Assembly: GCA_035438745.1 (NCBI GenBank) | Contig: DAORIX010000001.1 | Coordinates: 3,075-67,074 of the forward strand | Direction of reading: 5' to 3' | From: Minisyncoccota bacterium | Lineage (GTDB): Bacteria > Patescibacteriota > Minisyncoccia > Phycocordibacterales > UBA6065 | Length of the DNA stretch: 64,000 nt | Part shown: positions 1 to 64,000 of the stretch, one piece after another | Position numbering within the stretch: position 1 is the first letter of the stretch | Layout of the letters: each line of letters begins with the position of its first letter | The notes under the pieces: generated by a model | Seen by the model: the letters and a program-made list of their open reading frames with translations, nothing else | Databases searched by the model: none | Told to the model about the DNA's origin: nothing | Made by a program: the position numbers and the translations under genes

Positions 1-740
1 ATCACATGGAGGGACACATACTCATTTCACTTCTTGGGCAAGAAAAAGAAAAAACTGTTTCTGCTCCCGCTACACGCTACACCCTACACACTCTCACCTA
101 TCCCGCCCTCGCACTTCTCATATCAGGAGGTCACACCGAACTCGTACACATGGAAAAAGAAAAATCCTACACCGTCGTAGGCCAGACGCTCGATGACGCC
201 GTCGGAGAATGTTTTGATAAAATAGCTCGCACTCTTTCGCTCCCCTATCCTGGAGGACCAGAAATATCGCGCCTTGCAGACATAGCACGCACAAACAACA
301 TACACTCACCAGAAAAACTCCCTCGACCCATGCTTCATTCGGGCAATCTTGATTTTTCTTTTTCGGGACTCAAAACTGCGGTACTCTATCTCACACAAAA
401 AATCGGTACCCTCACCGAAGAAGTAAAACAAGGAATCGCGCGAGAAGCCGAGGAAGCAATCACCGATGTAATCATTGCAAAGACACGCAAAGCAATTGAA
501 ACCTACGGCTCAGAAACACTCATTATTGGAGGAGGTGTTATTGCAAACGCACACCTTAGGGATGCGCTCACAAAACTTGCCCAAGAAAAAAATATCACCT
601 CTCATATTCCACTCATTTCTCACTCAACAGACAATGCGCTCATGATAGCGCTCGCAGGCTACCTGAATCGAGACAAGGCACAGACAGGAAATACACCTAT
701 ACAAGCGCAAGGAAATCTCCGTATTGATACGACCGCCTAG
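1..740 (+). CDS. tsaD: tRNA N6-adenosine threonylcarbamoyltransferase TsaD (Kae1/YgjD family), 5'-truncated by the window edge
   Basis: Motifs LLISGGHTEL, DDAVGECFDKIARTLSLPYPGGP and LIIGGGVIANAHLR are typical of the TsaD C-terminal half; the ORF runs to the window start. Confidence 0.8.
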   Translation, partial: HMEGHILISLLGQEKEKTVSAPATRYTLHTLTYPALALLISGGHTELVHMEKEKSYTVVGQTLDDAVGECFDKIARTLSLPYPGGPEISRLADIARTNNIHSPEKLPRPMLHSGNLDFSFSGLKTAVLYLTQKIGTLTEEVKQGIAREAEEAITDVIIAKTRKAIETYGSETLIIGGGVIANAHLRDALTKLAQEKNITSHIPLISHSTDNALMIALAGYLNRDKAQTGNTPIQAQGNLRIDTTA

Positions 741-1357
741 TACTCGCCTCCGAGAATATCTTTTACGAGAGGTATAACCCTCAAAGCAATTTTTGCATAC
801 CCAGCGTCATTAGGATGTATTGCATCACTCATGTAACGAGAATCAGCAAAAAGACCGCTCAAAACATCAGGAATGTATGCTGAGCCCGTTGAGTCTGCAA
901 TGTCCTCATACATTGAGTCATACGGATCACCCAGAATGCCTCCGCGCACACCGAGAAGTACAGTGACTGCACCAGCATTTTGAAATGTAGAAATAATCGA
1001 GCGTAAATTCTTTTCGGTGTCGACTCGAGACACACGACGCAGTGCATCATTGCCTCCCAAAAGAATTAAAACGACATTCGGTTTTTTTACGAGAGCGTCA
1101 GGGACACGGAGAACACCGTCAGATGTTGTGTTTCCTGATTTTCCAAAATTTAAAACAGGAACACCGATTCCACGACCAATGAGGGATGGCAAATCATTGC
1201 CCTTTGTCGCACCGACGCCCTCGACGAGACTGTCGCCAAACATCATCACTGTATTTCCTTGGGGTGGATAATTGGTGAGAGGTGTTTTTTTGAAAAACAA
1301 AAACCACGCACTAACGCAAACGATTATAAGTACGAAAAGTATAGTTTTTTTATTCAT
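737..1357 (-). CDS. SGNH/GDSL-family hydrolase (lipase/esterase-like) with N-terminal TM/signal segment
   Basis: FGDSLVEG (GDS block), LGGNDA, DAIHPN catalytic blocks; hydrophobic N-terminus. Confidence 0.7.
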   Translation of the reverse strand: MNKKTILFVLIIVCVSAWFLFFKKTPLTNYPPQGNTVMMFGDSLVEGVGATKGNDLPSLIGRGIGVPVLNFGKSGNTTSDGVLRVPDALVKKPNVVLILLGGNDALRRVSRVDTEKNLRSIISTFQNAGAVTVLLGVRGGILGDPYDSMYEDIADSTGSAYIPDVLSGLFADSRYMSDAIHPNDAGYAKIALRVIPLVKDILGGEY

Positions 1358-1366
1358 GCAGATTTT

Positions 1367-1633
1367 TTATTTACCCCAACGAAAACGTGGTTTCTCGCCG
1401 GTGAGATAACACACGAGAATGAGTAGTAGAGTGAGAGCGAGAGAAGGCACCACATCGGCAAAGAAAACAATATCAGCGGATACCGGTGTCGAAGCGTGTA
1501 TGCCATCAAATATGTATACGATACCGACAATATAGAGAGCCAAAACAGCCCATCCTTCCCATGATGAAGGCGTCCAACCCCAGCCATAGCGCTTTGACTT
1601 GAACCACATTTTTTTGGTTATCATATGTTTCAA
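1367..1633 (-). CDS. small membrane protein (2 TM), unknown function
   Basis: ORF with W/G-rich N-terminus (RYGWGWTPSSWEGW) and two hydrophobic helices; no recognised family. Confidence 0.4.
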   Translation of the reverse strand: MKHMITKKMWFKSKRYGWGWTPSSWEGWAVLALYIVGIVYIFDGIHASTPVSADIVFFADVVPSLALTLLLILVCYLTGEKPRFRWGK

Positions 1634-1646
1634 AAATTAAAATAAT

Positions 1647-2093
1647 CTAACGAGTAAGATAAAAAATAAGCAGAAACAGTGAGCTCCACCACAGAGTAAA
1701 AGAGATCACGAAACTCACCGTTATCAACTGCTGAATGTGACGAGGTAACAGCTCAGACGAGCGACCCTCCCTCTCCTGACGGAGCAAATACGGACTAATA
1801 TAAAACGACAAAAAACATCCATTCAAAATCAAAACACCAAAAGCGATAGCGTGGAAAAGAGGTATACCACGTAGAGCTTCACCCCAATAAAAATAAGTGC
1901 CCGCAGTAATTACCAAAAAAGTTCCTATCCAAATCAAAGGCTTGGTCACTTTGTGAGTACGAATCGTTGCCTCCGTCCAATACGATGATTTTCTACCCAA
2001 AAAACCATGGAGATCGATCACCGTAACCGCTCCGAGACCGATGACGAAACCAGCACATATGAGAAACAAAGCAATGGTGTCAAAAATAGCCAT
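1647..2093 (-). CDS. membrane protein (about 4 TM), unknown function
   Basis: 148 aa ORF with four hydrophobic segments, in tandem with the preceding small membrane ORF and the SGNH hydrolase. Confidence 0.45.
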   Translation of the reverse strand: MAIFDTIALFLICAGFVIGLGAVTVIDLHGFLGRKSSYWTEATIRTHKVTKPLIWIGTFLVITAGTYFYWGEALRGIPLFHAIAFGVLILNGCFLSFYISPYLLRQEREGRSSELLPRHIQQLITVSFVISFTLWWSSLFLLIFYLTR

Positions 2094-2196
2094 ATGTAAT
2101 TAAAAATAGTTACTCTATATCTCTATCATACACCTCTGCGTTACCCTTGAACACAAAGGACAAAAACTCTTTAATTTGCTATGATTTTTCATATCT

Positions 2197-4362
2197 ATGA
2201 TACACAAAGATCCAGCGATACCTGAGAAATTTCTAAAACCATACAACCCCAAGGAAACTGAGGAGATTTTGTACAAAAAGTGGCTTGATTCAGGCTATTT
2301 TAATCCTGACAATTTGCCTTCACGCCATACAACACCTTTTTCAATAGTACTCCCCCCTCCAAACGTTACGGGAACCCTTCACATGGGACACGCATCGATG
2401 CTCGTTATCCAAGACATCATGGTTCGTTACAAGCGCATGATGGGATTCAAAACTCTCTGGATACCAGGCACTGATCACGCGGCAATCGCCACACAATCAA
2501 AGGTTGAAAGTGAAATCTACAAAAAAGAAGGCAAACGTCGCCACGATTTGGGTCGCGAAGAATTACTCAAACGAATTGAAAAATTCGCGCGTGAGAGTCA
2601 CGACACGATTGTAAACCAAACAAAGCGTATGGGTGCTTCACTCGACTGGTCACGAGAAGCCTACACGCTCGATGCACCACGTGAAAAAGCGGTGTTTGAG
2701 GCATTCAAGCAGATGTATAACGACAAGCTCATCTATCGAGGTCACAAAATCGTAAACTGGGATCCGAAAGGACAAACAACTATCTCTGATGACGAAATCG
2801 TATACGTTGAAGAAAAAACAAAGTTCTACTATTTCACCTACGGCCCCTTTACCATTGGAACGGCTCGTCCCGAAACAAAATTTGGTGACAAATATGTCGT
2901 GATGCATCCTGACGACGAACGCTATGCGCAGTACAAACATGGCGACACGTTAGACATCGAATGGATTAACGGACCAATGAAAGCGACAATTATAAAAGAC
3001 CCGTCAATCGACATGGCATTCGGAACAGGCGTTATGACAATCACTCCGTGGCACTCACGAGTAGACTTTGATATTGCTGAGAAATTCAAACTAGAAAAGG
3101 AACCTATCATCGATAGCTACGGAAAACTCCTCCCTATCGCCAAGGAATTTGCCGGCATGAAAATACTCGATGCACGACCAAAAATTGTTGAGAAACTAAA
3201 AGCAAAAGGACTTCTCGTAAAAGAAGAAGACTATACGCACAACATCGCTACCGCAGAAAGAACCGGAGGTATTGTTGAGCCTCAAATAATGAATCAGTGG
3301 TTTATTGATGTAAACAAAAAAATACCCGCTCGAGACAATAAAACCCTCAAAGAATTAATGCTCGGGACAGTAGAGAATAAACAAATTGATTTTTTGCCGG
3401 AACGCTTCGAAAAAGTCTACACGCACTGGATCACAAACCTTCGCGATTGGTGTATTTCACGCCAAATCTGGTTTGGTCACCGAATACCTGTCTGGTACAA
3501 AGACGGTGAAGAAAAAGTAAGCCTCACAAGCCCCGGAGAAGGCTGGATTCAGGATGAAGACACTCTCGATACGTGGTTTTCTTCGGGATTGTGGACATTT
3601 TCAACACTTGGCTGGCCAGAGAAGACAAAAGATTTTCAAACATATCACCCAACATCGGTACTCGAAACCGGATATGACATTATATTCTTTTGGGTTGCAC
3701 GCATGATTCTCATGTCGACCTATCTCATAGGAACCATTCCATTCAAAACCGTATACCTCAACGGAATTGTTCGAAATGCTGATGGATCAAAAATGTCTAA
3801 ATCAAAAGGAGCAATAGACCCTCTCGAAATGTGCGACACCTACGGAACAGACGCCGTACGCATGAGCCTCATTGTGGGTACAGGACCCGGAAACGACACC
3901 AAAATGTCTGAAGATAAAATCCGTGCCTACAAAAACTTTGCAAACAAACTCTGGAACATCACCCGATTCGTCCTCTCTTCAACAGAGGGAGAAACTATCG
4001 AACCATCATTCTCCGCTTTCTCAGCACAGGATAAAGAGCTCATGTTGAAACAGAAGACCTTGCTCGCCGAAATCACCAAAGAAATGGATGAATACAAGTT
4101 TTATCTCGTAGGAGAAAAGCTCTACGCGTACACATGGCATGAATTTGCCGACATCATCCTCGAGGAATCAAAAAAGATTCTGCTCGAGGGCACAGATACT
4201 GAAAAGAAATCTCGTAAACAATTCCTCCTCCATACACTCGTACTCATCCTAAAGACTCTTCATCCTTTTGTTCCTTTCGTAACAGAAGAAATCTGGAAAG
4301 ATATTCCCCTACCAAACAAAAAAGACCTTATAATAGAGACGTGGCCTTATGAACTCAATTAG
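2197..4362 (+). CDS. valS: valine--tRNA ligase (short form lacking the C-terminal coiled-coil)
   Basis: HIGH motif PPPNVTGTLHMGHA, KMSKS motif, CP1 editing-domain blocks; 721 aa. Confidence 0.9.
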   Translation: MIHKDPAIPEKFLKPYNPKETEEILYKKWLDSGYFNPDNLPSRHTTPFSIVLPPPNVTGTLHMGHASMLVIQDIMVRYKRMMGFKTLWIPGTDHAAIATQSKVESEIYKKEGKRRHDLGREELLKRIEKFARESHDTIVNQTKRMGASLDWSREAYTLDAPREKAVFEAFKQMYNDKLIYRGHKIVNWDPKGQTTISDDEIVYVEEKTKFYYFTYGPFTIGTARPETKFGDKYVVMHPDDERYAQYKHGDTLDIEWINGPMKATIIKDPSIDMAFGTGVMTITPWHSRVDFDIAEKFKLEKEPIIDSYGKLLPIAKEFAGMKILDARPKIVEKLKAKGLLVKEEDYTHNIATAERTGGIVEPQIMNQWFIDVNKKIPARDNKTLKELMLGTVENKQIDFLPERFEKVYTHWITNLRDWCISRQIWFGHRIPVWYKDGEEKVSLTSPGEGWIQDEDTLDTWFSSGLWTFSTLGWPEKTKDFQTYHPTSVLETGYDIIFFWVARMILMSTYLIGTIPFKTVYLNGIVRNADGSKMSKSKGAIDPLEMCDTYGTDAVRMSLIVGTGPGNDTKMSEDKIRAYKNFANKLWNITRFVLSSTEGETIEPSFSAFSAQDKELMLKQKTLLAEITKEMDEYKFYLVGEKLYAYTWHEFADIILEESKKILLEGTDTEKKSRKQFLLHTLVLILKTLHPFVPFVTEEIWKDIPLPNKKDLIIETWPYELN

Positions 4363-5077
4363 CACCCTCACGTATGCAGGTCTCGCCGGTATATTGCCCG
4401 CTCTCGCGTGGTTGTGGTTTTGGTTGCGAGAAGACAAACTCCATCCTGAACCTAGGGGACGCATTGCACTTTGTTTTATCGCTGGAATGCTCGCAGTACT
4501 GATTGTGATTGGACCAGAAAGATTTGTAGCACGTTATCTCGGCTTTGATGGTGATTTTTACTCTTTTTTCCAAAGTGCGGCAACTCTCATAAAAATAAAG
4601 CTATTCGTCTCATGGTCTGCCATCGAAGAGTTAGCAAAATACATGATGGTACTCCTCGTTGCACTGCAATCAAAAGATTTTGATGAGCCTGTAGATGCGC
4701 TCATGTATACCATCACGGTGGCTTTAGGATTTTCTGCCCTCGAAAACGCAGCTTTTGTCCTCCCCCATTTCCTCTCACACGACATCGTACAAGGGTTTAT
4801 TGTAGGAAACCTACGATTTCTCGGTGCGAGCCTTCTCCACGTGGTCTCCTCGGCGGCAATCGGCTTTGCCATTGCACACTCGTTTTACATGAGTTTTTGG
4901 AAAAAAATCTTTTGGAATATTGGCGGAGTTGTCACCGCAATCATATTGCATACAACCTTTAATTTCTTTATAATAGACAGCAACGGAAGCAAAACCTTTT
5001 TGATCTTTGGAATTCTGTGGACGGGTACAATCATACTCCTCCTATTATTTGAGAAACTAAAAAAATTAAACGCATAA
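4349..5077 (+). CDS. PrsW-family intramembrane protease-like membrane protein
   Basis: Multi-TM protein with EELAKY (EExxK), FSALEN and HVVSSAAIGFAIAH blocks resembling PrsW motifs; start overlaps the valS stop. Confidence 0.55.
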   Translation: MNSISTLTYAGLAGILPALAWLWFWLREDKLHPEPRGRIALCFIAGMLAVLIVIGPERFVARYLGFDGDFYSFFQSAATLIKIKLFVSWSAIEELAKYMMVLLVALQSKDFDEPVDALMYTITVALGFSALENAAFVLPHFLSHDIVQGFIVGNLRFLGASLLHVVSSAAIGFAIAHSFYMSFWKKIFWNIGGVVTAIILHTTFNFFIIDSNGSKTFLIFGILWTGTIILLLLFEKLKKLNA

Positions 5078-5079
5078 CC

Positions 5080-5532
5080 ATGCTCCAGTCAAAAAAATCA
5101 TTCTTTGAAAGACTTACTGGTACCGTCAAAATAGATGACGAGAATGAGCTCATGGCCCACGACAATGTGCCTAACCCGAGCATTCTCGATGAGGATCCAA
5201 CAGACGGACAGCTCGCGGTTGATGTGTATCGCACACCAGAAGAAATAGTAATCAAAACAATGATTGCGGGTGTTCGTCCTGACGATCTCGATATAAACAT
5301 CACCCGAAGCATGGTGACAATACGCGGAAAGAGAGAGGAATCTCGTGAGGTACGTGATAATGACTACTTTTTTAGAGAACTCTATTGGGGAACATTCTCT
5401 AGAACCATATCTCTCCCCGAAGAAATCGAAGTTGAAGACGCTGAGGCAATAGAAAAACACGGACTTCTCATTATACGCTTGCCGAAAATAGACAAAGCAC
5501 GAAATAACAAACTCAAAGTTAAGTCGTCATAA
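5080..5532 (+). CDS. Hsp20/alpha-crystallin family small heat shock protein
   Basis: Alpha-crystallin domain pattern (DVYRTPEEIVIKTMIAGVRPDDLDINI..., GTFSRTISLPEEI..., GLLIIRLPK). Confidence 0.8.
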   Translation: MLQSKKSFFERLTGTVKIDDENELMAHDNVPNPSILDEDPTDGQLAVDVYRTPEEIVIKTMIAGVRPDDLDINITRSMVTIRGKREESREVRDNDYFFRELYWGTFSRTISLPEEIEVEDAEAIEKHGLLIIRLPKIDKARNNKLKVKSS

Positions 5533-5540
5533 AGAAAAAA

Positions 5541-5565
5541 CCACCTCGAGAGAGGTGGTTTTTTG
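5541..5565 (+). terminator. rho-independent terminator after hsp20
   Basis: ccacctc-gaga-gaggtgg hairpin followed by TTTTTT. Confidence 0.6.
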
Positions 5566-5714
5566 ACCCAGGGTTTCTCCCTCGACTAAAACTTTTTCGA
5601 ATCAGGTTCGGTCCTTACAGGACCAGTACCCCGATTGGACGCGTAAGAACGCGTACTCAATCGGGCTTCGAACCTGGGGCGGGCAGTGCCTCCGCACTGC
5701 CCTTCCAAGCACAA
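5566..5714. other. GC-rich, highly structured intergenic element (candidate small ncRNA or tRNA-Phe-derived pseudo-tRNA remnant)
   Basis: About 57% GC against about 40% background. Three near-perfect hairpins: GGGCAGTGC-CTCC-GCACTGCCC; CCCGATTG..ACGCGT-aaga-ACGCGT..CAATCGGG; GGTCC-ttaca-GGACC. On the minus strand it starts GCTTGGAAGG and contains CCCCAGGTTCGAAGC, both echoing the acceptor and T-arm of the adjacent tRNA-Phe. Confidence 0.3.
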
Positions 5715-5740
5715 GAAAAAAACGGCCTATGCCGTTTTTT
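5715..5740. terminator. bidirectional hairpin terminator (serves the minus-strand tRNA-Phe)
   Basis: A-run, aacggc-ctat-gccgtt, T-run; outer arms ccaagcacaag/cttgtgcttgg extend the stem into the tRNA 3' end. Confidence 0.5.
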
Positions 5741-5745
5741 GCTTG

Positions 5746-5818
5746 TGCTTGGACCCAGGTTCGAACTGGGGACCCTTCCCTCTTCAGGGGAATGCTCTAC
5801 CAACTGAGCTATCCAAGC
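5746..5818 (-). tRNA. tRNA-Phe (GAA)
   Basis: Minus-strand sequence GCTTGGATAGCTCAGTTGGTAGAGCATTCCCCTGAAGAGGGAAGGGTCCCCAGTTCGAACCTGGGTCCAAGCA folds as a canonical cloverleaf (7/4/5/5 bp stems, anticodon loop CTGAAGA, T-loop TTCGAAC); CCA not encoded. Confidence 0.9.
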
Positions 5819-5823
5819 AAGTA

Positions 5824-6102
5824 TTATTCTGTGAGCGATTTCAAATTATCGAGCGTGTTGTTGAGCAAAGAGCCCGGATGAAGCATGTCATTTGAACCCT
5901 GCTCAACACTACCAACAAAAGACTCAAGATATGGCTGTATCAGATAATATGCACCAAAGAATGATCCAAGAATGAGTCCGTAGTAAACAACCTTCATAAC
6001 TGTACCGAGAAACACTGCCTTTTTCATCTTTAAAAGCAAAGCGTTGTTTTCTTTCGCAAGCTCAAACGTTCTTTTTAAAAGGTCTTTTTCTTCTGGTGAC
6101 AT
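5824..6102 (-). CDS. small membrane protein, unknown function
   Basis: 92 aa ORF between the two tRNA genes; charged N-terminus plus one TM helix. Confidence 0.4.
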   Translation of the reverse strand: MSPEEKDLLKRTFELAKENNALLLKMKKAVFLGTVMKVVYYGLILGSFFGAYYLIQPYLESFVGSVEQGSNDMLHPGSLLNNTLDNLKSLTE

Positions 6103-6178
6103 ACAGGGGTGAGTATAGCAAAAAATACCTTAAAATCAACACACGCCACGGTATATACGAGTAATACGAATACGCCTA

Positions 6179-6250
6179 GTGCCCCTGCCAAGAATTGAAC
6201 TTGGATCAGCTCGTTAGGAGTGAGCTATTCTATCCGTTGAACTACAGGGG
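6179..6250 (-). tRNA. tRNA-Arg (CCT)
   Basis: Minus-strand GCCCCTGTAGTTCAACGGATAGAATAGCTCACTCCTAACGAGCTGATCCAAGTTCAATTCTTGGCAGGGGCA; anticodon loop CTCCTAA with U33/A37; T-arm CCAAG-TTCAATT-CTTGG; one A:C mismatch in the anticodon stem. Confidence 0.8.
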
Positions 6251-6272
6251 CGATTTATTAAAACTACCACCT

Positions 6273-6313
6273 ACCAAGCAAAAAACAAAGCATGAGGCTT
6301 TGTTTTTTGCTTG
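6273..6313. terminator. 41-nt perfect hairpin (18-bp stem, 5-nt loop), bidirectional terminator between the glutaredoxin gene and tRNA-Arg
   Basis: ccaagcaaaaaacaaagc-atgag-gctttgttttttgcttgg; the arms are exact reverse complements. Confidence 0.6.
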
Positions 6314-6333
6314 GTATAAAAAGCGAATGAACA

Positions 6334-6570
6334 CTATTTTACCCCGAGAAGATCAGCTACCGTGCCCTTGTCAAAACCAACAACAACTTGACCATCAATA
6401 TCAATAACAGGCACGCCCATTTGACCACTTTTTTCTACCATTTCTTTTCTACGCAAAGCGTCAGAAGCAACATTAAACTCCGTATATGTTATGTTATTTT
6501 TCTTAAAAAAATCTTTTGCCATCGTGCAGTACGTACAAGTAGGTGTTGAATAGATCAATACATTTTTCAT
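6334..6570 (-). CDS. glutaredoxin-like / NrdH-like thioredoxin-fold protein
   Basis: 78 aa, CTYC active-site motif near the N-terminus, GVPVIDIDG and GFDKG blocks typical of glutaredoxins. Confidence 0.7.
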   Translation of the reverse strand: MKNVLIYSTPTCTYCTMAKDFFKKNNITYTEFNVASDALRRKEMVEKSGQMGVPVIDIDGQVVVGFDKGTVADLLGVK

Positions 6571-6629
6571 ATGTTTTTCTAAATTAATGTGTACTCAAGT
6601 ATACCACAATGAAAAAACAGGAATACTCA

Positions 6630-7016
6630 TTAGAAAATACTTTTCACAAAAGAGAAAAGGCGTTTAAAAATACCCTCCTCAGATACAGTATCAGGGTTTT
6701 TTTGACCTGCTTCGTCCTCAATAAGCACAACAACACGTTCACCCTCCTTCACAAAGCCAAATTTTTCACGAACCTCTCGTTCTTTTCCTTGGAGTGTTCC
6801 GAGGGCAGCAATTTTTTTATCGAGCATATCTCGCCTGTCTTCTACCAGGAGATACTCTTTCTGGGTTTGAGCCCGTATAAGCTTACTCTTTTGAAACTTC
6901 TCATGCGCATTGAAAACTGGTCGAATCATGAGGAGGCACAATAGAAAAAGTACCCCGAGAGCATACCGAGAATGGAGCATTTGCTTGAACCTGCGTCTAT
7001 TTTGGAACTCTTTCAT
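6630..7016 (-). CDS. FtsB/DivIC-like septum formation initiator family protein (putative)
   Basis: Short cytoplasmic N-terminus, single TM (LGVLFLLCLLMIRPVF) and coiled-coil stretch; -10 box TATAAT upstream. Confidence 0.4.
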   Translation of the reverse strand: MKEFQNRRRFKQMLHSRYALGVLFLLCLLMIRPVFNAHEKFQKSKLIRAQTQKEYLLVEDRRDMLDKKIAALGTLQGKEREVREKFGFVKEGERVVVLIEDEAGQKNPDTVSEEGIFKRLFSFVKSIF

Positions 7017-7175
7017 GCGTATCGTTTAGATGTTGCTAAACTTTTTACCTGTCTTTATACTGTATCACATGATTATAGACCCAAAAAAACGAAAACACCT
7101 CAATATCGCATCAGCAATACTTGCGGTTCTTATTATTGTGAGCATGATACTCCTCTATCTTCCAGCTCTCTACTC

Positions 7176-8981
7176 TTAGTTTTCCCCGCTTCGAATCATT
7201 TTTACAAAAACATCCTGAGGAATGTTTACGTTTCCAACGCCTCTCTCTTTGAGTCGTTTCTTTCCCTCTTTTTGTTGCTCCCAGAGCTTCTTCTTTCTCG
7301 TAATGTCACCACCATAGAGATGTCCCGTCACATCTTTTTTAAGCGCGCTCAATGTACGAGAAGCGAGGATGCGTCCCATAGCCTTTCCTTGTATTTTTGT
7401 TGTAAACATTTGGCGTGGCAAAATACCGAATAGTTTTTCAACCACCGCTTCGGCTTCTTCATATGCCTTTTTCTTTGAGACAACGCGTGTAAACGCCGGA
7501 ATAGGCTCTTCAGCAACGAGAATATCGAGCCTCACTACATCAGCGGTTCTCATTCCTGTTTGCGTATAGGAAATAGAACCATATCCAGATGTCACGCTTT
7601 TTACCTCATCAAAAAAATTACGCATGAGTTCCCGCAAAGGCATCTCAATCACGAGCTCAGTTCTATTTTCTCCGAATGTATCAGAATGAGTCATTGATCC
7701 TTCGTGCTCAAATACGAGCTGGGTGAGTTTTCCAATATATTCATGAGGAGTAATTATTTTCATGAGTACCCACGGCTCTTCAACGGACTGAATAGCCCCG
7801 TCATCAGGAAAAAGTGGTGGCGAATACACAATCTCCTTTTTCCCTTTTTGATTGGTAACCAAATACGTAATCGATGGTGTCGTAACAATGAGCTCAAGAT
7901 TGAACTCTCTGCGAAGTCGCTCGGTGATGATTTCCAAATGAAGCATTCCTAGAAAACCACATCTAAAACCTCGTCCCAAAATACCAGAAGACTCTTCCTC
8001 GTAGGTAAAAGCGGAGTCCGAAAGAGAGAGACGAGAGAGCGCCTGACGGAGAAAAACGAGGTCATCCTGACTTTCAGGGTAAATAGATGCCCATACCATC
8101 GGAGAAGGCTTCATATAGCCTGCCAAAGGCTCCAGGCGAGAGTGTTCTCGTGTAATGGTATCTCCCACTGAAGCGACACCTGGCTCCTTAACACCTGTCA
8201 CTATATAGCCAATCTCACCCGCTCCGAGAGTTCCTGTAGGAACTTCCTGAGGAGAAAATATTCCTACCTCAAGGGCTATAAATTTCTCTTGCGCCCCCAT
8301 AAATTCGAGCGTGTCCCCTTTTGTCACCACGCCATCCATCACTCGTGTATACACGGTAACGCCACGATGATTTGAGTATTGAAAATCAAAAACGAGCGAA
8401 CGAAAATCTTTTGACTGAGCAGTAGTTTTTGGACACGGAACCCTCTTTACCACCTCCTCAAGAAGATGTGCCACACCTTCTCCGGTTTTTCCAGAAACTT
8501 CGAGAATCGTATCGGGAGAAATAGCGAGGAGCTTTGCGATTTCAAGTTTAACTTCATCAATACGTGCAAGAGGAGAATCAATCTTTGAAATTACAGGAAT
8601 GAGAGTGAGCCCTGTCTCACGTGCCATATTGAGCGTAGTGAGCGTTTGGGCCTGTACACCCTGTGTTGCATCAACGAGAAGGATAGATCCTTCAACAGCC
8701 TTGAGTGCTCTAGAAACTTCATATGAAAAATCAATATGCCCCGGTGTATCGATAAGGTTGAGCTCGTACTCCGCTCCCTCGTGTACATATTTCATACGAA
8801 CTGGCTGCATTTTAATAGTAATGCCACGCTCGCGCTCAAGCTCCATTGAATCGAGAACCTGCTCTTGCATCTTTCGTTTTTCAATAGTGCCCGTCATTTC
8901 AAGCAATCGATCCGCAAGGGTCGATTTGCCGTGGTCGATATGGGCAATAATGCTAAAATTTCGTATTCGTGAGATATCCAT
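7176..8981 (-). CDS. lepA: elongation factor 4 (LepA)
   Basis: IRNFSIIAHIDHGKSTLADRLL G1 motif, DTPGHIDF, NKID blocks; 601 aa full-length LepA architecture. Confidence 0.95.
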   Translation of the reverse strand: MDISRIRNFSIIAHIDHGKSTLADRLLEMTGTIEKRKMQEQVLDSMELERERGITIKMQPVRMKYVHEGAEYELNLIDTPGHIDFSYEVSRALKAVEGSILLVDATQGVQAQTLTTLNMARETGLTLIPVISKIDSPLARIDEVKLEIAKLLAISPDTILEVSGKTGEGVAHLLEEVVKRVPCPKTTAQSKDFRSLVFDFQYSNHRGVTVYTRVMDGVVTKGDTLEFMGAQEKFIALEVGIFSPQEVPTGTLGAGEIGYIVTGVKEPGVASVGDTITREHSRLEPLAGYMKPSPMVWASIYPESQDDLVFLRQALSRLSLSDSAFTYEEESSGILGRGFRCGFLGMLHLEIITERLRREFNLELIVTTPSITYLVTNQKGKKEIVYSPPLFPDDGAIQSVEEPWVLMKIITPHEYIGKLTQLVFEHEGSMTHSDTFGENRTELVIEMPLRELMRNFFDEVKSVTSGYGSISYTQTGMRTADVVRLDILVAEEPIPAFTRVVSKKKAYEEAEAVVEKLFGILPRQMFTTKIQGKAMGRILASRTLSALKKDVTGHLYGGDITRKKKLWEQQKEGKKRLKERGVGNVNIPQDVFVKMIRSGEN

Positions 8982-9054
8982 AGGAATACAGACATACTAT
9001 CAGAAAAACCCCAAAAATAAAGGTTTTAGCCTCGGAAGCACTAGAAAAATAATT

Positions 9055-10734
9055 CTATGAAGGAAGTTGATCGAGAGATGACCTGTCCACTTTCCAAATT
9101 TTACGATGAAGCGTTTCGAGCACATCACGAAGCTCAACGCTCTTCAGAACATAGAGAACACCAATAATAATTATGGTGCCGACAATTCCAGCAAGTAGAC
9201 CTTGGAGAAACACACCTGCTACTGTGGATAGATTAAAAATATCATCAAACACATCCAGAGAAAGGTATGCTGTGTATCCACCGATTATCGATGCGCCAGC
9301 GGTATGAAAAAAACTTTTGAGCACCGATCCTGAAAAACCAGCATGCGCACGAGAAAATGATACCCAATGGAGAAGAAGATTGAGGAACGCACCCACAGAA
9401 AATGCCAGAGGCAACATGAGAACAGAAGAATCTCCAGAACCCGATGTTTTCATGAGAGCGGTCACAAAATATTTGAAGAAATCATACTGATTAAACATAC
9501 TCAAGAGGAAAAAAGCCAGAACGATAGTTGCAATCATAGAGGCAACATTCATCAAGAGAGGCTTTGCTGTTTTCCCTTCTGCATAAAAAGAACGCACAAA
9601 AAGGAGAGTGAGACTTTGAGCAAAAGCAGAAACAACAAAGAGCGCAAGCGCAGCGGCCGTCAGTCTCGTGTCAGACCAAGAGAATTCTCCGGAGCCCAAA
9701 ACAGTTCGAACGATCTGTGCTCGCAACACAATAAAAAGAACGGAAAGTGGAATAGCCCAAAAAATAACGTGACGTGCGGCAGATACCATTTTCTGAGTAA
9801 ACACATGAGTATTTTTTTCACTAAACAGTCGTGCAAGAACCGGAAAAGCTGCTGAGGAGTAACTAGCGCCGATAATGGAGAGAGGAACAGACTGAAGGTT
9901 CAAGGCGAAGTTAAAAATAGAAATTGATCCAGCGCCAAGAAACGAAGCAAAAGAAACAAGTGCAATATATGTACATTGCTGAGAAGAAAGGGTTACTGTG
10001 CGAGGAATAGAAAGTAACGCTATGTTTTTAATCTTTGACCACGCAAAAACAAAACGTATTCGAGGAAATAAACCATCCTTAATAACCACGGGTATTTGAG
10101 AGAGAGACAGCAGGAGCGCTCCACATGCCACTCCCCACGCCAAACCTTGAACTCCCCATCGTGGCAAAAAGAAAATAATACCTGCAATAATACCGATATT
10201 GTAGAGAGGTGAACTTATTGCGTACAACAGAAATCTATTTTGAATCTGAGTGAGAGAAGCAAAGAAAGAAGAAAAGCCAAGCAAAATAGGAGAAAGCAAT
10301 AATACTCGTGAAGTGGACACGAGAACGTCTCCATATCCCGCATCAAAAAGCGCAGGGAAAAGAAACTTTTGTAACGGCTCCATAAAAATAGCCGCGACAG
10401 CACACACAACAACTATAAGCACCAAGAAAGAAGAAAAAAGATGCTGAATTGATTCTTTGAGTGATTCTACACCTTTTTGTTTTGCCTCAACGAGAAAAGG
10501 AACGAGTATTGATGTTGATACGAGAGACGCTACCGTGACGAAAATGAAATCTGGTATACGGAAAGCCGCATAGTACACATCGAGCTCTGTTCCCGCTCCG
10601 AGCACATGCGCCAAAAGTCTATCGCGTATAACAGCAAAAACTAGAGACGCAACAGAAGATAATGCCAAAAGATAAGCGGCCTCGTGGAGCCCGCTTATCT
10701 CTTTGCTAACAAATAAAAGAATCTTCTTTACCAT
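9055..10734 (-). CDS. murJ: lipid II flippase MurJ (MviN family)
   Basis: 559 aa, about 14 TM, conserved MurJ N-terminal block (ISGLHEAAYLLALSSVASLVFAVIRDRLLAHVLGAG, FRIPDFIF). Confidence 0.85.
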   Translation of the reverse strand: MVKKILLFVSKEISGLHEAAYLLALSSVASLVFAVIRDRLLAHVLGAGTELDVYYAAFRIPDFIFVTVASLVSTSILVPFLVEAKQKGVESLKESIQHLFSSFLVLIVVVCAVAAIFMEPLQKFLFPALFDAGYGDVLVSTSRVLLLSPILLGFSSFFASLTQIQNRFLLYAISSPLYNIGIIAGIIFFLPRWGVQGLAWGVACGALLLSLSQIPVVIKDGLFPRIRFVFAWSKIKNIALLSIPRTVTLSSQQCTYIALVSFASFLGAGSISIFNFALNLQSVPLSIIGASYSSAAFPVLARLFSEKNTHVFTQKMVSAARHVIFWAIPLSVLFIVLRAQIVRTVLGSGEFSWSDTRLTAAALALFVVSAFAQSLTLLFVRSFYAEGKTAKPLLMNVASMIATIVLAFFLLSMFNQYDFFKYFVTALMKTSGSGDSSVLMLPLAFSVGAFLNLLLHWVSFSRAHAGFSGSVLKSFFHTAGASIIGGYTAYLSLDVFDDIFNLSTVAGVFLQGLLAGIVGTIIIIGVLYVLKSVELRDVLETLHRKIWKVDRSSLDQLPS

Positions 10735-10740
10735 ACGAAC

Positions 10741-13107
10741 CTAGAAATCCTCGTCAGAAACGGTCTCTTCTTCGAGCGGTGGAGTTGCTCGTTTTTCTGG
10801 TCGTGAATCGACCTGATTAGCAAACGGAGACTTGCCCGCTTTGAGATTTGAAAGAATTGTTTTTACTTCTTCATTCTCAGGATTTGAGGCTACGAGATCC
10901 GTAAATTGCGCCTGTGCGCCCTCTTTGTTTCCTACCTGGAAGTAACTCAAGCCGAGAAAGTACTTTGCGTTAGCGTATTGAGGATTGATAGTAACTGCTC
11001 GTTCAAAAGCCTGAATCGAACCAGTGTAATCCTTTTGATTGTATCTGAGAAGACCGAGCTGAAAGAATACTCCTGGATCATTTGGAGAGAGAATTGCGAG
11101 AGCCTCAACTGTCTGGAGCGCCTCAGTAAGTCTTCCCTGTCCGATTTCAATTTGAGAAAGAAGGAAAATACCATCTACGTAGTCACTTTTCTTTTGGAGA
11201 GCAGTACTGATGTATGTACGTGCGCCATCAACATTTTTGTTTGCAACCTCAAGACGAGCAAGGAGCAAATAGAGCTCTGGATTTTCTGGATTCAAAGCGA
11301 TCGCGCCCTCATATGCAGCTTTTGCGCTCTCGTATGAACCCTGAACACCGAGTGGAACCACCGCTTCGTATACACGACCGAGTGCTACGTGGTTTTGATA
11401 ATTAGTCTCATCGTAATTGAGCGCCTCACGAGCTGATTCGATTGAGACACCGAGCACATTCTGAAACTTTTGAGCCATTTCTGTTTGAGAAATTGTGGTG
11501 TCGTTGAGTACATTACTTGTACGTACAAGATACAACTCAGACATAAAGCGACTATAGACGTCACTTGGAGACAATTCAATTGCGCGTGCTATAAATTTCT
11601 CACCCTCATCGAGATTACCGTCTACGTTAATGAGTGTAATACCTTTTTGGAAAGACACATTAGCAATAACACGAATAGTTGTTTTGTAGAGAGCAACTGA
11701 TACTCCGATTATGATAAGGATACAGAGGAGTACTGAGAAAAAGCTTTTTACCTGACTTTCTCCTGAAGAGAATCTGATAGTAGATCCTGCTCCGTGGAGT
11801 ATGACAGAAGAAACGAAGAGGCCGAGCATGAGGAACATCAAAATCCAGAGCACCGGACTTGGAACATACACCACTGAGAAAACAATCAAGTAAAGCGATG
11901 CAAAGAATGAGGAAAGGACGAGGAATGCTGATACAGGCGATCCAGAATCACGAGCAATAAATATCGCCTTGAATGCAGTGAGCAAAAAGAGACCAAGGAG
12001 CAAAGCAATTCCGGCAAAACCAACAAGGCCTGTAGTTACAATAAAGCTTGGAATAAAACCAATACCGTAGTTGAAATCAACGTTCCAGAAAACGGTGTTA
12101 TTTATACCTGCGGGTTTATTGAGAAGCCACTCAGTTTGGAAACGATTTGGTCCAACACCAAAGAGAGCATCCTTTTCAAGGACCTTGCCTGTAATCTCAA
12201 GCGTTGATTCCCATGAAGGACGAACTTCGACTTGAGAAATACCAAACGAACTTGCGATTACATTACCGAGTGTTCCGTTTGTAAAAGCAAAAACACACGC
12301 GAGGATGAGAACAATGAGTGTAATAACCGGAGTCTTTCTCTTGAACTCTCCTGTACCGAGATCTTTCTTTACAGACAATTCATAAATAAAGAACACTGCC
12401 AAAAGAGAAGCAAAGGTAATCCACGCTGTCGGGAAATTAACAACCGCCATAACAAAAAGAGAAATAACGAGCGCTGACCATGCGATAGTTTTGTGGAGTT
12501 TTTTGAGAACAACTCGCTCAAGCGTAATTACTGAGAGAAGTCCGATACAACCAAAGAATGCGCCTAAGTCATTCCACTTACCGATAAGGTTTGATGTTGC
12601 CGTAGTGAGAATACCGAAAGAAAGAAAATCCGCACCGAGGAAAAACCGAAGCACCTGATAGAGACCCACAATGAGAGCAGAGACAAAAAGAACTGTGTAG
12701 GTGTAAAAAACACGTTCTGTTGTTTTTACAAGGAGAGGAGTGAGAAGGAAGAAGAAAACAGAAAGAGCAAAGAAGCTAAGAGTACCTAGTTCAAAGCCTT
12801 GTCCTACAAACGAGCTGGCAGTATTTCCCGAAAAAAGAGTAGCCAAACCATAGGTTACAAGAGACACTATGGCTGAAAGATACAAAAGACTCTTTGGTAT
12901 TTCAAATGAGCCGTCTTTGAGCCTATACAAAGCCCATCCAAAGAAAATAATGAGGATACCGAACATGATAAAGGCAGTCTTTCCTATCTGGAAAGGTACT
13001 GATGCGAAAGGAACAAAAAACAAAGGAGAAAGGAAAACAACTACTTGAAAAATAACAAACAATGCACGGTCAAAAAAACTTACGTTAGTTTCTGGATTAG
13101 TAAACAT
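10741..13107 (-). CDS. Wzy_C (O-antigen ligase/polymerase-like) polytopic membrane domain fused to C-terminal TPR repeats
   Basis: N-terminal 500 aa with 12 or more TM helices; the C-terminal 250 aa holds several 34-residue TPR-like units (A..G.Y...A...L..P...). Paralog of 29254..31455. Confidence 0.75.
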   Translation of the reverse strand: MFTNPETNVSFFDRALFVIFQVVVFLSPLFFVPFASVPFQIGKTAFIMFGILIIFFGWALYRLKDGSFEIPKSLLYLSAIVSLVTYGLATLFSGNTASSFVGQGFELGTLSFFALSVFFFLLTPLLVKTTERVFYTYTVLFVSALIVGLYQVLRFFLGADFLSFGILTTATSNLIGKWNDLGAFFGCIGLLSVITLERVVLKKLHKTIAWSALVISLFVMAVVNFPTAWITFASLLAVFFIYELSVKKDLGTGEFKRKTPVITLIVLILACVFAFTNGTLGNVIASSFGISQVEVRPSWESTLEITGKVLEKDALFGVGPNRFQTEWLLNKPAGINNTVFWNVDFNYGIGFIPSFIVTTGLVGFAGIALLLGLFLLTAFKAIFIARDSGSPVSAFLVLSSFFASLYLIVFSVVYVPSPVLWILMFLMLGLFVSSVILHGAGSTIRFSSGESQVKSFFSVLLCILIIIGVSVALYKTTIRVIANVSFQKGITLINVDGNLDEGEKFIARAIELSPSDVYSRFMSELYLVRTSNVLNDTTISQTEMAQKFQNVLGVSIESAREALNYDETNYQNHVALGRVYEAVVPLGVQGSYESAKAAYEGAIALNPENPELYLLLARLEVANKNVDGARTYISTALQKKSDYVDGIFLLSQIEIGQGRLTEALQTVEALAILSPNDPGVFFQLGLLRYNQKDYTGSIQAFERAVTINPQYANAKYFLGLSYFQVGNKEGAQAQFTDLVASNPENEEVKTILSNLKAGKSPFANQVDSRPEKRATPPLEEETVSDEDF

Positions 13108-13228
13108 ACTTCTTGTATCTCTATAAATACTGCTAATAATGTCTCATTATTATAGATGACACGTGAGCATATAACAATGTGCACAAATACACAGAAAACA
13201 TCCACCCGTTAAGGTGGATGTTTTCATG

Positions 13229-13584
13229 TTGTAAGCAAGCTTATAAGCCGAATTCTGTTCTTGTCGTAAAACAAGCGATAATTATTTATCTAGGATGTAC
13301 GTTGCCGTACACCTCAAGCGACTCTCCTCATGCACGAAGCATGAGGCACGGTCTTGCACTCAAGTAAGGGTTTTGCCGTTGCACCTCCTTTGTTACCAAA
13401 GGATCTCATCCCCGAAGGGATGCTGTTGTTCATTTCGAACACCAGCGTCTCTGTTCGCACCTCGAGTATTTCTCTCGATAGGTATTACCTACTACCCTGC
13501 TCCCGCTATTAAACGGGGAGTGTTCGGACTTTCCTCACCTCACATCTATTGCTAGATACGGGGCGCAATTATCAAGCTTACCTC
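13229..13584 (-). ncRNA. rnpB: RNase P RNA (rnpB), bacterial type; ends approximate
   Basis: Minus strand carries the P4 5' strand GAGGAAAGTCCGAAC and the P4 3' strand ACAGAATTCGGCTTATAAGC, plus GGTAACAAAGGAGGTG. P1 is GTAAGC/GCTTAC. A TATAAT -10 lies 7 nt upstream and a hairpin plus T-run terminator (13197..13224) downstream. The overlapping + ORFs 13179..13367 and 13295..13555 are spurious. Confidence 0.8.
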
Positions 13585-13589
13585 CCATA

Positions 13590-13595
13590 ATTATA
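13590..13595 (-). promoter_or_regulatory. -10 box (TATAAT) of the rnpB promoter
   Basis: Minus-strand TATAAT 6-7 nt upstream of the predicted P1 5' end. Confidence 0.4.
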
Positions 13596-13606
13596 CCACC
13601 AAAACA

Positions 13607-13648
13607 ATAAAAAATCAAACACCTTTTAGTGTTTGATTTTTTATGAAT
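13607..13648. terminator. hairpin terminator downstream of nrdJ
   Basis: atcaaacac-cttttag-tgtttgat flanked by an A-run and a T-run. Confidence 0.5.
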
Positions 13649-13655
13649 CTACCCT

Positions 13656-16001
13656 TTATTTGCTTGCTTTATCTTGAGGTACAACATCCACCTCACAAAC
13701 TCCCCCGGCACACGCAAGCTCTCTTTTGAGATCACCTTCATCTGCCTTTTCATAACTCATGATCTTTGAAAAATCGATATGCTCAAGTCTCTTTGCAAGT
13801 TCGAGATATTTTTTCTCATCAATAGTCTCATATGGAGCAAGTTGATACGCGTGATTCTCACGAGGAAGGAATGAGAGTCCTCCGACCACATCCCAATTCT
13901 TGTATACCCAATGCGCGACCTCGATCCACTCTTCTTCACCTACCGACACAGTTACTGAAGGATTATGCTCGGTGAAATGATTCTTTACTGTCTTCCAGAA
14001 CTCAAGCTGTTCAATTGCAGAAATGTCGTCTTTGTAAATTGAACCCTTTGGAGCCCGCACAGGGAATTCAAAAACATAGGTTGAAGCTGTCTCCATAGTT
14101 TGTCCCACTTCTGGGTGATAGTGAACGCCCTGATCTCGAAGCATCTTGAACAATGAATCTGTTGCAGAGATACGAATGCGACGAATATAGAATTCTGAGT
14201 GACGTGGATGCATTCCAGAAGAGCAGTCCACGGTCTGAGATACCGTACCTGAAGGTTTTACACAGGTAATTGCTGTAGATGCTCCAACACCAAAACGTTT
14301 TGCGAACATCTGATTTATCTTTATCGCCTCTTTTTTCATTTTCTCGAGCATTTCTGGCTTACGAACAAGTGGTGAATCCCACATACCACTGATCGATACG
14401 CCGAGAAGTCTCTCTCGCTCACAGTGCTCTCTCCATTCCTTTGAGAGATACGGGAAATGAGTAAGTGTTGACTGATATGTTCCAATAATAGTAGCAACAC
14501 GAACTTTTCGCATGAGAGTTTCTTCAGTATCTTCGTGTCGTGCCACTACTTCTGAAAGATTACAGAATTGTTTTGATTGCAAAATAATCTCTCCACATGG
14601 ATTAGTACCGATAGGACCGATAATGTGCTCACCGGTGCTATCAAAATAACCCTTGTATTCCTTGAGAGCTTTGATGCGACGCTCTGGTAGAGTTTTTGCG
14701 AGTGATCCTCGATTGAAAATACCACGTTCGCCTGTTCTGCTTTCAATGAGAGCCATCCATTCCTTCAAAAATTCCTCTGCGGTTGGCTTGTTGATATAGA
14801 CCGCTGAGTTATTTGAGAGTGCACGATGCGGATGAGTGAGATAAAACTGTCCGTCCTTCGCATGGCGAATTTGTTCGTCATCGAGATCTGACAAAGAAAT
14901 CATAGCGCTACGTCGCACGCCACCAGAAACCACGCAGTCGCCAATCATACAGATAATATCGTGCAAATCTATATTAGTAAGTCTCTTTCCTTGTCTCTTG
15001 AGAATAGTCTCGCGTGCAAAAGAGAGAAGTCGTATGAGTGGTGCAGGACCAGATGATTTGCCTCCCATAGTCTTGAGACGCGCTCCTGCTGGACGAAGAC
15101 CTGAAAAATCAAATTCGACATCCTTGCCCTCTGCCCACACCTTCATACCGTATACCAATGAGTCCGCCCATCCCTCTTTATTGTCTGGAATTACATAGGT
15201 TGGGAGTTTCTCACCTGTCTGTGGTTTGATTTGAGGAAACTTTTGTACGTTCGCGCTTTCTACTGAATAGCCGGCTCCGGTACCACACATAGAGATGTAC
15301 ATAATCTCAGCAAGATCTTGGAAAGATTCAGGTGCGATATATGAACAGTTATACGCACACACATTAGTTGTGCGAGCAGCCTTGCCTGCAAATTGGAGTA
15401 GGCGCATTGATGGCATAGCCTCTTGTCGCAAAATACCCTGACGAACTTCCTCGTACTCAGAGTCCTTGAGTTTTTTGCCGAGATTTTCTTTCATAAAAGA
15501 CATGTATCGATCAACTGTCTCGATCCATGTTTCTCTGCGGCCTTCGTCATCCATCCACTTAGCGTATGTGCGATAGTACACAAACTCTCCGAGCGCTGTT
15601 CGGAAATATTTTTTACTATCCTCAGCAAGTTTTCTTACTTTTTCTGGGATTTCAACACCACGAAGCTCTCGAAGTTGTGCTCTCTCCTGGCGATAGAGAA
15701 TATAAGCCTTTGCGGTCTTTACATATTCACTCAAAATGAGCTCCTTTTCTACAGAATCTTGGATTCCTTCAACTTGAGGAATAAAGTTTTTGTGTTTTTT
15801 TGAAATACGTACCAAATCGGCAAGTACTTTATTTGCCACCATCTCAGCTTCTGCTTCACTACCCTCTCCGGTTTGAAGCATTGCCTTACTGATAGCGCTC
15901 ACAATCCTTTGAAAATCAAAGGGAACAATGAGACCATTTCTTTTCTGAACTTTCTTGATAAGCTCCTGTGCTTTAGATGACTTCTTTACTGATTTCGCCA
16001 T
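13656..16001 (-). CDS. nrdJ: class II (adenosylcobalamin-dependent) ribonucleoside-triphosphate/diphosphate reductase with N-terminal ATP-cone
   Basis: ATP-cone (VQKRNGLIVPFDFQRIVSAISKA), catalytic region with NPCGEI and conserved thiyl-loop, C-terminal Cys pair CAGGVCEV; 781 aa monomeric NrdJ architecture. Confidence 0.85.
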   Translation of the reverse strand: MAKSVKKSSKAQELIKKVQKRNGLIVPFDFQRIVSAISKAMLQTGEGSEAEAEMVANKVLADLVRISKKHKNFIPQVEGIQDSVEKELILSEYVKTAKAYILYRQERAQLRELRGVEIPEKVRKLAEDSKKYFRTALGEFVYYRTYAKWMDDEGRRETWIETVDRYMSFMKENLGKKLKDSEYEEVRQGILRQEAMPSMRLLQFAGKAARTTNVCAYNCSYIAPESFQDLAEIMYISMCGTGAGYSVESANVQKFPQIKPQTGEKLPTYVIPDNKEGWADSLVYGMKVWAEGKDVEFDFSGLRPAGARLKTMGGKSSGPAPLIRLLSFARETILKRQGKRLTNIDLHDIICMIGDCVVSGGVRRSAMISLSDLDDEQIRHAKDGQFYLTHPHRALSNNSAVYINKPTAEEFLKEWMALIESRTGERGIFNRGSLAKTLPERRIKALKEYKGYFDSTGEHIIGPIGTNPCGEIILQSKQFCNLSEVVARHEDTEETLMRKVRVATIIGTYQSTLTHFPYLSKEWREHCERERLLGVSISGMWDSPLVRKPEMLEKMKKEAIKINQMFAKRFGVGASTAITCVKPSGTVSQTVDCSSGMHPRHSEFYIRRIRISATDSLFKMLRDQGVHYHPEVGQTMETASTYVFEFPVRAPKGSIYKDDISAIEQLEFWKTVKNHFTEHNPSVTVSVGEEEWIEVAHWVYKNWDVVGGLSFLPRENHAYQLAPYETIDEKKYLELAKRLEHIDFSKIMSYEKADEGDLKRELACAGGVCEVDVVPQDKASK

Positions 16002-16186
16002 AACAATGTAATAAAAACTGCCATTAATAAATACGCTAATAATTTCTCTGGATAATTTTATCCTAAAGAATTTTTAAAAAAAATAGCAAAAAAGTTTTTT
16101 TTACCACCAAGATACACAAACAAAAAAATGTAAACACTCCTCACGCACAAGCGTTAGCACATAACGCGATTTAAGAATTAATTTTG

Positions 16187-16216
16187 AAAAAAAACATGAC
16201 CCTGTGTCATGTTTTT
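16187..16216 (-). terminator. rho-independent terminator after the DUF192 gene
   Basis: aacatgac-cctg-tgtcatgtt hairpin with flanking A/T runs. Confidence 0.5.
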
Positions 16217-16267
16217 GTGTTAAAGAAAATAATAAAAAGATTCTGCAGTAGAAAAGACCTCTCCGTC

Positions 16268-16762
16268 TTAATCAATAGTAGATGTTGCGACACGATCTCC
16301 CACTTTTAATCCCAGAAAAGAAGCGGTACCTGATGCAACCTCAAGAACAAAACGTGCAGGACGTTTTGGAAAGAAAATATTTGGATATGTTGATGTCGCA
16401 ACTCCTTTTTCAATGTGAACAATTTCAAGATTAGTATTGAGCCACAAAATATCGATAGGAATAATCATGTCTTTCATCCAAAAACCATAAATACCCGACT
16501 CATCAAAAGAAAAAAACATTCCCTGCGATCCAGAAAGCGTAGAAACTCCTGAAAGTCCACGTGCCCTGAGGAGCTCGGTGTTAGCCAGCCATGCTGTTAT
16601 GGTTTTTTGCCCTAGCTGTACGTGGATTTTTTCCATGTCACCCCTCTGATCCTGGGTATTATGAAGAGGTTGTGGACCAAAGAAAAAGAAAAAAAGAGTA
16701 ATAACAAAAACAAGGAGAACAATCACACTCGTATTTTTGTGAGACGCGATAAATGACTTCAT
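16268..16762 (-). CDS. DUF192 (COG1430) domain protein with N-terminal TM anchor
   Basis: Blocks ARGLSG, MFFSF, GFWMKDMIIPIDILW, FVLEV are characteristic of DUF192. Confidence 0.7.
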   Translation of the reverse strand: MKSFIASHKNTSVIVLLVFVITLFFFFFGPQPLHNTQDQRGDMEKIHVQLGQKTITAWLANTELLRARGLSGVSTLSGSQGMFFSFDESGIYGFWMKDMIIPIDILWLNTNLEIVHIEKGVATSTYPNIFFPKRPARFVLEVASGTASFLGLKVGDRVATSTID

Positions 16763-16773
16763 TGAAACAATAA

Positions 16774-18219
16774 TTATGATAGTAATTCCTTAAACACCCC
16801 CTGCAGTACAGCGGGATTTGCTGAACCTCCACTCGCTTTCATCGCCTGTCCAACAAAAAATTGCAAAAGGTTTTGTTTGCCCGCCTTGTATTCAGCCACA
16901 ACACTGGGATTATTTTCAATAATAGTCTGAGCAATTTTCTTGAGCGCTGCCGGATCACTTTTCTGTTTCAATCCTCGTGCGTTTGCAATATCTTCAGGAG
17001 AGCCCCCCTCTGTAAACATGACCGAGAGTATGTCTTTTGCTCCTCGAGAAGAAATGTCCCCTTTCTCAACCATAGAAATGAGTGTGGCGAAAAAAGAAGG
17101 CACAAAAGGAAGTTCAGAAAAACCTTGGGTGATTTTGCCTTCTCCGTATTTCTTTTTCATCAAACCCAAAAGGTCTGAAGTAATGTAGTTTGAAGCGAGT
17201 ACCGTAGACTCTTTTTTGCCCGCAAGATCAGTAACTACCCTCTCAAAGAAATCTCCGACAACAGGCTCTGTCACAAAAAGCTCAATATCCTCAGTTTTTA
17301 TTCCATAGTCACGAGCGAAGCGTACCCTCTTCTCACTAGGAAGTTCTGGTGTTTCCTTGGCGAGGATTTTTTCATCGTAGTCAGGTATTTGAGAAATATA
17401 CAGTTTCGGTAGATCAGGATCAGGAAAATAACGATAGTCGTGGGAGTCTTCTTTTTTACGCTGAGAGTACGTCTTTTGGGTAGAATCGTCCCACCCTCTC
17501 GTTTCCTGCACGATTTTTTCTCCCCGCTCGAGCATATCAATATGACGTTCGGTCTCGTACGCAATAGCACGCTCAACGGCCTTAAAGGAGTTGAGGTTTT
17601 TTACCTCTACTTTTGTGCCGAATGTGCTCGTCTTTGAAACTGAAATATTTGCCTCCACACGCATCTCTCCTTTTTCCATGTGCGCATCAGAAACTCCAAG
17701 GTACCGTAACAAAAGCTGAAGTTCGCGACCAAAAGCCCCTGCTTCGGCCGGTGAATGAATCACGGGTTCGGTAACAAGCTCCATGAGTGGGACCCCCGCG
17801 CGATTAAAATCGACAAGAGAGTAGTCTCCCTCGTCATGACCTGAACTTGCAGTGTCTTCTTCGAGATGGATGCGTGTAATCGCAACACCCGCGAGTTCTC
17901 CTCCAGTAACAAGTGGATATTTGTACTGTGATATTTGATATCCCTTTGGAATATCCGGATAGAAATAATTCTTGCGATCAAATTCGGTGAAGTCAGCGAG
18001 GGTGCCTTTTACCGCACGACCAACTTTGAGAACAGACTTAACTGCTTCTTTGTTGATAGTAGGAAGCGTACCAGGATGGCCCATACAAATAGGACACACG
18101 AGAGCGTTTGGCTCTGCGTGGTGTGGATTATTGGCGCACGGACAAAACATTTTTGAACGTGTCTTAAGTTCAGCATGTATCTCAAGCCCGACTGTTGTTA
18201 TATAGTCTTTCATTGTCAC
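16774..18219 (-). CDS. gatB: Asp-tRNA(Asn)/Glu-tRNA(Gln) amidotransferase subunit B
   Basis: N-terminal GLEIHAEL..SKMFCPC zinc/cradle domain and C-terminal YqeY-like tail; 481 aa. Confidence 0.9.
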   Translation of the reverse strand: MTMKDYITTVGLEIHAELKTRSKMFCPCANNPHHAEPNALVCPICMGHPGTLPTINKEAVKSVLKVGRAVKGTLADFTEFDRKNYFYPDIPKGYQISQYKYPLVTGGELAGVAITRIHLEEDTASSGHDEGDYSLVDFNRAGVPLMELVTEPVIHSPAEAGAFGRELQLLLRYLGVSDAHMEKGEMRVEANISVSKTSTFGTKVEVKNLNSFKAVERAIAYETERHIDMLERGEKIVQETRGWDDSTQKTYSQRKKEDSHDYRYFPDPDLPKLYISQIPDYDEKILAKETPELPSEKRVRFARDYGIKTEDIELFVTEPVVGDFFERVVTDLAGKKESTVLASNYITSDLLGLMKKKYGEGKITQGFSELPFVPSFFATLISMVEKGDISSRGAKDILSVMFTEGGSPEDIANARGLKQKSDPAALKKIAQTIIENNPSVVAEYKAGKQNLLQFFVGQAMKASGGSANPAVLQGVFKELLS

Positions 18220-18227
18220 TATCTATT

Positions 18228-19199
18228 TTATAGCGCCCTGAGTGTTTTTACCAAATTGTCACCAAGAGTCTTTACCTGTGCATCATTAATAATTGAAACA
18301 CAAAAGACATCAGGATTTATTTTTTTAGCTTCTTTTATTTTTTCCTTGAGAGTTTTTTCGTCAACGAGGTCTGTCTTTGTCAAAATAATAATTTCTTTTT
18401 TCTGCACGAGCCCCTCACCAAAAGCCTCAAGTTCGTTTCGGATTGTTGTATATGCCGATGTAATGTCTTCGTGCTCAAGGGAAATACAATGAAAAAGCAT
18501 TTTCGTACGAGCAATATGTTTCAAAAATTTATGTCCGAGACCCTTGCCCTCTGATGCACCCTCGATGAGTCCAGGAATATCAGCCAAAATAAAACCGTAC
18601 ATATCTCCGAGGCTTGGTTCAAGAGTAGTGAATTGATAGCTTGCAACTTTTGATTTTGCGTTGGTGAGAGCATTGAGCAAGCTTGATTTACCTGCATTAG
18701 GGAAACCGACAAAGCCCGCATCCACTATGAGGCGTAATTCTATTTTGAAATCGGCCTCCTCACCTGGTTTTCCACCTGTGATTTGTTTAGGCGCAACATT
18801 TGTCGAAGATTTAAAATGTTCATTACCAAAACCACCTCCTCCACCACGAAGAATTTGAATACGCTCACCTTCTTTCATGAGATCGAGACGAGCTCCAGTT
18901 ACGAGATTGGTAACGAGAGATCCAAGAGGAAGTTTTACCACGAGATCATCTCCCGCCTTACCATACATGCTATTTTTTCCTCCATCTTCTCCCACGCCTG
19001 CTTCAAGCTCTTTGATATGCTTCAAAGCTCCGAGTGCACCAATATCACGCACAGCCTCGACAAAAACATTTCCTCCGTGACCACCGTTTCCTCCTGATGG
19101 TCCCATGAGTTCTTTTCCTTTTTCATGTCTCCAGCGTTCAACGCCCTCTCCACCACGGCCGGCCTTGATATGTATTGTTAATTCGTCAATAAAAGCCAT
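18228..19199 (-). CDS. obg: GTPase Obg (short form without C-terminal TGS-like extension)
   Basis: Gly-rich Obg fold (GGNGGHGGNVFV, GGGGGFGNEHF) followed by G-domain (GFPNAGKSSLLNAL, DIPGLIEGA, TKTD). Confidence 0.9.
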   Translation of the reverse strand: MAFIDELTIHIKAGRGGEGVERWRHEKGKELMGPSGGNGGHGGNVFVEAVRDIGALGALKHIKELEAGVGEDGGKNSMYGKAGDDLVVKLPLGSLVTNLVTGARLDLMKEGERIQILRGGGGGFGNEHFKSSTNVAPKQITGGKPGEEADFKIELRLIVDAGFVGFPNAGKSSLLNALTNAKSKVASYQFTTLEPSLGDMYGFILADIPGLIEGASEGKGLGHKFLKHIARTKMLFHCISLEHEDITSAYTTIRNELEAFGEGLVQKKEIIILTKTDLVDEKTLKEKIKEAKKINPDVFCVSIINDAQVKTLGDNLVKTLRAL

Positions 19200-19277
19200 A
19201 AAAATGTGTTCTAAGCCCCGACGGGGTCATTAATCTATGCAGTATGCACTAAAAATCGTGATAAATCCAGAAAATCC

Positions 19278-19311
19278 AATAAAAAGCGGGCCCTTGTAAA
19301 CAAGGGCCCGC
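19278..19311 (-). terminator. rho-independent terminator after the MYG1-family gene
   Basis: 11-bp GC-rich stem gcgggcccttg-taaa-caagggcccgc followed (minus strand) by a T-run. Confidence 0.6.
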
Positions 19312-19353
19312 GAACACAACAACACGATAACAGCTAAGCTAACCGTTGTGTAT

Positions 19354-20250
19354 TTAAGCACCAATAGACTTTTTTGTCAACAGCACCGCACCCTCTTTTG
19401 AAGAAGCAACAGCAATGAATCTTTTTGTATGACAAAACAATGCGCCCGCAACTCCTGACACTGAAACAAAATCATTCCCTGTTTTTCCCGCCCAGGCAAG
19501 CGGAAAAGGTTTGCGTAATTCAAATGTTTTTCTCTCACGTGCCACAGCATGTACTCCCCAGGTAACCATGTCCTCTCGAGGCATAACAACATAGAGCGGT
19601 TCAGGAAAATCAATGAGTGCTTCCTTCCATGGTAAATAACGATCAAAAACTATAACCCTTTTGTCTGGCGAAGACGTGTATACACGTCTCACCTCATCAA
19701 GCGCCTCAAGAGAATCTTTATTTTTTATAATCTCCCTCATGAGAATGTGCTCGGCAAAAGTAACCGCCTTCATAAAACCCTCATCACTCCGTGAATCTGT
19801 TTCCTTCCATGTCGCGCTAAAAGTACCAATACAATCCTGAATAGTGTACGGGTACACTCCGTTAGAAAAAGGAGGTGCGTCGTAAGCGCCGTTATCAATA
19901 ATATCGATACTCTCAACGAGCTTTTCTTCGATGCGTCGAGCAACTACAGGGGAACCACAGAGCGCTTCTCCATAATGTTTCCAAACGAGGCCAAAGGCAG
20001 CATAAGGAGAGCCATTGGGACGCGGTGCGGGCGCGCCTTCTTGATGATGATCAAAACGTCCCTGCTCTGGATTGTACTCTCCGCCAACATCAACAAGAAC
20101 ATCTGCTTTTTTCCAATCTTCTTTGTTTCGAGAGCGTCGTACTGAAATAGCGCCTCTATGCAAGAGTGATACGGTTGCCACCGCAAAAACATCATCAGCA
20201 TGAAATGACCCGTCATGAGTAACTACTGTGCATTTCTTTTTAAAAAACAT
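19354..20250 (-). CDS. MYG1/UPF0160 family metal-dependent hydrolase
   Basis: N-terminal VVTHDGSFHADDVFA signature of the MYG1 family; about 300 aa. Confidence 0.7.
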   Translation of the reverse strand: MFFKKKCTVVTHDGSFHADDVFAVATVSLLHRGAISVRRSRNKEDWKKADVLVDVGGEYNPEQGRFDHHQEGAPAPRPNGSPYAAFGLVWKHYGEALCGSPVVARRIEEKLVESIDIIDNGAYDAPPFSNGVYPYTIQDCIGTFSATWKETDSRSDEGFMKAVTFAEHILMREIIKNKDSLEALDEVRRVYTSSPDKRVIVFDRYLPWKEALIDFPEPLYVVMPREDMVTWGVHAVARERKTFELRKPFPLAWAGKTGNDFVSVSGVAGALFCHTKRFIAVASSKEGAVLLTKKSIGA

Positions 20251-20256
20251 GTTTAT

Positions 20257-20586
20257 TTAATTACGATGTGTAAGAGAGTTCACCAGAGAAACAATGAGCG
20301 CGCCCAAAAATGCAGACAAAAAACTTTCCAAAGAAAAACCCTCGATAAAATGAGCGGTTACCCAAAAGAAAAAACCATTAACAACCAAACCAAAAAGGCC
20401 GAGCGTAATAACATTTATAGGAAGCGTAAATAGCGAGACGAGGGGCTTAATAAGTATATTAAAAAACGCCAGCACCCCCGTTACGAGGAGCGCCGTGCCA
20501 AAGGTGCTCACCGTGATATCAGAAAACAAGTACGGTAAGGCAAAAATAGCGGCACTAACAATCAAAAAACGAAAAATAAAATGCAT
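20257..20586 (-). CDS. DUF360/YvlD-like small membrane protein (phage holin 4-TMS superfamily IV-like)
   Basis: 109 aa, four TM helices, no other domain. Confidence 0.5.
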   Translation of the reverse strand: MHFIFRFLIVSAAIFALPYLFSDITVSTFGTALLVTGVLAFFNILIKPLVSLFTLPINVITLGLFGLVVNGFFFWVTAHFIEGFSLESFLSAFLGALIVSLVNSLTHRN

Positions 20587-20634
20587 AAAGTGGTATGTAT
20601 AAAACGACGAAGAAAAAAACTTGTCTACTTATGA

Positions 20635-21981
<1,347 letters not shown>

Positions 21982-21995
21982 ACATTAAGAAGTTA

Positions 21996-22031
21996 CAAAA
22001 AACACCCACCAAATAATTTGGTGGGTGTTTT
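21996..22031. terminator. bidirectional terminator between eno and the convergent Cys-rich gene
   Basis: acacccacc-aaataattt-ggtgggtgt hairpin with A-run and T-run. Confidence 0.6.
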
Positions 22032-22034
22032 GAC

Positions 22035-22481
22035 TTAACAAACGACGCCAGCGTGAATTAAACGCTTGCGAAACGCTGGTCCGTACTCTTCACTAACGTG
22101 ATTAATGAAGAGGACGAGACCTTCGGTACGGCCTTCCCTGGCCCAAGCCGCTATGATCTTTTGAATCACAGCGTCTTCCTCTGCCATCTCGAGACTGGTC
22201 AGAGGGTCGGGAGGGCACTGTCCACAAACACATTCTCCTCCAGGAATGCAGTCCTTAATCGACATTTCATCGATCGGTATAAACTGTCTCCCGGGGCGAG
22301 TTTCGAGCGACTGCTCGTGCGCGAGCTCGTCCGGGTCGAACCCTACAGGTTGAGTCCATGGGGTATCAACCTTGTTGAGTTGTTTGTGACCGTCAAAGCA
22401 CTGCGACGCTCTTTCGATACGATCGCATGCTGCATCTAACTTTCGACTTCCGTCGATATCTGACAATGAACGAGAAGACAT
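22035..22481 (-). CDS. Cys-rich hypothetical protein, compositionally atypical (about 52% GC), probably leaderless
   Basis: 149 aa from MSSRS; CxxxxxC, CIPGGECVCGQC cysteine cluster. Start chosen at 22481 rather than 22544 because the divergent promoter palindrome lies at 22486..22499. No recognised family. Confidence 0.4.
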   Translation of the reverse strand: MSSRSLSDIDGSRKLDAACDRIERASQCFDGHKQLNKVDTPWTQPVGFDPDELAHEQSLETRPGRQFIPIDEMSIKDCIPGGECVCGQCPPDPLTSLEMAEEDAVIQKIIAAWAREGRTEGLVLFINHVSEEYGPAFRKRLIHAGVVC

Positions 22482-22485
22482 TTCG

Positions 22486-22499
22486 TGTATAATTATACA
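22486..22499. promoter_or_regulatory. 14-bp perfect palindrome TGTATAATTATACA carrying overlapping divergent TATAAT -10 boxes
   Basis: Sits between divergently oriented 22035..22481 (-) and gpmI (+). For the minus gene the -10 ends 10 nt from the ATG, implying a leaderless mRNA. Confidence 0.45.
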
Positions 22500-22548
22500 C
22501 CCAAAATATATAAAAGTCAATAGGTGCCCATGCGCCCTATCCATTAAA

Positions 22549-24087
22549 ATGAAGCCTTACCATCTCAAAAAACCTATGCACCAAAAACCCCAAGTAGCCC
22601 TTATTATTCTCGATGGATGGGGATATCGAGAAAACGCCGAACACAATGCTATTGCACAGGCTCACAAGCCTTTTTTCGATAGCTTATGGAAAAAATACCC
22701 CCACACCCTACTCGAAGCATCAGGTCTCCATGTGGGATTACCTCAAGGGCAAATGGGAAATAGTGAAATAGGCCATACAACCATCGGGGCAGGAAAAGTC
22801 ATCGATACTGACCTTGTACGTATTGGTAAGGCAATACAGGATAATGAATTTGGAAATTTGCCCGCCTTCAAAAAACTCTTTGATCACGTACTCAAAAACA
22901 AATCGACACTTCACGTAAAAGGACTTCTAGGAAACGGTGGTGTGCATGCTCACCAGGATCATCTCGTCGCATTTGTACGATCAGCAAAAGAAGCCGGTAT
23001 CAGTACCATAGCGATACATCTCTATACTGATGGACGAGATACAGCACCACAAAGTTCAAGCCAATTCCTAAAAGACCTCGAATCTGATCTCGAAAAAATA
23101 GGAGTGGGTTTTATCGCAACTGCTACAGGTAGATTTTATGCGATGGACAGAGACACAAACTGGGACAGAATAAAAAAAGCTGAAGACGCACTCTTTGAAT
23201 GCAAGGGTACTGTGTGTAAGCCAGGAGATATACCTTCTGAAGTGATTGCTCGTCTCCACTCCCAAGGCATTCTCGATGAACACTTGGAACCAGTTATTTT
23301 CCTTGATAAGAACGGCAAACACTATCCTATCCAAAAAAATGATGGCGTCTTTTTCTTCAATTTCCGATCAGACAGAGCGCGTCAAATTACAAAAAAAATA
23401 CTTGAAAGAGCTGAAAAAGAAAACATTGTGTTTGTCACCCTCACTGAATACGACAAGGCCTTCACCTGCCCCGTTGCTTTTCCTCCTGTATCAATAGAAA
23501 CAACACTCGCAAAAGAAATATCAAAAGCGGGTCTCTCTCAGGCGCATATTGCTGAGACAGAGAAATTCCCTCACGCTACCTATTTTCTCAACGGTGGCGT
23601 AGAAAAACCTTACCCGGGAGAAAAACACATTCTTCTCGACTCACGCAAAGACGTTAAAACACATGACCTCGCCCCAGAAATGCGCGCGGAAGCAATTGCT
23701 GAAAAAGCTATCCTTGAAATACGCTCGGGTACTCAGTTTATTTTTATAAACTTTGCAAACCCAGATATGGTAGGACACACGGCAAACAGCAAAGCGATTG
23801 TGAAAGCAATTGAAGTAGTTGATGCATCGCTCAAGGCAGTTGTTGAGGAGCTTCATAAAAACGGCGGTGTTGCTTTTGTTACCGCAGATCACGGTAATGC
23901 CGAAGTAAATACTGATCCTCTCACGGGAGAAAAACATACAGCACACACACTCAATCCTGTCCCCGCGATACTCACCGACACACACTACACACTCACATCT
24001 GGAGGCCTCGCGGATATTGCGCCAACCATACTTCATCTCCTGAACATACCTCAACCACAAGAAATGACCGGCAAGAAACTCGTATAA
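22549..24087 (+). CDS. gpmI: 2,3-bisphosphoglycerate-independent phosphoglycerate mutase
   Basis: ALIILDGWG, MGNSEIGH, metal-binding blocks (TADHGN) and 512 aa length. Confidence 0.9.
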   Translation: MKPYHLKKPMHQKPQVALIILDGWGYRENAEHNAIAQAHKPFFDSLWKKYPHTLLEASGLHVGLPQGQMGNSEIGHTTIGAGKVIDTDLVRIGKAIQDNEFGNLPAFKKLFDHVLKNKSTLHVKGLLGNGGVHAHQDHLVAFVRSAKEAGISTIAIHLYTDGRDTAPQSSSQFLKDLESDLEKIGVGFIATATGRFYAMDRDTNWDRIKKAEDALFECKGTVCKPGDIPSEVIARLHSQGILDEHLEPVIFLDKNGKHYPIQKNDGVFFFNFRSDRARQITKKILERAEKENIVFVTLTEYDKAFTCPVAFPPVSIETTLAKEISKAGLSQAHIAETEKFPHATYFLNGGVEKPYPGEKHILLDSRKDVKTHDLAPEMRAEAIAEKAILEIRSGTQFIFINFANPDMVGHTANSKAIVKAIEVVDASLKAVVEELHKNGGVAFVTADHGNAEVNTDPLTGEKHTAHTLNPVPAILTDTHYTLTSGGLADIAPTILHLLNIPQPQEMTGKKLV

Positions 24088-24117
24088 AAAAATGCCCCCG
24101 AGGGGGCATTTTTTTAT
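24086..24117. terminator. bidirectional terminator after gpmI
   Basis: aatgcccccg-a-gggggcatt hairpin followed by TTTTTTT. Confidence 0.55.
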
Positions 24118-24521
24118 TTCTTTTTAAGTTCTTCTATTTCTTTACGGAGAGCTCTAATTTCATCACGAATGTGACTAAGTCTAATCACCTCCTCTGCGAC
24201 CAATTCTTCTGTTTTCTCTTCAATTTTTTTCTCATGTCGTAATCCAGAGAGAAGTATTCTATCTCCAATAAATACCGACACCATCAGTCCTGTGAGCATA
24301 AGGAGAGATGTGGCAAGAATAACCTGAACCGGCGGATAAAAAAACCATGCAAGAAATGGTACACCTAATCGCATAAGCAGGTCTGCCGATTCCCACACGC
24401 CTCGCCAAAAGAGCACCACTCCAACGCCTCCAATAATCGAATATGGTATAGGGTGTTTTGACAAATGAATTCGCGCATAGTCTTCGACCTTATCAAAAAA
24501 ACGAATGGTATCTTTATACAT
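24114..24521 (-). CDS. hypothetical membrane protein with C-terminal coiled-coil
   Basis: Two TM helices then a K/E-rich heptad region (EEKTEELVAEEVIRL...EIEELKKK). Confidence 0.4.
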   Translation of the reverse strand: MYKDTIRFFDKVEDYARIHLSKHPIPYSIIGGVGVVLFWRGVWESADLLMRLGVPFLAWFFYPPVQVILATSLLMLTGLMVSVFIGDRILLSGLRHEKKIEEKTEELVAEEVIRLSHIRDEIRALRKEIEELKKK

Positions 24522-24545
24522 GGTTATTATCTCATTACTAAGTAA

Positions 24546-25502
24546 TTAAACAGCGCACGTCGATTGCTTACCGGACAAAACATCTATCACATTATGAGCG
24601 ACAAGCGTGCCCATTTCTGTCCGAGCCTCAAGCGTCGAAGAAGCAATGTGTGGAGTGAGAATCACATTCGGTAACTTACGAAGGCGACGGGCTATTTTGG
24701 GTTCAAATTCATACACATCAAGCGCAGCGCAGGCTATTTTTTTATTATCAAGAAAATCAATAAGTGTGTTTTCGTCGATAACTGGTCCACGAGAAGTGTT
24801 TACCAGAATTGCTGTTTCCTTCATACACGAAAGTCGTTCCTGATTTACCAAATGATGGGTTTCTGGCAAAAGCGGAGTATGGAGAGAAACAACATCAGCA
24901 TTTCTAAAAAGACCCTCGAGCGACTCTACTTTACGTGCCTGCATTTCAGTCTCAAGTTCTGCGCACACGACTGTATCAAAATAAATAATACTCATTCCAA
25001 AGCCTTTGTTCATAATACGCGCAGTTTGTCTTCCGATATGTCCCGCACCAACAATACCGAGAATTTTTCCCTGGAGATCCCTACCCAAAAATATGTGAGG
25101 GTCCCATCCGCGATACCTGTCCTCACGAACAAAAGCATCAGCAGAAACAATTCGTTTTGAAGCGGCCAGAATCAAACCCGCAGTAAACTCAGCGACAGAA
25201 GGTGACACGAGAGGCGTGTTTGTAACACATATCCCTTTTGATTTTGCATACGCAACATCAATATTGTTAAACCCTACTGCATAGTTGGCAATCACCTTCC
25301 CCCCAAAAGCATCAATAACCTCCTTATCAATAGTATCTGTCAAAAAAGAAATCATTCCGTCATACTTTCCCTTGAGCAGAGCCTTTACCAAACGAGGTTT
25401 GGTGAGCCCTTGCTGATCATGTCCTACCTCAACGGTATACCCTGCACCTTTTAAAAGTTCCTCGACAGGAGCAGGTATCGGACGAGTTATAAATATTTTC
25501 AT
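24546..25502 (-). CDS. D-isomer-specific 2-hydroxyacid dehydrogenase (glycerate/hydroxypyruvate reductase or SerA-like)
   Basis: NAD-binding GIVGAGHIGRQTA, catalytic R..E..H triad region (SRGPVIDE..., TPHIAS). Confidence 0.8.
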   Translation of the reverse strand: MKIFITRPIPAPVEELLKGAGYTVEVGHDQQGLTKPRLVKALLKGKYDGMISFLTDTIDKEVIDAFGGKVIANYAVGFNNIDVAYAKSKGICVTNTPLVSPSVAEFTAGLILAASKRIVSADAFVREDRYRGWDPHIFLGRDLQGKILGIVGAGHIGRQTARIMNKGFGMSIIYFDTVVCAELETEMQARKVESLEGLFRNADVVSLHTPLLPETHHLVNQERLSCMKETAILVNTSRGPVIDENTLIDFLDNKKIACAALDVYEFEPKIARRLRKLPNVILTPHIASSTLEARTEMGTLVAHNVIDVLSGKQSTCAV

Positions 25503-25548
25503 ATATCTAGTATATCAGAACACACAAAACGCTTACAGAGAAATATCC

Positions 25549-28086
25549 TTATTTTTGTGTCCACCCATCAGCCAAATAATCACTCAATTTTTTCCACTTC
25601 ACTTCCTTTTCTTCGCCATTTTTTACAACGACAACCTTTTCATTTCTACCTTTCTTTTCTTCACCAGAGACACGTTGTGTGCTACCTGTAGATGAAATAA
25701 TACGAGCCGCGTCTTCCATCTCTGCGCGCGCTTTTGCTTCATGAACATCCACCGTAGCTCCCAAAGAAGGGATAACACTAATAACATGAGCATTAATCGA
25801 TACAATAAGGTTTTTGAAAAGCAGAGTGCTCTCCTTTTTGTACTCAACGAGAGGGTCACGTTGACCATACGCTCTCAAATTTACTGAGCCACGCAAATAA
25901 TCCATAGCCTCAAGATGCTCCACCCACAACATATCTATAGTCTGCAAAAAAAGTGCTCGCACGTGTTTAACAAAAACATCACTGCCCATAGTTTTTTTCT
26001 TTTCCTCAATTTTTGAGAGAAAATCAGCGTCGTTAGGATCGAGAATACTGTCTAGCTCTGCGAGCACGTCAGCATCAGAACCAAGGAGCATTTTTGATCG
26101 ACGAGTATACACTGTTTTTCGATGTAAATTCATTACGTCGTCATATTCCAAAACATGTTTACGTGCATCAAAGTTGAAACCTTCGATACGATTCTGCGCC
26201 GTCTCAAGAGACCGGTTGATAATACCGTTCTGAATTGGTTCGTCTTCGGGAATACCAAAACGTCCCATCATTCTCTTGATCGTGTCCGAAGCAAAGACAC
26301 GCATAAGAGTATCCTCAAGGGACACAAAAAACTGCGTCGCACCCGGATCGCCCTGCCTACCAGCACGACCACGAAGCTGATTGTCGATACGCCTTGCCTC
26401 ATGTCGTTCGGTTCCTAGAACAAAAAGACCTCCCGCTTCTTTTACCTGCGCATATGCTTCTGGAGTTGCGGGATTACCTCCGAGTTTGATATCAACTCCT
26501 CGTCCCGCCATGTTCGTAGCAATAGTCACCGCACCGAATCGTCCCGCCTGAGCAATAATTTCACCCTCACGTTCATGATTTTTTGCGTTGAGTATTTCAT
26601 GCTTCACACCCTCAGTGCGCAAATACGCAGAGAGCAACTCGTTCTTTTCAATTGATGCTGTTCCAATCAAAACAGGCTGACCTTTTTGATTGAGCTTTTT
26701 TACAGCCTTTGCGATAGCTTTAAATTTACCAATTTCAGTTTGAAAAATAAGATCATCATGATCAATACGGGCAATGACTTTGTTAGTAGGAACAACAATA
26801 GTGGTGAGTCCATACACCTTAAAAAACTCTTCCGATGACGTCTCGGCTGTTCCCGTCATACCGGACAACTTTTTGTAGAGCCTAAAATAATTTTGATAGG
26901 TAATAGATGCAAACGTTCGCGTCTCCTGTTCTATACGTACACCCTCCTTTGCTTCAATAGCTTGATGAAGACCTTCTGACCATCTACGGCCAGGCTGCAT
27001 ACGTCCTGTAAATTCATCTACGATAACTACCTGCCCATCACGCACCACGTATTCTTTGTCTTTATGAAATAGTGCTTTTGCACGCACTGCGGTCTGTAGA
27101 TGGTGTACATATTTCACACCTCTATCAGTATAAATATTTTCAACTCCAAGAGCTTTTTCTGCAGCCTCAATACCTTTTGTAGTGAGAATAACTGATTTGT
27201 GTTTTTCTTCAACGGTATAGTGCTCATCTTTTTTGAGCGTTTCTGCAATACGCGCAAACATTGTATAAAAAGCTTCTGAATCACTTGCCGGCGCAGAAAT
27301 AATCAAAGGGGTACGTGCTTCGTCGATTAAAATAGAGTCTATTTCGTCAACAACGGCATAATTAAAAGGCCGCTGTCGTAAATCTTCCTTACGATAACAA
27401 ATATTGTCTCGAAGATAATCAAATCCAAACTCGCTGTTTGTACCGTAGGTAATATCAGCCTGATATGACTCTCGCCTGCTCACCGGTCGCAAAAACTCAT
27501 GCATCACCTTAAACGATCCCACTTCATCACGCGTCACATCGAGAGGATCACGTGACCCTTCTGTTGTTTCTGTTTTTTTACCATGAAGTGGATCATATAC
27601 GTATGATTCATTATGTCCCACAACACCGACAGAAAGACCGAGAAAATTGTATACCTGTCCCATCCACACGGCGTCTCTGCGAGAAAGATAATCGTTTACG
27701 GTAACAACATGAACACCGAGTCCTGTCAGAGCATTCAAGTACACAGGAAGCGTTGCCACAAGCGTCTTTCCTTCTCCTGTTCTCATTTCTGCAATACCCG
27801 CATGGTGAAGTATTGCTCCTCCGATAATCTGAACATCAAAATGTCGCTGACCGAGCGTTCTCTTTGACGCCTCCCTCACCACAGCGAAAGCGCGTGGCAA
27901 CAGGTCATCGAGAGATGTACCCGAAGCAAGAGCTTTTTTAAAAGAGGTGGTTTCCTCCCGAAGAGCACTATCAGACAATGCCGCTATCTCAGCTTCAAGA
28001 GCGTTCACACGCGGAACAAGGGCCTCATAAGGCTTGAGATTCCGTGCGTTTTGATCTCCAAATAGTTTCTTTAAGAATGAAGCCAT
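25549..28086 (-). CDS. secA: preprotein translocase ATPase SecA
   Basis: MASFLKKLFGD N-terminus, Walker A (MRTGEGKT), DEAD-like motor blocks, HWD/HSD scaffolds. Start at 28086 preferred over 28146; no C-terminal zinc finger. Confidence 0.9.
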   Translation of the reverse strand: MASFLKKLFGDQNARNLKPYEALVPRVNALEAEIAALSDSALREETTSFKKALASGTSLDDLLPRAFAVVREASKRTLGQRHFDVQIIGGAILHHAGIAEMRTGEGKTLVATLPVYLNALTGLGVHVVTVNDYLSRRDAVWMGQVYNFLGLSVGVVGHNESYVYDPLHGKKTETTEGSRDPLDVTRDEVGSFKVMHEFLRPVSRRESYQADITYGTNSEFGFDYLRDNICYRKEDLRQRPFNYAVVDEIDSILIDEARTPLIISAPASDSEAFYTMFARIAETLKKDEHYTVEEKHKSVILTTKGIEAAEKALGVENIYTDRGVKYVHHLQTAVRAKALFHKDKEYVVRDGQVVIVDEFTGRMQPGRRWSEGLHQAIEAKEGVRIEQETRTFASITYQNYFRLYKKLSGMTGTAETSSEEFFKVYGLTTIVVPTNKVIARIDHDDLIFQTEIGKFKAIAKAVKKLNQKGQPVLIGTASIEKNELLSAYLRTEGVKHEILNAKNHEREGEIIAQAGRFGAVTIATNMAGRGVDIKLGGNPATPEAYAQVKEAGGLFVLGTERHEARRIDNQLRGRAGRQGDPGATQFFVSLEDTLMRVFASDTIKRMMGRFGIPEDEPIQNGIINRSLETAQNRIEGFNFDARKHVLEYDDVMNLHRKTVYTRRSKMLLGSDADVLAELDSILDPNDADFLSKIEEKKKTMGSDVFVKHVRALFLQTIDMLWVEHLEAMDYLRGSVNLRAYGQRDPLVEYKKESTLLFKNLIVSINAHVISVIPSLGATVDVHEAKARAEMEDAARIISSTGSTQRVSGEEKKGRNEKVVVVKNGEEKEVKWKKLSDYLADGWTQK

Positions 28087-28163
28087 AAAAAGTGTATAGA
28101 TAGCAATTCTAGCATGTAGTACGCCTTGCGTACCACAAAAAAGCATGATGAATACCCGAGCGC

Positions 28164-29177
28164 TTAAACGAGTTCAACCTCACGTTCTATAGTGATACCT
28201 GTCGAATCATATACCTTTTTTTCAATAGCGCGTGCAAAAGCATCTATCTCGTGAGATGGTGTTTCTTTATGCGCAACAAGTACCAGTGGTTGTTTCTCAA
28301 ATAGTCGACACCGTCCAACCATATAGCCTTTCAAGTGAAGCCCCATATCGAGAATCCATGCGAGAGGAATCTTGTATTCGTTTTCTGACACAGAAAAAGC
28401 CGGAAGCTCTGGCCACAGAACCCTCAACTCATCGAGTTTGGATTTTGAAATAATTGGATTTTTCCAAAATGAACCTGCGGTACCCCACAGAGAAAGTTCG
28501 GGGAATTTCCCCTGACGAATACTAATTACCGCCTCACGAATCTCTCTAAGCGACGGACTAGTGTTTACTCCAAAAAAAGACTGTATGTCCTTATACGCAA
28601 GTCGTGGCGTAGGTGTGCGTGTAAGTCTATATGTAACTGAAAGAATAATCAGATGTTTATGCTCTTTCTTTTTAAAAATACTACTACGGTATCCGAATTC
28701 ACACTCAGAACAAGAAAGTGGTTTGACCTCACCAGAACGTGTATCGAGAACGCGCACAGAATCGATCACATCCTTTATCTCAACCCCATACGCACCTATG
28801 TTTTGTACCGGAGAAGCGCCCACCGTTCCTGGTATGAGCGAAAGATTCTCAAGTCCCCACAATCCATGCATAACAGAATCCTCAACAAACGCATCCCACT
28901 CTTCGCCCGCCTCGGCCGTTACAAAAACAAAAGACCCTTTTTCAGCATAAGAAATACCCTTAGTCCTCACACACATAACTAGACCATCAAAACCCGCATC
29001 CGAAAAAAGAACATTCGAACCACCACCTACTACAAAAAAAGGTATCTGCTGTTTTGTGGCAAAAGAAAGCGCTTTATGTAACTCATCCTCAGTTGTCGCC
29101 ACAGAAAAAAATCGTGCACTCCCTCCCGAACAAAATGTAGTGTACGGCGCGATTTTTACGTTCTCTTCGATAGTCAT
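28164..29177 (-). CDS. murB: UDP-N-acetylenolpyruvoylglucosamine reductase
   Basis: FAD-binding PCMH domain (FFVVGGGSNVLFSD) and MurB C-terminal domain. Confidence 0.85.
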   Translation of the reverse strand: MTIEENVKIAPYTTFCSGGSARFFSVATTEDELHKALSFATKQQIPFFVVGGGSNVLFSDAGFDGLVMCVRTKGISYAEKGSFVFVTAEAGEEWDAFVEDSVMHGLWGLENLSLIPGTVGASPVQNIGAYGVEIKDVIDSVRVLDTRSGEVKPLSCSECEFGYRSSIFKKKEHKHLIILSVTYRLTRTPTPRLAYKDIQSFFGVNTSPSLREIREAVISIRQGKFPELSLWGTAGSFWKNPIISKSKLDELRVLWPELPAFSVSENEYKIPLAWILDMGLHLKGYMVGRCRLFEKQPLVLVAHKETPSHEIDAFARAIEKKVYDSTGITIEREVELV

Positions 29178-29253
29178 ATAGGTGCCATTGTACGTAAAAT
29201 AAAAGCACCAGACAATATTATGTTGGTGCTTTTACTACTACCTCAACAAAGAC

Positions 29254-31455
29254 CTAAGGATTTCTGCCCGCCTCAATTTCTTTTATGTAATACTCACCTT
29301 GCTCTTTGAATGTAGGATCTTTCGCAATAACTTCTCTGATGGTAGCAACCGCACTTCTACGATCACCAGAAGCGAGAAATGTTGCTGCATACTGAAGTCT
29401 GTATTGATTGTTTGATGGGTCTGTATCTAGTCGCTTCTTCCACAAAGCAAGCGCTCGTGACCACTGTTTTGTATCAGTATACGCCCTGATGAGACGATCG
29501 TCCGTAACGAGTGTAGTGCCGTACTTTGACTCAAGCGTTTCTTCTGCTTTTTGCACGTCACCAGAATAAATTGTAGCAATAACATAGTACATAAACGCAT
29601 CTTCATTTCGCACCTCGATCTCGTACGCACGCTTAAACACCTCGAGCGCTTTCGCATAATCTTGCTTCTGCAAATAGAGATTGCCCAACTGATAGAGAAT
29701 ACTCTGTTTGTTTGGAGAAAGTTCGGATGCGCGCAGTGTGTACTTGAGAGCATCGTCAAAAAGACCGTAGTAAGAATAAAATGTTCCTGTAAAAAGCTGA
29801 TAGCGGGCATCGTCAGGAGTATGTTCAAGTTGTTTTGCGAGTTCCGCCTTACCGAGCTCAAAGAAATCCTGCTTCACATTAATCGGAGCAGTTGATGGAT
29901 TGATTTGGCTCACCGCCTCAATAATTCTCTCTCTAATTTCTGACTGACCAAGAGACTCTCTCTTGAGTGCGTCCTTGAAATCCACCACCGCAAGAGCGCC
30001 CATTTGTCCCGCATCCGTACCTAACTTTCTCAAAGCCTCAATAAGAGACCGAGATGCCGCATACGCCTTGAAGTTAACGAGATAAAGGATGACCACGAGC
30101 ATAACAACACAGGCCGGTAAAATGATTTGCTTAAAATCATCATCTCCCACTTCGGTGTCTACGCGTGAAAGTTTGTGAGAAGTTACCGCTACACGCCCGT
30201 GTATATATGCGAGCATAGTAACAAAGATCATGTAGCTCGTGAGATTGTCGAATACAAAAAAGTTATGTATGAAGTACGCAACAAAAAGTCCAGACATCAC
30301 ACTTTTTTCTGTAAATGAAAATGTTTCCTCGGAAGACTTCCACAAACTCCACAGTGCGCTACCGAACAAAAAGAGATACGCAAGGAGACCGAAAATACCT
30401 CCTGCTATAAGCCAATCAAATACAACATTGTGAGTACGATCAAACCACTGTTCCTGAGCATACATACCCGGATTGTAGTATTTGTTAAAAACATAGCTGA
30501 AATTTTCCTGACCCCATCCTAGAATCGGGCGCTCCTTGAAACCTTGCCATGCCATATCCCACACCATAAAACGCGACTTAGTAGTTCCATCATTAAGCGA
30601 GATCGAGGCAAAGCGCGAGAGAACAGGACTTTCGCGAACAAAAGAGGTATTTTTAATGGCCAAGAAACCAAGAACCGTAGCAATACCCAAGCCTAAAATA
30701 ACTCCACAACTAATACGAAGCACTTTATTTTTTCTTTCAAAAATGAGCACGAGAAGAGTCGTCACGCCTATACCCCCAATGAGACCCAAAATCGCACCTC
30801 GAGTTGCGGTGTGATAGAGAATAAATACAAAGAAAAGAGCGAGCACGCTGTATGCATAACCCCATTTCTTTTTCATATCTGTAAAAGAACGCGCCGCAAA
30901 CATTCCTGCAATAAAAATGTTGAAAATCATGTACACCGCGAGATACGTTGCATTGCCGAACGTCGCATCAACACGCACACCTCCTTGATTGATAGTGAAT
31001 TTTCCAAGAAGTTGAGCCACGCCATACAATCCAATACAGAGAGTTGTTCCGAGATATACATTGAGTAGTCGATCCCAAAGTGTTCTTGAAAGCAAAACAC
31101 ATCCAGCCACTACGAAATATACATAGAGATGAAGTATGGTGATGAACCCTTCCATACGCTCATAGTTTGACCAGAATGCCTTGAATGCATTCGGCGCAAA
31201 AGAGTCAGCAATACCAATAATGAGCACGAAGGCAGTAAACGCCCACAAAATGAGAGATTTTTTCGGGCGATACGTGACATCTCTGAGTGCGAGCGCTAAC
31301 CACGCCACGCCAATGATCTCAACAATAATTCTAAATAAAAAATTCTTTCCGGTAATAAAAGGAAAAAACAAACTTCCTGTAACTACAAAAGGAATAAAAG
31401 GAACGGTGAATAAACCGCCCAGAATTATAAAACGCAGAATTTTCTTGAGATTCAT
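29254..31455 (-). CDS. Wzy_C (O-antigen ligase/polymerase-like) polytopic membrane domain fused to C-terminal TPR repeats (paralog 2)
   Basis: About 12 TM helices with Wzy_C-like periplasmic loop (RTHNVVFDWLIAGGIFG) then a 280 aa TPR array (AIEALRKLG..., ALEVFKRAYEIEVRNEDAF...). Confidence 0.75.
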   Translation of the reverse strand: MNLKKILRFIILGGLFTVPFIPFVVTGSLFFPFITGKNFLFRIIVEIIGVAWLALALRDVTYRPKKSLILWAFTAFVLIIGIADSFAPNAFKAFWSNYERMEGFITILHLYVYFVVAGCVLLSRTLWDRLLNVYLGTTLCIGLYGVAQLLGKFTINQGGVRVDATFGNATYLAVYMIFNIFIAGMFAARSFTDMKKKWGYAYSVLALFFVFILYHTATRGAILGLIGGIGVTTLLVLIFERKNKVLRISCGVILGLGIATVLGFLAIKNTSFVRESPVLSRFASISLNDGTTKSRFMVWDMAWQGFKERPILGWGQENFSYVFNKYYNPGMYAQEQWFDRTHNVVFDWLIAGGIFGLLAYLFLFGSALWSLWKSSEETFSFTEKSVMSGLFVAYFIHNFFVFDNLTSYMIFVTMLAYIHGRVAVTSHKLSRVDTEVGDDDFKQIILPACVVMLVVILYLVNFKAYAASRSLIEALRKLGTDAGQMGALAVVDFKDALKRESLGQSEIRERIIEAVSQINPSTAPINVKQDFFELGKAELAKQLEHTPDDARYQLFTGTFYSYYGLFDDALKYTLRASELSPNKQSILYQLGNLYLQKQDYAKALEVFKRAYEIEVRNEDAFMYYVIATIYSGDVQKAEETLESKYGTTLVTDDRLIRAYTDTKQWSRALALWKKRLDTDPSNNQYRLQYAATFLASGDRRSAVATIREVIAKDPTFKEQGEYYIKEIEAGRNP

Positions 31456-31515
31456 AAACGAATAATTAATAAAGTTTGTATACGCGTAACTATACCAAAT
31501 AAACTATATTTTGAA

Positions 31516-31545
31516 CAAAAAAAACGACACCTGTTACGGTGTCGT
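31516..31545 (-). terminator. rho-independent terminator after 31557..32327
   Basis: acgacacc-tgttac-ggtgtcgt hairpin; on the minus strand it is followed by a T8 run. Confidence 0.5.
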
Positions 31546-31556
31546 CTTGAAAGCCT

Positions 31557-32327
31557 CTACGAAGAAAGCCCTAACCTAACTGCTTCTCTTTGCATGGCTG
31601 AGACGATATCTGTGCGTTGTTTGTCACGTTTGGACCTCATCGACTCATCATCCTCAATGAGTTGTTCAACTGGATGGACGTAGTCAACGATTACGGAATC
31701 GATGGCTACACCCCCTGTCAGAAACCACAAAAGTGGTATGAACAGGATTTCCCAATTATCACCATAGTGTATCGGTTGATATGCCGCCATTATCATGGCG
31801 GCCTGCCGATTCATGATCCGCGGTCCGATATAAAAATCAATATCGAACCTTTTTGTGATATTGCCAAGCTCCCAATTGGCCCTCAGTTCAGACCAATGCT
31901 GATACTGAGGATACCCATCGAGATTCCGTCGCCGTGGTATGACCACATCGGTAGCGCCCCTCATTACTCGCGCAATGCACGGACCAAGCAAGGGGACAAG
32001 CGTGTATTTTTCCGGCTCAAGCCAGACAAGTACCTCTGCTTCTGTCGCGAGACCAGCATTGAAACATTCGCGACGCGACTGTCCCATACCCGGCTTTTCC
32101 TGATCAATAACGGTTGCTCCAGTTTCCCGGAGAGCTTGTTTGAACTCTTCGCACGGACTACCGTCAATGACGATAATCGGATAATCGTTGTCTCGAGCAG
32201 TACGACACGTTTTAAGTGCCAGCTGTGCTCGGACCTCATCCACGCTTTTGATAAACGTGGTGGTTACCAACACTATTCGATCGTTCACAATTACCTTTCT
32301 TTTGATTATTTTAAGAACTAACCTCAA
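31557..32327 (-). CDS. hypothetical protein, possibly a divergent GT-A fold (GT2-like) nucleotide-sugar transferase; GC-rich relative to neighbours
   Basis: Pattern IVLVTTTF..(30)..PIIVIDGSP..ETGATVI..GMGQSRRECFNAGL..VLVWLEPE parallels the GT2 core, with EPE where DxD is expected. The minus strand is chosen over the antisense 234 aa ORF because the terminator is downstream on the minus strand. Confidence 0.3.
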   Translation of the reverse strand: MRLVLKIIKRKVIVNDRIVLVTTTFIKSVDEVRAQLALKTCRTARDNDYPIIVIDGSPCEEFKQALRETGATVIDQEKPGMGQSRRECFNAGLATEAEVLVWLEPEKYTLVPLLGPCIARVMRGATDVVIPRRRNLDGYPQYQHWSELRANWELGNITKRFDIDFYIGPRIMNRQAAMIMAAYQPIHYGDNWEILFIPLLWFLTGGVAIDSVIVDYVHPVEQLIEDDESMRSKRDKQRTDIVSAMQREAVRLGLSS

Positions 32328-32381
32328 TATATATTATACACCAAAACAACATCAAAGTCAATACGAACACAGTGACCCTTT

Positions 32382-32411
32382 TTGACACCTTTACATAATG
32401 GGGAGTATTAT
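32382..32411 (+). promoter_or_regulatory. near-consensus sigma70-type promoter (TTGACA-N18-TATTAT) driving the HTH gene and probably the long plus-strand glycan operon
   Basis: TTGACA at 32382..32387 and TATTAT at 32406..32411. The ATG at 32422 is about 10 nt downstream of the -10 box, suggesting a leaderless or near-leaderless transcript. Confidence 0.45.
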
Positions 32412-32421
32412 AAGCATTGTC

Positions 32422-32670
32422 ATGGTAGAAGAAATAAAACCCAACGCCGTCTATACGACAGAGGAAACAAGACAAGTCCTCCGTATTAGTGACAGCACCA
32501 TTAAGAGACTCCTCAAAAAAGGACTCCTGCGTGCAAACAAAGTTGGAGGACAATACAGAATCATGGGAAAAGAAATTTTACGAGTGGTCTCCCCTGATCT
32601 CGAGAAAGAAGCCGTAAAGTCATACCTCTCTCTCAAGAAAAAAGTAATAAAAAAAATAAACAAATGGTAA
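32422..32670 (+). CDS. excisionase/MerR-like helix-turn-helix DNA-binding protein (HTH_17-type)
   Basis: [38 protein letters not shown] matches the excisionase-family HTH. Stop overlaps the gmd start. An alternative start at 32398 lies inside the promoter spacer. Confidence 0.6.
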
Positions 32671-33761
32671 AATCTAATCCTATGGCCAAAAAACAAAAAA
32701 CAAAAACTAAGAAAGCTCTCATTACCGGAATTACAGGCCAAGACGGTTCTTACCTTGCTGAACTTCTCCTTGAGAAAGGTTATGAAGTCTATGGACTCAT
32801 CAGACGCGCCTCAACATTCAATACCTCTAGAATAGATCACCTTTTCCAAGATCCCCACACAAAAAACAAAAAACTCATACTCTTGTATGGAGACCTCTCT
32901 GACTCGAGCAACCTCTCGCGAATTATTGAAAAAGTAAAGCCAGATGAAATCTACAACCTAGGCGCACAAAGCCATGTCCGCGTCTCTTTTGATATGCCTG
33001 AGTACACCGCTGATGTTGATGCGGTTGGCACATTGCGACTCCTTGATGCAATACGAGAAACAGGAGTAAAAACAAAATTCTACCAAGCATCATCCTCAGA
33101 AATGTATGGAAAAGTTATGGAGGTACCTCAGACAGAAACAACCCCCTTCTACCCCCGATCACCCTATGCAGTTGCAAAAGTATTTGCTTATTGGATTACA
33201 AAAAACTACCGAGAGGCGTACAACCTATTTGCAGTAAATGGAATTCTCTTTAACCACGAATCTCCTCGTCGAGGAAAAACTTTTGTAACGAAAAAAATCA
33301 CTCGCGGACTATCGCGCATCAAGCTTGGTATTGATGAAAAGATGTATCTCGGAAATCTCGACGCGAAGCGTGACTGGGGTTACACAAAAGACTATGTATA
33401 TGGAATGTGGCTCACCCTTCAACAAAAAAAACCGGATGACTACGTACTCGCCACAGGAGAAACACATTCTGTACGAGAGTTTATAGAAGAATCTGCGAAA
33501 TGCCTCGATATCGATCTCGTCTGGAAAGGAAAAGGAGTTGATGAAAAAGGAATTGATAAGAGAACAGGAAAAACAATCATAGAGATTGACCCTGCGTATT
33601 TTCGCCCAGCTGAAGTAGACCTCCTTATTGGAGATGCATCAAAAGCCAAAAAAGAACTGGGTTGGAAACCTACCGTTGATTTTAAAGGTCTCGTAAAAAT
33701 GATGTGTGAATACGACCTTGAGGAAGAAACTCAAAACAAACAAAATCTCGCACGAAAATAA
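32664..33761 (+). CDS. gmd: GDP-mannose 4,6-dehydratase
   Basis: [33 protein letters not shown]-terminus, catalytic SSSEMYG...Y..AK, GME-unrelated long loop; start 32664 or 32682. Confidence 0.9.
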
Positions 33762-33762
33762 C

Positions 33763-34692
33763 ATGAATAAAAATTCAAAAATTTATATAGCCGGCCATTT
33801 AGGACTTGTAGGATCAGCTATTTTGAGAAAGCTCAATAAAGAAGGCTACACAAACCTCATTACAAAATCTCGTAAAGAGCTTGACCTTACTGATCAAAAA
33901 GCAGTGAAAGATTTTTTTGAAAAAACAAAGCCCGAATATGTATTTCTTGCCGCGGCAAAGGTGGGTGGAATTATGGCAAACAAAACCTACCCTGGAGAAT
34001 TTATTTCCGAAAATCTCGACATCCAAAATAATATAATAAAAAACTCCTACATCCACGGAGTAAAGAAACTGTTGTTTCTTGGAAGTTCGTGTATATACCC
34101 AAAACTAGCTACCCAGCCAATAAAGGAGGAGTATTTTATGACGGGTCCCCTTGAGCCAACAAATGAGGCGTATGCGATTGCAAAAATTGCAGGAATTTCA
34201 ATGTGCCAGTCATACCGAAAACAATATGGAGCTGATTTCATATCACTCATGCCGACAAATCTCTATGGACCGGGCGACAACTTCACGAACGAAAGAGGTC
34301 ATGTGATTCCGGCACTCATTAGAAAATTTCATGATGCAAAAGCCAAAAATCTTGACGAGATATCAGCATGGGGCACAGGATCAGCAAAACGAGAATTTTT
34401 ACACTCGGATGATTTAGCTGATGCGTGTGTGTTCCTCATGAAGAATTACTCCTCGGGAGATATTATAAACGTTGGTACAGGCGAAGACGTCACTATCAAA
34501 GAACTCACCGAAAAAATTAGCAAGATCGTTGGCTTTAAAGGAAAAATTGTCTGGGACACCACAAAACCAGACGGTGCTCCCCGAAGACTACTTGATGTAG
34601 AAAAACTTCACACCCTAGGTTGGAAACACCACATAGAACTCGAAAAAGGTCTTGAAGAAACCTATGAGTGGTTCAAAAAAAATGTCATCTAA
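33763..34692 (+). CDS. fcl: GDP-L-fucose synthase family (GDP-4-keto-6-deoxy-D-mannose 3,5-epimerase/4-reductase; Fcl/WcaG, or a ColC-type paralog)
   Basis: [19 protein letters not shown] Rossmann start, [18 protein letters not shown] blocks; start at MNKNSK (33763) abuts the gmd stop. Confidence 0.8.
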
Positions 34693-34696
34693 AAAA

Positions 34697-35911
34697 ATGA
34701 AAAAAGGTAAAAAAAATACAGCAGTACCCTACAAAGTACCCCTCATGAAAAATGCTTTTATTGAGGAAAAGAGCGTCAGGGCAAAACTCTCACAATTTGT
34801 TCTCACTGCCCCACGCCTCAGTATGGATTTACAATGCGCTCAGTTTGAAAAAACGTTCGCGAAAAAACAGGGTCGAAAATACGCGATTTTATTCAACAGC
34901 GGAGGAAGCGCAAACCTCGCAATGATACAAGCGCTCAAAAACTTAGGCGCACTCAAGGACAATGACAAAGTAGGCTTCTCTGCTGTTACCTGGTCAACAA
35001 ATGTTATGCCCATCCTACAAATGGGACTTGGTGCCGTTCCTATCGACTGTGACCCCACCACACTCAACTCAATGAGCCATTGTGCCTTACCCCGACTTGA
35101 ACAAGAAAAGTGTAAAGCCTTTTTTATAACCAACGTACTAGGTTTTTCTGGTGATCTCGATGTAATCGAAAAAGAATGTGCAAAAAAAGGAATTATAGTA
35201 CTCGAGGACAACTGTGAATCACTTGGCACCGTGCTCCATACAGGAAAGACGGGTAATTTTAGTCTTGCATCAAGTTTTTCTTTTTTTGTTGCCCACCATA
35301 TGTCAACAATTGAAGGAGGCATGGTGTGTACAGACGATCACGATTTTGCAGAAATGCTCAAAATAGTTCGAGCTAATGGTTGGGATAGAAATCTCCACCC
35401 AAAGAGACAAAAACACTGGCGCAAGAAACATGAAGTAGAATCTTCTTTTCACGCAAAATACACTTTTTATGACCTCGGCTTTAACTTACGTCCTACTGAA
35501 ATAACTGGTTTTATTGGACTCAATCAACTTCCCCACCTCGATAAAACTATCAAAATTCGTGAAAAGAATTTCAAAAAAATATACGCACAAATATTAAAAA
35601 ATGATGATTTTCTAAAAATCTCACACGATCACCTCAAAACCATTTCTGCTTTTGCAATACCTTTCATATGTAAAACACCGGAGCTCAGAAAAAAATATAT
35701 CAAAATATTCAACGATGCAGGAGTTGAGATTAGACCAATGATTGCTGGAAATATGCAAAAGCAACCATTCTCGAAAAAATACACGTCAAAAACATTTGAT
35801 CTTCCTGGTGCTGATGTATTGCACGACAATGCTTTTTATTGTGGAAATTGTCCCGACTACACGCCTGCGGAGATAGAAATCATTTTAAATTGTATAATAA
35901 AAGGAAAATAA
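34697..35911 (+). CDS. DegT/DnrJ/EryC1-family PLP enzyme with His replacing the Schiff-base Lys: ColD/E1-like sugar 3-dehydratase candidate
   Basis: Fold-type I aminotransferase blocks (FEKTFA..KYAILFNSGGSANL, GDLD..IVLEDNCESLG). Where the family has SFxxxK....GEGG the sequence reads SFFVAHHMSTIEGG. Confidence 0.6.
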   Translation: MKKGKKNTAVPYKVPLMKNAFIEEKSVRAKLSQFVLTAPRLSMDLQCAQFEKTFAKKQGRKYAILFNSGGSANLAMIQALKNLGALKDNDKVGFSAVTWSTNVMPILQMGLGAVPIDCDPTTLNSMSHCALPRLEQEKCKAFFITNVLGFSGDLDVIEKECAKKGIIVLEDNCESLGTVLHTGKTGNFSLASSFSFFVAHHMSTIEGGMVCTDDHDFAEMLKIVRANGWDRNLHPKRQKHWRKKHEVESSFHAKYTFYDLGFNLRPTEITGFIGLNQLPHLDKTIKIREKNFKKIYAQILKNDDFLKISHDHLKTISAFAIPFICKTPELRKKYIKIFNDAGVEIRPMIAGNMQKQPFSKKYTSKTFDLPGADVLHDNAFYCGNCPDYTPAEIEIILNCIIKGK

Positions 35912-35912
35912 T

Positions 35913-36737
35913 ATGGAAACTCCCGTAACAATACTCCGCCCAAAAAAAACCATCACCCTAAACGACCTCAAAGAACTCTGGCGCTACCGTGAGCTTCTTT
36001 ATTTTTTTACATGGCGCGATCTCAAAGTTCGATATAAACAAACCCTTATTGGTGCACTGTGGGCTATACTTCAACCTCTCGTTACGATGGTCATCTTTAC
36101 TGTATTTTTTGGTAAGTTGGCACAAATGCCATCTGACGGAGTTCCGTATCCAATCTTTGTTTACGTCGGTCTCCTTTTCTGGCAATTTTTTTCGAGCGCT
36201 CTCTCAGAAACATCTAATGTTCTTATTTCAAACCAAGCAATCATAACCAAAGTTTACTTTCCTCGCCTCATCTTGCCGTTATCGTCAGTACTTACCAAAT
36301 TTGTTGATTTTGCAATTGCATCTCTCATCCTTATTGGAATGATGGTCTATTACGGATATACGCCCCACCTTCTAGGGATTTTCATCATTCCTCTCCTTCT
36401 CCTCATTACCTTCATGGCTGCTGTTGGTAGTGGTCTATGTTTAGCATCAGTAAACGTTAAGTACCGAGATGTTAGATATGCTCTGCCCTTTTTTATACAA
36501 ATACTCCTTTTCCTTACCCCAGTTATTTATCCCGCATCAATTGCAGGCAACTATTCATGGCTCCTGGCGCTTAATCCAATGACGGGGGTAATTCAATCTG
36601 CTCGAGCGGCTCTCCTCGGAACAACACCAATCAACTGGCTCCTTCTCGCTATTTCATCCTTGGCGTGTTTGTGTCTTCTTATTATTGGTGGTATCTATTT
36701 CAAAAAAATAGAACGCTATTTTGCAGATATTTTATAA
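35913..36737 (+). CDS. wzm: ABC-2 type polysaccharide export permease (Wzm/TagG/KpsM family)
   Basis: 274 aa, 6 TM, N-terminal RELLYFFTWRDLKVRYKQTLIGALWAILQP signature of Wzm permeases. Confidence 0.8.
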   Translation: METPVTILRPKKTITLNDLKELWRYRELLYFFTWRDLKVRYKQTLIGALWAILQPLVTMVIFTVFFGKLAQMPSDGVPYPIFVYVGLLFWQFFSSALSETSNVLISNQAIITKVYFPRLILPLSSVLTKFVDFAIASLILIGMMVYYGYTPHLLGIFIIPLLLLITFMAAVGSGLCLASVNVKYRDVRYALPFFIQILLFLTPVIYPASIAGNYSWLLALNPMTGVIQSARAALLGTTPINWLLLAISSLACLCLLIIGGIYFKKIERYFADIL

Positions 36738-36741
36738 AAAA

Positions 36742-38001
36742 ATGGAACCCATAATTGAAGTAAAAAATGTCGGTAAAAAATACAACATAAAGCACTACCA
36801 AGGTGGCTATGTTGCGTTGCGTGATGTGATCATGAATATAGTCAAAAACCCTTTTCGCTTTGCAAAAGAAAAAGCAAAAGCAGTCACAGGAATAGGAACA
36901 AAGGAAGAGTTCTGGGCGCTCAAAGAAGCAAGCTTTAACATTTTCCAAGGAGAAGTGGTTGGAATCATCGGAAGAAATGGGGCCGGAAAATCAACTCTCC
37001 TCAAAATACTGACTGGCATTACACCTCCTACAACAGGAGAAATAAAAATGCGCGGTAGAGTCGCTTCCCTTCTTGAAGTCGGTACGGGGTTCCATCCAGA
37101 ACTTACTGGCCGAGAAAACATATTCCTCAACGGTGCAATTCTCGGAATGAAAAAAAGTGAAATCGCAAAAAACTTTGACTCGATTGTTGCGTTTGCTGAA
37201 ATAGAAAAATTCCTCGATACCCCAGTAAAATACTACTCAAGTGGAATGTATGTCCGTCTCGCCTTTTCAGTAGCCGCGCACATGGAACCAGACATACTCC
37301 TCGTGGATGAAGTACTCGCTGTGGGTGATGCAGAATTCCAAAAAAAGTGCCTTGGAAAAATGGAAGAGGTTACCAAGAAACAAGGCCGTACCATACTCTT
37401 TGTGAGTCACAACATGGCAGCAATTCAAAATCTCTGTAAAAAATGCATCCTCTTAGAAAAAGGAAAAATCAAAGCGGTTGGTGACACAGAAGACATTGTA
37501 AACCTCTACCTCCACAATTCCGAGTCAGAGGCAACAGAAAAAAAATGGGAGGGAGACAAGCGTCCAGGAAATGATGTTGTACGACTAAACCATGTTCGTC
37601 TTGTTGATGAAAATAAAGAAACCACGAGCTTTGTCTACTCAAATAAAAAATTTGGATTAGAAATATCCTACGAGGTTCTCAAATCTGGTTTTGCACCTCT
37701 TCCCAATGTTCACTTTTTCACAAATAAAGGGGAATATGCATTTATTAGCCACGCTGACGTAAAAGAAGAAAATGATAAAGTAGGAAAACACACGAAAACT
37801 GTGTGGGTCCCCGGAAATCTCCTTAATGAAGGTACCTACTCAATCGGTGTTGCTCTTTCAACTATGATTCCGCTCAACATACACCTCTATGAAAGAGAGC
37901 TTATTGTGTTCCAAGTGCTTGAGGATATTCACAGTGCAAAGAAACACGACTTCAATGTGCGTATACCGGGAGTTGTCCGCCCTCGACTAGTATGGGAATA
38001 A
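36742..38001 (+). CDS. wzt: polysaccharide ABC exporter ATP-binding protein with C-terminal carbohydrate-binding (Wzt_C-like) domain
   Basis: Walker A GRNGAGKST, signature YSSGM, Walker B LLVDEVLAVGD; an extra about 170 aa beta-rich C-terminal domain as in Wzt. Confidence 0.8.
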   Translation: MEPIIEVKNVGKKYNIKHYQGGYVALRDVIMNIVKNPFRFAKEKAKAVTGIGTKEEFWALKEASFNIFQGEVVGIIGRNGAGKSTLLKILTGITPPTTGEIKMRGRVASLLEVGTGFHPELTGRENIFLNGAILGMKKSEIAKNFDSIVAFAEIEKFLDTPVKYYSSGMYVRLAFSVAAHMEPDILLVDEVLAVGDAEFQKKCLGKMEEVTKKQGRTILFVSHNMAAIQNLCKKCILLEKGKIKAVGDTEDIVNLYLHNSESEATEKKWEGDKRPGNDVVRLNHVRLVDENKETTSFVYSNKKFGLEISYEVLKSGFAPLPNVHFFTNKGEYAFISHADVKEENDKVGKHTKTVWVPGNLLNEGTYSIGVALSTMIPLNIHLYERELIVFQVLEDIHSAKKHDFNVRIPGVVRPRLVWE

Positions 38002-38010
38002 CAAAAATCA

Positions 38011-38667
38011 ATGCTCAAAAAAATATACTATTCGATAAGAAACAAGATCCTAAAATATAAAATGGGATCTTACCCTGTGTGGAATATCTACGAGGGGCAC
38101 TTTAAAACGACGTACCGTTCTATACCGATGTTAAAATGCCCTTTTGACTATGTTATGTATCAAATGATTGTGTCAAAGATACAACCAGATCTCATTATTG
38201 AAATCGGAACAAACGTGGGAGGAACAACCTTATACCTGGCTGACATCCTCAACACCCTTGGCAAAGGAGAGATCCACACAATAGATATCGATGATCGAGT
38301 TAATCCCCTAGCACGATCTCATCCACGCATAAAATGCTTTAACGGCGGATGGAAAAACTACGATCTTTCAAATACAAAAAAATTCTCAAAGATACTCGTC
38401 ATTGATGATGCGTCGCATCAATTTAAAGACACATTAGAAGCAATGGAGAAGTTTTCGAACGTCGTGTCTATTGATTCTTATTTAATCATAGAGGACGGTA
38501 TTGTTACTCAACTCAAAAGAGACAAACAACTTGATGGAGGACCTCTTCGGGCAATAGAAAAATTTCTTGAAACAAACAACAACTTCCTCGTTGATGACTC
38601 TTACTGCAATATGTTTGGTAAAAACGCAACCTTCAACACGAAAGGTTACCTAAAAAGAGTTAAATAA
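38011..38667 (+). CDS. CmcI-family (cephalosporin hydroxylase-like) SAM-dependent sugar O-methyltransferase
   Basis: LIIEIGTNVGGTTLYLADIL SAM-binding block and overall CmcI/rhamnosyl-O-MT layout. Confidence 0.7.
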   Translation: MLKKIYYSIRNKILKYKMGSYPVWNIYEGHFKTTYRSIPMLKCPFDYVMYQMIVSKIQPDLIIEIGTNVGGTTLYLADILNTLGKGEIHTIDIDDRVNPLARSHPRIKCFNGGWKNYDLSNTKKFSKILVIDDASHQFKDTLEAMEKFSNVVSIDSYLIIEDGIVTQLKRDKQLDGGPLRAIEKFLETNNNFLVDDSYCNMFGKNATFNTKGYLKRVK

Positions 38668-38668
38668 A

Positions 38669-39538
38669 ATGGCCAAAGTTTTTATCGGTATGCCTGTATA
38701 TAATGGTGAGCACTTCCTAAAAGAAGCCCTCGACTCTCTGTGTTCGCAGACATATTCTAATTGGAATATGCATATCTCTGATGATGGTTCCACCGACTCT
38801 ACCGAAGCGATTTGTCGCCTCTATGTAGAAAAAGACAAACGTATAACCTACTACCGCCAGCCAAAAAATATCGGTATGTTTGAGAATTTTAAATACACCC
38901 TAGAGAAATCAAACTCGGAATATTTTATGTGGGCAGCCCAAGATGATCTCTGGGAAAAAACATTTCTTGAAACATGCGTCTCGATTCTCGACAATGATAC
39001 TCGCGTTGGACTTGCCGGAACCACAATCGCTGAAATAGACTCTTATGGAAGAACCGCTCGTGAACTACTCTCACTGGAAAAACTTTCTGGTAAACCAAGT
39101 GTAAAAACAATTACCCACTACGTTCTCGAACCAGAAATACTTGGAAGGTGTAACATTATGTATGGCCTCTGGAGAACCGCCGCCATAAAAGAAACATGGA
39201 AAGCGTATCCCCAACGATCTGTCTGGGGACAGGACTACATGTTTGTACTGGCAGGTATTTCGCGTTTTGGCGTAAAGATTGATAACAAGACACTATTCAA
39301 AAAAAGACTTGGTGGATACTCGAGTCCCGATGCGACAAAAAATGACGCGCCCGGAGAGACACAAAAACGTACCATTACCAACCCCAAAGACTATATTTTC
39401 CCCCTTGGAAGGTTTAATGTTTACTTTAAGGGCCACATGGAAGCGTTACGAGGTACGCCCTATCAACCTCTCGCTGCAGTACTCTTATTAGCAAGGCTCC
39501 CTCGGGCATTATGGAATCATTTTAAACAAACACCATGA
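38669..39538 (+). CDS. family 2 glycosyltransferase
   Basis: IGMPVYNGEHFLKEALDSLCSQTY..ISDDGSTD GT-A N-terminus and DxD region. Confidence 0.8.
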   Translation: MAKVFIGMPVYNGEHFLKEALDSLCSQTYSNWNMHISDDGSTDSTEAICRLYVEKDKRITYYRQPKNIGMFENFKYTLEKSNSEYFMWAAQDDLWEKTFLETCVSILDNDTRVGLAGTTIAEIDSYGRTARELLSLEKLSGKPSVKTITHYVLEPEILGRCNIMYGLWRTAAIKETWKAYPQRSVWGQDYMFVLAGISRFGVKIDNKTLFKKRLGGYSSPDATKNDAPGETQKRTITNPKDYIFPLGRFNVYFKGHMEALRGTPYQPLAAVLLLARLPRALWNHFKQTP

Positions 39539-40419
39539 TCATCGTAAAACTTTCAGGCGGTTTAGGAAATCAACTCTTTCAATATGCCTTCGCACGTGCT
39601 GTATCAAAAAAACTCAATACAGATTTTAAGCTTGATGCGACACCTTTTGAGACGTACTACAAACTCCACAAATATGCACTCAATCACTTTAATCTTACTG
39701 AAAAATTAGCGAAAAGAAGCGATATGTTTGGTTTTGTTTGGATACGAGAACGTCACAAATTTTTTGACACTTTTTATAGATACCTCCGACTCAAAAGCAA
39801 ACTTATGCCTTTTTACTATCCTGAGCAACGATTTGATTTTGATCCCAATGTGTTTAAAAAAGACAACATGTACTTTGACGGCTTTTGGCAAACAGAAAAA
39901 TATTTCAAAAATATCGAGAACGAACTCAAAGAAGAAATGACTCTCAAAAAGCCACTTTCTCCGTATAGTCAGTCTGTACTCGATCAAATACAAAAAACCA
40001 ATGCTGTTTGCCTCCACATACGACGTGGCGACTATGTCACCAATGCAAGCACGAACGCAGTTCACGGTACCTGTTCACTTGAATACTACGAACGCGCCAT
40101 CAAATACATATCCGAGAAAGTAGACTCTCCTCATTTTTTTATATTCTCAGATGATTATCCTTGGGCGGTAGAGAATTTTAAAAATCGACCCTACCCTGTT
40201 ACGTGTATTTCAAATGGTGCTGACAAAAACTACGAAGACCTGACTTTAATGTCTCACTGTAAACACTTCATCATCGCCAATTCAAGCTTTAGTTGGTGGG
40301 GTGCATGGCTTTCAAGAAACACAGACAAAATTGTAATTGGTCCAAAAGAGTGGTTTAAAAGCAAAAAAACAACGGTCAGCACTGATGACGTGATTCCTTC
40401 CTCGTGGATAAAAATGTAA
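39535..40419 (+). CDS. GT11 alpha-1,2-fucosyltransferase family protein
   Basis: GT11 motif I GGLGNQLFQYAFARA and motif II HIRRGDY, plus the C-terminal NSSFSWWGAWL block. Confidence 0.8.
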   Translation: MIIVKLSGGLGNQLFQYAFARAVSKKLNTDFKLDATPFETYYKLHKYALNHFNLTEKLAKRSDMFGFVWIRERHKFFDTFYRYLRLKSKLMPFYYPEQRFDFDPNVFKKDNMYFDGFWQTEKYFKNIENELKEEMTLKKPLSPYSQSVLDQIQKTNAVCLHIRRGDYVTNASTNAVHGTCSLEYYERAIKYISEKVDSPHFFIFSDDYPWAVENFKNRPYPVTCISNGADKNYEDLTLMSHCKHFIIANSSFSWWGAWLSRNTDKIVIGPKEWFKSKKTTVSTDDVIPSSWIKM

Positions 40420-40423
40420 ACAT

Positions 40424-42175
40424 ATGTGTGGAATACTCGCTATAACAGGGAAAAATACAAAAAAAATCGAGGATACAACTATCTCGAGCATGCTTTCTAC
40501 TCTCTCAAAACGAGGTCCTGATGAAAGTAGTTTCGAAAGAATAGGTCCTACGGTTCTTGGCCAAACAAGACTTGCTATCGTTGATCTCTCCGGTGGGCAC
40601 CAACCCATGCGTGACAACAAAGACAATCTTACACTCGTATTTAACGGTGAAATATATGGATATAAAGAAACTCGTGAAATCCTAGAGAAACGAGGTCATG
40701 TATTCTCAACTCACTCTGACACCGAAGTTATTCTCAAGGCATATTCAGAGTATGGAAAAGACTGTGTACTTCATCTCGATGGTATGTTTGCTTTTGCATT
40801 ATGGGACGAAACAAAACAAGAGCTTTTCGTGGCACGCGATCGTTTTGGCAAAAAACCCCTGTACTACACCTCTGTCGACCAGACCTTTTTTGCCGCTTCT
40901 GAAATAAAAACACTCTTTGCGACAGGGATTATTAAAGGAGAAATCGATCCTTCTGCACTCGATGACTATTTGCGTCTTATGTACATCCCTTCATACAAAA
41001 GTATCTATAAAAACATCGGGGTACTTCCCCCTGCACATGCGGGTATTGTTAAAAACGGCGCACTTGAAACATGGCAATACTGGAAATTAGAAAAAGCACC
41101 GTGTGAGGACTCCTACGAAGAAGCTAAAACAAAAATAAAAAAACTATTCAGTGATGCAGTAAAAAAAAGAATGGTCGCCGATGTTGAAGTTGGCTCACTC
41201 CTCTCAGGTGGAGTTGATTCGACAATCGTAACCCACGAGGCGCAAAAATACATGAATCGACCTATAAAAACTTTTGCGGTCGGGTACGGCACACACAAAA
41301 ACGAGCTCCCTTTTGCGAAAATTGCATCAGAAAAAATAGGCAGTGACCACTACACCCTCACTACTGAAGATTTTAATATGGAAGGTTTCCTTGAGGTTGT
41401 TGCGTACTTTGACGAACCCCATGCTGACTCATCGAACTACCCGCAGTCCTTTGTTTCAAAACTCGCTTCTTCAAAAGTGAAAGTCGCGCTTTCCGGTGAT
41501 GGCGCGGATGAATTTTTTATGGGTTATGGTTGGTACCAAAAGTACTGGCACACCCCTCTCCTTAAAAAAATATTCACCACTCCTTGGAGATCCTATACAG
41601 ACGTGATCGAAGTCTTCAAAACAAAAGACAGAAAAGGGCTTCTTGGTGCACAGAAAAACAACAAGGCTTTTGAAAAAAACGCTCTCAAAAACGCAAAAAA
41701 CAACACCGAAAAAATAAATGATTTTGACATACACATATACCTTCCTGGACAGCTACTATCAAAAGTAGACCGAACAAGCATGATGCACTCCTTGGAAATC
41801 AGATCCCCTTTTCTAGATACAAAACTTGCAGAATATGTCTACAATCTCCCTACTGCTTTTAAAATATCTAAAAATGCAAATAAAATAATACTCAAAGACA
41901 TCCTGTCTGAAACCTTTCCGAAAGATTTTGTTTACAGAAGGAAACAAGGCTTTGGTGCACCGATAGGAGCATGGCTCTCAAAAGAAGATCTACAAAAAAA
42001 ACTTGCCGAGATATTTAGTAACCAAAAACACCCGATGTTTAGTTATATAAAGTACGACAAAGCCTTACAAATCAAAGAAAAGGCTTTTCAGAATATGAAA
42101 ACATATGCCCCTCGATTGTGGTCATTGTTTTGTCTCGCTCTGTGGTTCGAACAACATCACAAACACCATGAATAA
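40424..42175 (+). CDS. asparagine synthase (glutamine-hydrolysing)-like amidotransferase
   Basis: N-terminal MCGI Ntn-glutaminase nucleophile; PP-loop SGGVDS in the synthetase domain; 583 aa. Confidence 0.8.
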   Translation: MCGILAITGKNTKKIEDTTISSMLSTLSKRGPDESSFERIGPTVLGQTRLAIVDLSGGHQPMRDNKDNLTLVFNGEIYGYKETREILEKRGHVFSTHSDTEVILKAYSEYGKDCVLHLDGMFAFALWDETKQELFVARDRFGKKPLYYTSVDQTFFAASEIKTLFATGIIKGEIDPSALDDYLRLMYIPSYKSIYKNIGVLPPAHAGIVKNGALETWQYWKLEKAPCEDSYEEAKTKIKKLFSDAVKKRMVADVEVGSLLSGGVDSTIVTHEAQKYMNRPIKTFAVGYGTHKNELPFAKIASEKIGSDHYTLTTEDFNMEGFLEVVAYFDEPHADSSNYPQSFVSKLASSKVKVALSGDGADEFFMGYGWYQKYWHTPLLKKIFTTPWRSYTDVIEVFKTKDRKGLLGAQKNNKAFEKNALKNAKNNTEKINDFDIHIYLPGQLLSKVDRTSMMHSLEIRSPFLDTKLAEYVYNLPTAFKISKNANKIILKDILSETFPKDFVYRRKQGFGAPIGAWLSKEDLQKKLAEIFSNQKHPMFSYIKYDKALQIKEKAFQNMKTYAPRLWSLFCLALWFEQHHKHHE

Positions 42176-43319
42176 ACTCACGTCGTACTACTGGGCATAT
42201 AGGAACAAGGTATCCAACAAAGTTTTTGGAAGAGCTTTTTTGCCAGCACAAGGTCAAAAAAAAGGAAGTGTCCTCCTGTCTTACCTAACGGAACCTTTCA
42301 CACATACACCCAAAGAAGGTTTTTCCAATCTACACACATCAGATTTTGAATGCTTTGAGATCGCAAGATTGTTCACGGCGCGAGGATATGATGTTGACAT
42401 CATACACTTTAGCGACACCTCTTTTGTCCCACAAAAACCATATAACGTATGTGTTGATATACACCAAAACCTCGCGAGAATTTCAAATCTGCTTCCAAAA
42501 GACTGTAAAAAAGTTCTCCATATTGTTGGGTCGTTTTGGAAATTTCAAAACAATGCCGAACTCCAAAGATTAGAAAATCTTGAAAAAAGAAAAGGGGTTA
42601 GACTACAGCCCAAAAGAACATCCCCTCCATCAAACAACCTAGAGTACGCGGACTTCATAGAAGGTTTTGGTAATAAACAGGTTCGTGATACATACAAACA
42701 CTCGAACAAGCCCATATTCCACATACCCATATCTGCAGTACAGACTTTTGATTTTCCTGAAAACAAAAATTGGGAAAATGCAAAGAAACACTTCCTTTGG
42801 TTTGGAGGCGGAGGTGCAGTACACAAAGGTCTCGATATGGTTCTGGAAGCTTTCGCAAGTACGCCAGAATTACATCTCCACATATGCGGACCACTGTTGG
42901 CAGAAAAAGACTTTATCGAGGTGTACAAAAAAGAACTTTTTGAAACTCCAAATATAAAAATATACGGGAGAATTGACCCTACAACTGCGGAATTTAAAAA
43001 CATTGCAGACATGTGCGCATCGACCATTCACCTATCGTCATCAGAAGGAACATCGGGTGCAGTAATCCAAGCAATGCACGCGGGACTCGTACCCATCATC
43101 ACTCCCGAAACAGGAATCGATCCTGACGCGGGAGGTATTATACTTGAAAACCCCACGCCCGAACTCATCAAAAAAACAATTACAGAATTTTCTCTGTCCC
43201 CTACTCAAGAGATAGAATCCCTGGCTCGTAAAGCCTGGAACTTTGTAGCGCAAAACCACACCCGAGAGAATTTTAGCAAAAAATATAGTGAGTTTATCGA
43301 TACAATCCTAAAACTATAA
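42168..43319 (+). CDS. GT4 (Glycos_transf_1 type) glycosyltransferase
   Basis: C-terminal retaining-GT-B donor domain (FLWFGGGGAVHKGLDMVLEAF..., E..G..IQAMHAG). Start at MNKLTSYYW (42168) overlaps the asnB-like stop. Confidence 0.7.
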   Translation: MNKLTSYYWAYRNKVSNKVFGRAFLPAQGQKKGSVLLSYLTEPFTHTPKEGFSNLHTSDFECFEIARLFTARGYDVDIIHFSDTSFVPQKPYNVCVDIHQNLARISNLLPKDCKKVLHIVGSFWKFQNNAELQRLENLEKRKGVRLQPKRTSPPSNNLEYADFIEGFGNKQVRDTYKHSNKPIFHIPISAVQTFDFPENKNWENAKKHFLWFGGGGAVHKGLDMVLEAFASTPELHLHICGPLLAEKDFIEVYKKELFETPNIKIYGRIDPTTAEFKNIADMCASTIHLSSSEGTSGAVIQAMHAGLVPIITPETGIDPDAGGIILENPTPELIKKTITEFSLSPTQEIESLARKAWNFVAQNHTRENFSKKYSEFIDTILKL

Positions 43320-43324
43320 TACCC

Positions 43325-44173
43325 ATGGAAAAGCCTCTCATCTCAGTCATTATTCCGGCTCATAATTCCGCGTCAACAATACAGGACGCTCTTTTCTCAA
43401 TGACGCATCAAACGTACAAAAATATTGAGATTTTGGTTATTGATGACATGAGTACCGACAATACACAGAGTATTGTCCAGAAACTTTCAGAATCTGACCC
43501 GAGAATACACTACTACAAACTTCCACACGATGACCCGGAGAGAATTAACAAGAGAGGCAGAAATATCAATGCTGGGTACATGGCTCGTAACTATGGTTTT
43601 GAAAAAGCACAAGGCGACTATATAACTTTTCAAGATGCAGACGACGCCTCCTTTAATAATCGTATAGAAGTACAATATGACCTACTCACAAAACACAACG
43701 CCACCCACGTTGTTCTCGATTGGCAAAAATTTGATGTAAGCCTTCTCAACAAAAAATTTGACGCTCGTACTTTTTTAGAAAACAACCCTCACATACTTAC
43801 ACCCCAAGAGCTCGAAAAACTTGCGAAGAAAACACGAGGTCTCATCCACTTGTTTCCAAAGATATCCAAAAAAATTGATTTTGAAAAAAAACGTATAAAA
43901 ATTATTAATAAACTATTCTTTCGCTCACTACAACCCTACCCAGGAACAGGAAACTCTCCCCTGTTTAAACGTGAGGTGATGGGAACCGTTCAATTCCGAA
44001 AGCTTGCTGAAAGGATATGGCCATCATTTACAGGACGAGGTGCTGACCGGGATTTCAATTTTCAAGTAGCACTTACTTTTAAAAATAGCTACGTATTTAA
44101 ATTACCTTTATACTTATGGAGATCAGAGCAACAAAACCCTGACTACAAAAACGTAAGCACCTACATACTCTAA
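43325..44173 (+). CDS. family 2 glycosyltransferase
   Basis: ISVIIPAHNSASTIQDALFSMTHQTY..VIDDMSTD, QDADD DxD motif. Confidence 0.75.
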   Translation: MEKPLISVIIPAHNSASTIQDALFSMTHQTYKNIEILVIDDMSTDNTQSIVQKLSESDPRIHYYKLPHDDPERINKRGRNINAGYMARNYGFEKAQGDYITFQDADDASFNNRIEVQYDLLTKHNATHVVLDWQKFDVSLLNKKFDARTFLENNPHILTPQELEKLAKKTRGLIHLFPKISKKIDFEKKRIKIINKLFFRSLQPYPGTGNSPLFKREVMGTVQFRKLAERIWPSFTGRGADRDFNFQVALTFKNSYVFKLPLYLWRSEQQNPDYKNVSTYIL

Positions 44174-44183
44174 ATCAAAAAAC

Positions 44184-45395
44184 ATGAAAATAGCACTTGT
44201 TATCTGGGAATTAAACCTCAAAGGCGGAACTCAAAGACTTGCACTTGAACTCGCAAACGAGTTACAGAACCTTGGAAATACAGTTGACGTATATTGCTAC
44301 TATTACGACAACAAACAAGGATATGCTGATCTGTGTAAAAAAGTTCCTATATACTCCGTACAACCTTTGGAAATAAAAAAAGATACGAACAAAAAAAAGA
44401 CGCTCTTTTCAAAGCTTTGGTATTTTCCTGGTATCTACTTAAAGCTCATCAAGAATCTCTTTGTTGCAGAAAAAAACATACAAGAACTGGCACACCTTAT
44501 AAAAAAAACAAAAGGTATCTCATATTACGACGCCATAAATGTTCACGACTACACCGCTTACCGAATAGCACGACTCATAAAACATAAAAATATTGTATGG
44601 ACAATGAATGACGTACAACGCCCTCCTCTCACCGGAAAGAGCCGGCTTCACAACACTCTCTTTAACTTTCTTCAAAAAATCGTTGCTACGTACGAGATAA
44701 AAAACATAAAAAAAATTGTTGTTTTAGACAAAAGGAATGTTGCGCTGGCAAAATCATATTACAATCGAGACTCGATAATTGTACGAGGTGGTATGGATCT
44801 TGATATGTTCAAAAACATCACAATAGAAAAGGTTTTTAAAAAAGACCGCTATCAACTCTTTCTCTCAAGTATCTTTTTCCCCTGGAGAAGATTCGAAGAC
44901 GTTGTTGATGCGGTCGAGATACTCAAACACAAAGGCTATACAAACTTTAACGTACATATAAACGGCATTACGGACAGGGCTCCCTCTTATTACCTTTCAA
45001 TAGTTGATCGAATAGCGAAAAAGAATGTAGGAGATTATATACATATAACAACGGGACTAAGCGAGCCTGAGCTCATACAAGCATATGCAAAAACAGATAT
45101 TTTTATATTCCCAAACCACAATCAAACGTGGGGTCTTGCAGTGTTTGAAGCTATGCTTGCTGGGTGCGCAACCATTGTAAGTAAAACGAGTGGCGCCTCA
45201 GAAATACTTACTGATAATGAAAATGCACTCCTCGTAAACCCAAAAAGCCCCGAGGAAATAGCGGAAAAAATAGCCCTACTTCTAGATGATCCGAAAAAAT
45301 TAGAATCGATTTCAAAAAATGGAATTGAATTCGTCAGAAAAAACCTCTCATGGAAAAGATATGCACAGGAAATGGCTCAGGTACTTAAACCATAA
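44184..45395 (+). CDS. GT4 glycosyltransferase
   Basis: GT-B layout with C-terminal EAMLAGCATIVSKTSGASEIL donor-binding block. Confidence 0.75.
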   Translation: MKIALVIWELNLKGGTQRLALELANELQNLGNTVDVYCYYYDNKQGYADLCKKVPIYSVQPLEIKKDTNKKKTLFSKLWYFPGIYLKLIKNLFVAEKNIQELAHLIKKTKGISYYDAINVHDYTAYRIARLIKHKNIVWTMNDVQRPPLTGKSRLHNTLFNFLQKIVATYEIKNIKKIVVLDKRNVALAKSYYNRDSIIVRGGMDLDMFKNITIEKVFKKDRYQLFLSSIFFPWRRFEDVVDAVEILKHKGYTNFNVHINGITDRAPSYYLSIVDRIAKKNVGDYIHITTGLSEPELIQAYAKTDIFIFPNHNQTWGLAVFEAMLAGCATIVSKTSGASEILTDNENALLVNPKSPEEIAEKIALLLDDPKKLESISKNGIEFVRKNLSWKRYAQEMAQVLKP

Positions 45396-45397
45396 AA

Positions 45398-46237
45398 ATG
45401 AAAATCTCCATTGTCACCCCGGCATATAATATGGAAAAGTTTATCTCTCACACCATAGAGAGCGTACTACGCCAGCGTGGTGATTTTGATCTAGAGTATA
45501 TTGTTGTAAACGATGGTTCAACCGACAAAACTGAAGAGATTATCAAAGGGTATCAAAACAAGCTCGACTCAAAAGAACTTAAACCGCTCTGCTCTTCACT
45601 ATCTCTTAAATATCACTACCAGACAAACAAAGGTATGTACGCTGCCATTAACAAAGGATTCTCGCTGGCAACAGGAGAAATCTTCGCGTGGCTAGGTGGA
45701 GACGACCTTTATTCTCCCGACACATCACTTGATACTGTCGCTACGTGGTTTACAAAAAACCCCACCGGTCTCTGGTTAAAAGGCATTTGCAGTTTTATAG
45801 ACGAACAAGGAAAAGAAATAAAAAAAGGAGTCCTAAAAACATACAACAGGGACTGGCTACAAAAAGGCATCTACGGAAGAGAAACATACTTTGTTGAACA
45901 AGAGAGTACCTTTTGGAGAAAAGAACTATGGGACAAGGTCTCACCGATCCCAGAAAACCTCAGATCAGCTGGAGACTACTGGCTCGGTATACAATTCGCT
46001 AAGCATGCACAACTTCATTCTATTCCAGCACATGTAACCTATTTCAGAATTCGCCCTGGACAAATAAGCTCACAAAATACAAAGTATAGAGATGAACAAA
46101 AAATAATTATGCCGAAAAGGAGCATGACGGCCTACAAAATGAGAGTCTTGTCTATACTCTACAATAAACTTCGCATAACCAACCCTCTTAAATACATACT
46201 TTTTAAATGTATGTTTCCTACCAAAAAACCTTTCTAA
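45398..46237 (+). CDS. family 2 glycosyltransferase
   Basis: ISIVTPAYNMEKFISHTIESVLRQ..VVNDGSTD and GGDDL motifs. Confidence 0.75.
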   Translation: MKISIVTPAYNMEKFISHTIESVLRQRGDFDLEYIVVNDGSTDKTEEIIKGYQNKLDSKELKPLCSSLSLKYHYQTNKGMYAAINKGFSLATGEIFAWLGGDDLYSPDTSLDTVATWFTKNPTGLWLKGICSFIDEQGKEIKKGVLKTYNRDWLQKGIYGRETYFVEQESTFWRKELWDKVSPIPENLRSAGDYWLGIQFAKHAQLHSIPAHVTYFRIRPGQISSQNTKYRDEQKIIMPKRSMTAYKMRVLSILYNKLRITNPLKYILFKCMFPTKKPF

Positions 46238-46242
46238 CCAAA

Positions 46243-47007
46243 ATGAAACAGAAACTTAAAACAATTCCCCTCTTGAAATATCTTGTGGTTGTCGCAAGGG
46301 TTTTCATAATTAAACCTAATTTTCTAAAACGAACATATGCACTTGCTGTATTTCTCAGTGATTACAGAAAGTACAAAAAACTTGAAAAAAATAATACGTA
46401 CCTCTTACAAACAACAGACCTTTTTCCCCGAATATACGACAAGACGGCGAACACTGATGTAGATCCTGTGTACTACCTCCAAGGATGTTGGTGTGCAAAG
46501 AAAATATTTGAAAACAAGCCCACTCGGCACTACGATATAGCCTCTCAAGCTCTTATGGTGGGTATTATCTCTCAATACGTACCAACAACAATGATTGATA
46601 TACGCCCTCTCTCAGTAACCCTACCTGAGCTCTCATTTATAAAGGGAGACATAACACATCTCCCTTTTAAGGACGGAGAAATATCGTCTGTCTCATCGAT
46701 ATGCGTTATTGAACACATAGGACTTGGACGCTATGGTGACCCTCTTGATCAGTTTGGTACCGAAAAAGCGGCACATGAACTTACTCGGATTTTAGCTAAA
46801 AACGGAAACCTCTATATTTCTGTACCCGTAGATAGTATTAATAAAACATACTTCAATGCACACCGGGCATTCACCAGAGAGTATGTGCTTTCCTTGTTTA
46901 AAAACCTACATCTCAAGGAAGAAAAGTACATCTATGGAAAAGAAATACATACATCGTATGATCCACGCAAAGGGTTCGGAACAGGCCTCTATCACTTCAG
47001 CAAATAA
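46243..47007 (+). CDS. class I SAM-dependent methyltransferase (DUF268-like)
   Basis: DIRPL..GDITHLPFKDGEISSVSSICVIEHIGLGRYGDP..NGNLYISVPV block; start at MKQKLK avoids overlap with the upstream GT2. Confidence 0.6.
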   Translation: MKQKLKTIPLLKYLVVVARVFIIKPNFLKRTYALAVFLSDYRKYKKLEKNNTYLLQTTDLFPRIYDKTANTDVDPVYYLQGCWCAKKIFENKPTRHYDIASQALMVGIISQYVPTTMIDIRPLSVTLPELSFIKGDITHLPFKDGEISSVSSICVIEHIGLGRYGDPLDQFGTEKAAHELTRILAKNGNLYISVPVDSINKTYFNAHRAFTREYVLSLFKNLHLKEEKYIYGKEIHTSYDPRKGFGTGLYHFSK

Positions 47008-47011
47008 TCAC

Positions 47012-47932
47012 ATGAAAAAAGTCATCATACTTAAAAACGGAGGTGGTGAACTTGCAAATCAATTATGGAACTACATAAGCATCTATGCGTATGGCATCGA
47101 AAAAAATAGATCCATAAAAAATCCTTCTTTTTTTGAATACCACTCGTATTTCAACTTCATAAAAGACGAGAGTGTTCTGACAAAATTCTTTTCTTTTTGG
47201 TTCAAAAATTTCTCAGGAAGACGCAGCAGCTTTCGTAGCCAACTATGGCGAAAGGTATATATTCTCTACGTATACACGCTGACTTTGTTCAACAAAAAAA
47301 ACACCATTTCTTCTGAAAACACAAAAGGAGAAAAAGTATACCTCTCGCCAACACAGGAATCTGTACCCGATGAAAACATCCAGACGCTCTACTTTACGGG
47401 GTGGCTCTTTAGAAACCCGCTCGGATTAGAAAAACATAGACAAAATATTGTGAAGGCATTTGCACCGGAAGAATCTATCACAAAAAAAGTAACTTCGATT
47501 ATACGCGACATAGACAATCGCTATGGAACAATAATCGGTGTACATATCCGCCAAGCAGATTACGCGTTCTTTAAAGATGGCAAATACTTACTGACCCAAG
47601 AAAGGGTACGAAAAGTTATTGACGAATATTGTGTGGCAAAAAATATACAAGTAGACAAAACCCTTTTTCTTATTACATCAGATGGACCCGTGCAAGAAAA
47701 TATATTTAAAGGACTCAACATTCATATCTCCAAAGAAAAAGCAGTGATTGATCTTTTCCTTCTCTCAAGTTGTGATGAAATTCTAGGTTCAGATTCGAGT
47801 TTTGGCGCCTTTGCCTCATGGTACGGCAACATACCCCACATCATCATGACAAAAGAAAACATGGACTGGGAATACTACAAAGACAAAACTACCTTCTTCC
47901 AAAATAAATACTCGACACTCGCCCATTACTAA
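47012..47932 (+). CDS. second GT11-like (alpha-1,2-fucosyltransferase family) glycosyltransferase, divergent
   Basis: Motif I variant KNGGGELANQLWNY and motif II variant HIRQADY with C-terminal SDSSFGAFASWYG. Start at 47012; the upstream 156 nt of the ORF-track call overlaps the MT gene. Confidence 0.6.
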   Translation: MKKVIILKNGGGELANQLWNYISIYAYGIEKNRSIKNPSFFEYHSYFNFIKDESVLTKFFSFWFKNFSGRRSSFRSQLWRKVYILYVYTLTLFNKKNTISSENTKGEKVYLSPTQESVPDENIQTLYFTGWLFRNPLGLEKHRQNIVKAFAPEESITKKVTSIIRDIDNRYGTIIGVHIRQADYAFFKDGKYLLTQERVRKVIDEYCVAKNIQVDKTLFLITSDGPVQENIFKGLNIHISKEKAVIDLFLLSSCDEILGSDSSFGAFASWYGNIPHIIMTKENMDWEYYKDKTTFFQNKYSTLAHY

Positions 47933-47934
47933 AA

Positions 47935-48070
47935 ACACACACATAGGCATTTTTAGGGCTTTTTGAAGCAAAAGGTAGAATCCCTGTGCAGCGGAGTAAC
48001 AAAAGCCCCCTAAAGGGCCATTATAAGCCTCAGAAGAGCCGTGGAAAGAGCCTAGGGGATTTACACCGAT
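47935..48070 (+). other. 136-nt structured intergenic segment between convergent genes (candidate 3'UTR element or small RNA)
   Basis: Imperfect long-range pairing tagggctttt / aaaagcccccta enclosing about 40 nt, several GC-rich local stems, followed immediately by a strong terminator. Confidence 0.2.
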
Positions 48071-48104
48071 AAAAACACCCGTACATACGGGTGTTTTTAT
48101 TTTA
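48071..48104. terminator. bidirectional rho-independent terminator between the plus-strand glycan operon and the convergent GME gene
   Basis: aaaaacacccgta-cata-cgggtgttttt with T-run on both strands. Confidence 0.6.
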
Positions 48105-49121
48105 CTTACGAGATTTTTTCTTTTTCAAAACCTTTTTTGTTTTTTGTGGTTTTGATTTTTTCTGCTTTTGTACCTGCTCATTAATCCATTCATATGTTTT
48201 TGCCATCCCCTCTTTAAGAGGCCGACTTGGAGCCCAGTTCAACTTTTCTTTGATAAGTCGATTGTCAGAGTTACGTCCACGCACTCCGAGTGGACCAGGC
48301 ACATGATTGAGGCGAACTTTTTTTCCAGCAATAGAACTTACCATATGAACGAGATCGTTTATCGATATCATTTCATCTGAGCCAATATTTACCGGACCTG
48401 TAAAATCAGATCTCATGAGGCGCTCAACACCCTCGAGACATTCATCGATATAGAGAAAAGATCGAGTTTGTTCTCCATCACCCCACACTTCAACAACACC
48501 CCCATCTTTTGCCTCAGCAACCTTGCGACATGTCGCAGCAGGTGCTTTTTCCTTTCCACCATTCCATGTGCCCTCTGGACCAAAAACATTATGAAAACGT
48601 GCAATACGCACATTCATACAATGATTTCGAGCATATGCCATAAAAAGTCTTTCGCTAAATATTTTTTCCCAACCATATTCACTATCAGGAGCTGCGGGAT
48701 AAGCCGACTCTTCACTACAATCTGGATTGTTAGGATCAACCTGATTACGCTCAGGATAAATACACGCGGATGAGGAGTAAAAAAGAGTGCCCACACCAAC
48801 CTTTCGTGCTTGTTCAGCAATATTAAGGTTGATTGTCGCCGAATTGTGCATAATATCGGCATCGTGATTTCCTGTAAAAATATAACCCGCTCCTCCCATA
48901 TCTGCCGCAAGCTGATACACACGATCGAAAGAACGATTGAGAACCTTTGCGCACACTTTAACATCTCTCAAATCACCTACGACAAATTCATTGGCCTTTG
49001 AAACACCGTACTCGGGTTTTTTTAGATCAACACCACGCACCCAATATCCATCTTTTCTGAGTTTGGTCACAAGATGATTTCCAATAAATCCACCGGCGCC
49101 ACACACAAGAGCTCTTTTCAT
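48102..49121 (-). CDS. GDP-mannose 3,5-epimerase (GME) homolog with Lys-rich C-terminal tail
   Basis: Extended SDR matching the GME pattern: GAGGFIGNHL, LAADMGGAGYI, SSSACIYPE, GPEGTWNGGKEKAPAA, WGDGEQTRSF..IDEC, PVNIGSDEM, PGPLGVRGRNSDNRLIKEKL. The last 22 aa are QKQKKSKPQKTKKVLKKKKSRK. Confidence 0.75.
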   Translation of the reverse strand: MKRALVCGAGGFIGNHLVTKLRKDGYWVRGVDLKKPEYGVSKANEFVVGDLRDVKVCAKVLNRSFDRVYQLAADMGGAGYIFTGNHDADIMHNSATINLNIAEQARKVGVGTLFYSSSACIYPERNQVDPNNPDCSEESAYPAAPDSEYGWEKIFSERLFMAYARNHCMNVRIARFHNVFGPEGTWNGGKEKAPAATCRKVAEAKDGGVVEVWGDGEQTRSFLYIDECLEGVERLMRSDFTGPVNIGSDEMISINDLVHMVSSIAGKKVRLNHVPGPLGVRGRNSDNRLIKEKLNWAPSRPLKEGMAKTYEWINEQVQKQKKSKPQKTKKVLKKKKSRK

Positions 49122-49207
49122 GTGATTTAACAGTTTAACTGAATATATAACCTAAATAATGGAAAAATTATAGTCTTTTTAGCCTCAAAAGACAATGATA
49201 GACAGTT

Positions 49208-50764
49208 TTATTTCTTCCTCCCCACAATATACAAATGGGTCGCCACAGCGTCTGAACCAGGTATATACATAAAGAGGTAATCGAGATATTTGAGAGGACC
49301 CAAAACCAACATAAAAACATGAGCAAGAAATGGAGCAATTTTTCGTGAACCAAAAGAAAAAATAACACCCAGCCAGTATGCCAGAAACATGAGGAGTGTT
49401 GACCACGGACCTGAACGAACTCCCGCCTCTACAATTTCAAGATCAGAAAACATATGTTTGAGTCCTGAAATAGTCCATCTATTAAAATCGTCAGGTGATG
49501 CATGGTACGGATGCATAAAAGGAGCACTCACATACACATAACCACCCGGCTTCACAATTCTCACCATCTCCCGAGCAACAAGGTGTGCATCAGGCACATG
49601 TTCGAACAAAGACTCAGACACTGCAGCGTCTACTGAATTATCCTTAAAAGGCAACCGTGTCGCATCAGATACAATATCGACTTCGGGGAAAGGAAAAATA
49701 TCGACGTTTATAAATTCATCCCCCAGTCGTTCTGGTCCGGAACCCACATCTACAACTGTTGCACCCCGTGGAACCTTTTTGAGAATTATACGTGGGCCGT
49801 TCACCAACATGAGTACCGGACAAAAAACATGCCAAATAGAATAGTAAATCTTTGGAAACTGTTTCAAAAAAGACTTCAGCCAATTAACTCCAGACTCATG
49901 CTGATCGCTATTGCGCTCATACACCACTCTTTCAATCAAAATAGGGCGACGCGAATCATCAATAATAAAAGTCTCATGAAGAGAACACGCGAGTCCATTA
50001 TCGCTCACCTTAAAGTCCCCCTTACAAAAAGGACAACAGACAAGATGAAGGTGATTGTCTACCTCGCGAGCACGAGGTTTTTTCAAATTAAGAAGCCTAT
50101 CTGCGATAAGTAATTGTATCGCCTTGAAACCATCTCTATAGCGAATCTTTTTACCCTCTTTTGCGTCCCGCGGTGTGTGCGAAATAGGAACCTCTACAAT
50201 ACTGTGCCCCTCGCGCAACAATGCTGCTGTAAAAAGTAATTCGGACTCAAATTGACCAGGGATAAATAGTTTTTTTGAAGACTGAGGAAAAAGCTTATAG
50301 CATGTCCATACGTCAGTCAGGCGTGCTCCGTATAAAAAGTTAATGAGTTGCGTTATGAACCAGACACCCAGACGCTGAGCATAAAAACCTTTTCTCTTTT
50401 CGTGATGTAAATTGCGTGAACCGTATACAACCTGAGATCCCGTACTTAGAGCCTCGACAAAAAGAGGAATTTCCTTGGGATGATACTCCAGGTCAGCGTC
50501 CTGAATTAAAATATAATCACCCGTTGCTTCCTCGAGGCCTCGAGTCACCGCTGTGCCCTTGCCACCATTTTTCTCTTGATGGATTGTAATAATACGAGAA
50601 GCGTACTTCTTCAGTATGTCTTTGGTTCCGTCTGTAGAAGCATCATCGACAACAATAACCTCTTTTGACCATCCAGGAATGGAGACGGCAAAAACACGAG
50701 AAAGAAGTTCTTCTATTGTTTTTTCTTCATTAAAACACGGTATAACTATTGAAATCTTTTTCAT
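49208..50764 (-). CDS. fusion protein: DPM1/GtrB-like GT2 (polyprenyl-phosphate sugar synthase-like) + Cys4 zinc ribbon + class I SAM methyltransferase
   Basis: N-terminal ISIVIPCFNEE..VVDDASTDGT..IQDADLEYHP (DPM1-like), middle CCPFCKG...C, C-terminal VVDVGSGPERL..VDAAVSESLFEHV..VKPGGYVYVS (Methyltransf_11). Confidence 0.75.
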   Translation of the reverse strand: MKKISIVIPCFNEEKTIEELLSRVFAVSIPGWSKEVIVVDDASTDGTKDILKKYASRIITIHQEKNGGKGTAVTRGLEEATGDYILIQDADLEYHPKEIPLFVEALSTGSQVVYGSRNLHHEKRKGFYAQRLGVWFITQLINFLYGARLTDVWTCYKLFPQSSKKLFIPGQFESELLFTAALLREGHSIVEVPISHTPRDAKEGKKIRYRDGFKAIQLLIADRLLNLKKPRAREVDNHLHLVCCPFCKGDFKVSDNGLACSLHETFIIDDSRRPILIERVVYERNSDQHESGVNWLKSFLKQFPKIYYSIWHVFCPVLMLVNGPRIILKKVPRGATVVDVGSGPERLGDEFINVDIFPFPEVDIVSDATRLPFKDNSVDAAVSESLFEHVPDAHLVAREMVRIVKPGGYVYVSAPFMHPYHASPDDFNRWTISGLKHMFSDLEIVEAGVRSGPWSTLLMFLAYWLGVIFSFGSRKIAPFLAHVFMLVLGPLKYLDYLFMYIPGSDAVATHLYIVGRKK

Positions 50765-50771
50765 AGAAACT

Positions 50772-51590
50772 CTAGTGATAAAAAGGTGTGGTTTGAGAAA
50801 TATAATCAATCTGAAGACCCCTCTTAACCGCTACGAAATTTGTAAGAGTAAAGCGCTCTTGATCGGGGAAATACTCGACCCTCTCAAGAGAACGGGATTT
50901 CAAACGATACATATCGTACCCATACTGCTCAAAAAATCTCAAGAAGTCACGTAGAAAAAATCGAGACTCCAAAGTTGCCCCAGAAAATTCATACTGTACC
51001 ATGTCGACCATACCTTGTTTGAACATATTTTCTGCGCCTTTCAAAACAAAAAACTCATAACCCTCAACATCCACCTTCAAGAAATCTACATGGCGAATGT
51101 TGTGATCCTTTACATACTCATCGAGAGTAGTCACCTGAACCATAAGTGCTTTTTCTTTTTTATCTTGTTCGTGAATATCAAACAAAGAATTAAAAACCGT
51201 CTTTGAATGACGAAATAGTTGCATCTGGGTCTTTTTCTCACCCACTGCACAATTATTTAAAATGGCTCTTTTTTTAAAGTCCTTCGTATTCGTTTGTAAT
51301 TGATCAAACGCTCTCACGTCTGGTTCAAAAGCATGAACAACCACATCAGGATTGCTCGAGAGAATTTTTCTAGAGTAATCCCCTATATTCGCACCGACAT
51401 CAAAAACCACCTTTAGTTTTCCCTGTAATTTCTCGAGAAGCCAGTATTCACCGTTTGTCTCGCGGTCAAAAGCATTATCCCCATAACAAAAATCAATGTA
51501 TTTACTACAAAACAAAAAAAGCAGTCGAGAGTATCGTGGGTTATTGCGATTAATAAAAATCTTTACGAGGTTTTTTTTAAAAAAATTCAT
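50772..51590 (-). CDS. FkbM-family methyltransferase
   Basis: VFDVGANIGDYS SAM-binding block and FkbM-domain layout. Confidence 0.7.
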   Translation of the reverse strand: MNFFKKNLVKIFINRNNPRYSRLLFLFCSKYIDFCYGDNAFDRETNGEYWLLEKLQGKLKVVFDVGANIGDYSRKILSSNPDVVVHAFEPDVRAFDQLQTNTKDFKKRAILNNCAVGEKKTQMQLFRHSKTVFNSLFDIHEQDKKEKALMVQVTTLDEYVKDHNIRHVDFLKVDVEGYEFFVLKGAENMFKQGMVDMVQYEFSGATLESRFFLRDFLRFFEQYGYDMYRLKSRSLERVEYFPDQERFTLTNFVAVKRGLQIDYISQTTPFYH

Positions 51591-52966
51591 ATAAGTTTTT
51601 GTGGTTTTTGCAGTTTGAGTAGTATAGTACGAAATACTGAAATCAGTCCATAAAGAGCAAAACTTCCAATAAACACCTCCACAGGAACTCTAAACCGAGC
51701 GTTTACTCCAAAACCGTTGATGGCAGTAGTCACAGCAAAATACAAAACCATACAAAGCGCAGTGATGACATACGGTCTTACTTCTTCTTTCCTTAACAAA
51801 AGCCATGCGCCAACACAAAAGAATAGAGCACACACATACCAAAACAATCTCATGAGAATAATAAAGAAAGCGGGGCCGTATACATAATGAGAAATGGCAG
51901 AAAAAAGCTCACCGGGATGCGCAAGAAGAGTAATGACCGGCTTTGCCACCACATTCTCTAAACGAATATCCATATTGCCCAAGATCGTAAGAACCCCATC
52001 ATGTGTAAAAAAGGTAACGAGTGTAATGAGGGCCGATTGTATCAAAGCACTCTTGTGTTCGCGTATGATTTCAAAGGCCTTATCTGTGTACTCTTGAGCG
52101 TTCTCTAATGTAATCGTGTTCGGATCAAAACCATCTTTATACACGAAAGAATTCAGCTCCGTAGCAAAATCTGTGTTGTTATCAATAGCGAGCAGTGTGG
52201 GCACAATATATACATACGCATTGAAAGCAGGTTGCGCACTCATGCCCCACACGCCAAATTCCTGCTTATTACGATACAGCCATGGCATAACAACGAGCGA
52301 GGCAAAAAGTGCAAACAACAAAACATGAAGACAAACTATTTTTGATAGCCTTTTTCGTTCAATAAACAAAAGCCCTAGTGGAACGAGAAAGATAAAGTAC
52401 TGAACCGTAGGTTTAATTAAAATCGAAAGTCCCAAAAAAACAGAAGCCCAAATAATGGCACGAAGTGTTTTGTGCCGTATATAACGGAAGAGAAACAAAA
52501 CAAAACAAAGAAAGAAAAAAGTAAAAGATGTTTCCGTATAAAGTAAAAAAGAGAGCAAAATAGTATAAGGGCTCATGGCCATGAAATAGCCCACGTAACG
52601 CGAAATTTTCTCTGTTACGAAATAACGCGAAATGAGTACGCCTAGTATCGGTATACTACTCGCCATAAGCAATTCACATACAAAAACCAACGGGTATCCG
52701 CCAACTGAGGCAAGCCCTGCAATAATGTAAGGCCACAGAGGAGGCCTCAAGGGATTTGGTCTAAAAGGAGGTTCTGCATCAAAACTGAAGCCGTTACCTA
52801 AAAGAATATTTTGGCTCAGCTCATAGTACCCATCGTCGCCTTTAATAGTAGGTATAAGTTGGTGGTCATTTACAGTAAAATTTACAGAAAAAAGCACCAC
52901 CCTAAGCAGTAAGGCAAAAAGAAAAAGAATGATAAAAAAACGGTATTTTTGAAAAAAATTTTTCAT
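51587..52966 (-). CDS. GT-C fold membrane glycosyltransferase (ArnT/PMT, GT39/GT83-like; polyprenyl-phosphate-sugar dependent)
   Basis: 459 aa, about 11 TM, N-terminal DDGYY-type loop (IKGDDGYYELSQNILLGNGF) characteristic of the PMT/ArnT family first extracytoplasmic loop. Confidence 0.65.
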   Translation of the reverse strand: MKNFFQKYRFFIILFLFALLLRVVLFSVNFTVNDHQLIPTIKGDDGYYELSQNILLGNGFSFDAEPPFRPNPLRPPLWPYIIAGLASVGGYPLVFVCELLMASSIPILGVLISRYFVTEKISRYVGYFMAMSPYTILLSFLLYTETSFTFFFLCFVLFLFRYIRHKTLRAIIWASVFLGLSILIKPTVQYFIFLVPLGLLFIERKRLSKIVCLHVLLFALFASLVVMPWLYRNKQEFGVWGMSAQPAFNAYVYIVPTLLAIDNNTDFATELNSFVYKDGFDPNTITLENAQEYTDKAFEIIREHKSALIQSALITLVTFFTHDGVLTILGNMDIRLENVVAKPVITLLAHPGELFSAISHYVYGPAFFIILMRLFWYVCALFFCVGAWLLLRKEEVRPYVITALCMVLYFAVTTAINGFGVNARFRVPVEVFIGSFALYGLISVFRTILLKLQKPQKLI

Positions 52967-54106
52967 TTATTTTAATTGCATAAAACGAACAATTCTTTCA
53001 GCGCGATTATCCCATGTGTGTTTTTGTGCCACTAGAAAAGCTTTTTCTACCAAGCGCGACCTATCTCCGTCTACACAAGACTTAATTGCACCCGCAAGTG
53101 AAACCGCGTTATCTGGCTCAAAAAACACAGCACTGTCCTCGCCAACAATCTCTCTAATTGAGGGTATGTCAGAGGCAACAATAGGCTTCTTTGATGCCAT
53201 GTACTCAAACAGCTTCATCGGCGATGTGTAGTATAGTGATATTTTTTCTTTCCCAGTATTAGGCAAAACGAGAACATCTGCAGCTTTTTGCCATAGAGGT
53301 ATCTGTGCATGAGGCTTGTGTCCCACAACCTGTATATTCTTCACATCTCCATACTTCTTTAAAAAAGAATTGACATCATGAAGTGTTCCTCCAACAAAAA
53401 TGACCTCACAGTTATCAGGTAACAATCGAGCCGCCTCCGCGAGAGTATCGACACCTTTCCATCCATACAGATGACCAGTGTAGACAATTATTTTTTTGTC
53501 CAGAGACAAACCAAGATCTTTTCGGGCTTGAGCGGTAGAAATAGATACGTCGAAATCTCTAACATCTACAGCGTTTGGTTCATACAGAAATAAATCTTTC
53601 CTCAAACGAGGAAAAAGCTCATGCACGCGCTTGAGTTTCCACTTATTATGAACAAGTACCCATCTCATCAAACCGAGGGCGTGACCGAAAAAGAAAAGCT
53701 TACTCTCGGGAAAATCATGCATTTCATAAAAACAATTGGGTATTATTTTTGAAACAAAAAAAAGAGGAACAATTTCGTTGGAATAAACGATATCTCCTTC
53801 CGTATAATTTTTCTTTAAAAAATAAAAAACACCCCATGAAAAAGAAAACATGCTCACCACAAAAGCTGCGTACTTGAAAAGAAACGTGTCGAAAATGTCT
53901 ATCACGGGGACATAAACGATTTTGAAAGATTGAGATATTCCATAAAACGTAAAAGCGTCTTCCGTGGGGATGTTTTTTCTTTTTGGAACCAAAACGGTTA
54001 CTTCAAAACCCTGTCTTGAAAAAGCCTCAGCGTTTTTTGCTGTAAACAGAGAAGCTGCTTTTTCACTAGGAAATCGGCCGTGGAATATAAGGAATAGCTT
54101 CTTCAT
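52967..54106 (-). CDS. GT4 glycosyltransferase
   Basis: Glycos_transf_1 C-terminal domain (SPMKLFEYMASKKPIVASDIPSIREIV). Confidence 0.75.
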   Translation of the reverse strand: MKKLFLIFHGRFPSEKAASLFTAKNAEAFSRQGFEVTVLVPKRKNIPTEDAFTFYGISQSFKIVYVPVIDIFDTFLFKYAAFVVSMFSFSWGVFYFLKKNYTEGDIVYSNEIVPLFFVSKIIPNCFYEMHDFPESKLFFFGHALGLMRWVLVHNKWKLKRVHELFPRLRKDLFLYEPNAVDVRDFDVSISTAQARKDLGLSLDKKIIVYTGHLYGWKGVDTLAEAARLLPDNCEVIFVGGTLHDVNSFLKKYGDVKNIQVVGHKPHAQIPLWQKAADVLVLPNTGKEKISLYYTSPMKLFEYMASKKPIVASDIPSIREIVGEDSAVFFEPDNAVSLAGAIKSCVDGDRSRLVEKAFLVAQKHTWDNRAERIVRFMQLK

Positions 54107-54118
54107 GAAAAAAGTATT

Positions 54119-55207
54119 ATGTCTTATTATACCAGATTTGATGATATACTAAAATACAAAAAATATATGCTGATTTCATACATAAATACAAAAAATATAT
54201 ACCCCCACGACAGACATCTTATCGACGGACTTAGAGAAAATGGCCACACCGTTCTCGATATAAACGAAAACACTCCAGGACTAAAAAAATACTCTCATCT
54301 TATTAAAATAGTTCTCGAGCATAAGAAAAAAAGCGATCTGCTCATTATAGGTTTCACCTCACCAATTTTTGCCATCATTGCAAGCTTTTTTTCTCGAAAA
54401 ATTGTATACAATGCGGTATCTTCACAATATGAGGCAAATGTCATATCACGTGATGTCAAAAAATATTCCCTAGCAGCACTCAAGTGGTGGGTTCTCGATA
54501 TTTTGTCATTCCATCTTCCTGCAAAAATATTACTCGAAAGCCCTTCTCAGATTGAATTTATACACCGATTTTTTTTCGTAAAAAAAGAAAAGCTCATTAA
54601 ATCATGGACAGGGGTCAATGAGAAAGAATTTTTCTTTGAGCCTCAGTACACAAAAGAAAAAACGTTCACAGTACTCTTCAGGGGTAGATTTCTCGCGGAA
54701 TCAGGAATTGACACAGTTATTAAAACAGCAAAAATTCTCGAGGAAAAAGGAATCAATTTTAGAATTATAGGTGCAGGTCATCTCTATAGAGAAGTTAATG
54801 CTCTTATGAAAAACCTTGCACCGAAAAATATAGAAATGATTAACGAAACACTCCCTATCGAAACACTTCGAGAAAAAATGCTTCAATGTCACATTAGCCT
54901 CGGACAAATGGCTGATCATCCTCGCCTCTTGAGAACTCTTCCATGTAAACTCTATGAAACACTTGCGCTCGGCTTACCCTATCTCACTGGACGAAACAGA
55001 GCTGTACTCGAACTCCTCACGGAAAACGTAACCTGTGCATGTGCTAACCCAGGAGATCCGTATGATTTAGCAGATAAAATACTTTATCTAAAAAACAACC
55101 CGGAAACACTAGAAAAAATAGCCTCTCAGGGATTCGCTTTGTATAAAAACACACTCACATCAAAAAAACTTGCTCAGTCAGTAACTGAACAACTCTCAAT
55201 CAAATAA
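54119..55207 (+). CDS. GT4-like glycosyltransferase
   Basis: C-terminal GT-B donor domain (FRGRFLAESGIDTVIKTAKIL...YETLALGLPYLTG). Confidence 0.6.
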   Translation: MSYYTRFDDILKYKKYMLISYINTKNIYPHDRHLIDGLRENGHTVLDINENTPGLKKYSHLIKIVLEHKKKSDLLIIGFTSPIFAIIASFFSRKIVYNAVSSQYEANVISRDVKKYSLAALKWWVLDILSFHLPAKILLESPSQIEFIHRFFFVKKEKLIKSWTGVNEKEFFFEPQYTKEKTFTVLFRGRFLAESGIDTVIKTAKILEEKGINFRIIGAGHLYREVNALMKNLAPKNIEMINETLPIETLREKMLQCHISLGQMADHPRLLRTLPCKLYETLALGLPYLTGRNRAVLELLTENVTCACANPGDPYDLADKILYLKNNPETLEKIASQGFALYKNTLTSKKLAQSVTEQLSIK

Positions 55208-55208
55208 T

Positions 55209-56381
55209 ATGAAAATATGCGTACTCAGCACAATAGACTGTAGAGGGGGTGCTGCAAAAGTAGCATGGGAACTCCGGGAAAACCTCAAAAAAGAAGGTCA
55301 TCAGGTGGCCACGTTTGTACGTTATAAATATTCAGACGAAGCAGATGTTTTTGTGATACCACGAAAACGCTACCAAGATTGGCTTGTAAAAATTTTTGCA
55401 AATGACCTGATCTTTGCACGCTCAAAATATATCCTTAAAACAAAAGAATTCCTCGAGGCAGATATCATTCACTGTCACAACCTTCATAGCAACTTCTTTG
55501 ATCTTGCTCTACTCAAACACATGTCAAAACTCAAACCGGTAATATGGACAATGCATGATCTATGGGCAATTACAGGCTATGCAAGCGATAGTGTTACACG
55601 GAAAAATCCAAATAAAAAAAGGTTTCTACTGTATCTGTGGGATAATACTCAAAACTTACTAGAGAAAAAATCGAAGATATACAGAAACAGCAAACTTACC
55701 ATTATCGCTGTATCTGATTGGATGAAAAATGAGGTACAGAACAGTGTACTTGGTATGCAAAAAATTATCCGTATTTATAACGGAATAGACACATCTGTGT
55801 TTACAAAAAAAGATAAAATAAAAACGAGACAAAAACTAGGATTACCGTTAGACAAAAAAATAGTAGCCTTTGGAACGAAAGGTTGGCATACCGTAGAAAA
55901 AATCATCGAAACAACACCAAAAGACTCCAACCTGTACTTTCTGTCTATAGGAAACTCAAATGTAAAAACCTTGTATCCTCACTACAAATCAACTGAACAC
56001 TTAACTGACAAGAACCGCGTAGCGGAATATCTAGGCGCAGCAGATGTCCTTTTGTACCCAACACAAGGCGACTCTTTTGGTCTCACTGCTGCCGAAGCGA
56101 TAGCATGCGGTACACCCGTTGTCGCATACGCAATTGATGCGCTCCCAGAGATTATTAATCATACAAAAAACGGCTACCTTGCGATACCCGATTCACAAGA
56201 AGACTTAAAACGTGGTATGGAATACTTTATAAACCTACCCCAAAATCAGTACGCTTTTCTAAGTTCTGAAATGTCTACCGATATCGCAAATCGCTTTTCA
56301 AACAAAAAAATGTATGAGGAATATAAAAAACTCTACAACGAAATACTCTCAAAGAAAGAAAACCCTACTTCTTTAAAATAA
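55209..56381 (+). CDS. GT4 glycosyltransferase
   Basis: GT-B with C-terminal FGLTAAEAIACGTPVVAYAIDALPEII block. Confidence 0.75.
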   Translation: MKICVLSTIDCRGGAAKVAWELRENLKKEGHQVATFVRYKYSDEADVFVIPRKRYQDWLVKIFANDLIFARSKYILKTKEFLEADIIHCHNLHSNFFDLALLKHMSKLKPVIWTMHDLWAITGYASDSVTRKNPNKKRFLLYLWDNTQNLLEKKSKIYRNSKLTIIAVSDWMKNEVQNSVLGMQKIIRIYNGIDTSVFTKKDKIKTRQKLGLPLDKKIVAFGTKGWHTVEKIIETTPKDSNLYFLSIGNSNVKTLYPHYKSTEHLTDKNRVAEYLGAADVLLYPTQGDSFGLTAAEAIACGTPVVAYAIDALPEIINHTKNGYLAIPDSQEDLKRGMEYFINLPQNQYAFLSSEMSTDIANRFSNKKMYEEYKKLYNEILSKKENPTSLK

Positions 56382-56994
56382 ACGAGTAACCAAGAGGATA
56401 CCGCTCACCAACACGAGGCCTTAACTTTAAAAAGAGAGCGTCCGTAGCATAATAGAAAGGAAACAAGAAAACACGCACCAATCGAGGAAACGAGAGAACA
56501 ATAGTATTAAAATTTACGGAAAAAGGACCCCTCCCTACAGTGACGATTTGTACCTGAGAAAAGCCCGCCGACTTAAAAATCCTTTCGAGAGCTTCCTTTG
56601 TATATCTAAAATAGTCATGCGGATCAGGATGGTACTGTATAAGAAAAGGTACAAATCCAACAAGCGTTCCACCCTTCTTCAAAATACGATGAACTTCTGC
56701 AACTAAAAAAGCATGGTTATAGACGTGTTCCAAAACATTTGCCAACACCACACTATCAGCATATCCGTCAGCGTAAGGTAGTTTATCTTTTTCAAAGTCC
56801 ACCTTGGAAAGTAGTCCGTCTACGATTTCAACGGACGTGACAGACTCTTGTTTAAGATAGTCAAAATAATCAGGCTTACGGGCACCGCCAACATCAACAA
56901 CTTTTCCTGAAACAGAAAATTGTTTGAAACTTTGATTCATGAGTATCCTCAAAAGTGATTGACCTTGGTATACCTTACGCAGTGTAAAAAACAT
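56365..56994 (-). CDS. class I SAM-dependent methyltransferase (Methyltransf_11-like)
   Basis: VVDVGGARKP SAM motif I and VLEHV..LKKGGTLV post-I/II blocks; true start may be 56940. Confidence 0.7.
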   Translation of the reverse strand: MFFTLRKVYQGQSLLRILMNQSFKQFSVSGKVVDVGGARKPDYFDYLKQESVTSVEIVDGLLSKVDFEKDKLPYADGYADSVVLANVLEHVYNHAFLVAEVHRILKKGGTLVGFVPFLIQYHPDPHDYFRYTKEALERIFKSAGFSQVQIVTVGRGPFSVNFNTIVLSFPRLVRVFLFPFYYATDALFLKLRPRVGERYPLGYSFILKK

Positions 56995-57009
56995 GGTGGT
57001 GTTAAAAAA

Positions 57010-58041
57010 TTAATGAATGACCTGCACAAGTCTATCTCTAAGCTTGTCCAAACTATGCTGCTTGAGCACAACATTTCGCAAAATCGCTCCTTGAGCAACC
57101 CGAGAAGGTTTGTCCATGAGGATAATCCTCTCAAGTTTAGAAGCGAGCTCAGCAACATCACCTTCGGTGAAAATAAAACCATCGTCAATGAGTCCGCGTA
57201 AATTTTCATTAGAAGCAAGAACAAGACTCTCACACGCCATGGCTTCAAAAATAGTCTTATCGTACATCCCCGATGAAGATAAGTTTACGAACACCTCATG
57301 AGCGTTGTACACCCCGGGAGTTTGATCGTTTGGGATGCCGGGCAAAAAAGTGACCTTATCGGAAACACCCTCCTTGTGCGCCATGTATCTCAAGGAATCT
57401 GCATACTCTCGATCTTTTGGTAGAGGATCTCCAATAATAGTCGCATAAAAAGGCACTTTTTTTGTAGCAAGGATACCGAGCGCTCGTATTAAAACATCAG
57501 GTTTCTTAACCGGAGCAATACGAGCTAGAAATAAAATCGAGTGAGGTTTTCTGTCTTTTCTATACGGCGCAAAAATAGATGTATCTACACCAACAGGCAT
57601 AAGTATGGTTTTTTTAAATTTTGCCGTATATGAGTATTTTGATGTACAAAAAATATTCTTACAGAAAAGCGAAACAATATTAGTAAACTCACTACCAGAG
57701 TGATGATTTCTCCACATGTATATTGGCTTCCGTAAGAGTTTCCACAAAAAACCACCCAGAAGGACATACTCCTCGTTCATGTGAACAAATACAGCGTCAT
57801 ACTCTTTTCTTTTTGAAAAAATATACGTATAGAAATTTTTTAAATACTTCCACTTTGACTGTCCTCCTTCTTTACCCAAAGAAAGTACAGAAACATTGTG
57901 CGGTAAATCATACTCTCCTTTTTCGAGACATATAACCGTAATCGCTTTATACACTGAAGCAAAATCAAAAATCCAACGGTGAAAAAAACCCAGCACAGGA
58001 TCATTTTTATTAACCTTTTGAGTTATGATGAGTAATTTCAT
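57010..58041 (-). CDS. GT4 glycosyltransferase
   Basis: Glycos_transf_1 domain (SGMYDKTIFEAMACESLVLASN). Confidence 0.75.
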   Translation of the reverse strand: MKLLIITQKVNKNDPVLGFFHRWIFDFASVYKAITVICLEKGEYDLPHNVSVLSLGKEGGQSKWKYLKNFYTYIFSKRKEYDAVFVHMNEEYVLLGGFLWKLLRKPIYMWRNHHSGSEFTNIVSLFCKNIFCTSKYSYTAKFKKTILMPVGVDTSIFAPYRKDRKPHSILFLARIAPVKKPDVLIRALGILATKKVPFYATIIGDPLPKDREYADSLRYMAHKEGVSDKVTFLPGIPNDQTPGVYNAHEVFVNLSSSGMYDKTIFEAMACESLVLASNENLRGLIDDGFIFTEGDVAELASKLERIILMDKPSRVAQGAILRNVVLKQHSLDKLRDRLVQVIH

Positions 58042-58475
58042 ATCGGTTTTCTAGTGGAAACATTTTCTGGAAATATAATATAGCGATAAGCAAAAAAACT
58101 TACCCCCGCCATGATTCCGATAGTAAGCACTTGTGCAAAAACATACCACACGTGAAGTATCTCCACGAAAAAATACAAAAACCCCGTAGTAGCAACCATA
58201 CTCACAGCGTACAACACGCTATAGAAAAAAAGTTGTTTATGCACCGTTGCTGTATTTGTATCACGAAAAGTAAATTTTTTCTGAAGCAAAAAACGCACAA
58301 TAAATGATGTTGTGAGCGCAATGACTGCTGATGCTAGATAATAAACATGAAAATATTCTGTGAGCACAAAAAGCAAACCAATATCAAGAAACGATGAAAA
58401 ACCTCCCGAAAAAATATAACGAACAACAAGAGTGTCCGTAGCTAGAGCGATTATGTTTTTAAAAAAAGAAATCAT
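58038..58475 (-). CDS. GtrA-family small membrane protein (polysaccharide synthesis/flippase-associated)
   Basis: 145 aa, 4 TM, N-terminal RYIFSGGFSSFLDIGLLFVLTE block typical of GtrA. Confidence 0.7.
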   Translation of the reverse strand: MISFFKNIIALATDTLVVRYIFSGGFSSFLDIGLLFVLTEYFHVYYLASAVIALTTSFIVRFLLQKKFTFRDTNTATVHKQLFFYSVLYAVSMVATTGFLYFFVEILHVWYVFAQVLTIGIMAGVSFFAYRYIIFPENVSTRKPI

Positions 58476-58487
58476 GTGCGTATGTGA

Positions 58488-59618
58488 TTATACCAAAAGA
58501 GACTCTTTGTATTTTTGCAAATACACTTCCCGACTGTTTATCAAGGCAAAAGAGTCCGTCATTCGATAATTTTGAGGCTCTTTAAGGGCAGCAAGTACAT
58601 GATGCGCAAGACACTCCGCATCGCGAGGTGGACACACCACCCCTCCTGAAAGTAACTCGGACGCAACCCCAACATCAGTAGAAACAATCGCTGTTCCTGC
58701 CACACCCGCTTCAACCAACGTCATGCCATACCCCTCATACAGAGAACTGAGCAAAAAGACATCTGCTGTTTTATACAGAGAATACAAATCATCACGGTTC
58801 ATCCACGGCACGTATACTACAGAAGAATGTATACCTTTTTTCTCACAAAAACGAGAAAGAAAATCTCGCTCCGGACCATCACCAACAATAACGAGACCTG
58901 CGCGTGGATAGTGCGCTAAAACCTTTATAAAGGCATGTAACGCTGTATGTATGTCTTTTTCATGAGTAAGTCGCGAGGCCATTAAAACAATGTGGTCAAA
59001 CTGCGGATACATCGCTTTTAAATTTGTGCCCACGGGGGCATCTTTTATTTTTTGAATATCTACGAATATAGGTAACACAGAAACGGTGCATGTTTTATTT
59101 AACAAACCACTCTTCTCAAGAGATATTTTTATTCTCCGCGAAACAACTCTAACTGACGCAGCACGCGCAAAAACGAAACGCGCAAGCGCTACACGAACAC
59201 GATTAAGAACGTTTTCTTTCCTAAAATATCCGCTCAAAAAATCTGTGTGAACCTGAACATTCAGAGGCAGGGTGTATTTTTGTGCGAGTATCTTTCCTAC
59301 GATGCCTGTTTCAAATGGATCTTGGGTTGTAATAATCGTTATACCGGAGTCACCCATTTTAGATGTAATGACCCGTGAAGCAATTCGCAAAGCATCAAAA
59401 CAATAAAAATATCTCGAGTATGAGCACGTTTGATATGCGCGCACTCGATCAGACAAAATCTCTACAGACGTGCGACCGTGAGAACAATGCACTTTTTTTG
59501 TAAATACAACAATATGTAGTTCATCAAAAAGTGAGCCGTACTCAATCATACGCCTGCGAACAGGACTACCCTGTTCAAAAATCTTTGCATCTGATGAAAT
59601 CATGAGAACCCGCATCAT
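58488..59618 (-). CDS. GT4 glycosyltransferase
   Basis: YEGYGMTLVEAGVAGTAIVSTDVG donor-binding block. Confidence 0.75.
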   Translation of the reverse strand: MMRVLMISSDAKIFEQGSPVRRRMIEYGSLFDELHIVVFTKKVHCSHGRTSVEILSDRVRAYQTCSYSRYFYCFDALRIASRVITSKMGDSGITIITTQDPFETGIVGKILAQKYTLPLNVQVHTDFLSGYFRKENVLNRVRVALARFVFARAASVRVVSRRIKISLEKSGLLNKTCTVSVLPIFVDIQKIKDAPVGTNLKAMYPQFDHIVLMASRLTHEKDIHTALHAFIKVLAHYPRAGLVIVGDGPERDFLSRFCEKKGIHSSVVYVPWMNRDDLYSLYKTADVFLLSSLYEGYGMTLVEAGVAGTAIVSTDVGVASELLSGGVVCPPRDAECLAHHVLAALKEPQNYRMTDSFALINSREVYLQKYKESLLV

Positions 59619-60727
59619 AGTGTAGAAATGAACTGCGCAAATTCATTAAGCATACGCTCGTCCGTAAACCCTTTCACTCTCTCCCGTGCCTTACGAACCA
59701 AGGACTGACTGAGAGATGGATTTCGTACAAGTCGAAATATATGCTCGCTCAAGGCACCCGCATCATTATAAGAAACGAGTACGCCCGTATGATCATTCTC
59801 TATAATTTCTGAGTTTCCCCCGACACGTGTAGTAATAATAGGAACCCCCAAAGACATAGTTTCCAAGATCTGGTGCGAGAAACCTTCGTACTGAGTATTT
59901 AAAACAAAAATATCAGAGGCTTTGATGTATTCAAACAATACCTGCTGATCAAGTCTACCCAAAAACACAACGGAGTCGCCCAATCCCTGGCTTGAAACCT
60001 TAAGAGCAAGTTCATCTTTAAGTGGACCGTCCCCAGCAATAAAAAGCATCGCATCGGGAATCTCTTTTTTTACCGAAACAAACACATCAATTAATGTAGA
60101 AAAACCCTTCCATGGAACAAGTCTGCCTACGCTCATCAGGATTGTTCCGTGAAGTTTATATTTTTTACGGATATTTGTTTTTGTGCCTTTTAAATCCTGA
60201 GAATGAAAACCATTATAAATAACACGAATTTTACTTTCTTTGACACCCCAATTGGCAATAATACCCTTCAAATAAGAACTAGGGGTGACAATAGCGTGAG
60301 CCCCATCAGCTACATATTTTTGAATTTTTTTAAGGGTCCTGACCTGAGGAGAATATTTCTGATACTTTGTCGAAAACACATCAAGAGTATCCTCGACCCC
60401 AAAACGCTGAACACCCTGCTCCCACGCATAATCACCTACAATTTTTAAAACAAATTTCTTCTGTAATATCTGAGAAGCAATAAGAGCAGGTAGGCCGACA
60501 GATACAGGATCTTGAGCATAAACAACATCTACGCCTTGTCCTTTTTTAAGAAGCTCTATAAAAAAAAGAATATGCCGAATAATTTTCGGTTTTGATATGA
60601 AATCACCAAAATTAACAATATCAACTTGAAATCCCCTCTTTGGAAGCTCATCGTAAAGAAGCTTGGAATACGTTGCGGGGCCGCCAATCTGAGGAGGATA
60701 AATACCCGTAGCTACAAGAATACGCAT
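59615..60727 (-). CDS. GT4 glycosyltransferase
   Basis: MRILVATGIYPPQIGGPATY N-terminus and EGFSHQILETMSLGVPIITTRVGGN block; start set at 60727. Confidence 0.75.
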   Translation of the reverse strand: MRILVATGIYPPQIGGPATYSKLLYDELPKRGFQVDIVNFGDFISKPKIIRHILFFIELLKKGQGVDVVYAQDPVSVGLPALIASQILQKKFVLKIVGDYAWEQGVQRFGVEDTLDVFSTKYQKYSPQVRTLKKIQKYVADGAHAIVTPSSYLKGIIANWGVKESKIRVIYNGFHSQDLKGTKTNIRKKYKLHGTILMSVGRLVPWKGFSTLIDVFVSVKKEIPDAMLFIAGDGPLKDELALKVSSQGLGDSVVFLGRLDQQVLFEYIKASDIFVLNTQYEGFSHQILETMSLGVPIITTRVGGNSEIIENDHTGVLVSYNDAGALSEHIFRLVRNPSLSQSLVRKARERVKGFTDERMLNEFAQFISTL

Positions 60728-60788
60728 ATGTGTAAGTATAAAATAAAAAACCGATAACACGAAACGTGTTCGCCTGATACACTTTCTC

Positions 60789-62015
60789 TTATTTTTCGCC
60801 GAAAGACTTATCGAAAACACCTTCCCTCATCTGCTCAACAACAACACTCCAGTCATATCGATCAAGCACCATGTGCATAGCATTCTCTACAATCTCATTT
60901 CGCAATAAAACATCGCGCATATACATTTCAACTTTTCGAGCAATATCTTTTGGATCATGAACATCACACAACAAACCTGTTTCTTTATTCACCAAAAAAT
61001 CAACAATACCTCCCACAGGCGTAGCGATCACAGGAATACCCGCAGCCATTGCTTCAATAAAAGAATTTCCAAAACCTTCGGATAGAGAAGGGCGCACAAA
61101 TACATCAGAAATTTTTAAGTACTTTGGCATTTCCTTGTGTGATACATACCCTAGAAAATGCACTCGTGACATGACCCCTAAGTCTTGTGCTTGTTTTTTG
61201 AGCGAAGCCTCTTCGTATCCAGTACCCAAAACAAGGAGCTTAACATACGGTGGCAAATGGACGAGGGATGCAACAATGTCCCCTACCGCATTTTTTACCA
61301 CAAGCCGAGACGTAGTAATAATAAAAATATCATGCGGTTCTTTTCCTAAAGACACGCGTACGTTTTCAAGCTCACCCTCATCAAATGATTGTCTGAAATG
61401 AGAGGTGTCGACACCGTTAGGCACGACAACTACCGGACACGTTGCTCCTTGAGATGATGCAAACGAAGCAAGGTAACGCGATATCGCTTGAATGCAATCC
61501 GCTTTCTTAAAAATCATTTTAAAAAGCGGACGAACAAAACGCACTCTTTTTTCTATGTATTCAAACGGATCACCCTCCTGAAGAGTAAGAATAAACGGCG
61601 TAGACATATTAAAGAGCTTAAAAAACAGAGCCCCGAATCCTGAATAATTCGCCATCATTGCCCACACAGCGTCATAGTGTTTTTTGCGATTCAAGCCATG
61701 AGCAACATACGCAGACAAAAACGGATAGAGATATTTATTGAGATGCAAATACCACGGTAAAGAATCCGCAGAAGCACGTTGATTTCCCACAAAACCAATG
61801 CGATACACATTCACATTGCCTATGCGTTCAAAACGAGGTAGTTTTTTATCAATACGCAAAGCCACCAAGTCAAACTCAATGTCTTGGGAGGATATCCTGT
61901 CAGTGATTTCTTTAATAGCAATTTCTGCCCCGCCAATAAAGCGAGGGTAGTAGACGAAAGAAAAGATGAGTATTTTCTTAGGCTTAATCGTGTCTGTTCC
62001 GGGTATAGTAGTCAT
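60789..62015 (-). CDS. GT4 glycosyltransferase
   Basis: SEGFGNSFIEAMAAGIPVIATPVGG block. Confidence 0.75.
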   Translation of the reverse strand: MTTIPGTDTIKPKKILIFSFVYYPRFIGGAEIAIKEITDRISSQDIEFDLVALRIDKKLPRFERIGNVNVYRIGFVGNQRASADSLPWYLHLNKYLYPFLSAYVAHGLNRKKHYDAVWAMMANYSGFGALFFKLFNMSTPFILTLQEGDPFEYIEKRVRFVRPLFKMIFKKADCIQAISRYLASFASSQGATCPVVVVPNGVDTSHFRQSFDEGELENVRVSLGKEPHDIFIITTSRLVVKNAVGDIVASLVHLPPYVKLLVLGTGYEEASLKKQAQDLGVMSRVHFLGYVSHKEMPKYLKISDVFVRPSLSEGFGNSFIEAMAAGIPVIATPVGGIVDFLVNKETGLLCDVHDPKDIARKVEMYMRDVLLRNEIVENAMHMVLDRYDWSVVVEQMREGVFDKSFGEK

Positions 62016-62029
62016 AGCCTAGATCTATA

Positions 62030-62149
62030 TTACTCTATAATCTCAAAATCATCTCCTGGGTTACGAGCACTTTTTTGAACAGCAACAACACCTACGTACG
62101 ACAGTCCCGCAATGAGAGCGAGCGCAACGGAACCAAAAAGAAATATCAT
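62030..62149 (-). CDS. 39-aa single-TM small protein (candidate, not in the ORF track)
   Basis: ATG at 62149, MIFLFGSVALALIAGLSYVGVVAVQKSARNPGDDFEIIE; sits between the VirD4-like gene and the GT4 gene. Confidence 0.25.
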   Translation of the reverse strand: MIFLFGSVALALIAGLSYVGVVAVQKSARNPGDDFEIIE

Positions 62150-62154
62150 AGAAA

Positions 62155-63993
62155 TTATTGATTCATATCGAGAATCTTTTTCAAAACATCCTCCGGTACT
62201 TCTTGTTTTGATGATGGTGGAGGGGTAGGTATTTGCTCCTTTGGTTGTGGTTTCGGAATATTTTTTTCACTCGTTGCTGAAATAGCAGAAGTATCAGTTT
62301 TTTCTACCTTAGGAACAACAGAAGCGAGAGCCTGCCGTAAATCGTTAACATTTTTTTGGCTAGGAACTTTTTTTGTATTGTGCTCCAAACCAGAAGTAAT
62401 TGGGGGTTTTGGTTTTAATTCCGTGAGGGAAACAGTCTTTGTAAGGGGAACAAAATCATCGTTATCCTGTGTCTGTAAAACAGGCTTATCGAAAGCTGGA
62501 GGAGCGGTCCTCGGTTCTGTTCTTTTTTGAGCAAAATCAGCAGGAGGGTTGTGAGGATTTCGTTGTGGCTGAGTATCGAGAGGACGAGATGGACGAGTAT
62601 CACGATTAAAAGAGCCTCCGTCCTGTCTACGCGTATCCCTCTGTGGTTCTGAGCCATGTTCTCTACGAGGAAAGGCCTCCTGTCGTTTCTCTACTCTTTG
62701 CTGAGGTGGGTGGCTTTCTTTGTCTACTCCGGCTTGCTTGCGAACTTCCTCTTCAACTCCCGCCCGCTTTGAGGCGTAGGTAAGTCGTGACTGTTCAATT
62801 ATTTTTTCATACTGGGAGACGCTCGGTAATTGGATAGGAGGTAACGTGGTTGCAGAAAAAGGCTGTGAAGATACACCATCAATCATGAGCTTCAAATAAA
62901 TTTGATAGATGCCCAAATTCACAATATCCTCAGCGGTAAATGTTGGCGCAAATTCCTTTTCGAGTACCTCAGCATCAAAAGCTCCCACACGAAAAACGAT
63001 CATCGTTCCAACGTTTCCAAACACGGCAGCACGAACCTCATCTGACATTTGTTCAATATACTGATGAGCGATAGTAAGATTAAGTTTATACTTTCGAGCT
63101 TCAGACAAAATATCTGCAAAAGATTCATTAGCAAAAGACTGGAACTCATCCACATACAAATAAAAATTGGGTAACTTTTTAAGCGCTGCGTCTGAAGCAT
63201 CGGCTCGAGACATTGCGCCGAGATAGATTTTGGTGATAAGCATTGAACCGAGGAGGTTTGCATTCTGCTCTCCCACCCGACCCTTTGAAAGGTTGATAAT
63301 GAGAATCTTCTTCTCATCCATCATTTTTCTAATATCAAATGTTGATTTTGGCTGACCGATAATATTACGAACAAGAGGGTTTGAAATAAACTGACCAATC
63401 TTGTTTTGTATCGCAGCACCAGCCTCTTGCATATACCTCTCACCATATTTAGCAAACTCATCTACCCAAAAAGCCTTCACTGATGGATCAGTGATATTGT
63501 CCACAACTTTTTTACGATACTCCTTGTCGGCAAGCATTCTGTTTACGCCGATGAGTGTTGAGTCTGGATACTCAAGAAGCGCAAGAAGAATGTTGTTGAG
63601 AATATATTCCATACGCGCTGACCACGCATCTACCCATATTTTCTTGAACGCAGACATGAGACCAGAGACAACAAGGTGGCGTTTGTCAGCACCGACATCT
63701 TCCATCACATTAAATGAAATAGGGTGCTCAATATCAAAAGGAGCAAAATACAAAACATCTTTAATACGATGTTCCGGCACATACTGGAGGAGAAGGTCAG
63801 CAGTTTTGCCGTGAGGGTCAATAAAAGCGAGGCCGTTACCATTTTGAATATCCTGCACGGCCATATTTTCAAGAACAGTAGACTTACCCATACCCGTTTT
63901 ACCAATGATGTACGTGTGCCTACTCCTGTCTTTTGACTTAATACCAAAAGGTATTTTTTTATCTCGCGCATCAGTCTGCGCGAAGTATGTCAC
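62155..63993 (-). CDS. VirD4/TraD/TraG-like type IV secretion coupling-protein ATPase (FtsK/HerA superfamily) with disordered C-terminal tail
   Basis: Walker A IIGKTGMGKST, Walker B FYLYVDEFQSF, TIAHQY motif; about 170 aa P/Q/R/E-rich low-complexity C-terminus. Confidence 0.6.
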   Translation of the reverse strand: MTYFAQTDARDKKIPFGIKSKDRSRHTYIIGKTGMGKSTVLENMAVQDIQNGNGLAFIDPHGKTADLLLQYVPEHRIKDVLYFAPFDIEHPISFNVMEDVGADKRHLVVSGLMSAFKKIWVDAWSARMEYILNNILLALLEYPDSTLIGVNRMLADKEYRKKVVDNITDPSVKAFWVDEFAKYGERYMQEAGAAIQNKIGQFISNPLVRNIIGQPKSTFDIRKMMDEKKILIINLSKGRVGEQNANLLGSMLITKIYLGAMSRADASDAALKKLPNFYLYVDEFQSFANESFADILSEARKYKLNLTIAHQYIEQMSDEVRAAVFGNVGTMIVFRVGAFDAEVLEKEFAPTFTAEDIVNLGIYQIYLKLMIDGVSSQPFSATTLPPIQLPSVSQYEKIIEQSRLTYASKRAGVEEEVRKQAGVDKESHPPQQRVEKRQEAFPRREHGSEPQRDTRRQDGGSFNRDTRPSRPLDTQPQRNPHNPPADFAQKRTEPRTAPPAFDKPVLQTQDNDDFVPLTKTVSLTELKPKPPITSGLEHNTKKVPSQKNVNDLRQALASVVPKVEKTDTSAISATSEKNIPKPQPKEQIPTPPPSSKQEVPEDVLKKILDMNQ

Positions 63994-64000
63994 CTTATCT

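Follow-up and report, generated by a model that had tools for sequence, protein, structure and literature searches.

A WaaL-like membrane domain joined to a tetratricopeptide repeat array beside murJ in Patescibacteria: a possible handler of cell-wall precursors

Introduction

A large part of bacterial diversity, almost all of it uncultured, falls within the Patescibacteria (CPR), whose envelopes are poorly understood. The 64,000-nucleotide stretch of a Minisyncoccota bacterium analysed here (the window) encodes, next to murJ, a protein in which a polytopic membrane domain is joined to a tetratricopeptide repeat (TPR) array, and the question raised by this locus is what such a fusion, the focal protein below, might do beside a homologue of the lipid II flippase. 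A preliminary description of the window had taken it, together with a second gene elsewhere in the window (paralog 2), for a candidate Wzy_C-TPR protein O-oligosaccharyltransferase serving an undescribed surface glycosylation function. The analysis instead tells apart two superficially similar WaaL-fold/TPR families in Patescibacteria, only one of which is a comfortable fit for that role.

Fold and topology of the focal protein

The focal gene is genuine, as a minus-strand ORF of 788 aa fills exactly 10741..13107, and a chance ORF is ruled out by hundreds of full-length homologues together with a high-confidence AF2 model (pLDDT 91.6, pTM 0.87). Members of its family are at present annotated only as 'tetratricopeptide repeat protein'. 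The parts of the gene are:

10741..13107, minus strand: focal gene, from the ORF listing (788 aa; WaaL-fold membrane domain, predicted extracytoplasmic TPR array and short conserved tail)
11626..13107, minus strand: membrane domain, residues 1-494 (13 TM helices, WaaL-like, GT-C_B class)
12571..12636, minus strand: conserved outer loop, residues 158-179, ending in the motif G176-K177-W178-N179-D180
12052..12270, minus strand: large extracytoplasmic loop, residues 280-352, counterpart of the WaaL catalytic loop
10840..11613, minus strand: TPR region, residues 499-756 (14 helices, ~7 TPR-like repeats, predicted to lie outside the cell)
10744..10839, minus strand: C-terminal tail, residues 757-788, semi-conserved (family consensus A-G-K-x-P-F ... 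P-E-K-R-x-x-L-P)

The presence of a TPR array was borne out: Pfam matches residues ~499-756 to TPR_19 (E=7.5e-24) and about 15 other TPR models, among them TPR_2 (E=5e-20), DSSP of the AF2 model finds 14 helices in the stretch 499-756, and this portion matches consensus TPR crystal structures as well as the TPR domain of OGT (E~1e-20) in a PDB profile search and by Foldseek. OGT and TMTC likewise join TPR repeats to a glycosyltransferase-like module, but their catalytic folds (GT-B and GT-C_A, respectively) are unrelated to that of the focal protein and the likeness is limited to the generic, consensus-like TPR. An OGT-style asparagine ladder was also considered and rejected; the conserved Asn-Pro pairs are, as we read them, ordinary TPR inter-repeat turns. 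In the tail that follows, residues 782-788 have a pLDDT <50.

Pfam and NCBIfam scans of residues 1-502 and of the full protein match TPR models only, with no ligase, transporter or SEDS model among the matches. Pfam Wzy_C (PF04932) gives no match to either even at E<=10 and is absent from all 120 best homologues, and Wzy_C_2 (PF11846) and PglL_A (PF15864) are absent at E<=10 from both the focal protein and paralog 2. Neither N-terminal domain finds a match among PDB sequences with phmmer, nor does the focal N-terminal profile at E<=10. It is in three dimensions that the membrane domain resembles the solved WaaL of Cupriavidus metallidurans (CmWaaL; PDB 7TPG/7TPJ), with ~10% sequence identity, and the fold is of the WaaL-like GT-C_B class. 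Class B PBPs are the partners of SEDS proteins, which carry 10 TM helices and no TPR; the structural match of the focal protein to FtsW/RodA is much weaker than that to WaaL, and a Pfam FTSW_RODA_SPOVE match is absent from it. What had been described as a 12-TM Wzy_C domain is thus WaaL-like in fold, but has 13 TM helices and no Pfam Wzy_C signal.

The 13 helices are predicted to run N-in/C-out. Across 117 sequences of the family the positive-inside pattern alternates cleanly, with a mean K+R of 1.1-3.7 in the predicted inner loops; in the five short outer loops it is 0-0.3, the 22-residue loop 158-179 (0.97) being the one exception. In the AF2 model strands 67-72 and 442-447, which come from two 'inside' loops, pair as a small beta-sheet, and TM13 runs on beyond the membrane as a long helix (452-494). 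The C-out topology given by the positive-inside pattern, with the pairing of the cytoplasmic loops, leads us to reject a cytoplasmic TPR array, which is predicted instead to be extracytoplasmic, on the same side as the catalytic-type loop. The preliminary description had proposed as much, and had named a cytoplasmic array or a generic transporter fold as what would speak against its reading; the array is predicted outside and the membrane domain is WaaL-like, not a generic transporter.

This architecture speaks for reading the focal protein as an O-oligosaccharyltransferase that would transfer an undecaprenyl-pyrophosphate (Und-PP)-linked glycan en bloc to Ser/Thr residues on surface proteins picked out by its TPR array. 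The WaaL-class fold is common to PglL, PilO and PglS, and the PglS model has, like the focal protein, 13 TM helices followed by an outward C-terminal domain (PMC12800693). The S-layer O-oligosaccharyltransferase WsfB and PglL have already been reported to combine Wzy_C with a C-terminal TPR, so that the word 'undescribed' was an overstatement (PMC2943079). Literature searches for an O-antigen ligase in CPR/Patescibacteria found nothing specific.

Conserved outer loops and catalytic residues

The outer-face loops and the TPR core are the most conserved parts of the focal family: 31% of outer-loop columns are at least 90% conserved, compared with 5% in inner loops, 10-12% in TM segments and 25% in the TPR core. 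Loops 158-179 and 280-352 each reach 32%. In the first, G176 and W178 are invariant and K177, N179 and D180 are conserved at 90% or more, while the second carries the motifs E294-V-R296-P-S-W299, F-G317-x-G319-P-N-R-F323 and F340-W341-N-x-D344-F345-N-Y-G348. The conserved charged residues on the outer face are R154, K177, D180, E294, R296, K331 and D344.

Such strong conservation of the outer loop would suit an oligosaccharyltransferase; the identity of the residues does not. WaaL residues were mapped onto the focal protein through the paralog 2 and CmWaaL alignments, with CmWaaL numbers taken from a HMMER alignment to 7tpg. R296, invariant in the 117 sequences, aligns with R295 of paralog 2 and hence with CmWaaL R265, so that the loop arginine which binds the Und-PP pyrophosphate has its counterpart here, and the G-x-G-x-x-x-F loop is also retained. 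The catalytic His, in contrast, is missing: the position of WaaL H313, equivalent to PglL H349 and PglS H324 (residue roles from PMC12800693), is occupied by the invariant Phe345 (hhalign) or by Ile349 (gapless register), and no outer-loop column of the family reaches 30% His. The equivalent of CmWaaL R191, the first Arg, of the T-R-G motif, falls on T227, A228 or W229 depending on the register, and the surrounding segment V-V-N-F-P-T-A-W-I-T holds no Arg or Lys. A direct alignment of a CmWaaL fragment to the focal profile, weak at a probability of 9.8% and used solely to check registers for these two residues, yields His or Arg in none of them.

With neither the catalytic His nor an Arg equivalent to R191 in place, any catalysis by the focal family is putative. 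The same absence argues against the oligosaccharyltransferase, as does the lack of any Wzy_C, Wzy_C_2 or PglL_A signal in Pfam; PglL, PglS, PilO/TfpO and WsfB depend on a catalytic His (H324 in PglS; PMC12800693) and bear such signatures, and the focal protein has neither. That the TPR core is so highly conserved further suggests one conserved partner, not many acceptors. Set beside WaaL, then, the focal protein has Phe or Ile for H313, no R191 equivalent, and an additional TM13 with a roughly 300-residue outward TPR domain.

Only one of the three signature catalytic residues is left, and the focal protein could instead be a non-catalytic, WaaL-derived pseudoenzyme, binding Und-PP or lipid II or docking to MurJ while its TPR array organises cell-wall synthases outside the membrane. 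The tight murJ operon (below) and a TPR array that is consensus-like and highly conserved, as is typical of protein-protein scaffolds, are in keeping with such a role. It is nevertheless the former catalytic loop that is most conserved, with E294, R296, T302, K331 and D344 invariant or nearly so, and this exceeds the usual needs of docking, though ligand binding alone could explain it. We consider the pseudoenzyme unlikely, if worth keeping in mind.

The murJ operon

Directly downstream of the focal gene lies:

9055..10734, minus strand: murJ, homologue of the MOP-family lipid II flippase, 6 nt downstream of the focal gene (PF03023, E=1.4e-57)

Against TIGR01695 this homologue scores 193 bits, under the NCBIfam equivalog cut-off of 235.55, and in Pfam it matches MurJ far better than the Wzx-type Polysacc_synt. 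The pairing recurs across the focal family, a separate and large family of Parcubacteria/Paceibacteria found in at least 587 species genomes and numbering 1,194 clusters when the cut-off is set at E<=1e-30. Among the 75 loci that could be evaluated, 71 have murJ as the next gene downstream, on the strand of the focal gene. The median gap is 20 nt, and 51 of 79 pairs are separated by 30 nt or less; the murJ homologues downstream in relatives share 37-52% protein identity, and the genes upstream of the focal gene differ. As read from gene order and the short gaps, the focal gene is co-transcribed with murJ. It should be borne in mind that lepA follows murJ in most of these loci, so that part of the gene order could be due to how slowly a related lineage rearranges, not to function. 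The setting is that of a housekeeping block, with no glycan locus or teichoic-acid genes near the focal gene.

Wzy polymerases, whose fold is of the WaaL-type class, can do without the ligase His, and a polymerase next to a flippase is typical of Wzy-dependent loci. The focal protein might accordingly be a Wzy-type polymerase that, with a Wzx-like MOP flippase annotated as murJ, makes a conserved, lineage-specific surface polymer, the TPR array being an export or chain-handling scaffold. That the flippase falls under the MurJ equivalog cut-off would agree with this, and TPR scaffolds are known in polysaccharide export (Whitfield & Mainprize, as cited within PMC2943079). No glycan locus surrounds the focal gene, and the neighbouring MOP protein is much closer to MurJ than to Wzx. 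Wzy families have no universal sequence markers by which to judge the focal protein. Such a polymerase seems to us very unlikely.

To our knowledge Patescibacteria have no LPS, so that WaaL-like proteins in such hosts need non-LPS acceptors; in this the focal protein differs from WaaL, as it does in having murJ for an operon partner. One such acceptor would be a membrane glycolipid, onto which a ligase might load a conserved Und-PP-linked polymer in a teichoic-acid type of anchoring in a monoderm envelope. There is a precedent in TacL of Streptococcus pneumoniae, a Wzy_C/WaaL-like protein required for the formation of lipoteichoic acid (PMC5727136). A TacL-like ligase would meet with the same missing His and Arg, though, a lipid acceptor would leave the seven-repeat TPR array without an obvious role, and teichoic-acid genes are lacking nearby; this too we hold to be highly improbable.

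Paralog 2 and the glycan locus

The second membrane-TPR gene lies between murB and a glycan locus:

29254..31455, minus strand: paralog 2, a canonical Wzy_C-TPR ligase-family protein (733 aa)
28164..29177: murB, adjoining paralog 2
25549..28146: secA, beyond murB from paralog 2

Like the focal protein, paralog 2 has about 13 TM helices and a C-terminal TPR, and the two are related by remote homology: the focal protein aligns with the Wzy_C-TPR family in hhalign at 91.7% (E=7.6e-7) and 87.7% (E=3.4e-6) over 349 columns. The two differ in other respects. Paralog 2 has a Pfam Wzy_C match (PF04932, 75.5 bits, E=4.9e-21) and the complete Arg/Arg/His set, its R219, R295 and H342 corresponding to WaaL R191, R265 and H313 (family profile against 7tpg, E=2.6e-6; 97.5%), and it sits at the border of the glycan locus next to murB-secA, whereas the focal protein pairs with murJ. 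The order variable glycan locus, Wzy_C-TPR, murB, secA is kept in every genome examined. Between the two proteins BLASTP finds TPR similarity and a weak N-terminal stretch but nothing more, and membrane-domain identity is about 17%. The two families co-occur in the same genomes. The preliminary description was right, therefore, that two membrane-TPR genes occur in the window, one at murB/secA and the other at murJ, but with ~17% identity and membership in separate families they are not close paralogues.

The oligosaccharyltransferase reading fits paralog 2 well, and much better than it does the focal gene, for which it is weak: the focal protein is without the His and Arg, its gene is in an operon with murJ instead of linked to the glycan locus, and a fully equipped canonical Wzy_C-TPR candidate adjoins that locus in the same genomes. 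For the focal protein we therefore regard oligosaccharyltransferase activity as doubtful. The glycan locus also bears on the identity of the flippase. The locus comes with dedicated exporters (Wzm/Wzt in this window, Wzx in relatives), and paralog 2 provides it with a canonical ligase, so that by elimination the murJ homologue is probably the lipid II flippase.

Discussion

Since the catalytic His is missing and the gene is paired with murJ, the handling of cell-wall precursors seems likelier for the focal protein than general protein glycosylation. Our preferred reading, to which we would give a probability of roughly 40%, is that it is a remodelled WaaL-class transferase or handler for the flux of cell-wall precursors and not a general glycan ligase. 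Such a protein would act at the membrane's outer face on an Und-PP-linked substrate supplied by MurJ, the product of the partner gene in the operon; lipid II, or Und-PP species derived from it, would be the simplest choice. From conservation and topology we infer a basic pocket and an alternative catalytic base: the substrate would be held by the conserved outer-face residues R154, K177, R296 and K331, and the conserved acidic residues E294, D344, D180 and E106 might stand in for the lost His. A conserved protein, whether partner or acceptor, would be recruited through the TPR array; cell-wall synthases and surface proteins are examples.

The use of lipid II as a glycosyl donor by enzymes of this class has precedents in WaaL(F332S) and in overproduced PglL (PMC4296511). 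It is tempting to go further and to imagine the focal family as a WaaL-class enzyme that naturally uses lipid II, is universal in Parcubacteria/Paceibacteria and works by Asp/Glu chemistry where a ligase would use His. The MurJ-flipped precursor would then serve to attach peptidoglycan subunits to a protein or lipid acceptor brought in by the TPR array, or else be polymerised by what would amount to a third kind of peptidoglycan glycosyltransferase. We think this bolder version quite unlikely.

Should lipid II or Und-PP prove to be its substrate, the focal protein would be a new player in cell-wall assembly and an instance of the WaaL fold repurposed, its catalytic loop rewired and its gene locked in an operon with a putative lipid II flippase. 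At the least, 'WaaL-like membrane domain + TPR, MurJ-associated' would be a better annotation for it. Paralog 2 is an ordinary candidate for a ligase or oligosaccharyltransferase and anchors the variable glycan locus; glycoproteomics could profitably be aimed at it, and glycoengineering may be a further use. A minor observation concerns the 548-bp gap upstream of the focal gene, which might be taken for a regulatory oddity; it houses the RNase P RNA gene.

Domain architecture and family of the focal protein

The open reading frame lies exactly where the preliminary description placed it, and it encodes a protein with a strong TPR array at residues ~560-760 (TPR_19, E=7.5e-24, and about 15 more TPR models). 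Besides TPR, Pfam and NCBIfam give no match in this protein, and Wzy_C was absent when residues 1-502 were scanned separately against Pfam (E<=10). The features needed here are as follows.

Features around the focal gene, and its paralog
10741..13107, minus strand: focal gene, 788 aa
10744-10839, minus strand: semi-conserved C-terminal tail (residues 757-788), A-G-K-x-P-F ... P-E-K-R-x-x-L-P, after the TPR array; low model confidence
9055..10734: MurJ homologue, 6 nt downstream of the focal gene (PF03023, E=1.4e-57)
13228-13584, minus strand: bacterial RNase P RNA class A (RF00010, 116 bits, E=7e-35), filling the 548-bp gap that directly precedes the focal gene
29254..31455, minus strand: paralog 2, 733 aa, with Pfam Wzy_C (E=4.9e-21) and TPR repeats, adjoining murB and secA

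The tail might serve as a peptide that docks into the TPR groove or onto a partner. With residues 1-500 as query, 256 proteins were retrieved, all of ~780 aa and the same architecture, none containing PF04932 and nearly all annotated only as 'tetratricopeptide repeat protein'; the members with a named source are all Patescibacteria (Paceibacterota, 'Taylorbacteria', Parcubacteria). Relatives occur in at least 587 species genomes, and an exhaustive profile search yielded 3,546 clusters at 50% identity with E<=1e-3 and 1,194 with E<=1e-30. One homologous locus (MHGP01000077.1) belongs to a bin labelled Omnitrophica, and is probably a mis-binned contig because every other named match is Parcubacteria-type.

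By BLASTP, the focal protein and paralog 2 resemble each other in their TPRs (2e-6) and weakly over an N-terminal stretch (3e-4), and nowhere else. Two independent profile-profile comparisons align 349 columns of the focal membrane domain with that of the paralog 2 family (91.7%, E=7.6e-7; 87.7%, E=3.4e-6) at about 17% identity. The domain therefore belongs, as a genuine if distant member, to the WaaL/Wzy_C superfamily, although the Pfam model does not see it, and it is not a generic transporter. Of the proposal that two Wzy_C-TPR paralogs lie beside murJ and murB/secA, the neighbours, the TPR array, Wzy_C in paralog 2 and a distant kinship of the focal domain all stand, but the focal gene has no Pfam Wzy_C match and the two genes are not close paralogues. 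After WaaL, the focal protein has the lipid II polymerases FtsW and RodA as its next neighbours in structure. The focal and paralog 2 families share long contigs (405,985, 129,473, 78,910 and 72,296 bp, for example) and are therefore not redundant copies.

Predicted topology

Across the 13 helices of the focal family, K+R content alternates cleanly between inner and outer loops.

Mean K+R per loop over 117 sequences, loops set by 13 helices
Predicted inner loops: 1.2, 2.9, 2.2, 1.1, 3.7, 1.6, 2.0
Predicted short outer loops: 0.07, 0.28, 0.97, 0.07, 0.0

In the AF2 model, residues 67-72 and 442-447, from two predicted inner loops, pair as a small beta-sheet, an internal consistency check on the topology. 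Together these place the N-terminus inside and put the TPR array outside along with the large conserved loop, so that the extracytoplasmic array foreseen in the preliminary description holds as a prediction.

Pairing with murJ

We fetched 84 loci at 37-52% identity, 75 with enough downstream sequence, and a same-strand murJ lies immediately downstream of the focal homologue in 71 of these. Estimated distances between the two genes have a median of 20 nt, with 51 of 79 pairs at <=30 nt. Upstream neighbours differ (class I or class II RNR, DUF192, others); lepA usually comes next after murJ, so part of the gene order may be lineage inertia. The window's MurJ homologue scores 193 bits against TIGR01695, below that model's cut-off of 235.55, and a rival reading of the pairing is that the two proteins form a Wzy/Wzx-type pair.

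An 86-aa ORF at 13295-13555 (plus strand) overlaps the RNase P RNA gene and is therefore probably spurious. Upstream of the focal homologue at another locus of the family (L002, 174-1543), at a distance of a few kb, lie a reverse transcriptase (RVT_1) and a bAvd accessory gene, a pair resembling a diversity-generating retroelement.

Catalytic residues and possible function

The paralog 2 family profile matches the solved WaaL of Cupriavidus metallidurans (7tpg, E=2.6e-6; 97.5% when the WaaL fragment is aligned directly with hhalign), and in the former alignment R191, R265 and H313 of WaaL fall on R219, R295 and H342, all invariant in the family. The accepted view has the arginines coordinate the pyrophosphate of Und-PP and proposes the histidine (PglS H324) as catalytic (PMC12800693). 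The focal family keeps only the middle arginine (R296, invariant, in E-V-R-P-S-W). The His position falls on Phe345, which is invariant, in the two profile-profile comparisons, or on Ile349 in a gapless register; the R191 equivalent is T227, A228 or W229, and no outer-loop column holds His at >=30%. With His and Arg missing, no link to a glycan locus and a murJ operon, the earlier idea of a protein O-oligosaccharyltransferase (O-OTase) or ligase is weakened for the focal gene, where a true O-OTase would be a rival reading that calls for unorthodox chemistry. For paralog 2, with its complete catalytic set and its place beside the glycan locus, the idea has good support.

The missing residues also raise the possibility of a non-catalytic scaffold for MurJ or cell-wall synthases. 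Columns conserved at >=90% make up 31% of the focal outer loops, 25% of the TPR core, 10-12% of the TM segments and 5% of the inner loops, and the outer face carries conserved charged residues (E106, R154, K177, D180, E294, R296, K331, D344). The outer loop is not decaying, and the site looks remodelled and maintained, not dead.

We propose that MurJ would deliver an Und-PP-linked substrate for the focal protein to handle on the outer face, the simplest candidates being lipid II or its Und-PP product. Conserved basic residues might hold the pyrophosphate, acidic residues might stand in for His, and the conserved TPR array might recruit one conserved partner or acceptor. There is precedent, as lipid II becomes a donor for WaaL after a single substitution (F332S), and for overproduced PglL (PMC4296511). 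That the focal protein is a natural lipid II-using enzyme of the WaaL class is a less likely possibility, whose probability we put at roughly 15%. A further rival to the proposed role is a TacL-like glycolipid ligase (PMC5727136).

The architecture itself is not new: Wzy_C followed by a TPR at the C-terminus has already been described for the S-layer O-OTase WsfB and for PglL (PMC2943079). The fold, its fusion to TPR and the concept of a ligase or O-OTase are likewise known. What is new is the recognition of a large, separately conserved Parcubacteria/Paceibacteria family without the catalytic His that pairs with MurJ and is currently annotated merely as a TPR protein; our literature search found no paper mentioning it.

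Paralog 2 and the glycan locus

With more than 6,000 matches, the paralog 2 family, annotated 'O-antigen ligase family protein', is larger than the focal family. As in the window, its homologue lies between a variable glycan locus and murB-secA in all three distant genomes compared, where the exporter is Wzm/Wzt in one and a Wzx-type flippase in two. A donor-promiscuous ligase or oligosaccharyltransferase would be expected to hold just such a conserved position at a variable locus.

Glycan features in the window
32664-62015: glycan biosynthesis region, ~29 kb
51587-52966, minus strand: PMT_2-type GT-C glycosyltransferase (E=3.4e-7), within the locus

The region, whose layout recalls S-layer glycan loci in Geobacillus and Paenibacillus, encodes enzymes of GDP-sugar modification, and its products include GDP-mannose 4,6-dehydratase, an epimerase/reductase, a DegT aminotransferase, Wzm, Wzt with a Wzt_C domain, several methyltransferases, many glycosyltransferases, GT2/GT4/GT11 enzymes among them, and an Asn-synthase homologue. 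This is an ABC-transporter-dependent pathway, and pathways of this kind require a ligase, not a polymerase. The PMT_2 protein is a possible second candidate for an enzyme that transfers from a lipid carrier onto proteins or glycans.

In the interval from paralog 2 to the locus there are two overlapping candidate ORFs of about 250 aa each, 31557-32327 (minus strand; no Pfam match at E<=10) and 31617-32321 (plus strand). At the window edge, adjoining the glycosyltransferase cluster, a 612-aa protein (62155-63993, minus strand) gives weak matches (E~1e-7) to TraG/VirD4/TrwB-type coupling proteins and HerA-like ATPases.

Follow-up and report, generated by a model that had tools for sequence, protein, structure and literature searches.

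Gene content of the locus

The stretch of DNA analysed here (the window, 64,000 nucleotides) carries on its minus strand a short gene that is convergent with enolase and divergent from gpmI, from which it is separated by a 67-nt spacer. The features discussed below are as follows, where L020 is the locus of P0009, the most distant family member.

13228..13584, minus strand: RNase P RNA (Rfam, 116 bits), with a promoter TTGATT-17-TATAAT at 13590..13618, minus strand
21999..22031, both strands: bidirectional intrinsic terminator, between the stops of the gene (22035) and of enolase (21981)
22035..22481, minus strand: coding sequence, 447 nt including the stop codon, for a 148-aa protein
22078..22121, minus strand: most conserved predicted mRNA hairpin (coding nt 361-404, about 18 bp), in the codons for GLVLFINHVSEEYGP
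22215..22250, minus strand: codons for the cysteine cluster C78-x5-C84-x-C86-x2-C89 (residues 78-89, CIPGGECVCGQC), the cluster being invariant in 10 family members including P0009
22481..22486, minus strand: predicted transcription-start zone, 6-11 nt past the -10 box, for a leader of 0-5 nt that lacks a Shine-Dalgarno sequence
22486..22499, both strands: 14-bp perfect palindrome TGTATAATTATACA, made up of the -10 box and the first bases of the spacer between it and the ATG
22492..22497, minus strand: -10 hexamer TATAAT (promoter scans), invariant in 10 loci, TCTAAT in L020
22515..22520, minus strand: -35 hexamer TTGACT (promoter scans), invariant in 10 close loci, TTGACA in L020

With its own promoter, ATG, stop codon and terminator, the gene appears to be a complete single-gene unit. 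A preliminary description had drawn attention to the palindrome, the base composition and the cysteines of this segment. The features it named are all present, and its observation as a whole is confirmed; its interpretations fared less evenly, as discussed below.

Coding status and protein product

The 148-aa frame is clearly under purifying selection, with dN/dS of 0.15-0.19 against each relative, though these values exceed the 0.01-0.09 found for the neighbouring genes. Indels in the nucleotide alignment of the homologues all have lengths divisible by 3. In each of the 11 loci the sense frame is open, unlike the other five. An antisense candidate at 22098..22439 was rejected, its frame being interrupted in the relatives, where the longest open stretch is 51-95 codons as against 125 in the window. 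Given the dN/dS values, the indel pattern and the broken antisense frame, the open reading frame is a genuine protein-coding gene. The preliminary description had allowed for the opposite outcome, with a conserved antisense frame and a non-conserved sense frame; it is the sense frame that has been kept.

The start codon is ATG at all loci. The start at 22481, preferred in the preliminary description, agrees with the recorded gene calls, which begin at the equivalent position in the loci checked with the sole exception of L022 (protein P0002), where the call lies three codons upstream. A longer, 169-aa reading from 22544 was set aside: its start precedes the conserved -35 box, and nothing equivalent exists in L004 or L020. 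The product thus called is 148 residues long, the previously given length of 149 having counted the stop; the cysteine cluster attributed to it is indeed there.

Judged from its sequence, the protein is acidic (pI 4.9) and hydrophilic, with an N-terminus that is not hydrophobic. Seven residues are invariant in all ten family members (C19, H32, H55, C78, C84, C86 and C89), as are the motifs SQ.FDGH.Q and DP..HE..LE, and the spacing of the cysteine motif across the family is C-x4/5/8-C-x-C-x2-C. Other parts of the protein vary considerably: residues 35-48 occur in two unrelated allelic forms, and residues 62-77 are deleted in two family members. AlphaFold models the full-length protein poorly (pLDDT 65), with pLDDT below 50 at residues 27-48, about 57-66 at residues 62-77 and a low-confidence 51-58 in the cysteine region. 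The C-terminal half modelled by itself forms a three-helix bundle whose helices have pLDDT above 90, and fold comparison of the protein returned generic three-helix-bundle matches only, none of them informative.

These observations suggest an acidic protein of the cytoplasm in which an N-terminal helix and an SQ(C/R)FDGHKQ motif are conserved, two linkers are variable and probably disordered, and an invariant Cys4 cluster precedes the C-terminal three-helix bundle. The Cys4 cluster most likely holds a metal, either zinc or an iron-sulfur cluster, and the bundle may serve as an interaction module, which together would give a small metal- or redox-dependent adaptor or regulator. We infer a cytoplasmic, metal-binding protein with a helical interaction module on this basis, the sole ground for metal binding and for any regulatory role being the pattern of invariant cysteine and histidine residues.

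Several known regulators offer a comparison. Like the WhiB-like proteins, the zinc-binding anti-sigma factors and SoxR, the protein would be small and cytoplasmic, with four closely spaced invariant cysteines followed by a helical module; unlike them, it has a different motif order and spacing, and there is no sequence or fold similarity to any of the three. MerR, WhiB and anti-sigma domains are absent from the 148-aa protein. WhiB-like motifs have the form C-xn-C-x2-C-x5-C followed by a G[VI]WGG turn. A WhiB-like identity was rejected, as there is no Pfam or NCBIfam match at E values up to 1, the cysteines are arranged as C-x4/5/8-C-x-C-x2-C, and no GVWGG is present. The zinc-binding anti-sigma motif is H-x3-C-x2-C; here the place where H would be expected, three before C86, is occupied by G, A or E, and with no Pfam match this domain was rejected as well. 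The C-terminal [2Fe-2S] motif of SoxR is C-x2-C-x-C-x5-C, of which the C-x5-C-x-C-x2-C found here is the mirror image. If the Cys4 site does bind an iron-sulfur cluster or zinc and sense redox state, the protein would be among the few regulator candidates of these gene-poor bacteria.

Distribution of the family

Profile searches of Pfam and NCBIfam (read up to E = 1), PHROGs, PADLOC and the PDB gave no match to the 148-aa protein, in agreement with the earlier statement that it belongs to no recognisable family. Eight protein clusters with 62-97% identity to it were found, together with the distant member P0009 at 33% identity; the family comes to about 10 sequence clusters. An exhaustive profile search of 1.84 billion representative proteins returned nothing beyond the family itself and P0009, and P0009 as a query gave no further relatives. 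A genome scan added one metagenome-assembled genome and a metagenome scan one contig, while a scan of viral contigs found no homologue. The gene thus appears to be a lineage-restricted orphan, confined to one narrow group of ultra-small bacteria of the candidate phyla radiation (CPR), and its product adds one more to the uncharacterised, lineage-restricted families.

The host is a CPR bacterium and probably belongs to the Parcubacteria/Paceibacteria type. This assignment is drawn from the adjacent 135-aa protein, whose nearest named relatives are in Taylorbacteria, Zambryskibacteria and Paceibacterota. When the origin of the gene was traced through the family of this 135-aa protein, synteny was gone in the next relatives (Taylorbacteria-like contigs). 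The sole metagenome-assembled genome with the gene, GCA_964559755.1 (L001/L014), is labelled "Candidatus Saccharibacteria", a label that may be wrong.

Every related locus recovered, L004, L005, L006 and L020 among them, has the gene convergent with enolase; in L020, the final 14 codons of an enolase gene are visible beyond the terminator. In L004, L005 and L006 (the P0008 lineage), gpmI is absent and the gene follows directly after that of the 135-aa protein, with its own promoter kept.

Promoter, translation start and terminator

The promoter scans find TTGACT-17-TATAAT, with 11 of 12 consensus matches, on the minus strand ahead of the gene. Exactly 10 nt, TATACACGAA, separate the -10 box from the ATG at 22481, and no GGAG-like motif lies within them. 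Both promoter boxes, the gap of 10 nt and the ATG have been conserved in 11 loci. The arrangement in L020 is TTGACA-17-TCTAAT-10 nt-ATG, with a spacer sequence entirely different from that in the window. From the invariance of the gap in these 11 loci and the usual distance between a -10 box and the start of transcription, we place the predicted start zone at 22481..22486. Reading these elements as a sigma-70-type promoter is validated by the RNase P RNA in the window, whose Rfam-defined 5' end (13584) lies 5 nt past the TATAAT of a promoter of the same type.

The leaderless mRNA proposed in the preliminary description is thereby well supported from comparative data, in the form of an mRNA that would have either no leader or one of at most 5 nt. 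In mapped leaderless genes, the gap from the -10 box to the start or ATG is typically about 6-7 nt. As the 10-nt gap exceeds this distance, a leader of 3-5 nt, with transcription beginning at conserved purines 6 or 8 nt past the -10 box, appears as likely as a 5'-terminal AUG.

The gene otherwise resembles the leaderless genes of Actinobacteria, Deinococcus and Caulobacter, which have a sigma-70-type -10 box at a fixed short distance before the ATG (PMC8459731, PMC3898074) and likewise combine an AUG start and no Shine-Dalgarno sequence with a 5' end that is cheap to unfold. In Caulobacter, such a 5' end marks the class most favourable for leaderless initiation (PMC8459731); unfolding of the first 18 nt is predicted to cost about 0.1-5.1 kcal/mol in six homologues, which counts as an accessible 5' end by the criterion of that study. 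The difference lies in the gap: it measures 10 nt for this gene and 8-11 nt for seven others in the window, so that the mRNA may carry 3-5 extra nucleotides relative to the mapped leaderless genes. In the organisms in which this has been tested, short leaders reduce leaderless translation (PMC8459731).

As a special feature of this gene, however, leaderlessness does not stand, for the genome is nearly free of Shine-Dalgarno sequences. A GGAG- or AAGG-like motif is found upstream of about 5 of the 53 gene starts in the window, and -10-like hexamers peak 8-11 nt before the ATG, where eight of 52 genes have one (starts at 2197, 16762, 18213, 22481, 29177, 32422, 54106 and 58475). This suggests that leaderless or very-short-leader expression may be widespread in the genome. 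A literature search on leaderless and Shine-Dalgarno usage in CPR bacteria returned nothing directly relevant. The locus, with its consensus promoter, fixed 10-nt gap and ATG, offers a clean comparative example of expression in a genome of this kind.

Downstream, the terminator hairpin has a predicted dG of -23.7 kcal/mol (z -6.8). An A-run precedes it and a T-run follows it on the minus strand, and hence we read it as bidirectional. A compensatory C-G to U-A change is seen in its stem in L001 and L007 (ACACCC...GGGTGT to ATACCC...GGGTAT). In L020, a different hairpin with a T-run occupies the equivalent place.

Expression of the gene can accordingly be pictured in simple terms. RNA polymerase with the housekeeping sigma factor would start at the near-consensus TTGACT-17-TATAAT (22520..22492), and the transcript would begin 0-5 nt ahead of the AUG at 22481, with no Shine-Dalgarno sequence. 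Translation would follow the leaderless or short-leader route that much of the genome appears to use, and transcription would end at the bidirectional hairpin that the gene has in common with the convergent enolase.

The palindrome and gpmI

The preliminary description had made much of the 14-bp palindrome, as the core of a shared, possibly co-regulated bidirectional promoter for the gene and gpmI. The palindrome is present and perfect, but there is little unusual about it: the window has 6 perfect palindromes of at least 14 bp, and local shuffles have 4.7+-1.9, so that the frequency is not above chance. Only the part belonging to the -10 box is invariant among the related loci, the distal arm being TATACA, TATATA, TATGTA or TATGTG.

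The possibility that the palindrome acts as an operator, or as a shared bidirectional core promoter coupling the gene to gpmI, draws on the near-invariance of the 67-nt intergenic region in the gpmI-bearing loci, which persists despite synonymous divergence of 0.6-0.8 in the flanking genes. In addition, a 10-bp core, TATAATTATA, is kept in eight of the nine gpmI-bearing loci, and the window has a perfect TATAAT on the plus strand at 22488..22493. Yet the outer arms are variable, and at this plus-strand position L022 reads CATAAT although gpmI is retained there. No plus-strand promoter for gpmI passes the scan, the best -35 candidate being ATGAAC (3 of 6 matches) at 16 nt. The same -10 box and spacing are also found in L004 and L020, where gpmI is absent, and there is no regulator gene nearby. 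We therefore consider a role of the palindrome as operator or shared promoter unlikely, and the co-regulation previously proposed is not borne out. The signals for gpmI certainly lie within the 67-nt spacer; the palindrome does not appear to be singled out within this conserved stretch.

Base composition and mRNA folding

The G+C content of the open reading frame is 0.517, the highest of 55 open reading frames in the window (mean 0.412, sd 0.029; z about 3.6), which bears out the roughly 52% reported for the segment at the outset. The difference is also seen at third codon positions, where GC3 is 0.503 as against 0.374+-0.046 in the open reading frames of the window. Given the amino acid sequence and the codon usage of the window, the expected values are 0.473 for G+C and 0.352 for GC3, and the GC3 excess of 0.151 amounts to 5.6 standard deviations of the gene-to-gene spread. 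About half of the G+C excess thus comes from amino acid content and the remainder from codon choice.

The same offset is found in the relatives. The gene has a G+C content of 0.49-0.52 in the homologues, compared to 0.38-0.43 for the remainder of each locus (lower in the flanks of L020). In L004, where synonymous sites are saturated, the gene stands at 0.514 and the remainder of the locus at 0.382, and in L020 the values are 0.519 for the gene and 0.315 for the flanks. Since the offset survives synonymous saturation at a fixed chromosomal position, it would seem to be maintained rather than imported. The raised G+C content is thus best read as a conserved, gene-specific trait and not as a sign of recent foreign origin.

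The composition is accompanied by unusually strong predicted folding. The 447-nt coding region has a predicted minimum free energy (MFE) of -169.5 kcal/mol. Per nt this is -0.379, compared to a mean of -0.233+-0.040 for the first 447 nt of each of the other 51 genes. The figure of -0.379 equals that of the tRNAs in the window and exceeds that of the RNase P RNA (-0.342). Compared with synonymous-codon shuffles, which preserve the protein and the codon usage, the gene has a z-score of -5.2 and is the most structured in the window, the 51 other genes having z-scores of -0.39+-0.98 with a minimum of -3.6. That minimum belongs to a gene of low G+C content (0.378), 38011..38667 on the plus strand, which is the only one besides the gene discussed here to fold, over its first 447 nt, far more stably than synonymous-codon shuffles. 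Dinucleotide shuffles give a z-score of -4.9 for the gene and -2.4 to -5.7 for the close family. In nine homologues, synonymous-codon shuffles give -2.3 to -4.4, no more than 3 of the 150 shuffles reaching the stability of the native sequence in any of them, while enolase controls on the same contigs range from -1.2 to +1.2. The excess is weak in L020 (z -2.3 against codon shuffles, -1.1 against dinucleotide shuffles).

This excess cannot be attributed to one hairpin. The most conserved hairpin, at 22078..22121, appears in the predictions for every close homologue, has a mean base-pair probability of 0.85 across 10 homologues, and its pairs are mostly invariant. Covariation is modest, with 9 pairs showing double changes compared to 5.2+-1.5 in shuffles, and is to be read with the caution due to sequences that are related and recombining. 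The helices of L020 differ from those of the window. A specific conserved RNA fold was rejected on these grounds: one robust hairpin, modest covariation, and helices not common to L020. The conserved property appears to be that of being structured rather than a given fold. The antisense strand folds about as well as the sense strand in the shuffle comparison, so that selection may act on either strand. Rfam covariance models found nothing in the gene at the gathering threshold, and the sub-threshold matches are to the terminator hairpin only (E 0.13-0.69).

Alternative explanations for the composition

One alternative is a local rise in GC3 through GC-biased gene conversion at a recombination hot spot, with the extra folding a by-product of composition. 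The alignment of the homologues does show the gene to be a mosaic of allelic segments, with violations of the four-gamete test among the lineages. In comparisons with L001, L007, L009 and L013, the enolase-holin-MYG1 block (19354..21981) has a synonymous divergence of 0.14-0.38, as against 0.6-0.8 for the gene, gpmI and SecA (22035..28086). In enolase itself it is 0.14-0.25, and from this jump we infer a recombination boundary between enolase and the gene, at the 3' end of the latter. Against this explanation, gpmI has the same synonymous divergence as the gene but an ordinary GC3 (0.365, with 0.361 expected), the folding excess was measured against shuffles that preserve composition and codon usage, and about half of the G+C excess is due to amino acid content. 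Biased gene conversion is thus a live alternative for the GC3 excess, if an improbable one.

The preliminary description offered horizontal acquisition as one of two explanations, and a promoter-gene-terminator cassette from a GC-richer donor, with drift toward host composition still incomplete, would account for the atypical codon usage. Moreover, the next-closest lineages open to examination (the Taylorbacteria-like contigs) lack the family, and a second GC-rich orphan with a nearly identical promoter lies at 31557..32288. Among the marks of recent transfer, however, only the atypical composition is found; patchy presence, a variable insertion site and a link to a donor or a mobile element are not. 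The enolase-adjacent position is identical in three lineages, one of them with a protein of 33% identity, and the excess of G+C is equally large in L004, with its saturated synonymous sites, and in L020. The 1.84 billion representatives include no homologue outside the family and the viral contigs none at all, and there are no integrase, other mobility or tRNA genes at the borders of the gene. An ancient transfer into the common ancestor is conceivable, but would leave a never-equilibrated composition without explanation. The gene resembles the atypical genes of genomic islands in that its G+C content and codon usage are clearly off the genome norm, but differs from them in being at the same place, with the same offset, in all relatives with the locus, with no mobility genes nearby and no detectable donor. 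A foreign origin is therefore very unlikely. Of the two explanations originally given for the composition, the other, strong structural constraint, is the better. There is some corrective value in this, as a gene of deviating composition in a CPR genome is not necessarily foreign; the offset here appears instead to be a conserved, gene-specific trait tied to mRNA folding.

It is highly improbable that the functional product is a structured or dual-function RNA for which the reading frame is secondary: a tRNA-like G+C content and folding energy per nt, both above those of the RNase P RNA, a folding z-score more extreme than any other in the window and a conserved hairpin with invariant synonymous sites would suit one, but the dN/dS values, the indels in multiples of 3 and the single frame open in 11 loci exclude a purely non-coding RNA, synonymous sites have overall diverged as much as those of the neighbouring genes, and there is neither an Rfam match nor a set of helices common to L020.

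Proposed function of the gene and its transcript

The explanation that we favour, and consider probable, is that of a vertically inherited single-gene unit in a narrow CPR lineage, which encodes a Cys4 protein and has a structured mRNA under selection. The raised G+C content would accompany an mRNA body far more folded than the others in the window, with a first 18 nt that are cheap to open. The high G+C content and folding may reflect selection on the transcript, either for stability or for limited translation from a strong promoter.

A more specific version of this explanation, which we regard as distinctly unlikely, is that the protein represents a new metal- or redox-sensing Cys4 family in one CPR lineage and that the GC-rich, tRNA-like folding has been selected because the transcript itself matters. 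Such a transcript could be a long-lived leaderless mRNA, its body protected from RNases and its 5' end open, or it could have a second function as an RNA, linked to the glycolytic genes next to it.

Additional observations

The second GC-rich orphan in the window (31557..32288, minus strand) encodes 243 aa from a GTG at 32288 and has no Pfam match. Its G+C content is 0.49, with GC3 0.11 above expectation. Its promoter, TTGACT-17-TATAAT (32361..32333), has a spacer that agrees with that of the promoter described above at 12 of 17 positions. This orphan is divergent from an HTH_17 gene (32382..32670, plus strand), which has the arrangement TTGACA-18-TATTAT-10 nt-ATG.

In L020, the AT-rich region upstream of the homologue's promoter contains a 19-bp inverted repeat, with arms at 118..136 (TTTAAAACTCTTAAATTTC) and 205..223 (GAAATTTAAGAGTTTTAAA) of that locus.

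What the first reader, a model, noticed from the sequence alone, without database searches (positions are those of the whole stretch)
29254..31455. Second Wzy_C-TPR paralog beside murB/secA, retaining the HN..G.G loop the first paralog may lack
Paralog 2 carries RTHNVVFDWLIAGGIFG, which resembles the conserved His-containing periplasmic loop of WaaL/Wzy_C enzymes. My alignment to paralog 1 places a Trp where the His is expected (VFWNVDFNYGIGF). If that alignment is right, the pair is one catalytic and one degenerate or regulatory copy, or the two have different substrates.
Basis: inference. Interest (0 to 1): 0.55.

Follow-up and report, generated by a model that had tools for sequence, protein, structure and literature searches.

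The report
Intact glycan ligase plus histidine-less paralog
This ultra-small (Patescibacteria) bacterium carries one ordinary, catalytically intact WaaL-type surface-glycan ligase next to murB/secA, and a very distant sister protein with the same fold that lacks the catalytic histidine, belongs to a large unnamed family, and almost always sits directly in front of the lipid II flippase gene murJ.

Summary
The ORF at 29254-31455 (-) encodes a 733-aa protein with 13 predicted TM helices and a C-terminal TPR domain. It matches Pfam Wzy_C (E 5e-21) and contains RTHNVVFDWLIAGGIFG. A family profile aligns it to the solved WaaL ligase 7TPG so that R219, R295 and H342 match R191, R265 and H313. All three are invariant in 50 homologs. 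The gene order P2-murB-secA is fixed in five genomes, at the edge of a variable glycan gene island.

This copy is not decaying. It represents at least 1,328 clusters (at 50% identity), with near-invariant aromatic residues and R296 on the predicted outer face. MurJ lies directly downstream in 72 of 80 species loci (median gap 19 nt).

Verdict: one ordinary ligase, plus an unnamed WaaL-fold variant whose function is unknown.

The parts
29254..31455 (-). P2: 733-aa WaaL/PglL-type Und-PP-glycan transferase (Wzy_C) with a C-terminal TPR domain
   Evidence: ORF. Pfam Wzy_C E 4.9e-21 plus TPR families. More than 6,000 homologs in the search, and all 120 listed carry PF04932; those that have a source name are mostly called 'O-antigen ligase family protein'.
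30019..31455 (-). P2 membrane domain (aa 1-479), 13 predicted TM helices, WaaL fold
   Evidence: AF2 model pLDDT 82, pTM 0.86. Best Foldseek PDB hit is WaaL 7tpg_B, E 2.6e-6, TM 0.55/0.64, followed by FtsW.
30373..30843 (-). P2 Wzy_C domain (aa 205-361), containing the three WaaL active-site equivalents: R219 (30799-30801), R295 (30571-30573) and H342 (30430-30432)
   Evidence: Profile-to-7tpg_B alignment, E 6.4e-7, pairs TATRG with GTRGA (R191), SRF with VRL (R265) and THN with AHN (H313) (hhalign control 96%). All three are invariant in 50 homologs.
29257..29898 (-). P2 C-terminal TPR domain (about aa 520-733), inferred to lie outside the membrane
   Evidence: TPR Pfam hits at aa 538-724. 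Thirteen TM helices after a Lys/Arg-rich N-terminus place the C-terminus outside (inference).
10741..13107 (-). P1: 788-aa distant paralog with a WaaL-fold membrane domain lacking the catalytic His, plus a C-terminal TPR domain
   Evidence: Only TPR Pfam hits. hhalign against the P2 family: 95.7%, E 1e-8, 368 columns.
11641..13107 (-). P1 membrane domain (aa 1-489), 13 predicted TM helices. Family-invariant residues include W229 (12421-12423) and R296 (12220-12222).
12055..12093 (-). P1 loop VFWNVDFNYGIGF (aa 339-351) just before TM10, the counterpart of the WaaL His loop. It contains no His.
   Evidence: W341 and F345 are 99% conserved in 141 cluster representatives. The residue opposite H342 is F345 by hhalign or I349 by MAFFT.
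9055..10734 (-). MurJ-family (MOP) flippase gene, 6 nt downstream of P1
   Evidence: Pfam MurJ E 1.4e-57. TIGR01695 full-length match, 193 bits, below its 235-bit cutoff. Directly downstream of P1 in 72 of 80 species loci, median gap 19 nt.
28164..29177 (-). murB, 76 nt downstream of P2
   Evidence: NF000755, 330.8 bits, above cutoff. murB follows P2 in four other genomes, directly (gaps of 4-260 nt) in three and after a few short ORFs in L085.
25549..28146 (-). secA, following murB
   Evidence: SecA_DEAD E 1.4e-121. Same gene order in the other genomes.
32664..62015 (.). Surface-glycan biosynthesis island, divergent from P2. It holds GDP-sugar genes, Wzm (35913-36737) and Wzt with a Wzt_C domain (36721-38001), methyltransferases, GT2/GT4/GT11 enzymes, an AsnB homolog and a PMT_2 GT-C. 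It is the likely source of the lipid-linked donor for P2.
   Evidence: Island content differs between genomes (Wzm/Wzt in some, a Wzx-type flippase in others) while P2-murB-secA stays fixed.

Best explanation
P2 (29254-31455) is a working WaaL/PglL-type transferase. Its WaaL-fold membrane domain keeps the two arginines that hold the pyrophosphate of an undecaprenyl-PP-linked glycan (R219, R295) and the histidine proposed as the catalytic base (H342). It is a conserved core gene (P2-murB-secA) bordering a variable glycan gene island. The island here exports its product through a Wzm/Wzt ABC transporter.

The most likely mechanism is that P2 takes the finished lipid-linked glycan at the outer face of the membrane and transfers it en bloc to a conserved non-LPS acceptor. 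That acceptor could be a surface protein such as an S-layer protein or pilin, a membrane glycolipid, or the cell wall. The outward-facing TPR domain would help hold the acceptor or a partner protein.

P1 (10741-13107) is an ancient, very divergent paralog with the same fold and architecture. It has replaced the first Arg and the His with hydrophobic or aromatic residues and keeps only the second Arg (R296). It is strongly conserved and forms an operon-like pair with murJ. It therefore does a different job on a conserved lipid-linked substrate, not the same ligation.

Shown here: homology, predicted fold, residue retention and loss, conservation and synteny. Inferred: the donor, the acceptor, the TPR topology, and any activity of P1.
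For: P2:
- Pfam Wzy_C, E 4.9e-21.
- The only PDB sequence hit of its family profile is WaaL 7tpg_B (E 6.4e-7), with R191/R265/H313 paired to R219/R295/H342 (hhalign control 96%).
- These three residues are invariant in 50 homologs.
- The AF2 model's best PDB match is WaaL.
- In five genomes P2-murB-secA lies next to differing glycan clusters, with Wzm/Wzt or a Wzx-type flippase.
- Published role of the residues: the Arg residues coordinate the pyrophosphate, the His is the proposed base, and PglS H324A is inactive (PMC12800693).
- Precedents in bacteria without LPS: WsfB, a Wzy_C protein with a C-terminal TPR motif, is the predicted S-layer O-oligosaccharyltransferase, and S-layer glycan clusters use Wzm/Wzt, a methyl cap and an AsnB homolog (PMC2943079). 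TacL, also a Wzy_C protein, ligates teichoic acid to a glycolipid (PMC5727136).

P1:
- hhalign against the P2 family: 95.7%, E 1e-8 over 368 columns.
- No conserved His anywhere in the TM domain; W341/F345 99%, W229/W178 95%, R296 87%.
- Conservation is concentrated in the predicted outer loops.
- At least 1,328 clusters at E<=1e-30 and 194 GTDB species loci.
- murJ directly downstream in 72 of 80 loci, median gap 19 nt.
Against: - No biochemical data exist for either family.
- No acceptor gene (S-layer protein, pilin, glycolipid synthase) was identified in the window.
- Both fold assignments rest on AF2 models built from alignments of only 25-26 sequences. I had no coordinates, so the residue mapping for P1 comes from sequence profiles, and these disagree by 4 residues at the His position and by 1 residue at the first Arg.
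- The P1-murJ-lepA order may partly reflect general housekeeping synteny. In at least three genomes P1 is followed directly by lepA with no murJ.
- The MurJ homolog scores below NCBIfam's trusted cutoff, so its substrate is not certain.
Confidence: 0.7

Rival explanations
1. P1 is a catalytically active polymerase-type GT-C enzyme, like Wzy, TuaE or a SEDS protein. It would act on the lipid-linked unit flipped by the adjacent MurJ-family flippase (lipid II or a conserved wall polymer), with an Asp or Glu as the base and R296 holding the pyrophosphate.
For: P1 has a WaaL/SEDS-type predicted fold. It retains R296 and conserved acidic positions D/E180 (94%), E/D294 (92%) and D344 (73%) in the predicted outer loops. 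It forms a tight operon-like pair with a MOP-family flippase in 72 of 80 species. Gram-positive pairs of an RfaL/Wzy_C-like predicted polymerase with a MATE-like flippase exist (SscD/SscE, TuaE/TuaB; PMC11841062). A single WaaL point mutation lets E. coli attach peptidoglycan subunits to LPS (PMC4296511).
Confidence: 0.3
2. P1 is a non-catalytic pseudo-enzyme. It would be a WaaL-fold protein that binds a glycan or lipid carrier and, with its TPR domain, scaffolds or regulates MurJ or wall assembly.
For: Two of the three WaaL active-site residues are lost, including the proposed base. The near-invariant residues are mostly Trp and Phe, as expected for sugar or lipid binding rather than catalysis. 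P1 carries a long TPR domain with strong matches (TPR_19 E 7.5e-24). It is tightly linked to murJ.
Against: R296 and the acidic positions remain conserved. Nothing tested here shows absence of activity. No interaction data exist.
Confidence: 0.3
3. P2 is a Wzy-type polymerase rather than a ligase or oligosaccharyltransferase.
For: Wzy_C is shared by polymerases and ligases. Two related genomes have a Wzx-type flippase directly upstream of P2.
Against: P2 keeps the complete WaaL Arg/Arg/His set and matches WaaL at the sequence level. In this window and in GCA_035546035.1 the neighbouring cluster is ABC-transporter dependent (Wzm/Wzt; the window's Wzt carries a Wzt_C domain), a route that needs no Wzy. 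P2 is highly conserved while the clusters vary, which is the opposite of typical Wzy behaviour.
Confidence: 0.08
4. The two proteins are not paralogs. Their resemblance comes from hydrophobic composition and the ubiquitous TPR repeats.
For: Pairwise BLASTP finds only the TPRs (E 1e-6) and a weak N-terminal stretch (E 3e-4). The P1 profile against a CmWaaL fragment is not significant. P1 has no PDB sequence hit.
Confidence: 0.04

Closest known systems
WaaL O-antigen ligase (Cupriavidus metallidurans WaaL, PDB 7TPG/7TPJ; Pfam Wzy_C PF04932)
   Different: Both proteins have a 13th predicted TM helix and a C-terminal TPR domain of about 250-300 aa. The host is a Patescibacteria member, a group generally held to lack LPS (my background knowledge, not tested here), so the acceptor is unlikely to be lipid A-core. 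P1 lacks the His and the first Arg and has no Wzy_C signal.
O-oligosaccharyltransferases PglL/PglS and the predicted S-layer enzymes WsfB (Paenibacillus alvei) and WsaB (Geobacillus stearothermophilus)
   Same: They have a Wzy_C domain with a catalytic His. WsfB and PglL have a C-terminal TPR motif. S-layer glycan clusters have Wzm/Wzt, a methyl cap and an AsnB homolog, as this window does (PMC2943079; PMC12800693).
   Different: No acceptor protein or sequon is known here. P2 is fixed beside murB/secA and is not encoded inside the glycan cluster.
TacL (Streptococcus pneumoniae lipoteichoic acid ligase)
   Same: It is a Wzy_C membrane protein in a bacterium without LPS that moves an Und-PP-built polymer onto a membrane glycolipid (PMC5727136). 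This is a plausible alternative acceptor class for P2.
   Different: TacL is 397 aa with no TPR domain. No teichoic-acid-type genes were seen in the window's island.
Wzy_C/RfaL-like predicted polymerases paired with MOP flippases (TuaE/TuaB, SscD/SscE) and SEDS polymerases RodA/FtsW
   Same: P1 sits next to a MOP-family flippase and has a related GT-C type fold (PMC11841062).
   Different: P1 matches no Wzy_C or SEDS profile. It is closer in fold to WaaL than to SEDS proteins, carries a TPR domain, and lies among housekeeping genes.

Membership tests
WaaL / O-antigen ligase family (Pfam Wzy_C): P2 | Wzy_C profile match above the gathering score | tested here: met
   PF04932, 75.5 bits against a cutoff of 31.7, residues 205-361.
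WaaL / O-antigen ligase family (Pfam Wzy_C): P2 | Two pyrophosphate-binding Arg residues and the catalytic His (CmWaaL R191, R265, H313) | tested here: met
   R219, R295 and H342 pair with them in the profile-to-7tpg_B alignment. They are invariant in 50 homologs.
WaaL / O-antigen ligase family (Pfam Wzy_C): P2 | WaaL membrane fold with a large outer loop before TM10 | tested here: met
   The AF2 model's top PDB hit is 7tpg_B, TM 0.55/0.64. This rests on a prediction, not a solved structure.
WaaL / O-antigen ligase family (Pfam Wzy_C): P2 | Transfers the glycan to lipid A-core | not testable with these tools
Patescibacteria are generally held to lack LPS (my background knowledge), so a different acceptor is expected.
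WaaL / O-antigen ligase family (Pfam Wzy_C): P1 | Wzy_C profile match | tested here: not met
   No Pfam hit for aa 1-489 at E<=10. None of the 120 listed homologs carries PF04932.
WaaL / O-antigen ligase family (Pfam Wzy_C): P1 | Catalytic His in the loop before TM10 | tested here: not met
   No His in aa 330-353. No His column above 37% in 141 cluster representatives. The aligned residue is F345 or I349.
WaaL / O-antigen ligase family (Pfam Wzy_C): P1 | Two pyrophosphate-binding Arg residues | tested here: inconclusive
   The second Arg is kept (R296, 87%; paired with P2 R295 by hhalign and mafft-profile). The first is replaced by W229 (hhalign) or A228 (MAFFT iterative modes); mafft-profile leaves a gap there.
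WaaL / O-antigen ligase family (Pfam Wzy_C): P1 | WaaL membrane fold | tested here: met
O-oligosaccharyltransferase (PglL/WsfB type): P2 | Wzy_C domain with catalytic His plus an extracytoplasmic C-terminal domain or TPR | tested here: met
   The architecture is described for WsfB and PglL in PMC2943079.
O-oligosaccharyltransferase (PglL/WsfB type): P2 | Glycosylates Ser/Thr of a protein acceptor | not testable with these tools
   No acceptor was identified in the window, and sequence does not separate ligases from O-oligosaccharyltransferases.
SEDS polymerases (RodA/FtsW): P1 | Sequence-profile match to the SEDS family, and closest fold match to RodA/FtsW | tested here: not met
Wzy-type polymerase: P1 | Encoded with a MOP flippase inside a repeat-unit glycan cluster | tested here: inconclusive
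   A MOP (MurJ-family) flippase is adjacent in 72 of 80 loci, but the surroundings are housekeeping genes (RNR, lepA, gatB), not a glycan cluster.

The most novel reading that the evidence does not exclude
The His-less WaaL-fold/TPR family (P1) is an unrecognised component of cell-envelope assembly in Paceibacteria. It would work directly with MurJ on flipped lipid II or another conserved Und-PP-linked unit. It could be a WaaL-derived polymerase or ligase with non-histidine chemistry, or an obligatory MurJ partner that hands the lipid-linked precursor to the wall machinery.
Probability: 0.2. Interest if true: 0.75.

Novelty: new variant of a known kind. Interest (0 to 1): 0.45.

Why it matters
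Patescibacteria make up a large share of bacterial diversity, are mostly uncultured, and are thought to live attached to host cells, so their surface chemistry matters for their lifestyle.

P2 identifies the probable last step that puts a strain-variable glycan on the cell surface in bacteria generally held to lack LPS. Its conserved position marks where the variable glycan island sits.

P1 matters more if it is real biology. It shows that the WaaL fold has given rise to a large, conserved family (at least 1,328 clusters at 50% identity) that has no Pfam model for its membrane domain and lacks the hallmark histidine. This family is genetically tied to the lipid II flippase. That gives a concrete, testable candidate for an unknown step in envelope assembly, and a natural experiment on what the WaaL histidine is needed for.

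Tried and rejected
- Pfam and NCBIfam scans of P1's TM domain found nothing, even at E<=10.
- A PDB sequence search with the P1 family profile gave no hit at E<=10.
- hhalign of the P1 profile against a CmWaaL fragment (residues 163-337, copied from the output) was not significant (probability 0.7%). I used it only to see that the TTG..G anchor lines up.
- I looked for P2 within 10 kb of P1 in 80 species loci by tblastn and found none. This is uninformative, because the two genes lie more than 10 kb apart wherever both were seen. Co-occurrence could therefore be shown for only three contigs by matching contig lengths, and I fetched two of them.
- Literature searches for a Wzy_C/TPR protein or an O-antigen ligase in Patescibacteria, and for WaaL-like proteins linked to MurJ, found no description of either family.
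- I could not superpose the models on 7TPG because coordinates are not exposed, so the three-dimensional position of P1's conserved residues is not established.
Full report
**What is at the coordinates.** The ORF at 29254..31455 on the minus strand starts with ATG and encodes 733 aa. It contains RTHNVVFDWLIAGGIFG starting at base 30438, so H342 is encoded at 30430-30432. Pfam gives Wzy_C (PF04932) over residues 205-361 (E 4.9e-21, 75.5 bits against a cutoff of 31.7) and many TPR families over residues 538-724. Downstream on the same strand lie murB (28164-29177; NF000755, 330.8 bits, above cutoff) and secA (25549-28146). I call the murB-side protein P2 and the other P1.

**Organism.** Homologs of both proteins come from Paceibacterota, Parcubacteria and Taylorbacteria MAGs, which belong to Patescibacteria. 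A species-representative contig, CAZLHP010000004.1, is 94% identical over P1.

**P2 is an intact WaaL-type enzyme.**
- A profile of 25 P2-family membrane domains (alignment A4) finds exactly one PDB sequence: the Cupriavidus metallidurans WaaL ligase 7tpg_B (E 6.4e-7).
- The printed alignment pairs TATRG with GTRGA (CmWaaL R191 with P2 R219), SRF with VRL (R265 with R295), and THN with AHN (H313 with H342). An hhalign control gave 96% probability.
- R219, R295 and H342 are invariant in 50 full-length homologs of 44-86% identity.
- The AF2 model (pLDDT 82, pTM 0.86; 13 helices) has WaaL as its best PDB match (E 2.6e-6, TM 0.55/0.64), followed by FtsW.
- The literature describes the Arg residues as pyrophosphate ligands and the His as the proposed catalytic base. 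PglS H324A is used as an inactive control (PMC12800693).
- The P2 search returned more than 6,000 homologs. All 120 listed carry PF04932, and those with a source name are mostly labelled "O-antigen ligase family protein". P2 itself is therefore an ordinary member of an already annotated family.

**Context of P2.**
- Divergently upstream of P2 lies a glycan island of about 30 kb (32664 to about 62015). It encodes a GDP-mannose dehydratase, an epimerase/reductase, a DegT aminotransferase, and Wzm plus Wzt (with a Wzt_C carbohydrate-binding domain).
- It also encodes CmcI-like and FkbM-like methyltransferases, GT2, GT4 and GT11 enzymes, an AsnB homolog and a PMT_2 GT-C.
- In four other genomes at about 46-52% identity, P2-murB-secA is kept while the upstream island changes. 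One has Wzm/Wzt (GCA_035546035.1). Two have a Wzx-type flippase. One has a minimal set of two GT4 genes and a TrwB-like ATPase.
- A conserved transferase beside a variable glycan cluster is what one expects of a donor-promiscuous ligase or oligosaccharyltransferase.
- Patescibacteria are generally held to lack LPS (my background knowledge). The closest functional precedents are therefore the predicted S-layer O-oligosaccharyltransferases and the teichoic acid ligase TacL.
- WsfB has a Wzy_C domain and a C-terminal TPR motif, and S-layer glycan clusters use Wzm/Wzt, a methyl cap and an AsnB homolog (PMC2943079).
- TacL is a Wzy_C protein that ligates teichoic acid to a glycolipid (PMC5727136).
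- Thirteen TM helices after a Lys/Arg-rich N-terminus put the TPR domain outside the membrane, next to the active site (inference).

**P1 is a real but very remote homolog.**
- Its membrane domain (aa 1-489) has no Pfam hit at E<=10, no PDB sequence hit, and only weak BLASTP similarity to P2.
- Profiles of the membrane domains alone align at 95.7% probability, E 1e-8, over 368 columns. A global run gave 97%.
- The AF2 model (pLDDT 84.9, pTM 0.88; 13 helices) hits WaaL first by Foldseek (E 1.9e-7).
- P1 is therefore a WaaL-fold protein with the same TM-plus-TPR architecture. It is not a Wzy_C protein by the family's own profile.

**The histidine question.**
- hhalign places P2 H342 opposite P1 F345, R219 opposite W229, and R295 opposite R296.
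- Four MAFFT strategies place H342 opposite I349. The three iterative modes place R219 opposite A228, and mafft-profile leaves a gap there.
No aligner reproduces it.
- The conclusion does not depend on the alignment. The loop before TM10 (aa 330-353) contains no His. In 141 representatives of 50%-identity clusters, no His column in the whole membrane domain exceeds 37%.
- P1 therefore lacks the catalytic His and the first Arg, and keeps the second Arg (R296, 87%).

**P1 is not a decaying copy.**
- A profile search of 1.84 billion cluster representatives finds 4,797 proteins at E<=1e-3 and 1,328 at E<=1e-30. The best 150 are mostly 650-850 aa, with some truncated.
- A scan of GTDB species genomes finds 194 loci.
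- Conservation across the 141 representatives is W341 99%, F345 99%, W229 95%, W178 95%, P297 97%, F323 99%, D/E180 94% and E/D294 92%.
- In both families, conservation is concentrated in the odd-numbered loops predicted to face outward, which is the face that carries WaaL's active site. The Lys/Arg-rich even-numbered loops are poorly conserved.

**P1 and murJ.**
- In the window, the P1 stop codon lies 6 nt from the start of a MurJ-family gene at 9055-10734 (Pfam MurJ E 1.4e-57; TIGR01695 full-length but below its cutoff).
- In 72 of the best 80 species loci, murJ follows P1 directly. Five of the other eight are contigs that end within or just after P1, and three have lepA directly after P1 with no murJ.
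- The median gap between the P1 stop and the first possible murJ start is 19 nt, and 60 of 71 gaps are under 100 nt. This holds down to 33-35% P1 identity.
- lepA follows in 61 of 80 loci, whereas the upstream genes vary (RNR 25, gatB 16).
- One further genome also lacks murJ between P1 and lepA.

**Conservation of the pair.** P1 and P2 homologs share contigs in at least three other assemblies, judged by matching contig lengths. I fetched two of them. Both have the order island / P2-murB-secA ... P1-(murJ)-lepA, with the two genes about 17 kb and about 10 kb apart.

**Interpretation.** P2 is the ligase or oligosaccharyltransferase for the neighbouring glycan. P1 is an ancient paralog re-purposed for a conserved substrate. 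The evidence does not separate two readings for P1.
- One reading is a polymerase-type enzyme that uses an acidic base. Precedents are the predicted polymerase/flippase pairs TuaE/TuaB and SscD/SscE (PMC11841062), and the finding that a single WaaL point mutation lets E. coli attach peptidoglycan subunits to LPS (PMC4296511).
- The other reading is a non-catalytic binder or scaffold that works with MurJ.

**Limits.** The models are predictions from shallow alignments. I had no coordinates for superposition. No acceptor was identified. Some of the synteny may be inherited housekeeping gene order. My literature searches found no description of either family in Patescibacteria, but the searchable library is incomplete.

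**Scores.** P2 alone is a new member of a known kind and is already annotated as such. The P1 family is a new variant of the WaaL kind. Overall interest is 0.45.

Noticed in passing
window 9055-13107 (-); loci L005-L084: P1 and the MurJ-family flippase gene form a tight, operon-like pair. The gap is 6 nt in the window. The median gap is 19 nt across 71 species loci, and murJ is directly downstream in 72 of 80 loci.
   Followed up: yes
window 32664-62015: This is a surface-glycan island of about 30 kb. It is ABC-transporter dependent (Wzm, plus Wzt with a Wzt_C domain) and includes CmcI-like and FkbM-like methyltransferases, which suggests a methyl-capped chain. It also has two GT11 fucosyltransferase-like genes, an AsnB homolog and many GT2/GT4 genes. 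Its content differs between related genomes while the flanking P2-murB-secA is fixed.
   Followed up: partly
window 51587-52966 (-): A second membrane glycosyltransferase of a different class (PMT_2 / ArnT-like GT-C, E 3.4e-7) lies inside the island. It would add sugar from a polyprenyl-phosphate donor on the outer face.
   Followed up: no
window 62155-63993 (-); L086 1176-3191: A TrwB/VirD4-like coupling ATPase (DUF87, TrwB_AAD_bind) lies at the far end of the island. A similar gene lies beside GT4 genes upstream of P2 in another genome, so it may mark the conserved far border of the variable island.
   Followed up: no
window 31557-32327 (-): A 256-aa ORF with a TTG start lies between P2 and the glycan island. 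It has no Pfam or NCBIfam match, and a 234-aa ORF overlaps it on the opposite strand.
   Followed up: no
L073 and L083 (MAG NZBM01, isolate ARS1360): One MAG carries two separate RNR-P1-MurJ-LepA loci on different contigs. This could be two strains binned together or a duplicated segment.
   Followed up: no
window 29254-31455 (-), P2 residues 31-46, 95-109 and 157-168: Besides the WaaL Arg/Arg/His set, the P2 family has invariant motifs in the N-terminal outer loops: FPFITGK..FR...E, WSNYERMEG.....H and QGG.R.D...GN. P1 does not share them. They are candidates for the binding site of a conserved acceptor.
   Followed up: partly

Follow-up and report, generated by a model that had tools for sequence, protein, structure and literature searches.

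We found that a small gene encoding an 82-amino-acid winged-helix protein (henceforth the HTH protein) heads a surface-glycan operon in the 64,000-nucleotide stretch of Minisyncoccota genome analysed here (the window). The gene is transcribed from a near-consensus, leaderless-type promoter in front of a cluster of ~15.5 kb, and its product is the obvious candidate for the regulator of that cluster. The window is assigned to a genome of Candidatus Paceibacterota (Patescibacteria/CPR). The HTH family is best explained as the vertically inherited first gene of surface-glycan operons in Paceibacteria and related CPR classes. Our overall account, which we regard as reasonably probable, is that the HTH protein would act as an autoregulator of glycan operons on phased direct repeats, and that the GC-rich gene on the opposite strand would encode an independent transferase.

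The winged-helix gene, its promoter and the glycan operon

The HTH gene occupies 32422..32670 on the + strand, an assignment drawn from domain matches, homolog alignment and an AF2 model. Its product matches the HTH_17 profile PF12728 (score 37.9 bits, cut-off 27) and the profile of excisionase-family DNA-binding proteins, TIGR01764 (33.4 against 28.8), so the excisionase-type HTH domain described in an earlier note on this DNA is confirmed. The MerR profile PF00376 remained below threshold (12.3 bits versus 28.2), and sequence and profile searches of the PDB with the HTH protein gave no significant match. The AF2 model, which is of only moderate confidence (pLDDT 82.8, pTM 0.54), comprises a strand, the HTH, a two-strand wing and a long, amphipathic and basic C-terminal helix (residues 58-81), which ends in an invariant Trp, the last residue of the protein. 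The predicted fold is a winged helix-turn-helix of the Xis/MerR type; it resembles Xis, TnrA, MerR and BldC, with a phage Xis as the top structural hit. The protein has a net charge of +11 and consists of the winged-helix domain plus this one helix, with no further or effector domain; a MerR-type C-terminal effector-binding region is absent from the model.

The promoter reported in the earlier note, TTGACA-N18-TATTAT, is present on the + strand, with TTGACA at 32382-32387 and TATTAT at 32406-32411, and matches the consensus at 11 of 12 positions. Only two 11/12 matches occur in the interval 32300..48300, this one and a divergent TTGACT-17-TATAAT. The predicted transcription start is at ~32416-32420, which is 2-6 nt 5' of the ATG at 32422. 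The claim that transcription starts a few nucleotides before the ATG thus holds for the 82-aa form and not for the 90-aa form (ATG 32398) that had been proposed. The longer form is wrong: the -10 hexamer falls 3' of ATG 32398, inside the 90-aa frame, and more than 2,700 homologs contradict it, nearly all of which are 82 aa long with a start equivalent to ATG 32422. Initiation driven by a Shine-Dalgarno (SD) sequence was also rejected: GGGGAG lies 16 nt 5' of the ATG and is itself 5' of the -10 box, and the genome as a whole is SD-poor. The gap between the -10 box and the ATG is 10 nt in the window versus 6-8 nt in most relatives. Because the -10 box ends 6-8 nt 5' of the ATG in most loci (46 out of 76), the sequences imply that the HTH mRNA is leaderless or nearly so.

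Pfam matches and ORF order define a co-directional glycan operon that extends from gmd onwards over 32664..47932 on the + strand. Its genes are, in order, gmd, fcl, a DegT-type aminotransferase, Wzm, Wzt with a Wzt_C domain, a CmcI-like methyltransferase, GT2 and GT11, followed by an AsnB-like protein, GT4, GT2, GT4, GT2 and two further ORFs (46207-47932). No promoter match of ≥10/12 was detected on the + strand inside the operon. As the earlier note had stated, gmd (PF16363, E 6e-155) comes immediately after the HTH ORF, and it starts at either 32664 or 32682, the second ATG being 11 nt past the HTH stop. The overlap between this stop and the first gmd start (ATGGTAA) does not serve as evidence of translational coupling. 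We rejected it as designed coupling since it is a by-product of the invariant Lys-Trp-stop ending of the HTH gene (AAA TGG TAA). On the other side of the locus, domain matches and synteny identify a membrane protein of the Wzy_C (O-antigen-ligase) type with C-terminal TPR repeats (733 aa; 29254..31455, - strand). This gene is a conserved neighbour that anchors the locus beside murB and secA.

Family conservation and the direct TTGACAC repeats

The HTH ORF, whose lack of conservation in relatives would have told against the earlier note, is extremely conserved. The mean column identity across the >2,700 homologs is 77%, and in the alignment conservation runs through to the final residue. The gene is carried by at least 418 species genomes of Patescibacteria, a count that comprises contigs with Patescibacteria-type records or the same CPR synteny, some of them labelled as other phyla and apparently mis-assigned. 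In the same genome pairs, identity is 73-89% for the HTH protein, 67-73% for SecA and 38-52% for MurB. The arrangement SecA-MurB-Wzy_C/TPR followed by a divergent HTH-glycan operon was found in at least 25 of 80 species loci. In essentially all of the 74 species loci in which the first gene 3' of HTH was recorded, it functions in surface-glycan synthesis or export: 24 are fused ABC exporters, 21 GMD or epimerases, 13 Wzm, nine Wzx and four CapD-like, and the rest are glycosyltransferases and similar proteins. Genes 5' of HTH are mostly glycan genes as well, and the glycan gene content downstream is hypervariable between species. Literature searches that combined Patescibacteria/CPR with excisionase/HTH_17 proteins, promoters, leaderless genes and glycan regulators returned nothing on this family.

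These observations bear on the proposal in the earlier note that the HTH gene is an acquired gene of mobile-element type. According to this proposal, the protein would be an excisionase (recombination directionality factor) or another leftover of a mobile element, and the glycan island would have arrived with that element or be mobilised by it. The matches to two excisionase-family models, the phage Xis as closest structure and the hypervariable downstream cargo are in keeping with such an origin. However, the gene recurs in one chromosomal position beside Wzy_C/TPR-MurB-SecA, is more conserved than SecA in the same genomes, is spread over hundreds of species genomes and is missing from 2.9 million IMG/VR viral contigs. 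Neither an integrase or recombinase adjacent to HTH nor an att-site context was found in any examined locus, where HTH lies among SecA, MurB, Wzy_C/TPR and glycan genes. We regard the mobile-element reading as already largely refuted and very improbable.

The HTH promoters carry two to three direct TTGACAC repeats (2-5 across the species loci) that overlap the -35 element. The family repeat unit is TTGACACCTT, i.e. TTGACAC(C)TT, with a length of 10 bp, and the consensus triple repeat is TGATACCnnTTGACACCTTTTGACAC. We searched for the consensus doublet TTGACACnnnTTGACAC with at most one mismatch on both strands of 777 kb (79 loci) and obtained 96 matches, 84 of which lie ≤120 nt 5' of an HTH ATG on the same strand (66 of the 79 loci). 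Among 96 pairs of adjacent repeats, 88 have a spacing of exactly 10 bp, one helical turn. The distance from a repeat to the -10 box is 16-18 nt in 50 cases, 6-8 nt in 37 and 26-28 nt in 25; one repeat coincides with the -35 hexamer, and a second copy occupies the spacer in some loci and the -45 region in others. Conservation extends to a third, degenerate repeat and to the C and T positions at the flanks, although none of these entered the selection criteria. The TTGACA core is also the sigma-70 -35 consensus, and conservation of the repeats could partly reflect promoter strength rather than an operator.

The local element, recognized by family-wide conservation, reads GTGACCC-ttt-TTGACAC (32372..32388, + strand; period 10 bp), and its second copy is the -35 hexamer. 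The array in the window is weak: it has two mismatches to the consensus doublet, consists of one exact repeat plus GTGACCC, and has a spacer empty of repeats. The earlier note had suggested inverted repeats as binding sites near the HTH promoter; there are none in 32250-32480, where the repeats present are direct. Scans for the doublet or for single TTGACAC units in the rest of the 64-kb window gave counts at or below chance, so that the window holds no second repeat site.

The motif also occurs ahead of other genes. We found 125 exact occurrences of the 17-mer in metagenomes, and an HTH homolog follows in 54 of these. About 14 further sites, on low-GC CPR-like contigs that themselves have no established link to an HTH-encoding genome, precede other glycan genes (DegT, CapD-like, PAPS-synthase fusions, HisF-like, epimerases and GT-A proteins). 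At locus L030, a second repeat site lies ahead of wzm in one cluster with HTH. The recurrence of the repeats before other glycan operons suggests a regulon. Given its conserved place in front of glycan genes and behind phased TTGACAC repeats, the HTH protein is probably a dedicated glycan regulator of Patescibacteria.

The divergent GC-rich GT-A gene

The gene upstream of HTH on the - strand encodes a soluble GT-A glycosyltransferase-like protein of 243 aa (31557..32288), delimited by its GTG start, family alignments and an AF2 model. The earlier note used the longest ORF, which starts at TTG 32327; the likely start is GTG 32288. A promoter-like site on the same strand (TTGACT-17-TATAAT, 32333..32361, 11/12) implies a 5' UTR of ~38 nt, and AAAGG lies 6 nt 5' of the GTG. 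The gene has its own intrinsic terminator, as had been claimed, at 31548..31521 of the - strand (11-bp stem, 6-nt loop and T-run). The description as GC-rich also stands: its GC content is 0.477-0.491 versus 0.413 for the window, which places it in the top 0.3% of equal-sized windows, and its GC3 is the highest among 47 ORFs.

The AF2 model is very confident (pLDDT 96.9) and predicts a Rossmann-like GT-A fold closest to Dol-P-Man synthase, in agreement with the earlier note, for which the absence of such a fold would have been fatal. The protein is 9-16% identical in sequence to solved structures, and PDB sequence and profile searches with the GT-A protein gave no significant match. The GT2 profile PF00535 does not match the protein of the window and matches 18 of 46 relatives weakly (best E 2.9e-5). 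Neither the model nor the sequence contains transmembrane or interface helices; residues ~180-200, the sole hydrophobic stretch, form a helix and a strand of the protein core in the model, and the C-terminal helix is charged. Family alignments reveal the motifs VTTTF, VVDGSP (D42), GMGxSRR, WLEPEK (E91/E93/K94), PRR (R120), D151xxxGPR, HPxEQ and KRDxQ, in which D42, E91, E93, K94, R120 and D151 show no or almost no variation. The end of beta-4, where a DxD would be expected, holds the invariant E91-P92-E93-K94. Because hhalign of the family profile against a bona fide GT2 protein of the window gave no usable alignment, the predicted equivalence of E-P-E and DxD is based on topology, namely its position at the end of beta-4, and on a partial HMM alignment to 6p61. 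We found no literature on the ExE motif.

The earlier note called this GT-A core degenerate and joined the gene with HTH into one module. The E-P-E was correctly placed at the DxD position, but E91, E93 and K94 are conserved throughout the family and represent a variant motif, not decay. Gene context does not support a module: besides the window, the GT-A gene adjoins HTH in only four of 80 species loci (L022, L038, L090 and L091), with a distant homolog ~3 kb upstream of HTH in L060, and in one strain of the same species an internal part of the gene is missing (L005 and L022). That deletion, a GC content 7-17 points above the flanks in all genomes examined, a variable genomic context and a patchy distribution would also fit a recent foreign acquisition or a pseudo-enzyme in decay whose active site has degenerated. 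We consider this rather unlikely. Homologs are only 41-64% identical, so the transfers are not recent. The family, with 512 clusters at E≤1e-30, is large, has no member in viral contigs and keeps D42, E91, E93, K94, R120 and D151 unchanged or almost so, and its fold is predicted with high confidence. The gene is best explained as an independent monocistronic gene outside the regulatory module. Its product is probably catalytically active as a metal-dependent sugar transferase, with an accessory role in glycan synthesis.

Proposed regulation, alternatives and known systems

Under the autoregulator account, the HTH protein would bind the TTGACAC repeats head-to-tail as a cooperative multimer, by analogy with BldC and Xis, and the bound multimer would control the access of RNA polymerase to the protein's own promoter. 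The most likely outcome would be negative autoregulation, through which the expression of the entire glycan operon behind this promoter would be held at a set level; other glycan operons with the same repeats may have their expression level set by the HTH protein in the same manner. We infer both the binding and the sign of regulation from the sequences and from these analogies. Activation from spacer sites is possible for MerR-like proteins, and BldC performs both activation and repression.

The repeats could instead be mere promoter architecture, stacked -35-like hexamers or UP-like elements of a strong constitutive promoter, in which case the HTH protein would act elsewhere. It might belong to the nucleoid-associated proteins, it might join RNA polymerase as a factor that long leaderless glycan transcripts require (with a function like that of RfaH/UpxY), or it might use its invariant C-terminal helix to pair with a protein of glycan assembly. 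We consider this possible, though doubtful. The repeat core is indeed the sigma-70 -35 consensus, with one copy at a distance of 16-18 nt from the -10 box. The protein itself is very basic, its conservation surpasses that of SecA, and all of its 82 residues down to the terminal Trp are conserved, beyond the usual needs of DNA binding. Sigma binding, however, leaves the 10-bp phasing, the conservation of C7, C8 and T9 and the spacer copy unexplained. Moreover, the doublet is confined to promoters of HTH and other glycan genes, with no other in 64 kb of genome, and winged-helix proteins of this class bind direct repeats sequence-specifically. A MerR-style activator that remodels the promoter to switch the glycan operon on upon a signal appears still less likely. 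Structural matches to MerR-family DNA-binding domains and TnrA/GlnR, a C-terminal helix that could dimerise or take a protein signal (cf. TnrA) and a repeat within the spacer in 37 loci are compatible with it. MerR promoters, however, have spacers of 19-20 nt with a palindromic operator, whereas the spacers of the HTH family are 16-18 nt, already optimal, and the sites are direct repeats. The protein of 82 aa has no effector-binding domain and scores under the threshold of the MerR Pfam model.

The autoregulator account can be extended to a lineage-wide master switch of surface-glycan expression in Patescibacteria, an extension that we consider speculative and rather improbable. The HTH protein would then bind a -35-mimicking operator in competition with sigma region 4, and its C-terminal helix would take a signal from the glycan assembly/export machinery or from RNA polymerase. 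If true, a regulator with housekeeping-level conservation would be coupled to hypervariable glycan cargo and, through this cargo, to the ways in which ultra-small episymbionts attach to hosts and evade phages. Surface glycans of Patescibacteria are leading candidates for roles in recognizing hosts and resisting phages, and to our knowledge almost nothing is known about transcriptional regulation in these mostly uncultivated bacteria. The HTH loci provide a defined pair of protein and DNA motif, i.e. an 82-aa HTH protein and 10-bp-phased TTGACAC repeats on the -35 element, together with a leaderless start. The pair marks glycan operons in hundreds of species, and offers both an entry to CPR regulons and promoters and a marker for finding hypervariable glycan loci. 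The divergent gene adds a large soluble GT-A family without a Pfam model, in which an ExE(K) motif replaces DxD. As the reading as an acquired mobile module is wrong, the locus should not be mis-filed as a genomic island.

We compared both proteins to known systems. The GT-A protein shares the nucleotide-binding Asp after beta-2 (VVDGSP) and an acidic motif at the end of beta-4 with the GT2 polyprenyl-phosphate enzymes (Dol-P-Man synthase 5mlz, ArnC and GtrB) and with GpgS, MGS and MpgS, which are soluble retaining GT-A enzymes. GT2 families carry a D..G.FR motif, which the D-x3-G-x-R element of the protein resembles. It differs from Dol-P-Man synthase, ArnC and GtrB in having E-P-E-K for DxD, and from polyprenyl-phosphate GT2 enzymes in lacking both membrane-associated helices (transmembrane or interface) and a Pfam GT2 match. 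Polysaccharide operons with regulators at the head of the locus are known from UpxY/UpxZ of Bacteroides and from RfaH with ops/JUMPstart; UpxY and RfaH are NusG-family antiterminators that act on RNA polymerase and on RNA or DNA pause signals. The HTH loci likewise have a conserved small regulatory gene or element 5' of long, hypervariable surface-polysaccharide operons, but the HTH protein is a predicted winged-helix DNA binder with promoter-overlapping repeats and is unrelated to UpxY and RfaH in sequence and fold.

The excisionases and related factors (lambda, Pukovnik and Tn916 Xis, TorI and AlpA) share with the HTH protein the above-threshold HTH_17/TIGR01764 match, and they bind phased direct repeats, a mode that is putative for the HTH protein. 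In contrast to them, it has no integrase partner, att sites or mobile-element context, and it occupies a conserved chromosomal position under purifying selection stronger than that on SecA. The closest parallel in the proposed mode of action is BldC of Streptomyces, a 68-aa MerR-like winged-helix regulator that binds a variable number of 9-bp direct repeats head-to-tail (PMC5859096). The HTH protein is larger (82 aa) and has an additional, invariant amphipathic C-terminal helix; the repeats at its loci are 10 bp long and coincide with the -35 hexamer, whereas those of BldC are 9 bp long (AATTnnnnC). Unlike BldC, it is restricted to Patescibacteria and dedicated to glycan operons, of which it is the first, leaderless gene, and its binding to the repeats is putative. 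Like BldC, it is a small winged-helix protein without an effector domain, and its candidate sites, judged by the presence of the repeats, consist of a variable number (2-5) of directly repeated units, each roughly one helical turn long.

Start codons and promoters of the two divergent genes

An 82-aa HTH_17 winged-helix protein (hereafter HTH; 32422-32670, forward strand), paired with a candidate operator of TTGACAC repeats, stands at the head of glycan operons in a large share of the Patescibacteria. We found no published description of this undescribed but well-defined pair in the literature searched. The contig of the window is one of Candidatus Paceibacterota (Patescibacteria/CPR), the name under which identical proteins are on record. 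The interval 31557-32670 holds two divergent genes separated by a gap of 133 bp (32289-32421), the second being a GC-rich glycosyltransferase-like gene on the reverse strand (GT-A gene, 31557-32288). An earlier note had read HTH as a 90-aa protein from ATG 32398 (forward strand). This form cannot be produced from the forward-strand promoter because the -10 hexamer (TATTAT) lies 3' of that codon, 10 nt 5' of a second ATG (32422) within the same ORF that yields the 82-aa protein. Almost all of the >2,700 homologs in databases are 82 aa long and align from the methionine at ATG 32422, and the in-frame sequence 5' of it shows no conservation between species. Likewise, the longest ORF of the GT-A gene starts at TTG 32327 (256 aa, reverse strand), the frame adopted earlier, whereas public annotation and the family alignment begin at GTG 32288 (MNDRIVLVTTTF...; 243 aa).

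The HTH promoter claimed earlier, TTGACA(32382)-N18-TATTAT(32406-32411) on the forward strand, was recovered in a consensus scan with an 11/12 match to the sigma-70-type consensus. The GT-A gene promoter (TTGACT-17-TATAAT, 32361..32333, reverse strand) matches equally well, and these are the only two 11/12 matches in the 16 kb 32300-48300. The proposed leaderless start stands for the 82-aa form, 10 nt past the -10 box, and fails for the 90-aa form; GGGGAG (32400-32405) lies 5' of the -10 box, 16 nt from ATG 32422. In several first genes of the window a -10-like hexamer precedes the start codon by 6-9 nt (e.g. 24546-25502, 28164-29177 and 16774-18219, all reverse strand). Because Shine-Dalgarno sequences are also nearly absent genome-wide, the HTH gene may be no special case, and leaderless starts may be widespread in this organism. 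The GT-A gene has a promoter of its own and, as described earlier, a clean terminator (31548..31521, reverse strand), and is monocistronic. An antisense ORF (31617-32321, forward strand, 234 aa) spans almost all of it and is most likely a by-product of high GC (few stop codons), not a gene. With the two start codons corrected, the earlier observation was largely right.

A conserved core gene heading variable glycan operons

HTH scores over threshold with both PF12728 (HTH_17) and TIGR01764. Its reading frame is conserved in relatives: across 34 aligned homologs drawn from different CPR lineages, mean column identity is 77% and invariant residues extend from Glu4 to the C-terminal Trp82. HTH turned up in 418 genomes when one genome per GTDB species was scanned. 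The ones inspected either have titles of the Patescibacteria type (Paceibacteria, Falkow-, Buchanan-, Komeili-, Taylor-, Zambryskii-, Kaiser- and Wolfebacteria) or share the CPR synteny, and a few titles name other phyla. Public records give the titles 'uncultured Gammaproteobacteria' or 'Thermodesulfobacteriota' to several HTH-bearing contigs (L037, L041, L047 and others, and P0085) despite their typical CPR synteny; the bins were probably mislabelled.

In the same genome pairs, HTH is 73-89% identical, SecA 67-73%, MurB 38-52% and the adjacent Wzy_C/TPR protein 36-47%. The order SecA-MurB-Wzy_C/TPR-HTH is shared by at least 25 of the 80 species loci, no integrase lies beside HTH in any locus examined, and IMG/VR viral contigs contain no member of the family. 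HTH is a conserved core gene, and the mobile-element origin proposed for it does not hold. Ordinary chromosomal content elsewhere in the window, an RNase P RNA (bacterial class A, 13228-13584, reverse strand, 116 bits) and two tRNA genes (5746-5818 and 6180-6251, both reverse strand), supports a chromosomal and not an island context.

The placement of a regulator at the operon head was borne out: in 74 species loci HTH always heads glycan genes, while the cargo varies. The first gene 3' of HTH, beginning a median of ~10 nt past its stop, encodes a fused ABC exporter (24 loci), a GDP-mannose dehydratase or epimerase (21), Wzm (ABC-2 permease; 13), a Wzx flippase (9) or a CapD-like dehydratase (4), with glycosyltransferases, NeuB, AsnB-like proteins and others making up the remainder. 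Upstream neighbours are mostly glycan genes too (Capsule_synth, Wzy_C/TPR, GT1, Bac_transf). The window operon is co-directional to ~47932 and contains gmd, fcl, a DegT aminotransferase, Wzm, Wzt with a Wzt_C domain, a CmcI-like methyltransferase, a GT11 enzyme, several GT2 and GT4 enzymes and an AsnB-like protein; the consensus scan found no strong internal forward-strand promoter in it.

Translational coupling to gmd had also been proposed. The close spacing is real, but the overlap of the HTH stop and gmd start (AAATGGTAA) is produced by the invariant Lys-Trp-stop codons and occurs in 19 of 74 loci, about the frequency allowed by the downstream frame; a designed overlap is not supported by these sequences. 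A second candidate gmd ATG lies 11 nt past the HTH stop. The Wzy_C protein (29254-31455, reverse strand; C-terminal TPR repeats) is conserved: counterparts 725-780 aa long lie in the same position, after murB and next to the glycan genes, in L011, L014 and 20 or more other loci. This O-antigen ligase or PglL-type protein is a candidate ligase/oligosaccharyltransferase for the glycans of the variable operon.

An accessory GT-A gene with a conserved E-P-E-K motif

The 243-aa GT-A protein has no Pfam match and no confident transmembrane segment. Its family is large all the same: a word-indexed search found 77 close homologs, and in an exhaustive profile search the count of 50%-identity clusters was 512 at E<=1e-30 and 1,836 at E<=1e-3, with lengths nearly always ~245 aa. 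Strand 4 ends, at the usual DxD place, in W-L-E-P-E-K; in members as distant as 30% identity, E93 does not vary and E91 and K94 hardly do, and D42, R120, D151 and Q224 are likewise invariant. The GT-A fold with E-P-E noted earlier is upheld, but judging from this alignment E-P-E-K would be a conserved variant of the catalytic motif, not a degenerate one.

The gene occupies the same slot in L014, L091, L038 and L090. In L016 it is flanked by glycan operons, in L018 it neighbours NeuB and a KdsC-like gene, in L020 its surroundings are unrelated, and L011 lacks it. In the GTDB representative genome of the window's species (GCA_964559755.1), an internal deletion removes residues 37-142, the catalytic core (L005 5353-5610, L022 5356-5867), with HTH and the operon intact. 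The GT-A gene is therefore an accessory enzyme outside the HTH module. The earlier interpretation was half right: a regulator at the operon head and a GT-A fold with E-P-E, yes; one acquired mobile module of both genes, no.

The GC excess is genuine and family-wide (GC 0.49-0.62 in the gene vs 0.34-0.56 in its flanks; GC3 up to 0.74). It was seen in the window gene (31557-32288), which has the highest GC3 among 47 ORFs, and in L014 5001-5744, L016 5001-5762 (GC 0.51, GC3 0.61 vs flanks 0.335), L018 5001-5780, L038 274-1005 and L090 2723-3454. Recent transfer does not account for it, as homologs are only 41-64% identical.

TTGACAC repeats and a candidate mode of control

Cross-species alignment of the 60 nt 5' of the HTH ATG revealed tandem TTGACAC(C)TT repeats. 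Over both strands of 777 kb, the doublet TTGACACnnnTTGACAC (<=1 mismatch) has 96 matches. Most matches (84 of 96; 66 of 79 loci) lie within 120 nt 5' of an HTH ATG on the same strand, and nearly all others slightly farther 5'. The step from one repeat to the next is exactly 10 bp in 88 of 96 adjacent pairs, with two copies in 46 loci, three in 19 and up to five in others. A copy 16-18 nt from the -10 box (50 cases) serves as the -35 element; copies also lie in the spacer, 6-8 nt from the box (37 cases), or at 26-28 nt, ~-45 (25 cases). In 46 of 76 loci, 6, 7 or 8 nt separate the end of the -10 box from the HTH ATG, which puts the predicted transcription start on or beside the A of ATG and implies a leaderless mRNA. 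The consensus of 68 species, Tga.aCc..TTGACACCTtTTGACACtTt, also carries information in a degenerate upstream copy and in the C and T after each core, all unused in selection. The window has a weaker form, GTGACCC-ttt-TTGACAC (32372-32388, forward strand), with the exact copy as -35 element and none in the spacer. The rule of a leaderless first gene has exceptions: in L056 (4644-6250) the doublet precedes a 405-aa gene and HTH is second, and in L029, L063, L077, L082 and L083 repeats lie 125-480 nt 5' of HTH.

As a motif-first control, we used the exact 17-mer TTGACACCTTTTGACAC as a query against metagenome contigs (at least 125 occurrences in at least 120 loci). Among the 125 matches listed, 54 are followed by an HTH homolog within 700 nt; in 25 of these 54 the first codon is 31-41 nt from the motif start, and in the rest 48 to 571 nt. 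About 14 more listed matches lie on low-GC CPR-like contigs ahead of a different gene, whose ATG comes 6-7 nt after a third repeat (TTGACACCTTTTGACACtttttGATACCAT); the contig stretches examined contain no HTH gene. Every annotated gene among them has a link to glycans: DegT, two CapD-like dehydratases, two HisF-like proteins, a methyltransferase, two pyruvate-kinase-barrel/ATP-sulfurylase/APS-kinase fusions, two epimerases and three GT-A-like proteins. In L030, an HTH-bearing genome, a second doublet lies 3.4 kb 3' in the same cluster, followed by a -10-like box and the wzm ATG 20 nt past the doublet. The HTH-linked and non-HTH sites together indicate that the repeats mark glycan-operon promoters, the HTH gene's own included. 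The large fusions (L108 3328-6060, L148 2592-5003; pyruvate-kinase barrel, PUA-like, ATP sulfurylase and APS kinase) lie directly 3' of the triple repeat on CPR-like contigs, which suggests that PAPS supply for sulfated glycans is under the same control. All other listed matches fall on unrelated contigs of high GC. On the high-GC non-CPR contigs L141 (1590-1626, reverse strand; four exact 17-mer matches 10 bp apart, at least five copies), L144, L180 and L212, the TTGACACC(TTT) repeats form longer arrays that look iteron-like and are unrelated to the HTH family.

By analogy with BldC, HTH probably binds these repeats and would multimerise on them. They could instead be stacked promoter elements, as the copies at -35 would allow, with HTH acting elsewhere. 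If HTH does bind, we consider repression somewhat likelier than other outcomes, and favour autorepression that would set operon output over MerR-style activation, because the repeats coincide with the -35 and spacer, or with -45, of a near-consensus promoter whose spacer is already optimal. The excisionase reading, in keeping with the earlier view of HTH as a mobile-element protein, is contradicted by the missing adjacent integrase and the absence from IMG/VR. The parallel drawn on here, BldC, is a 68-aa MerR-like protein that binds a variable number of 9-bp direct repeats head-to-tail, distorting the DNA (PMC5859096). Both proteins are small and associated with direct repeats, of 9 bp for the 68-aa BldC and, as candidates, of 10 bp for the 82-aa HTH.
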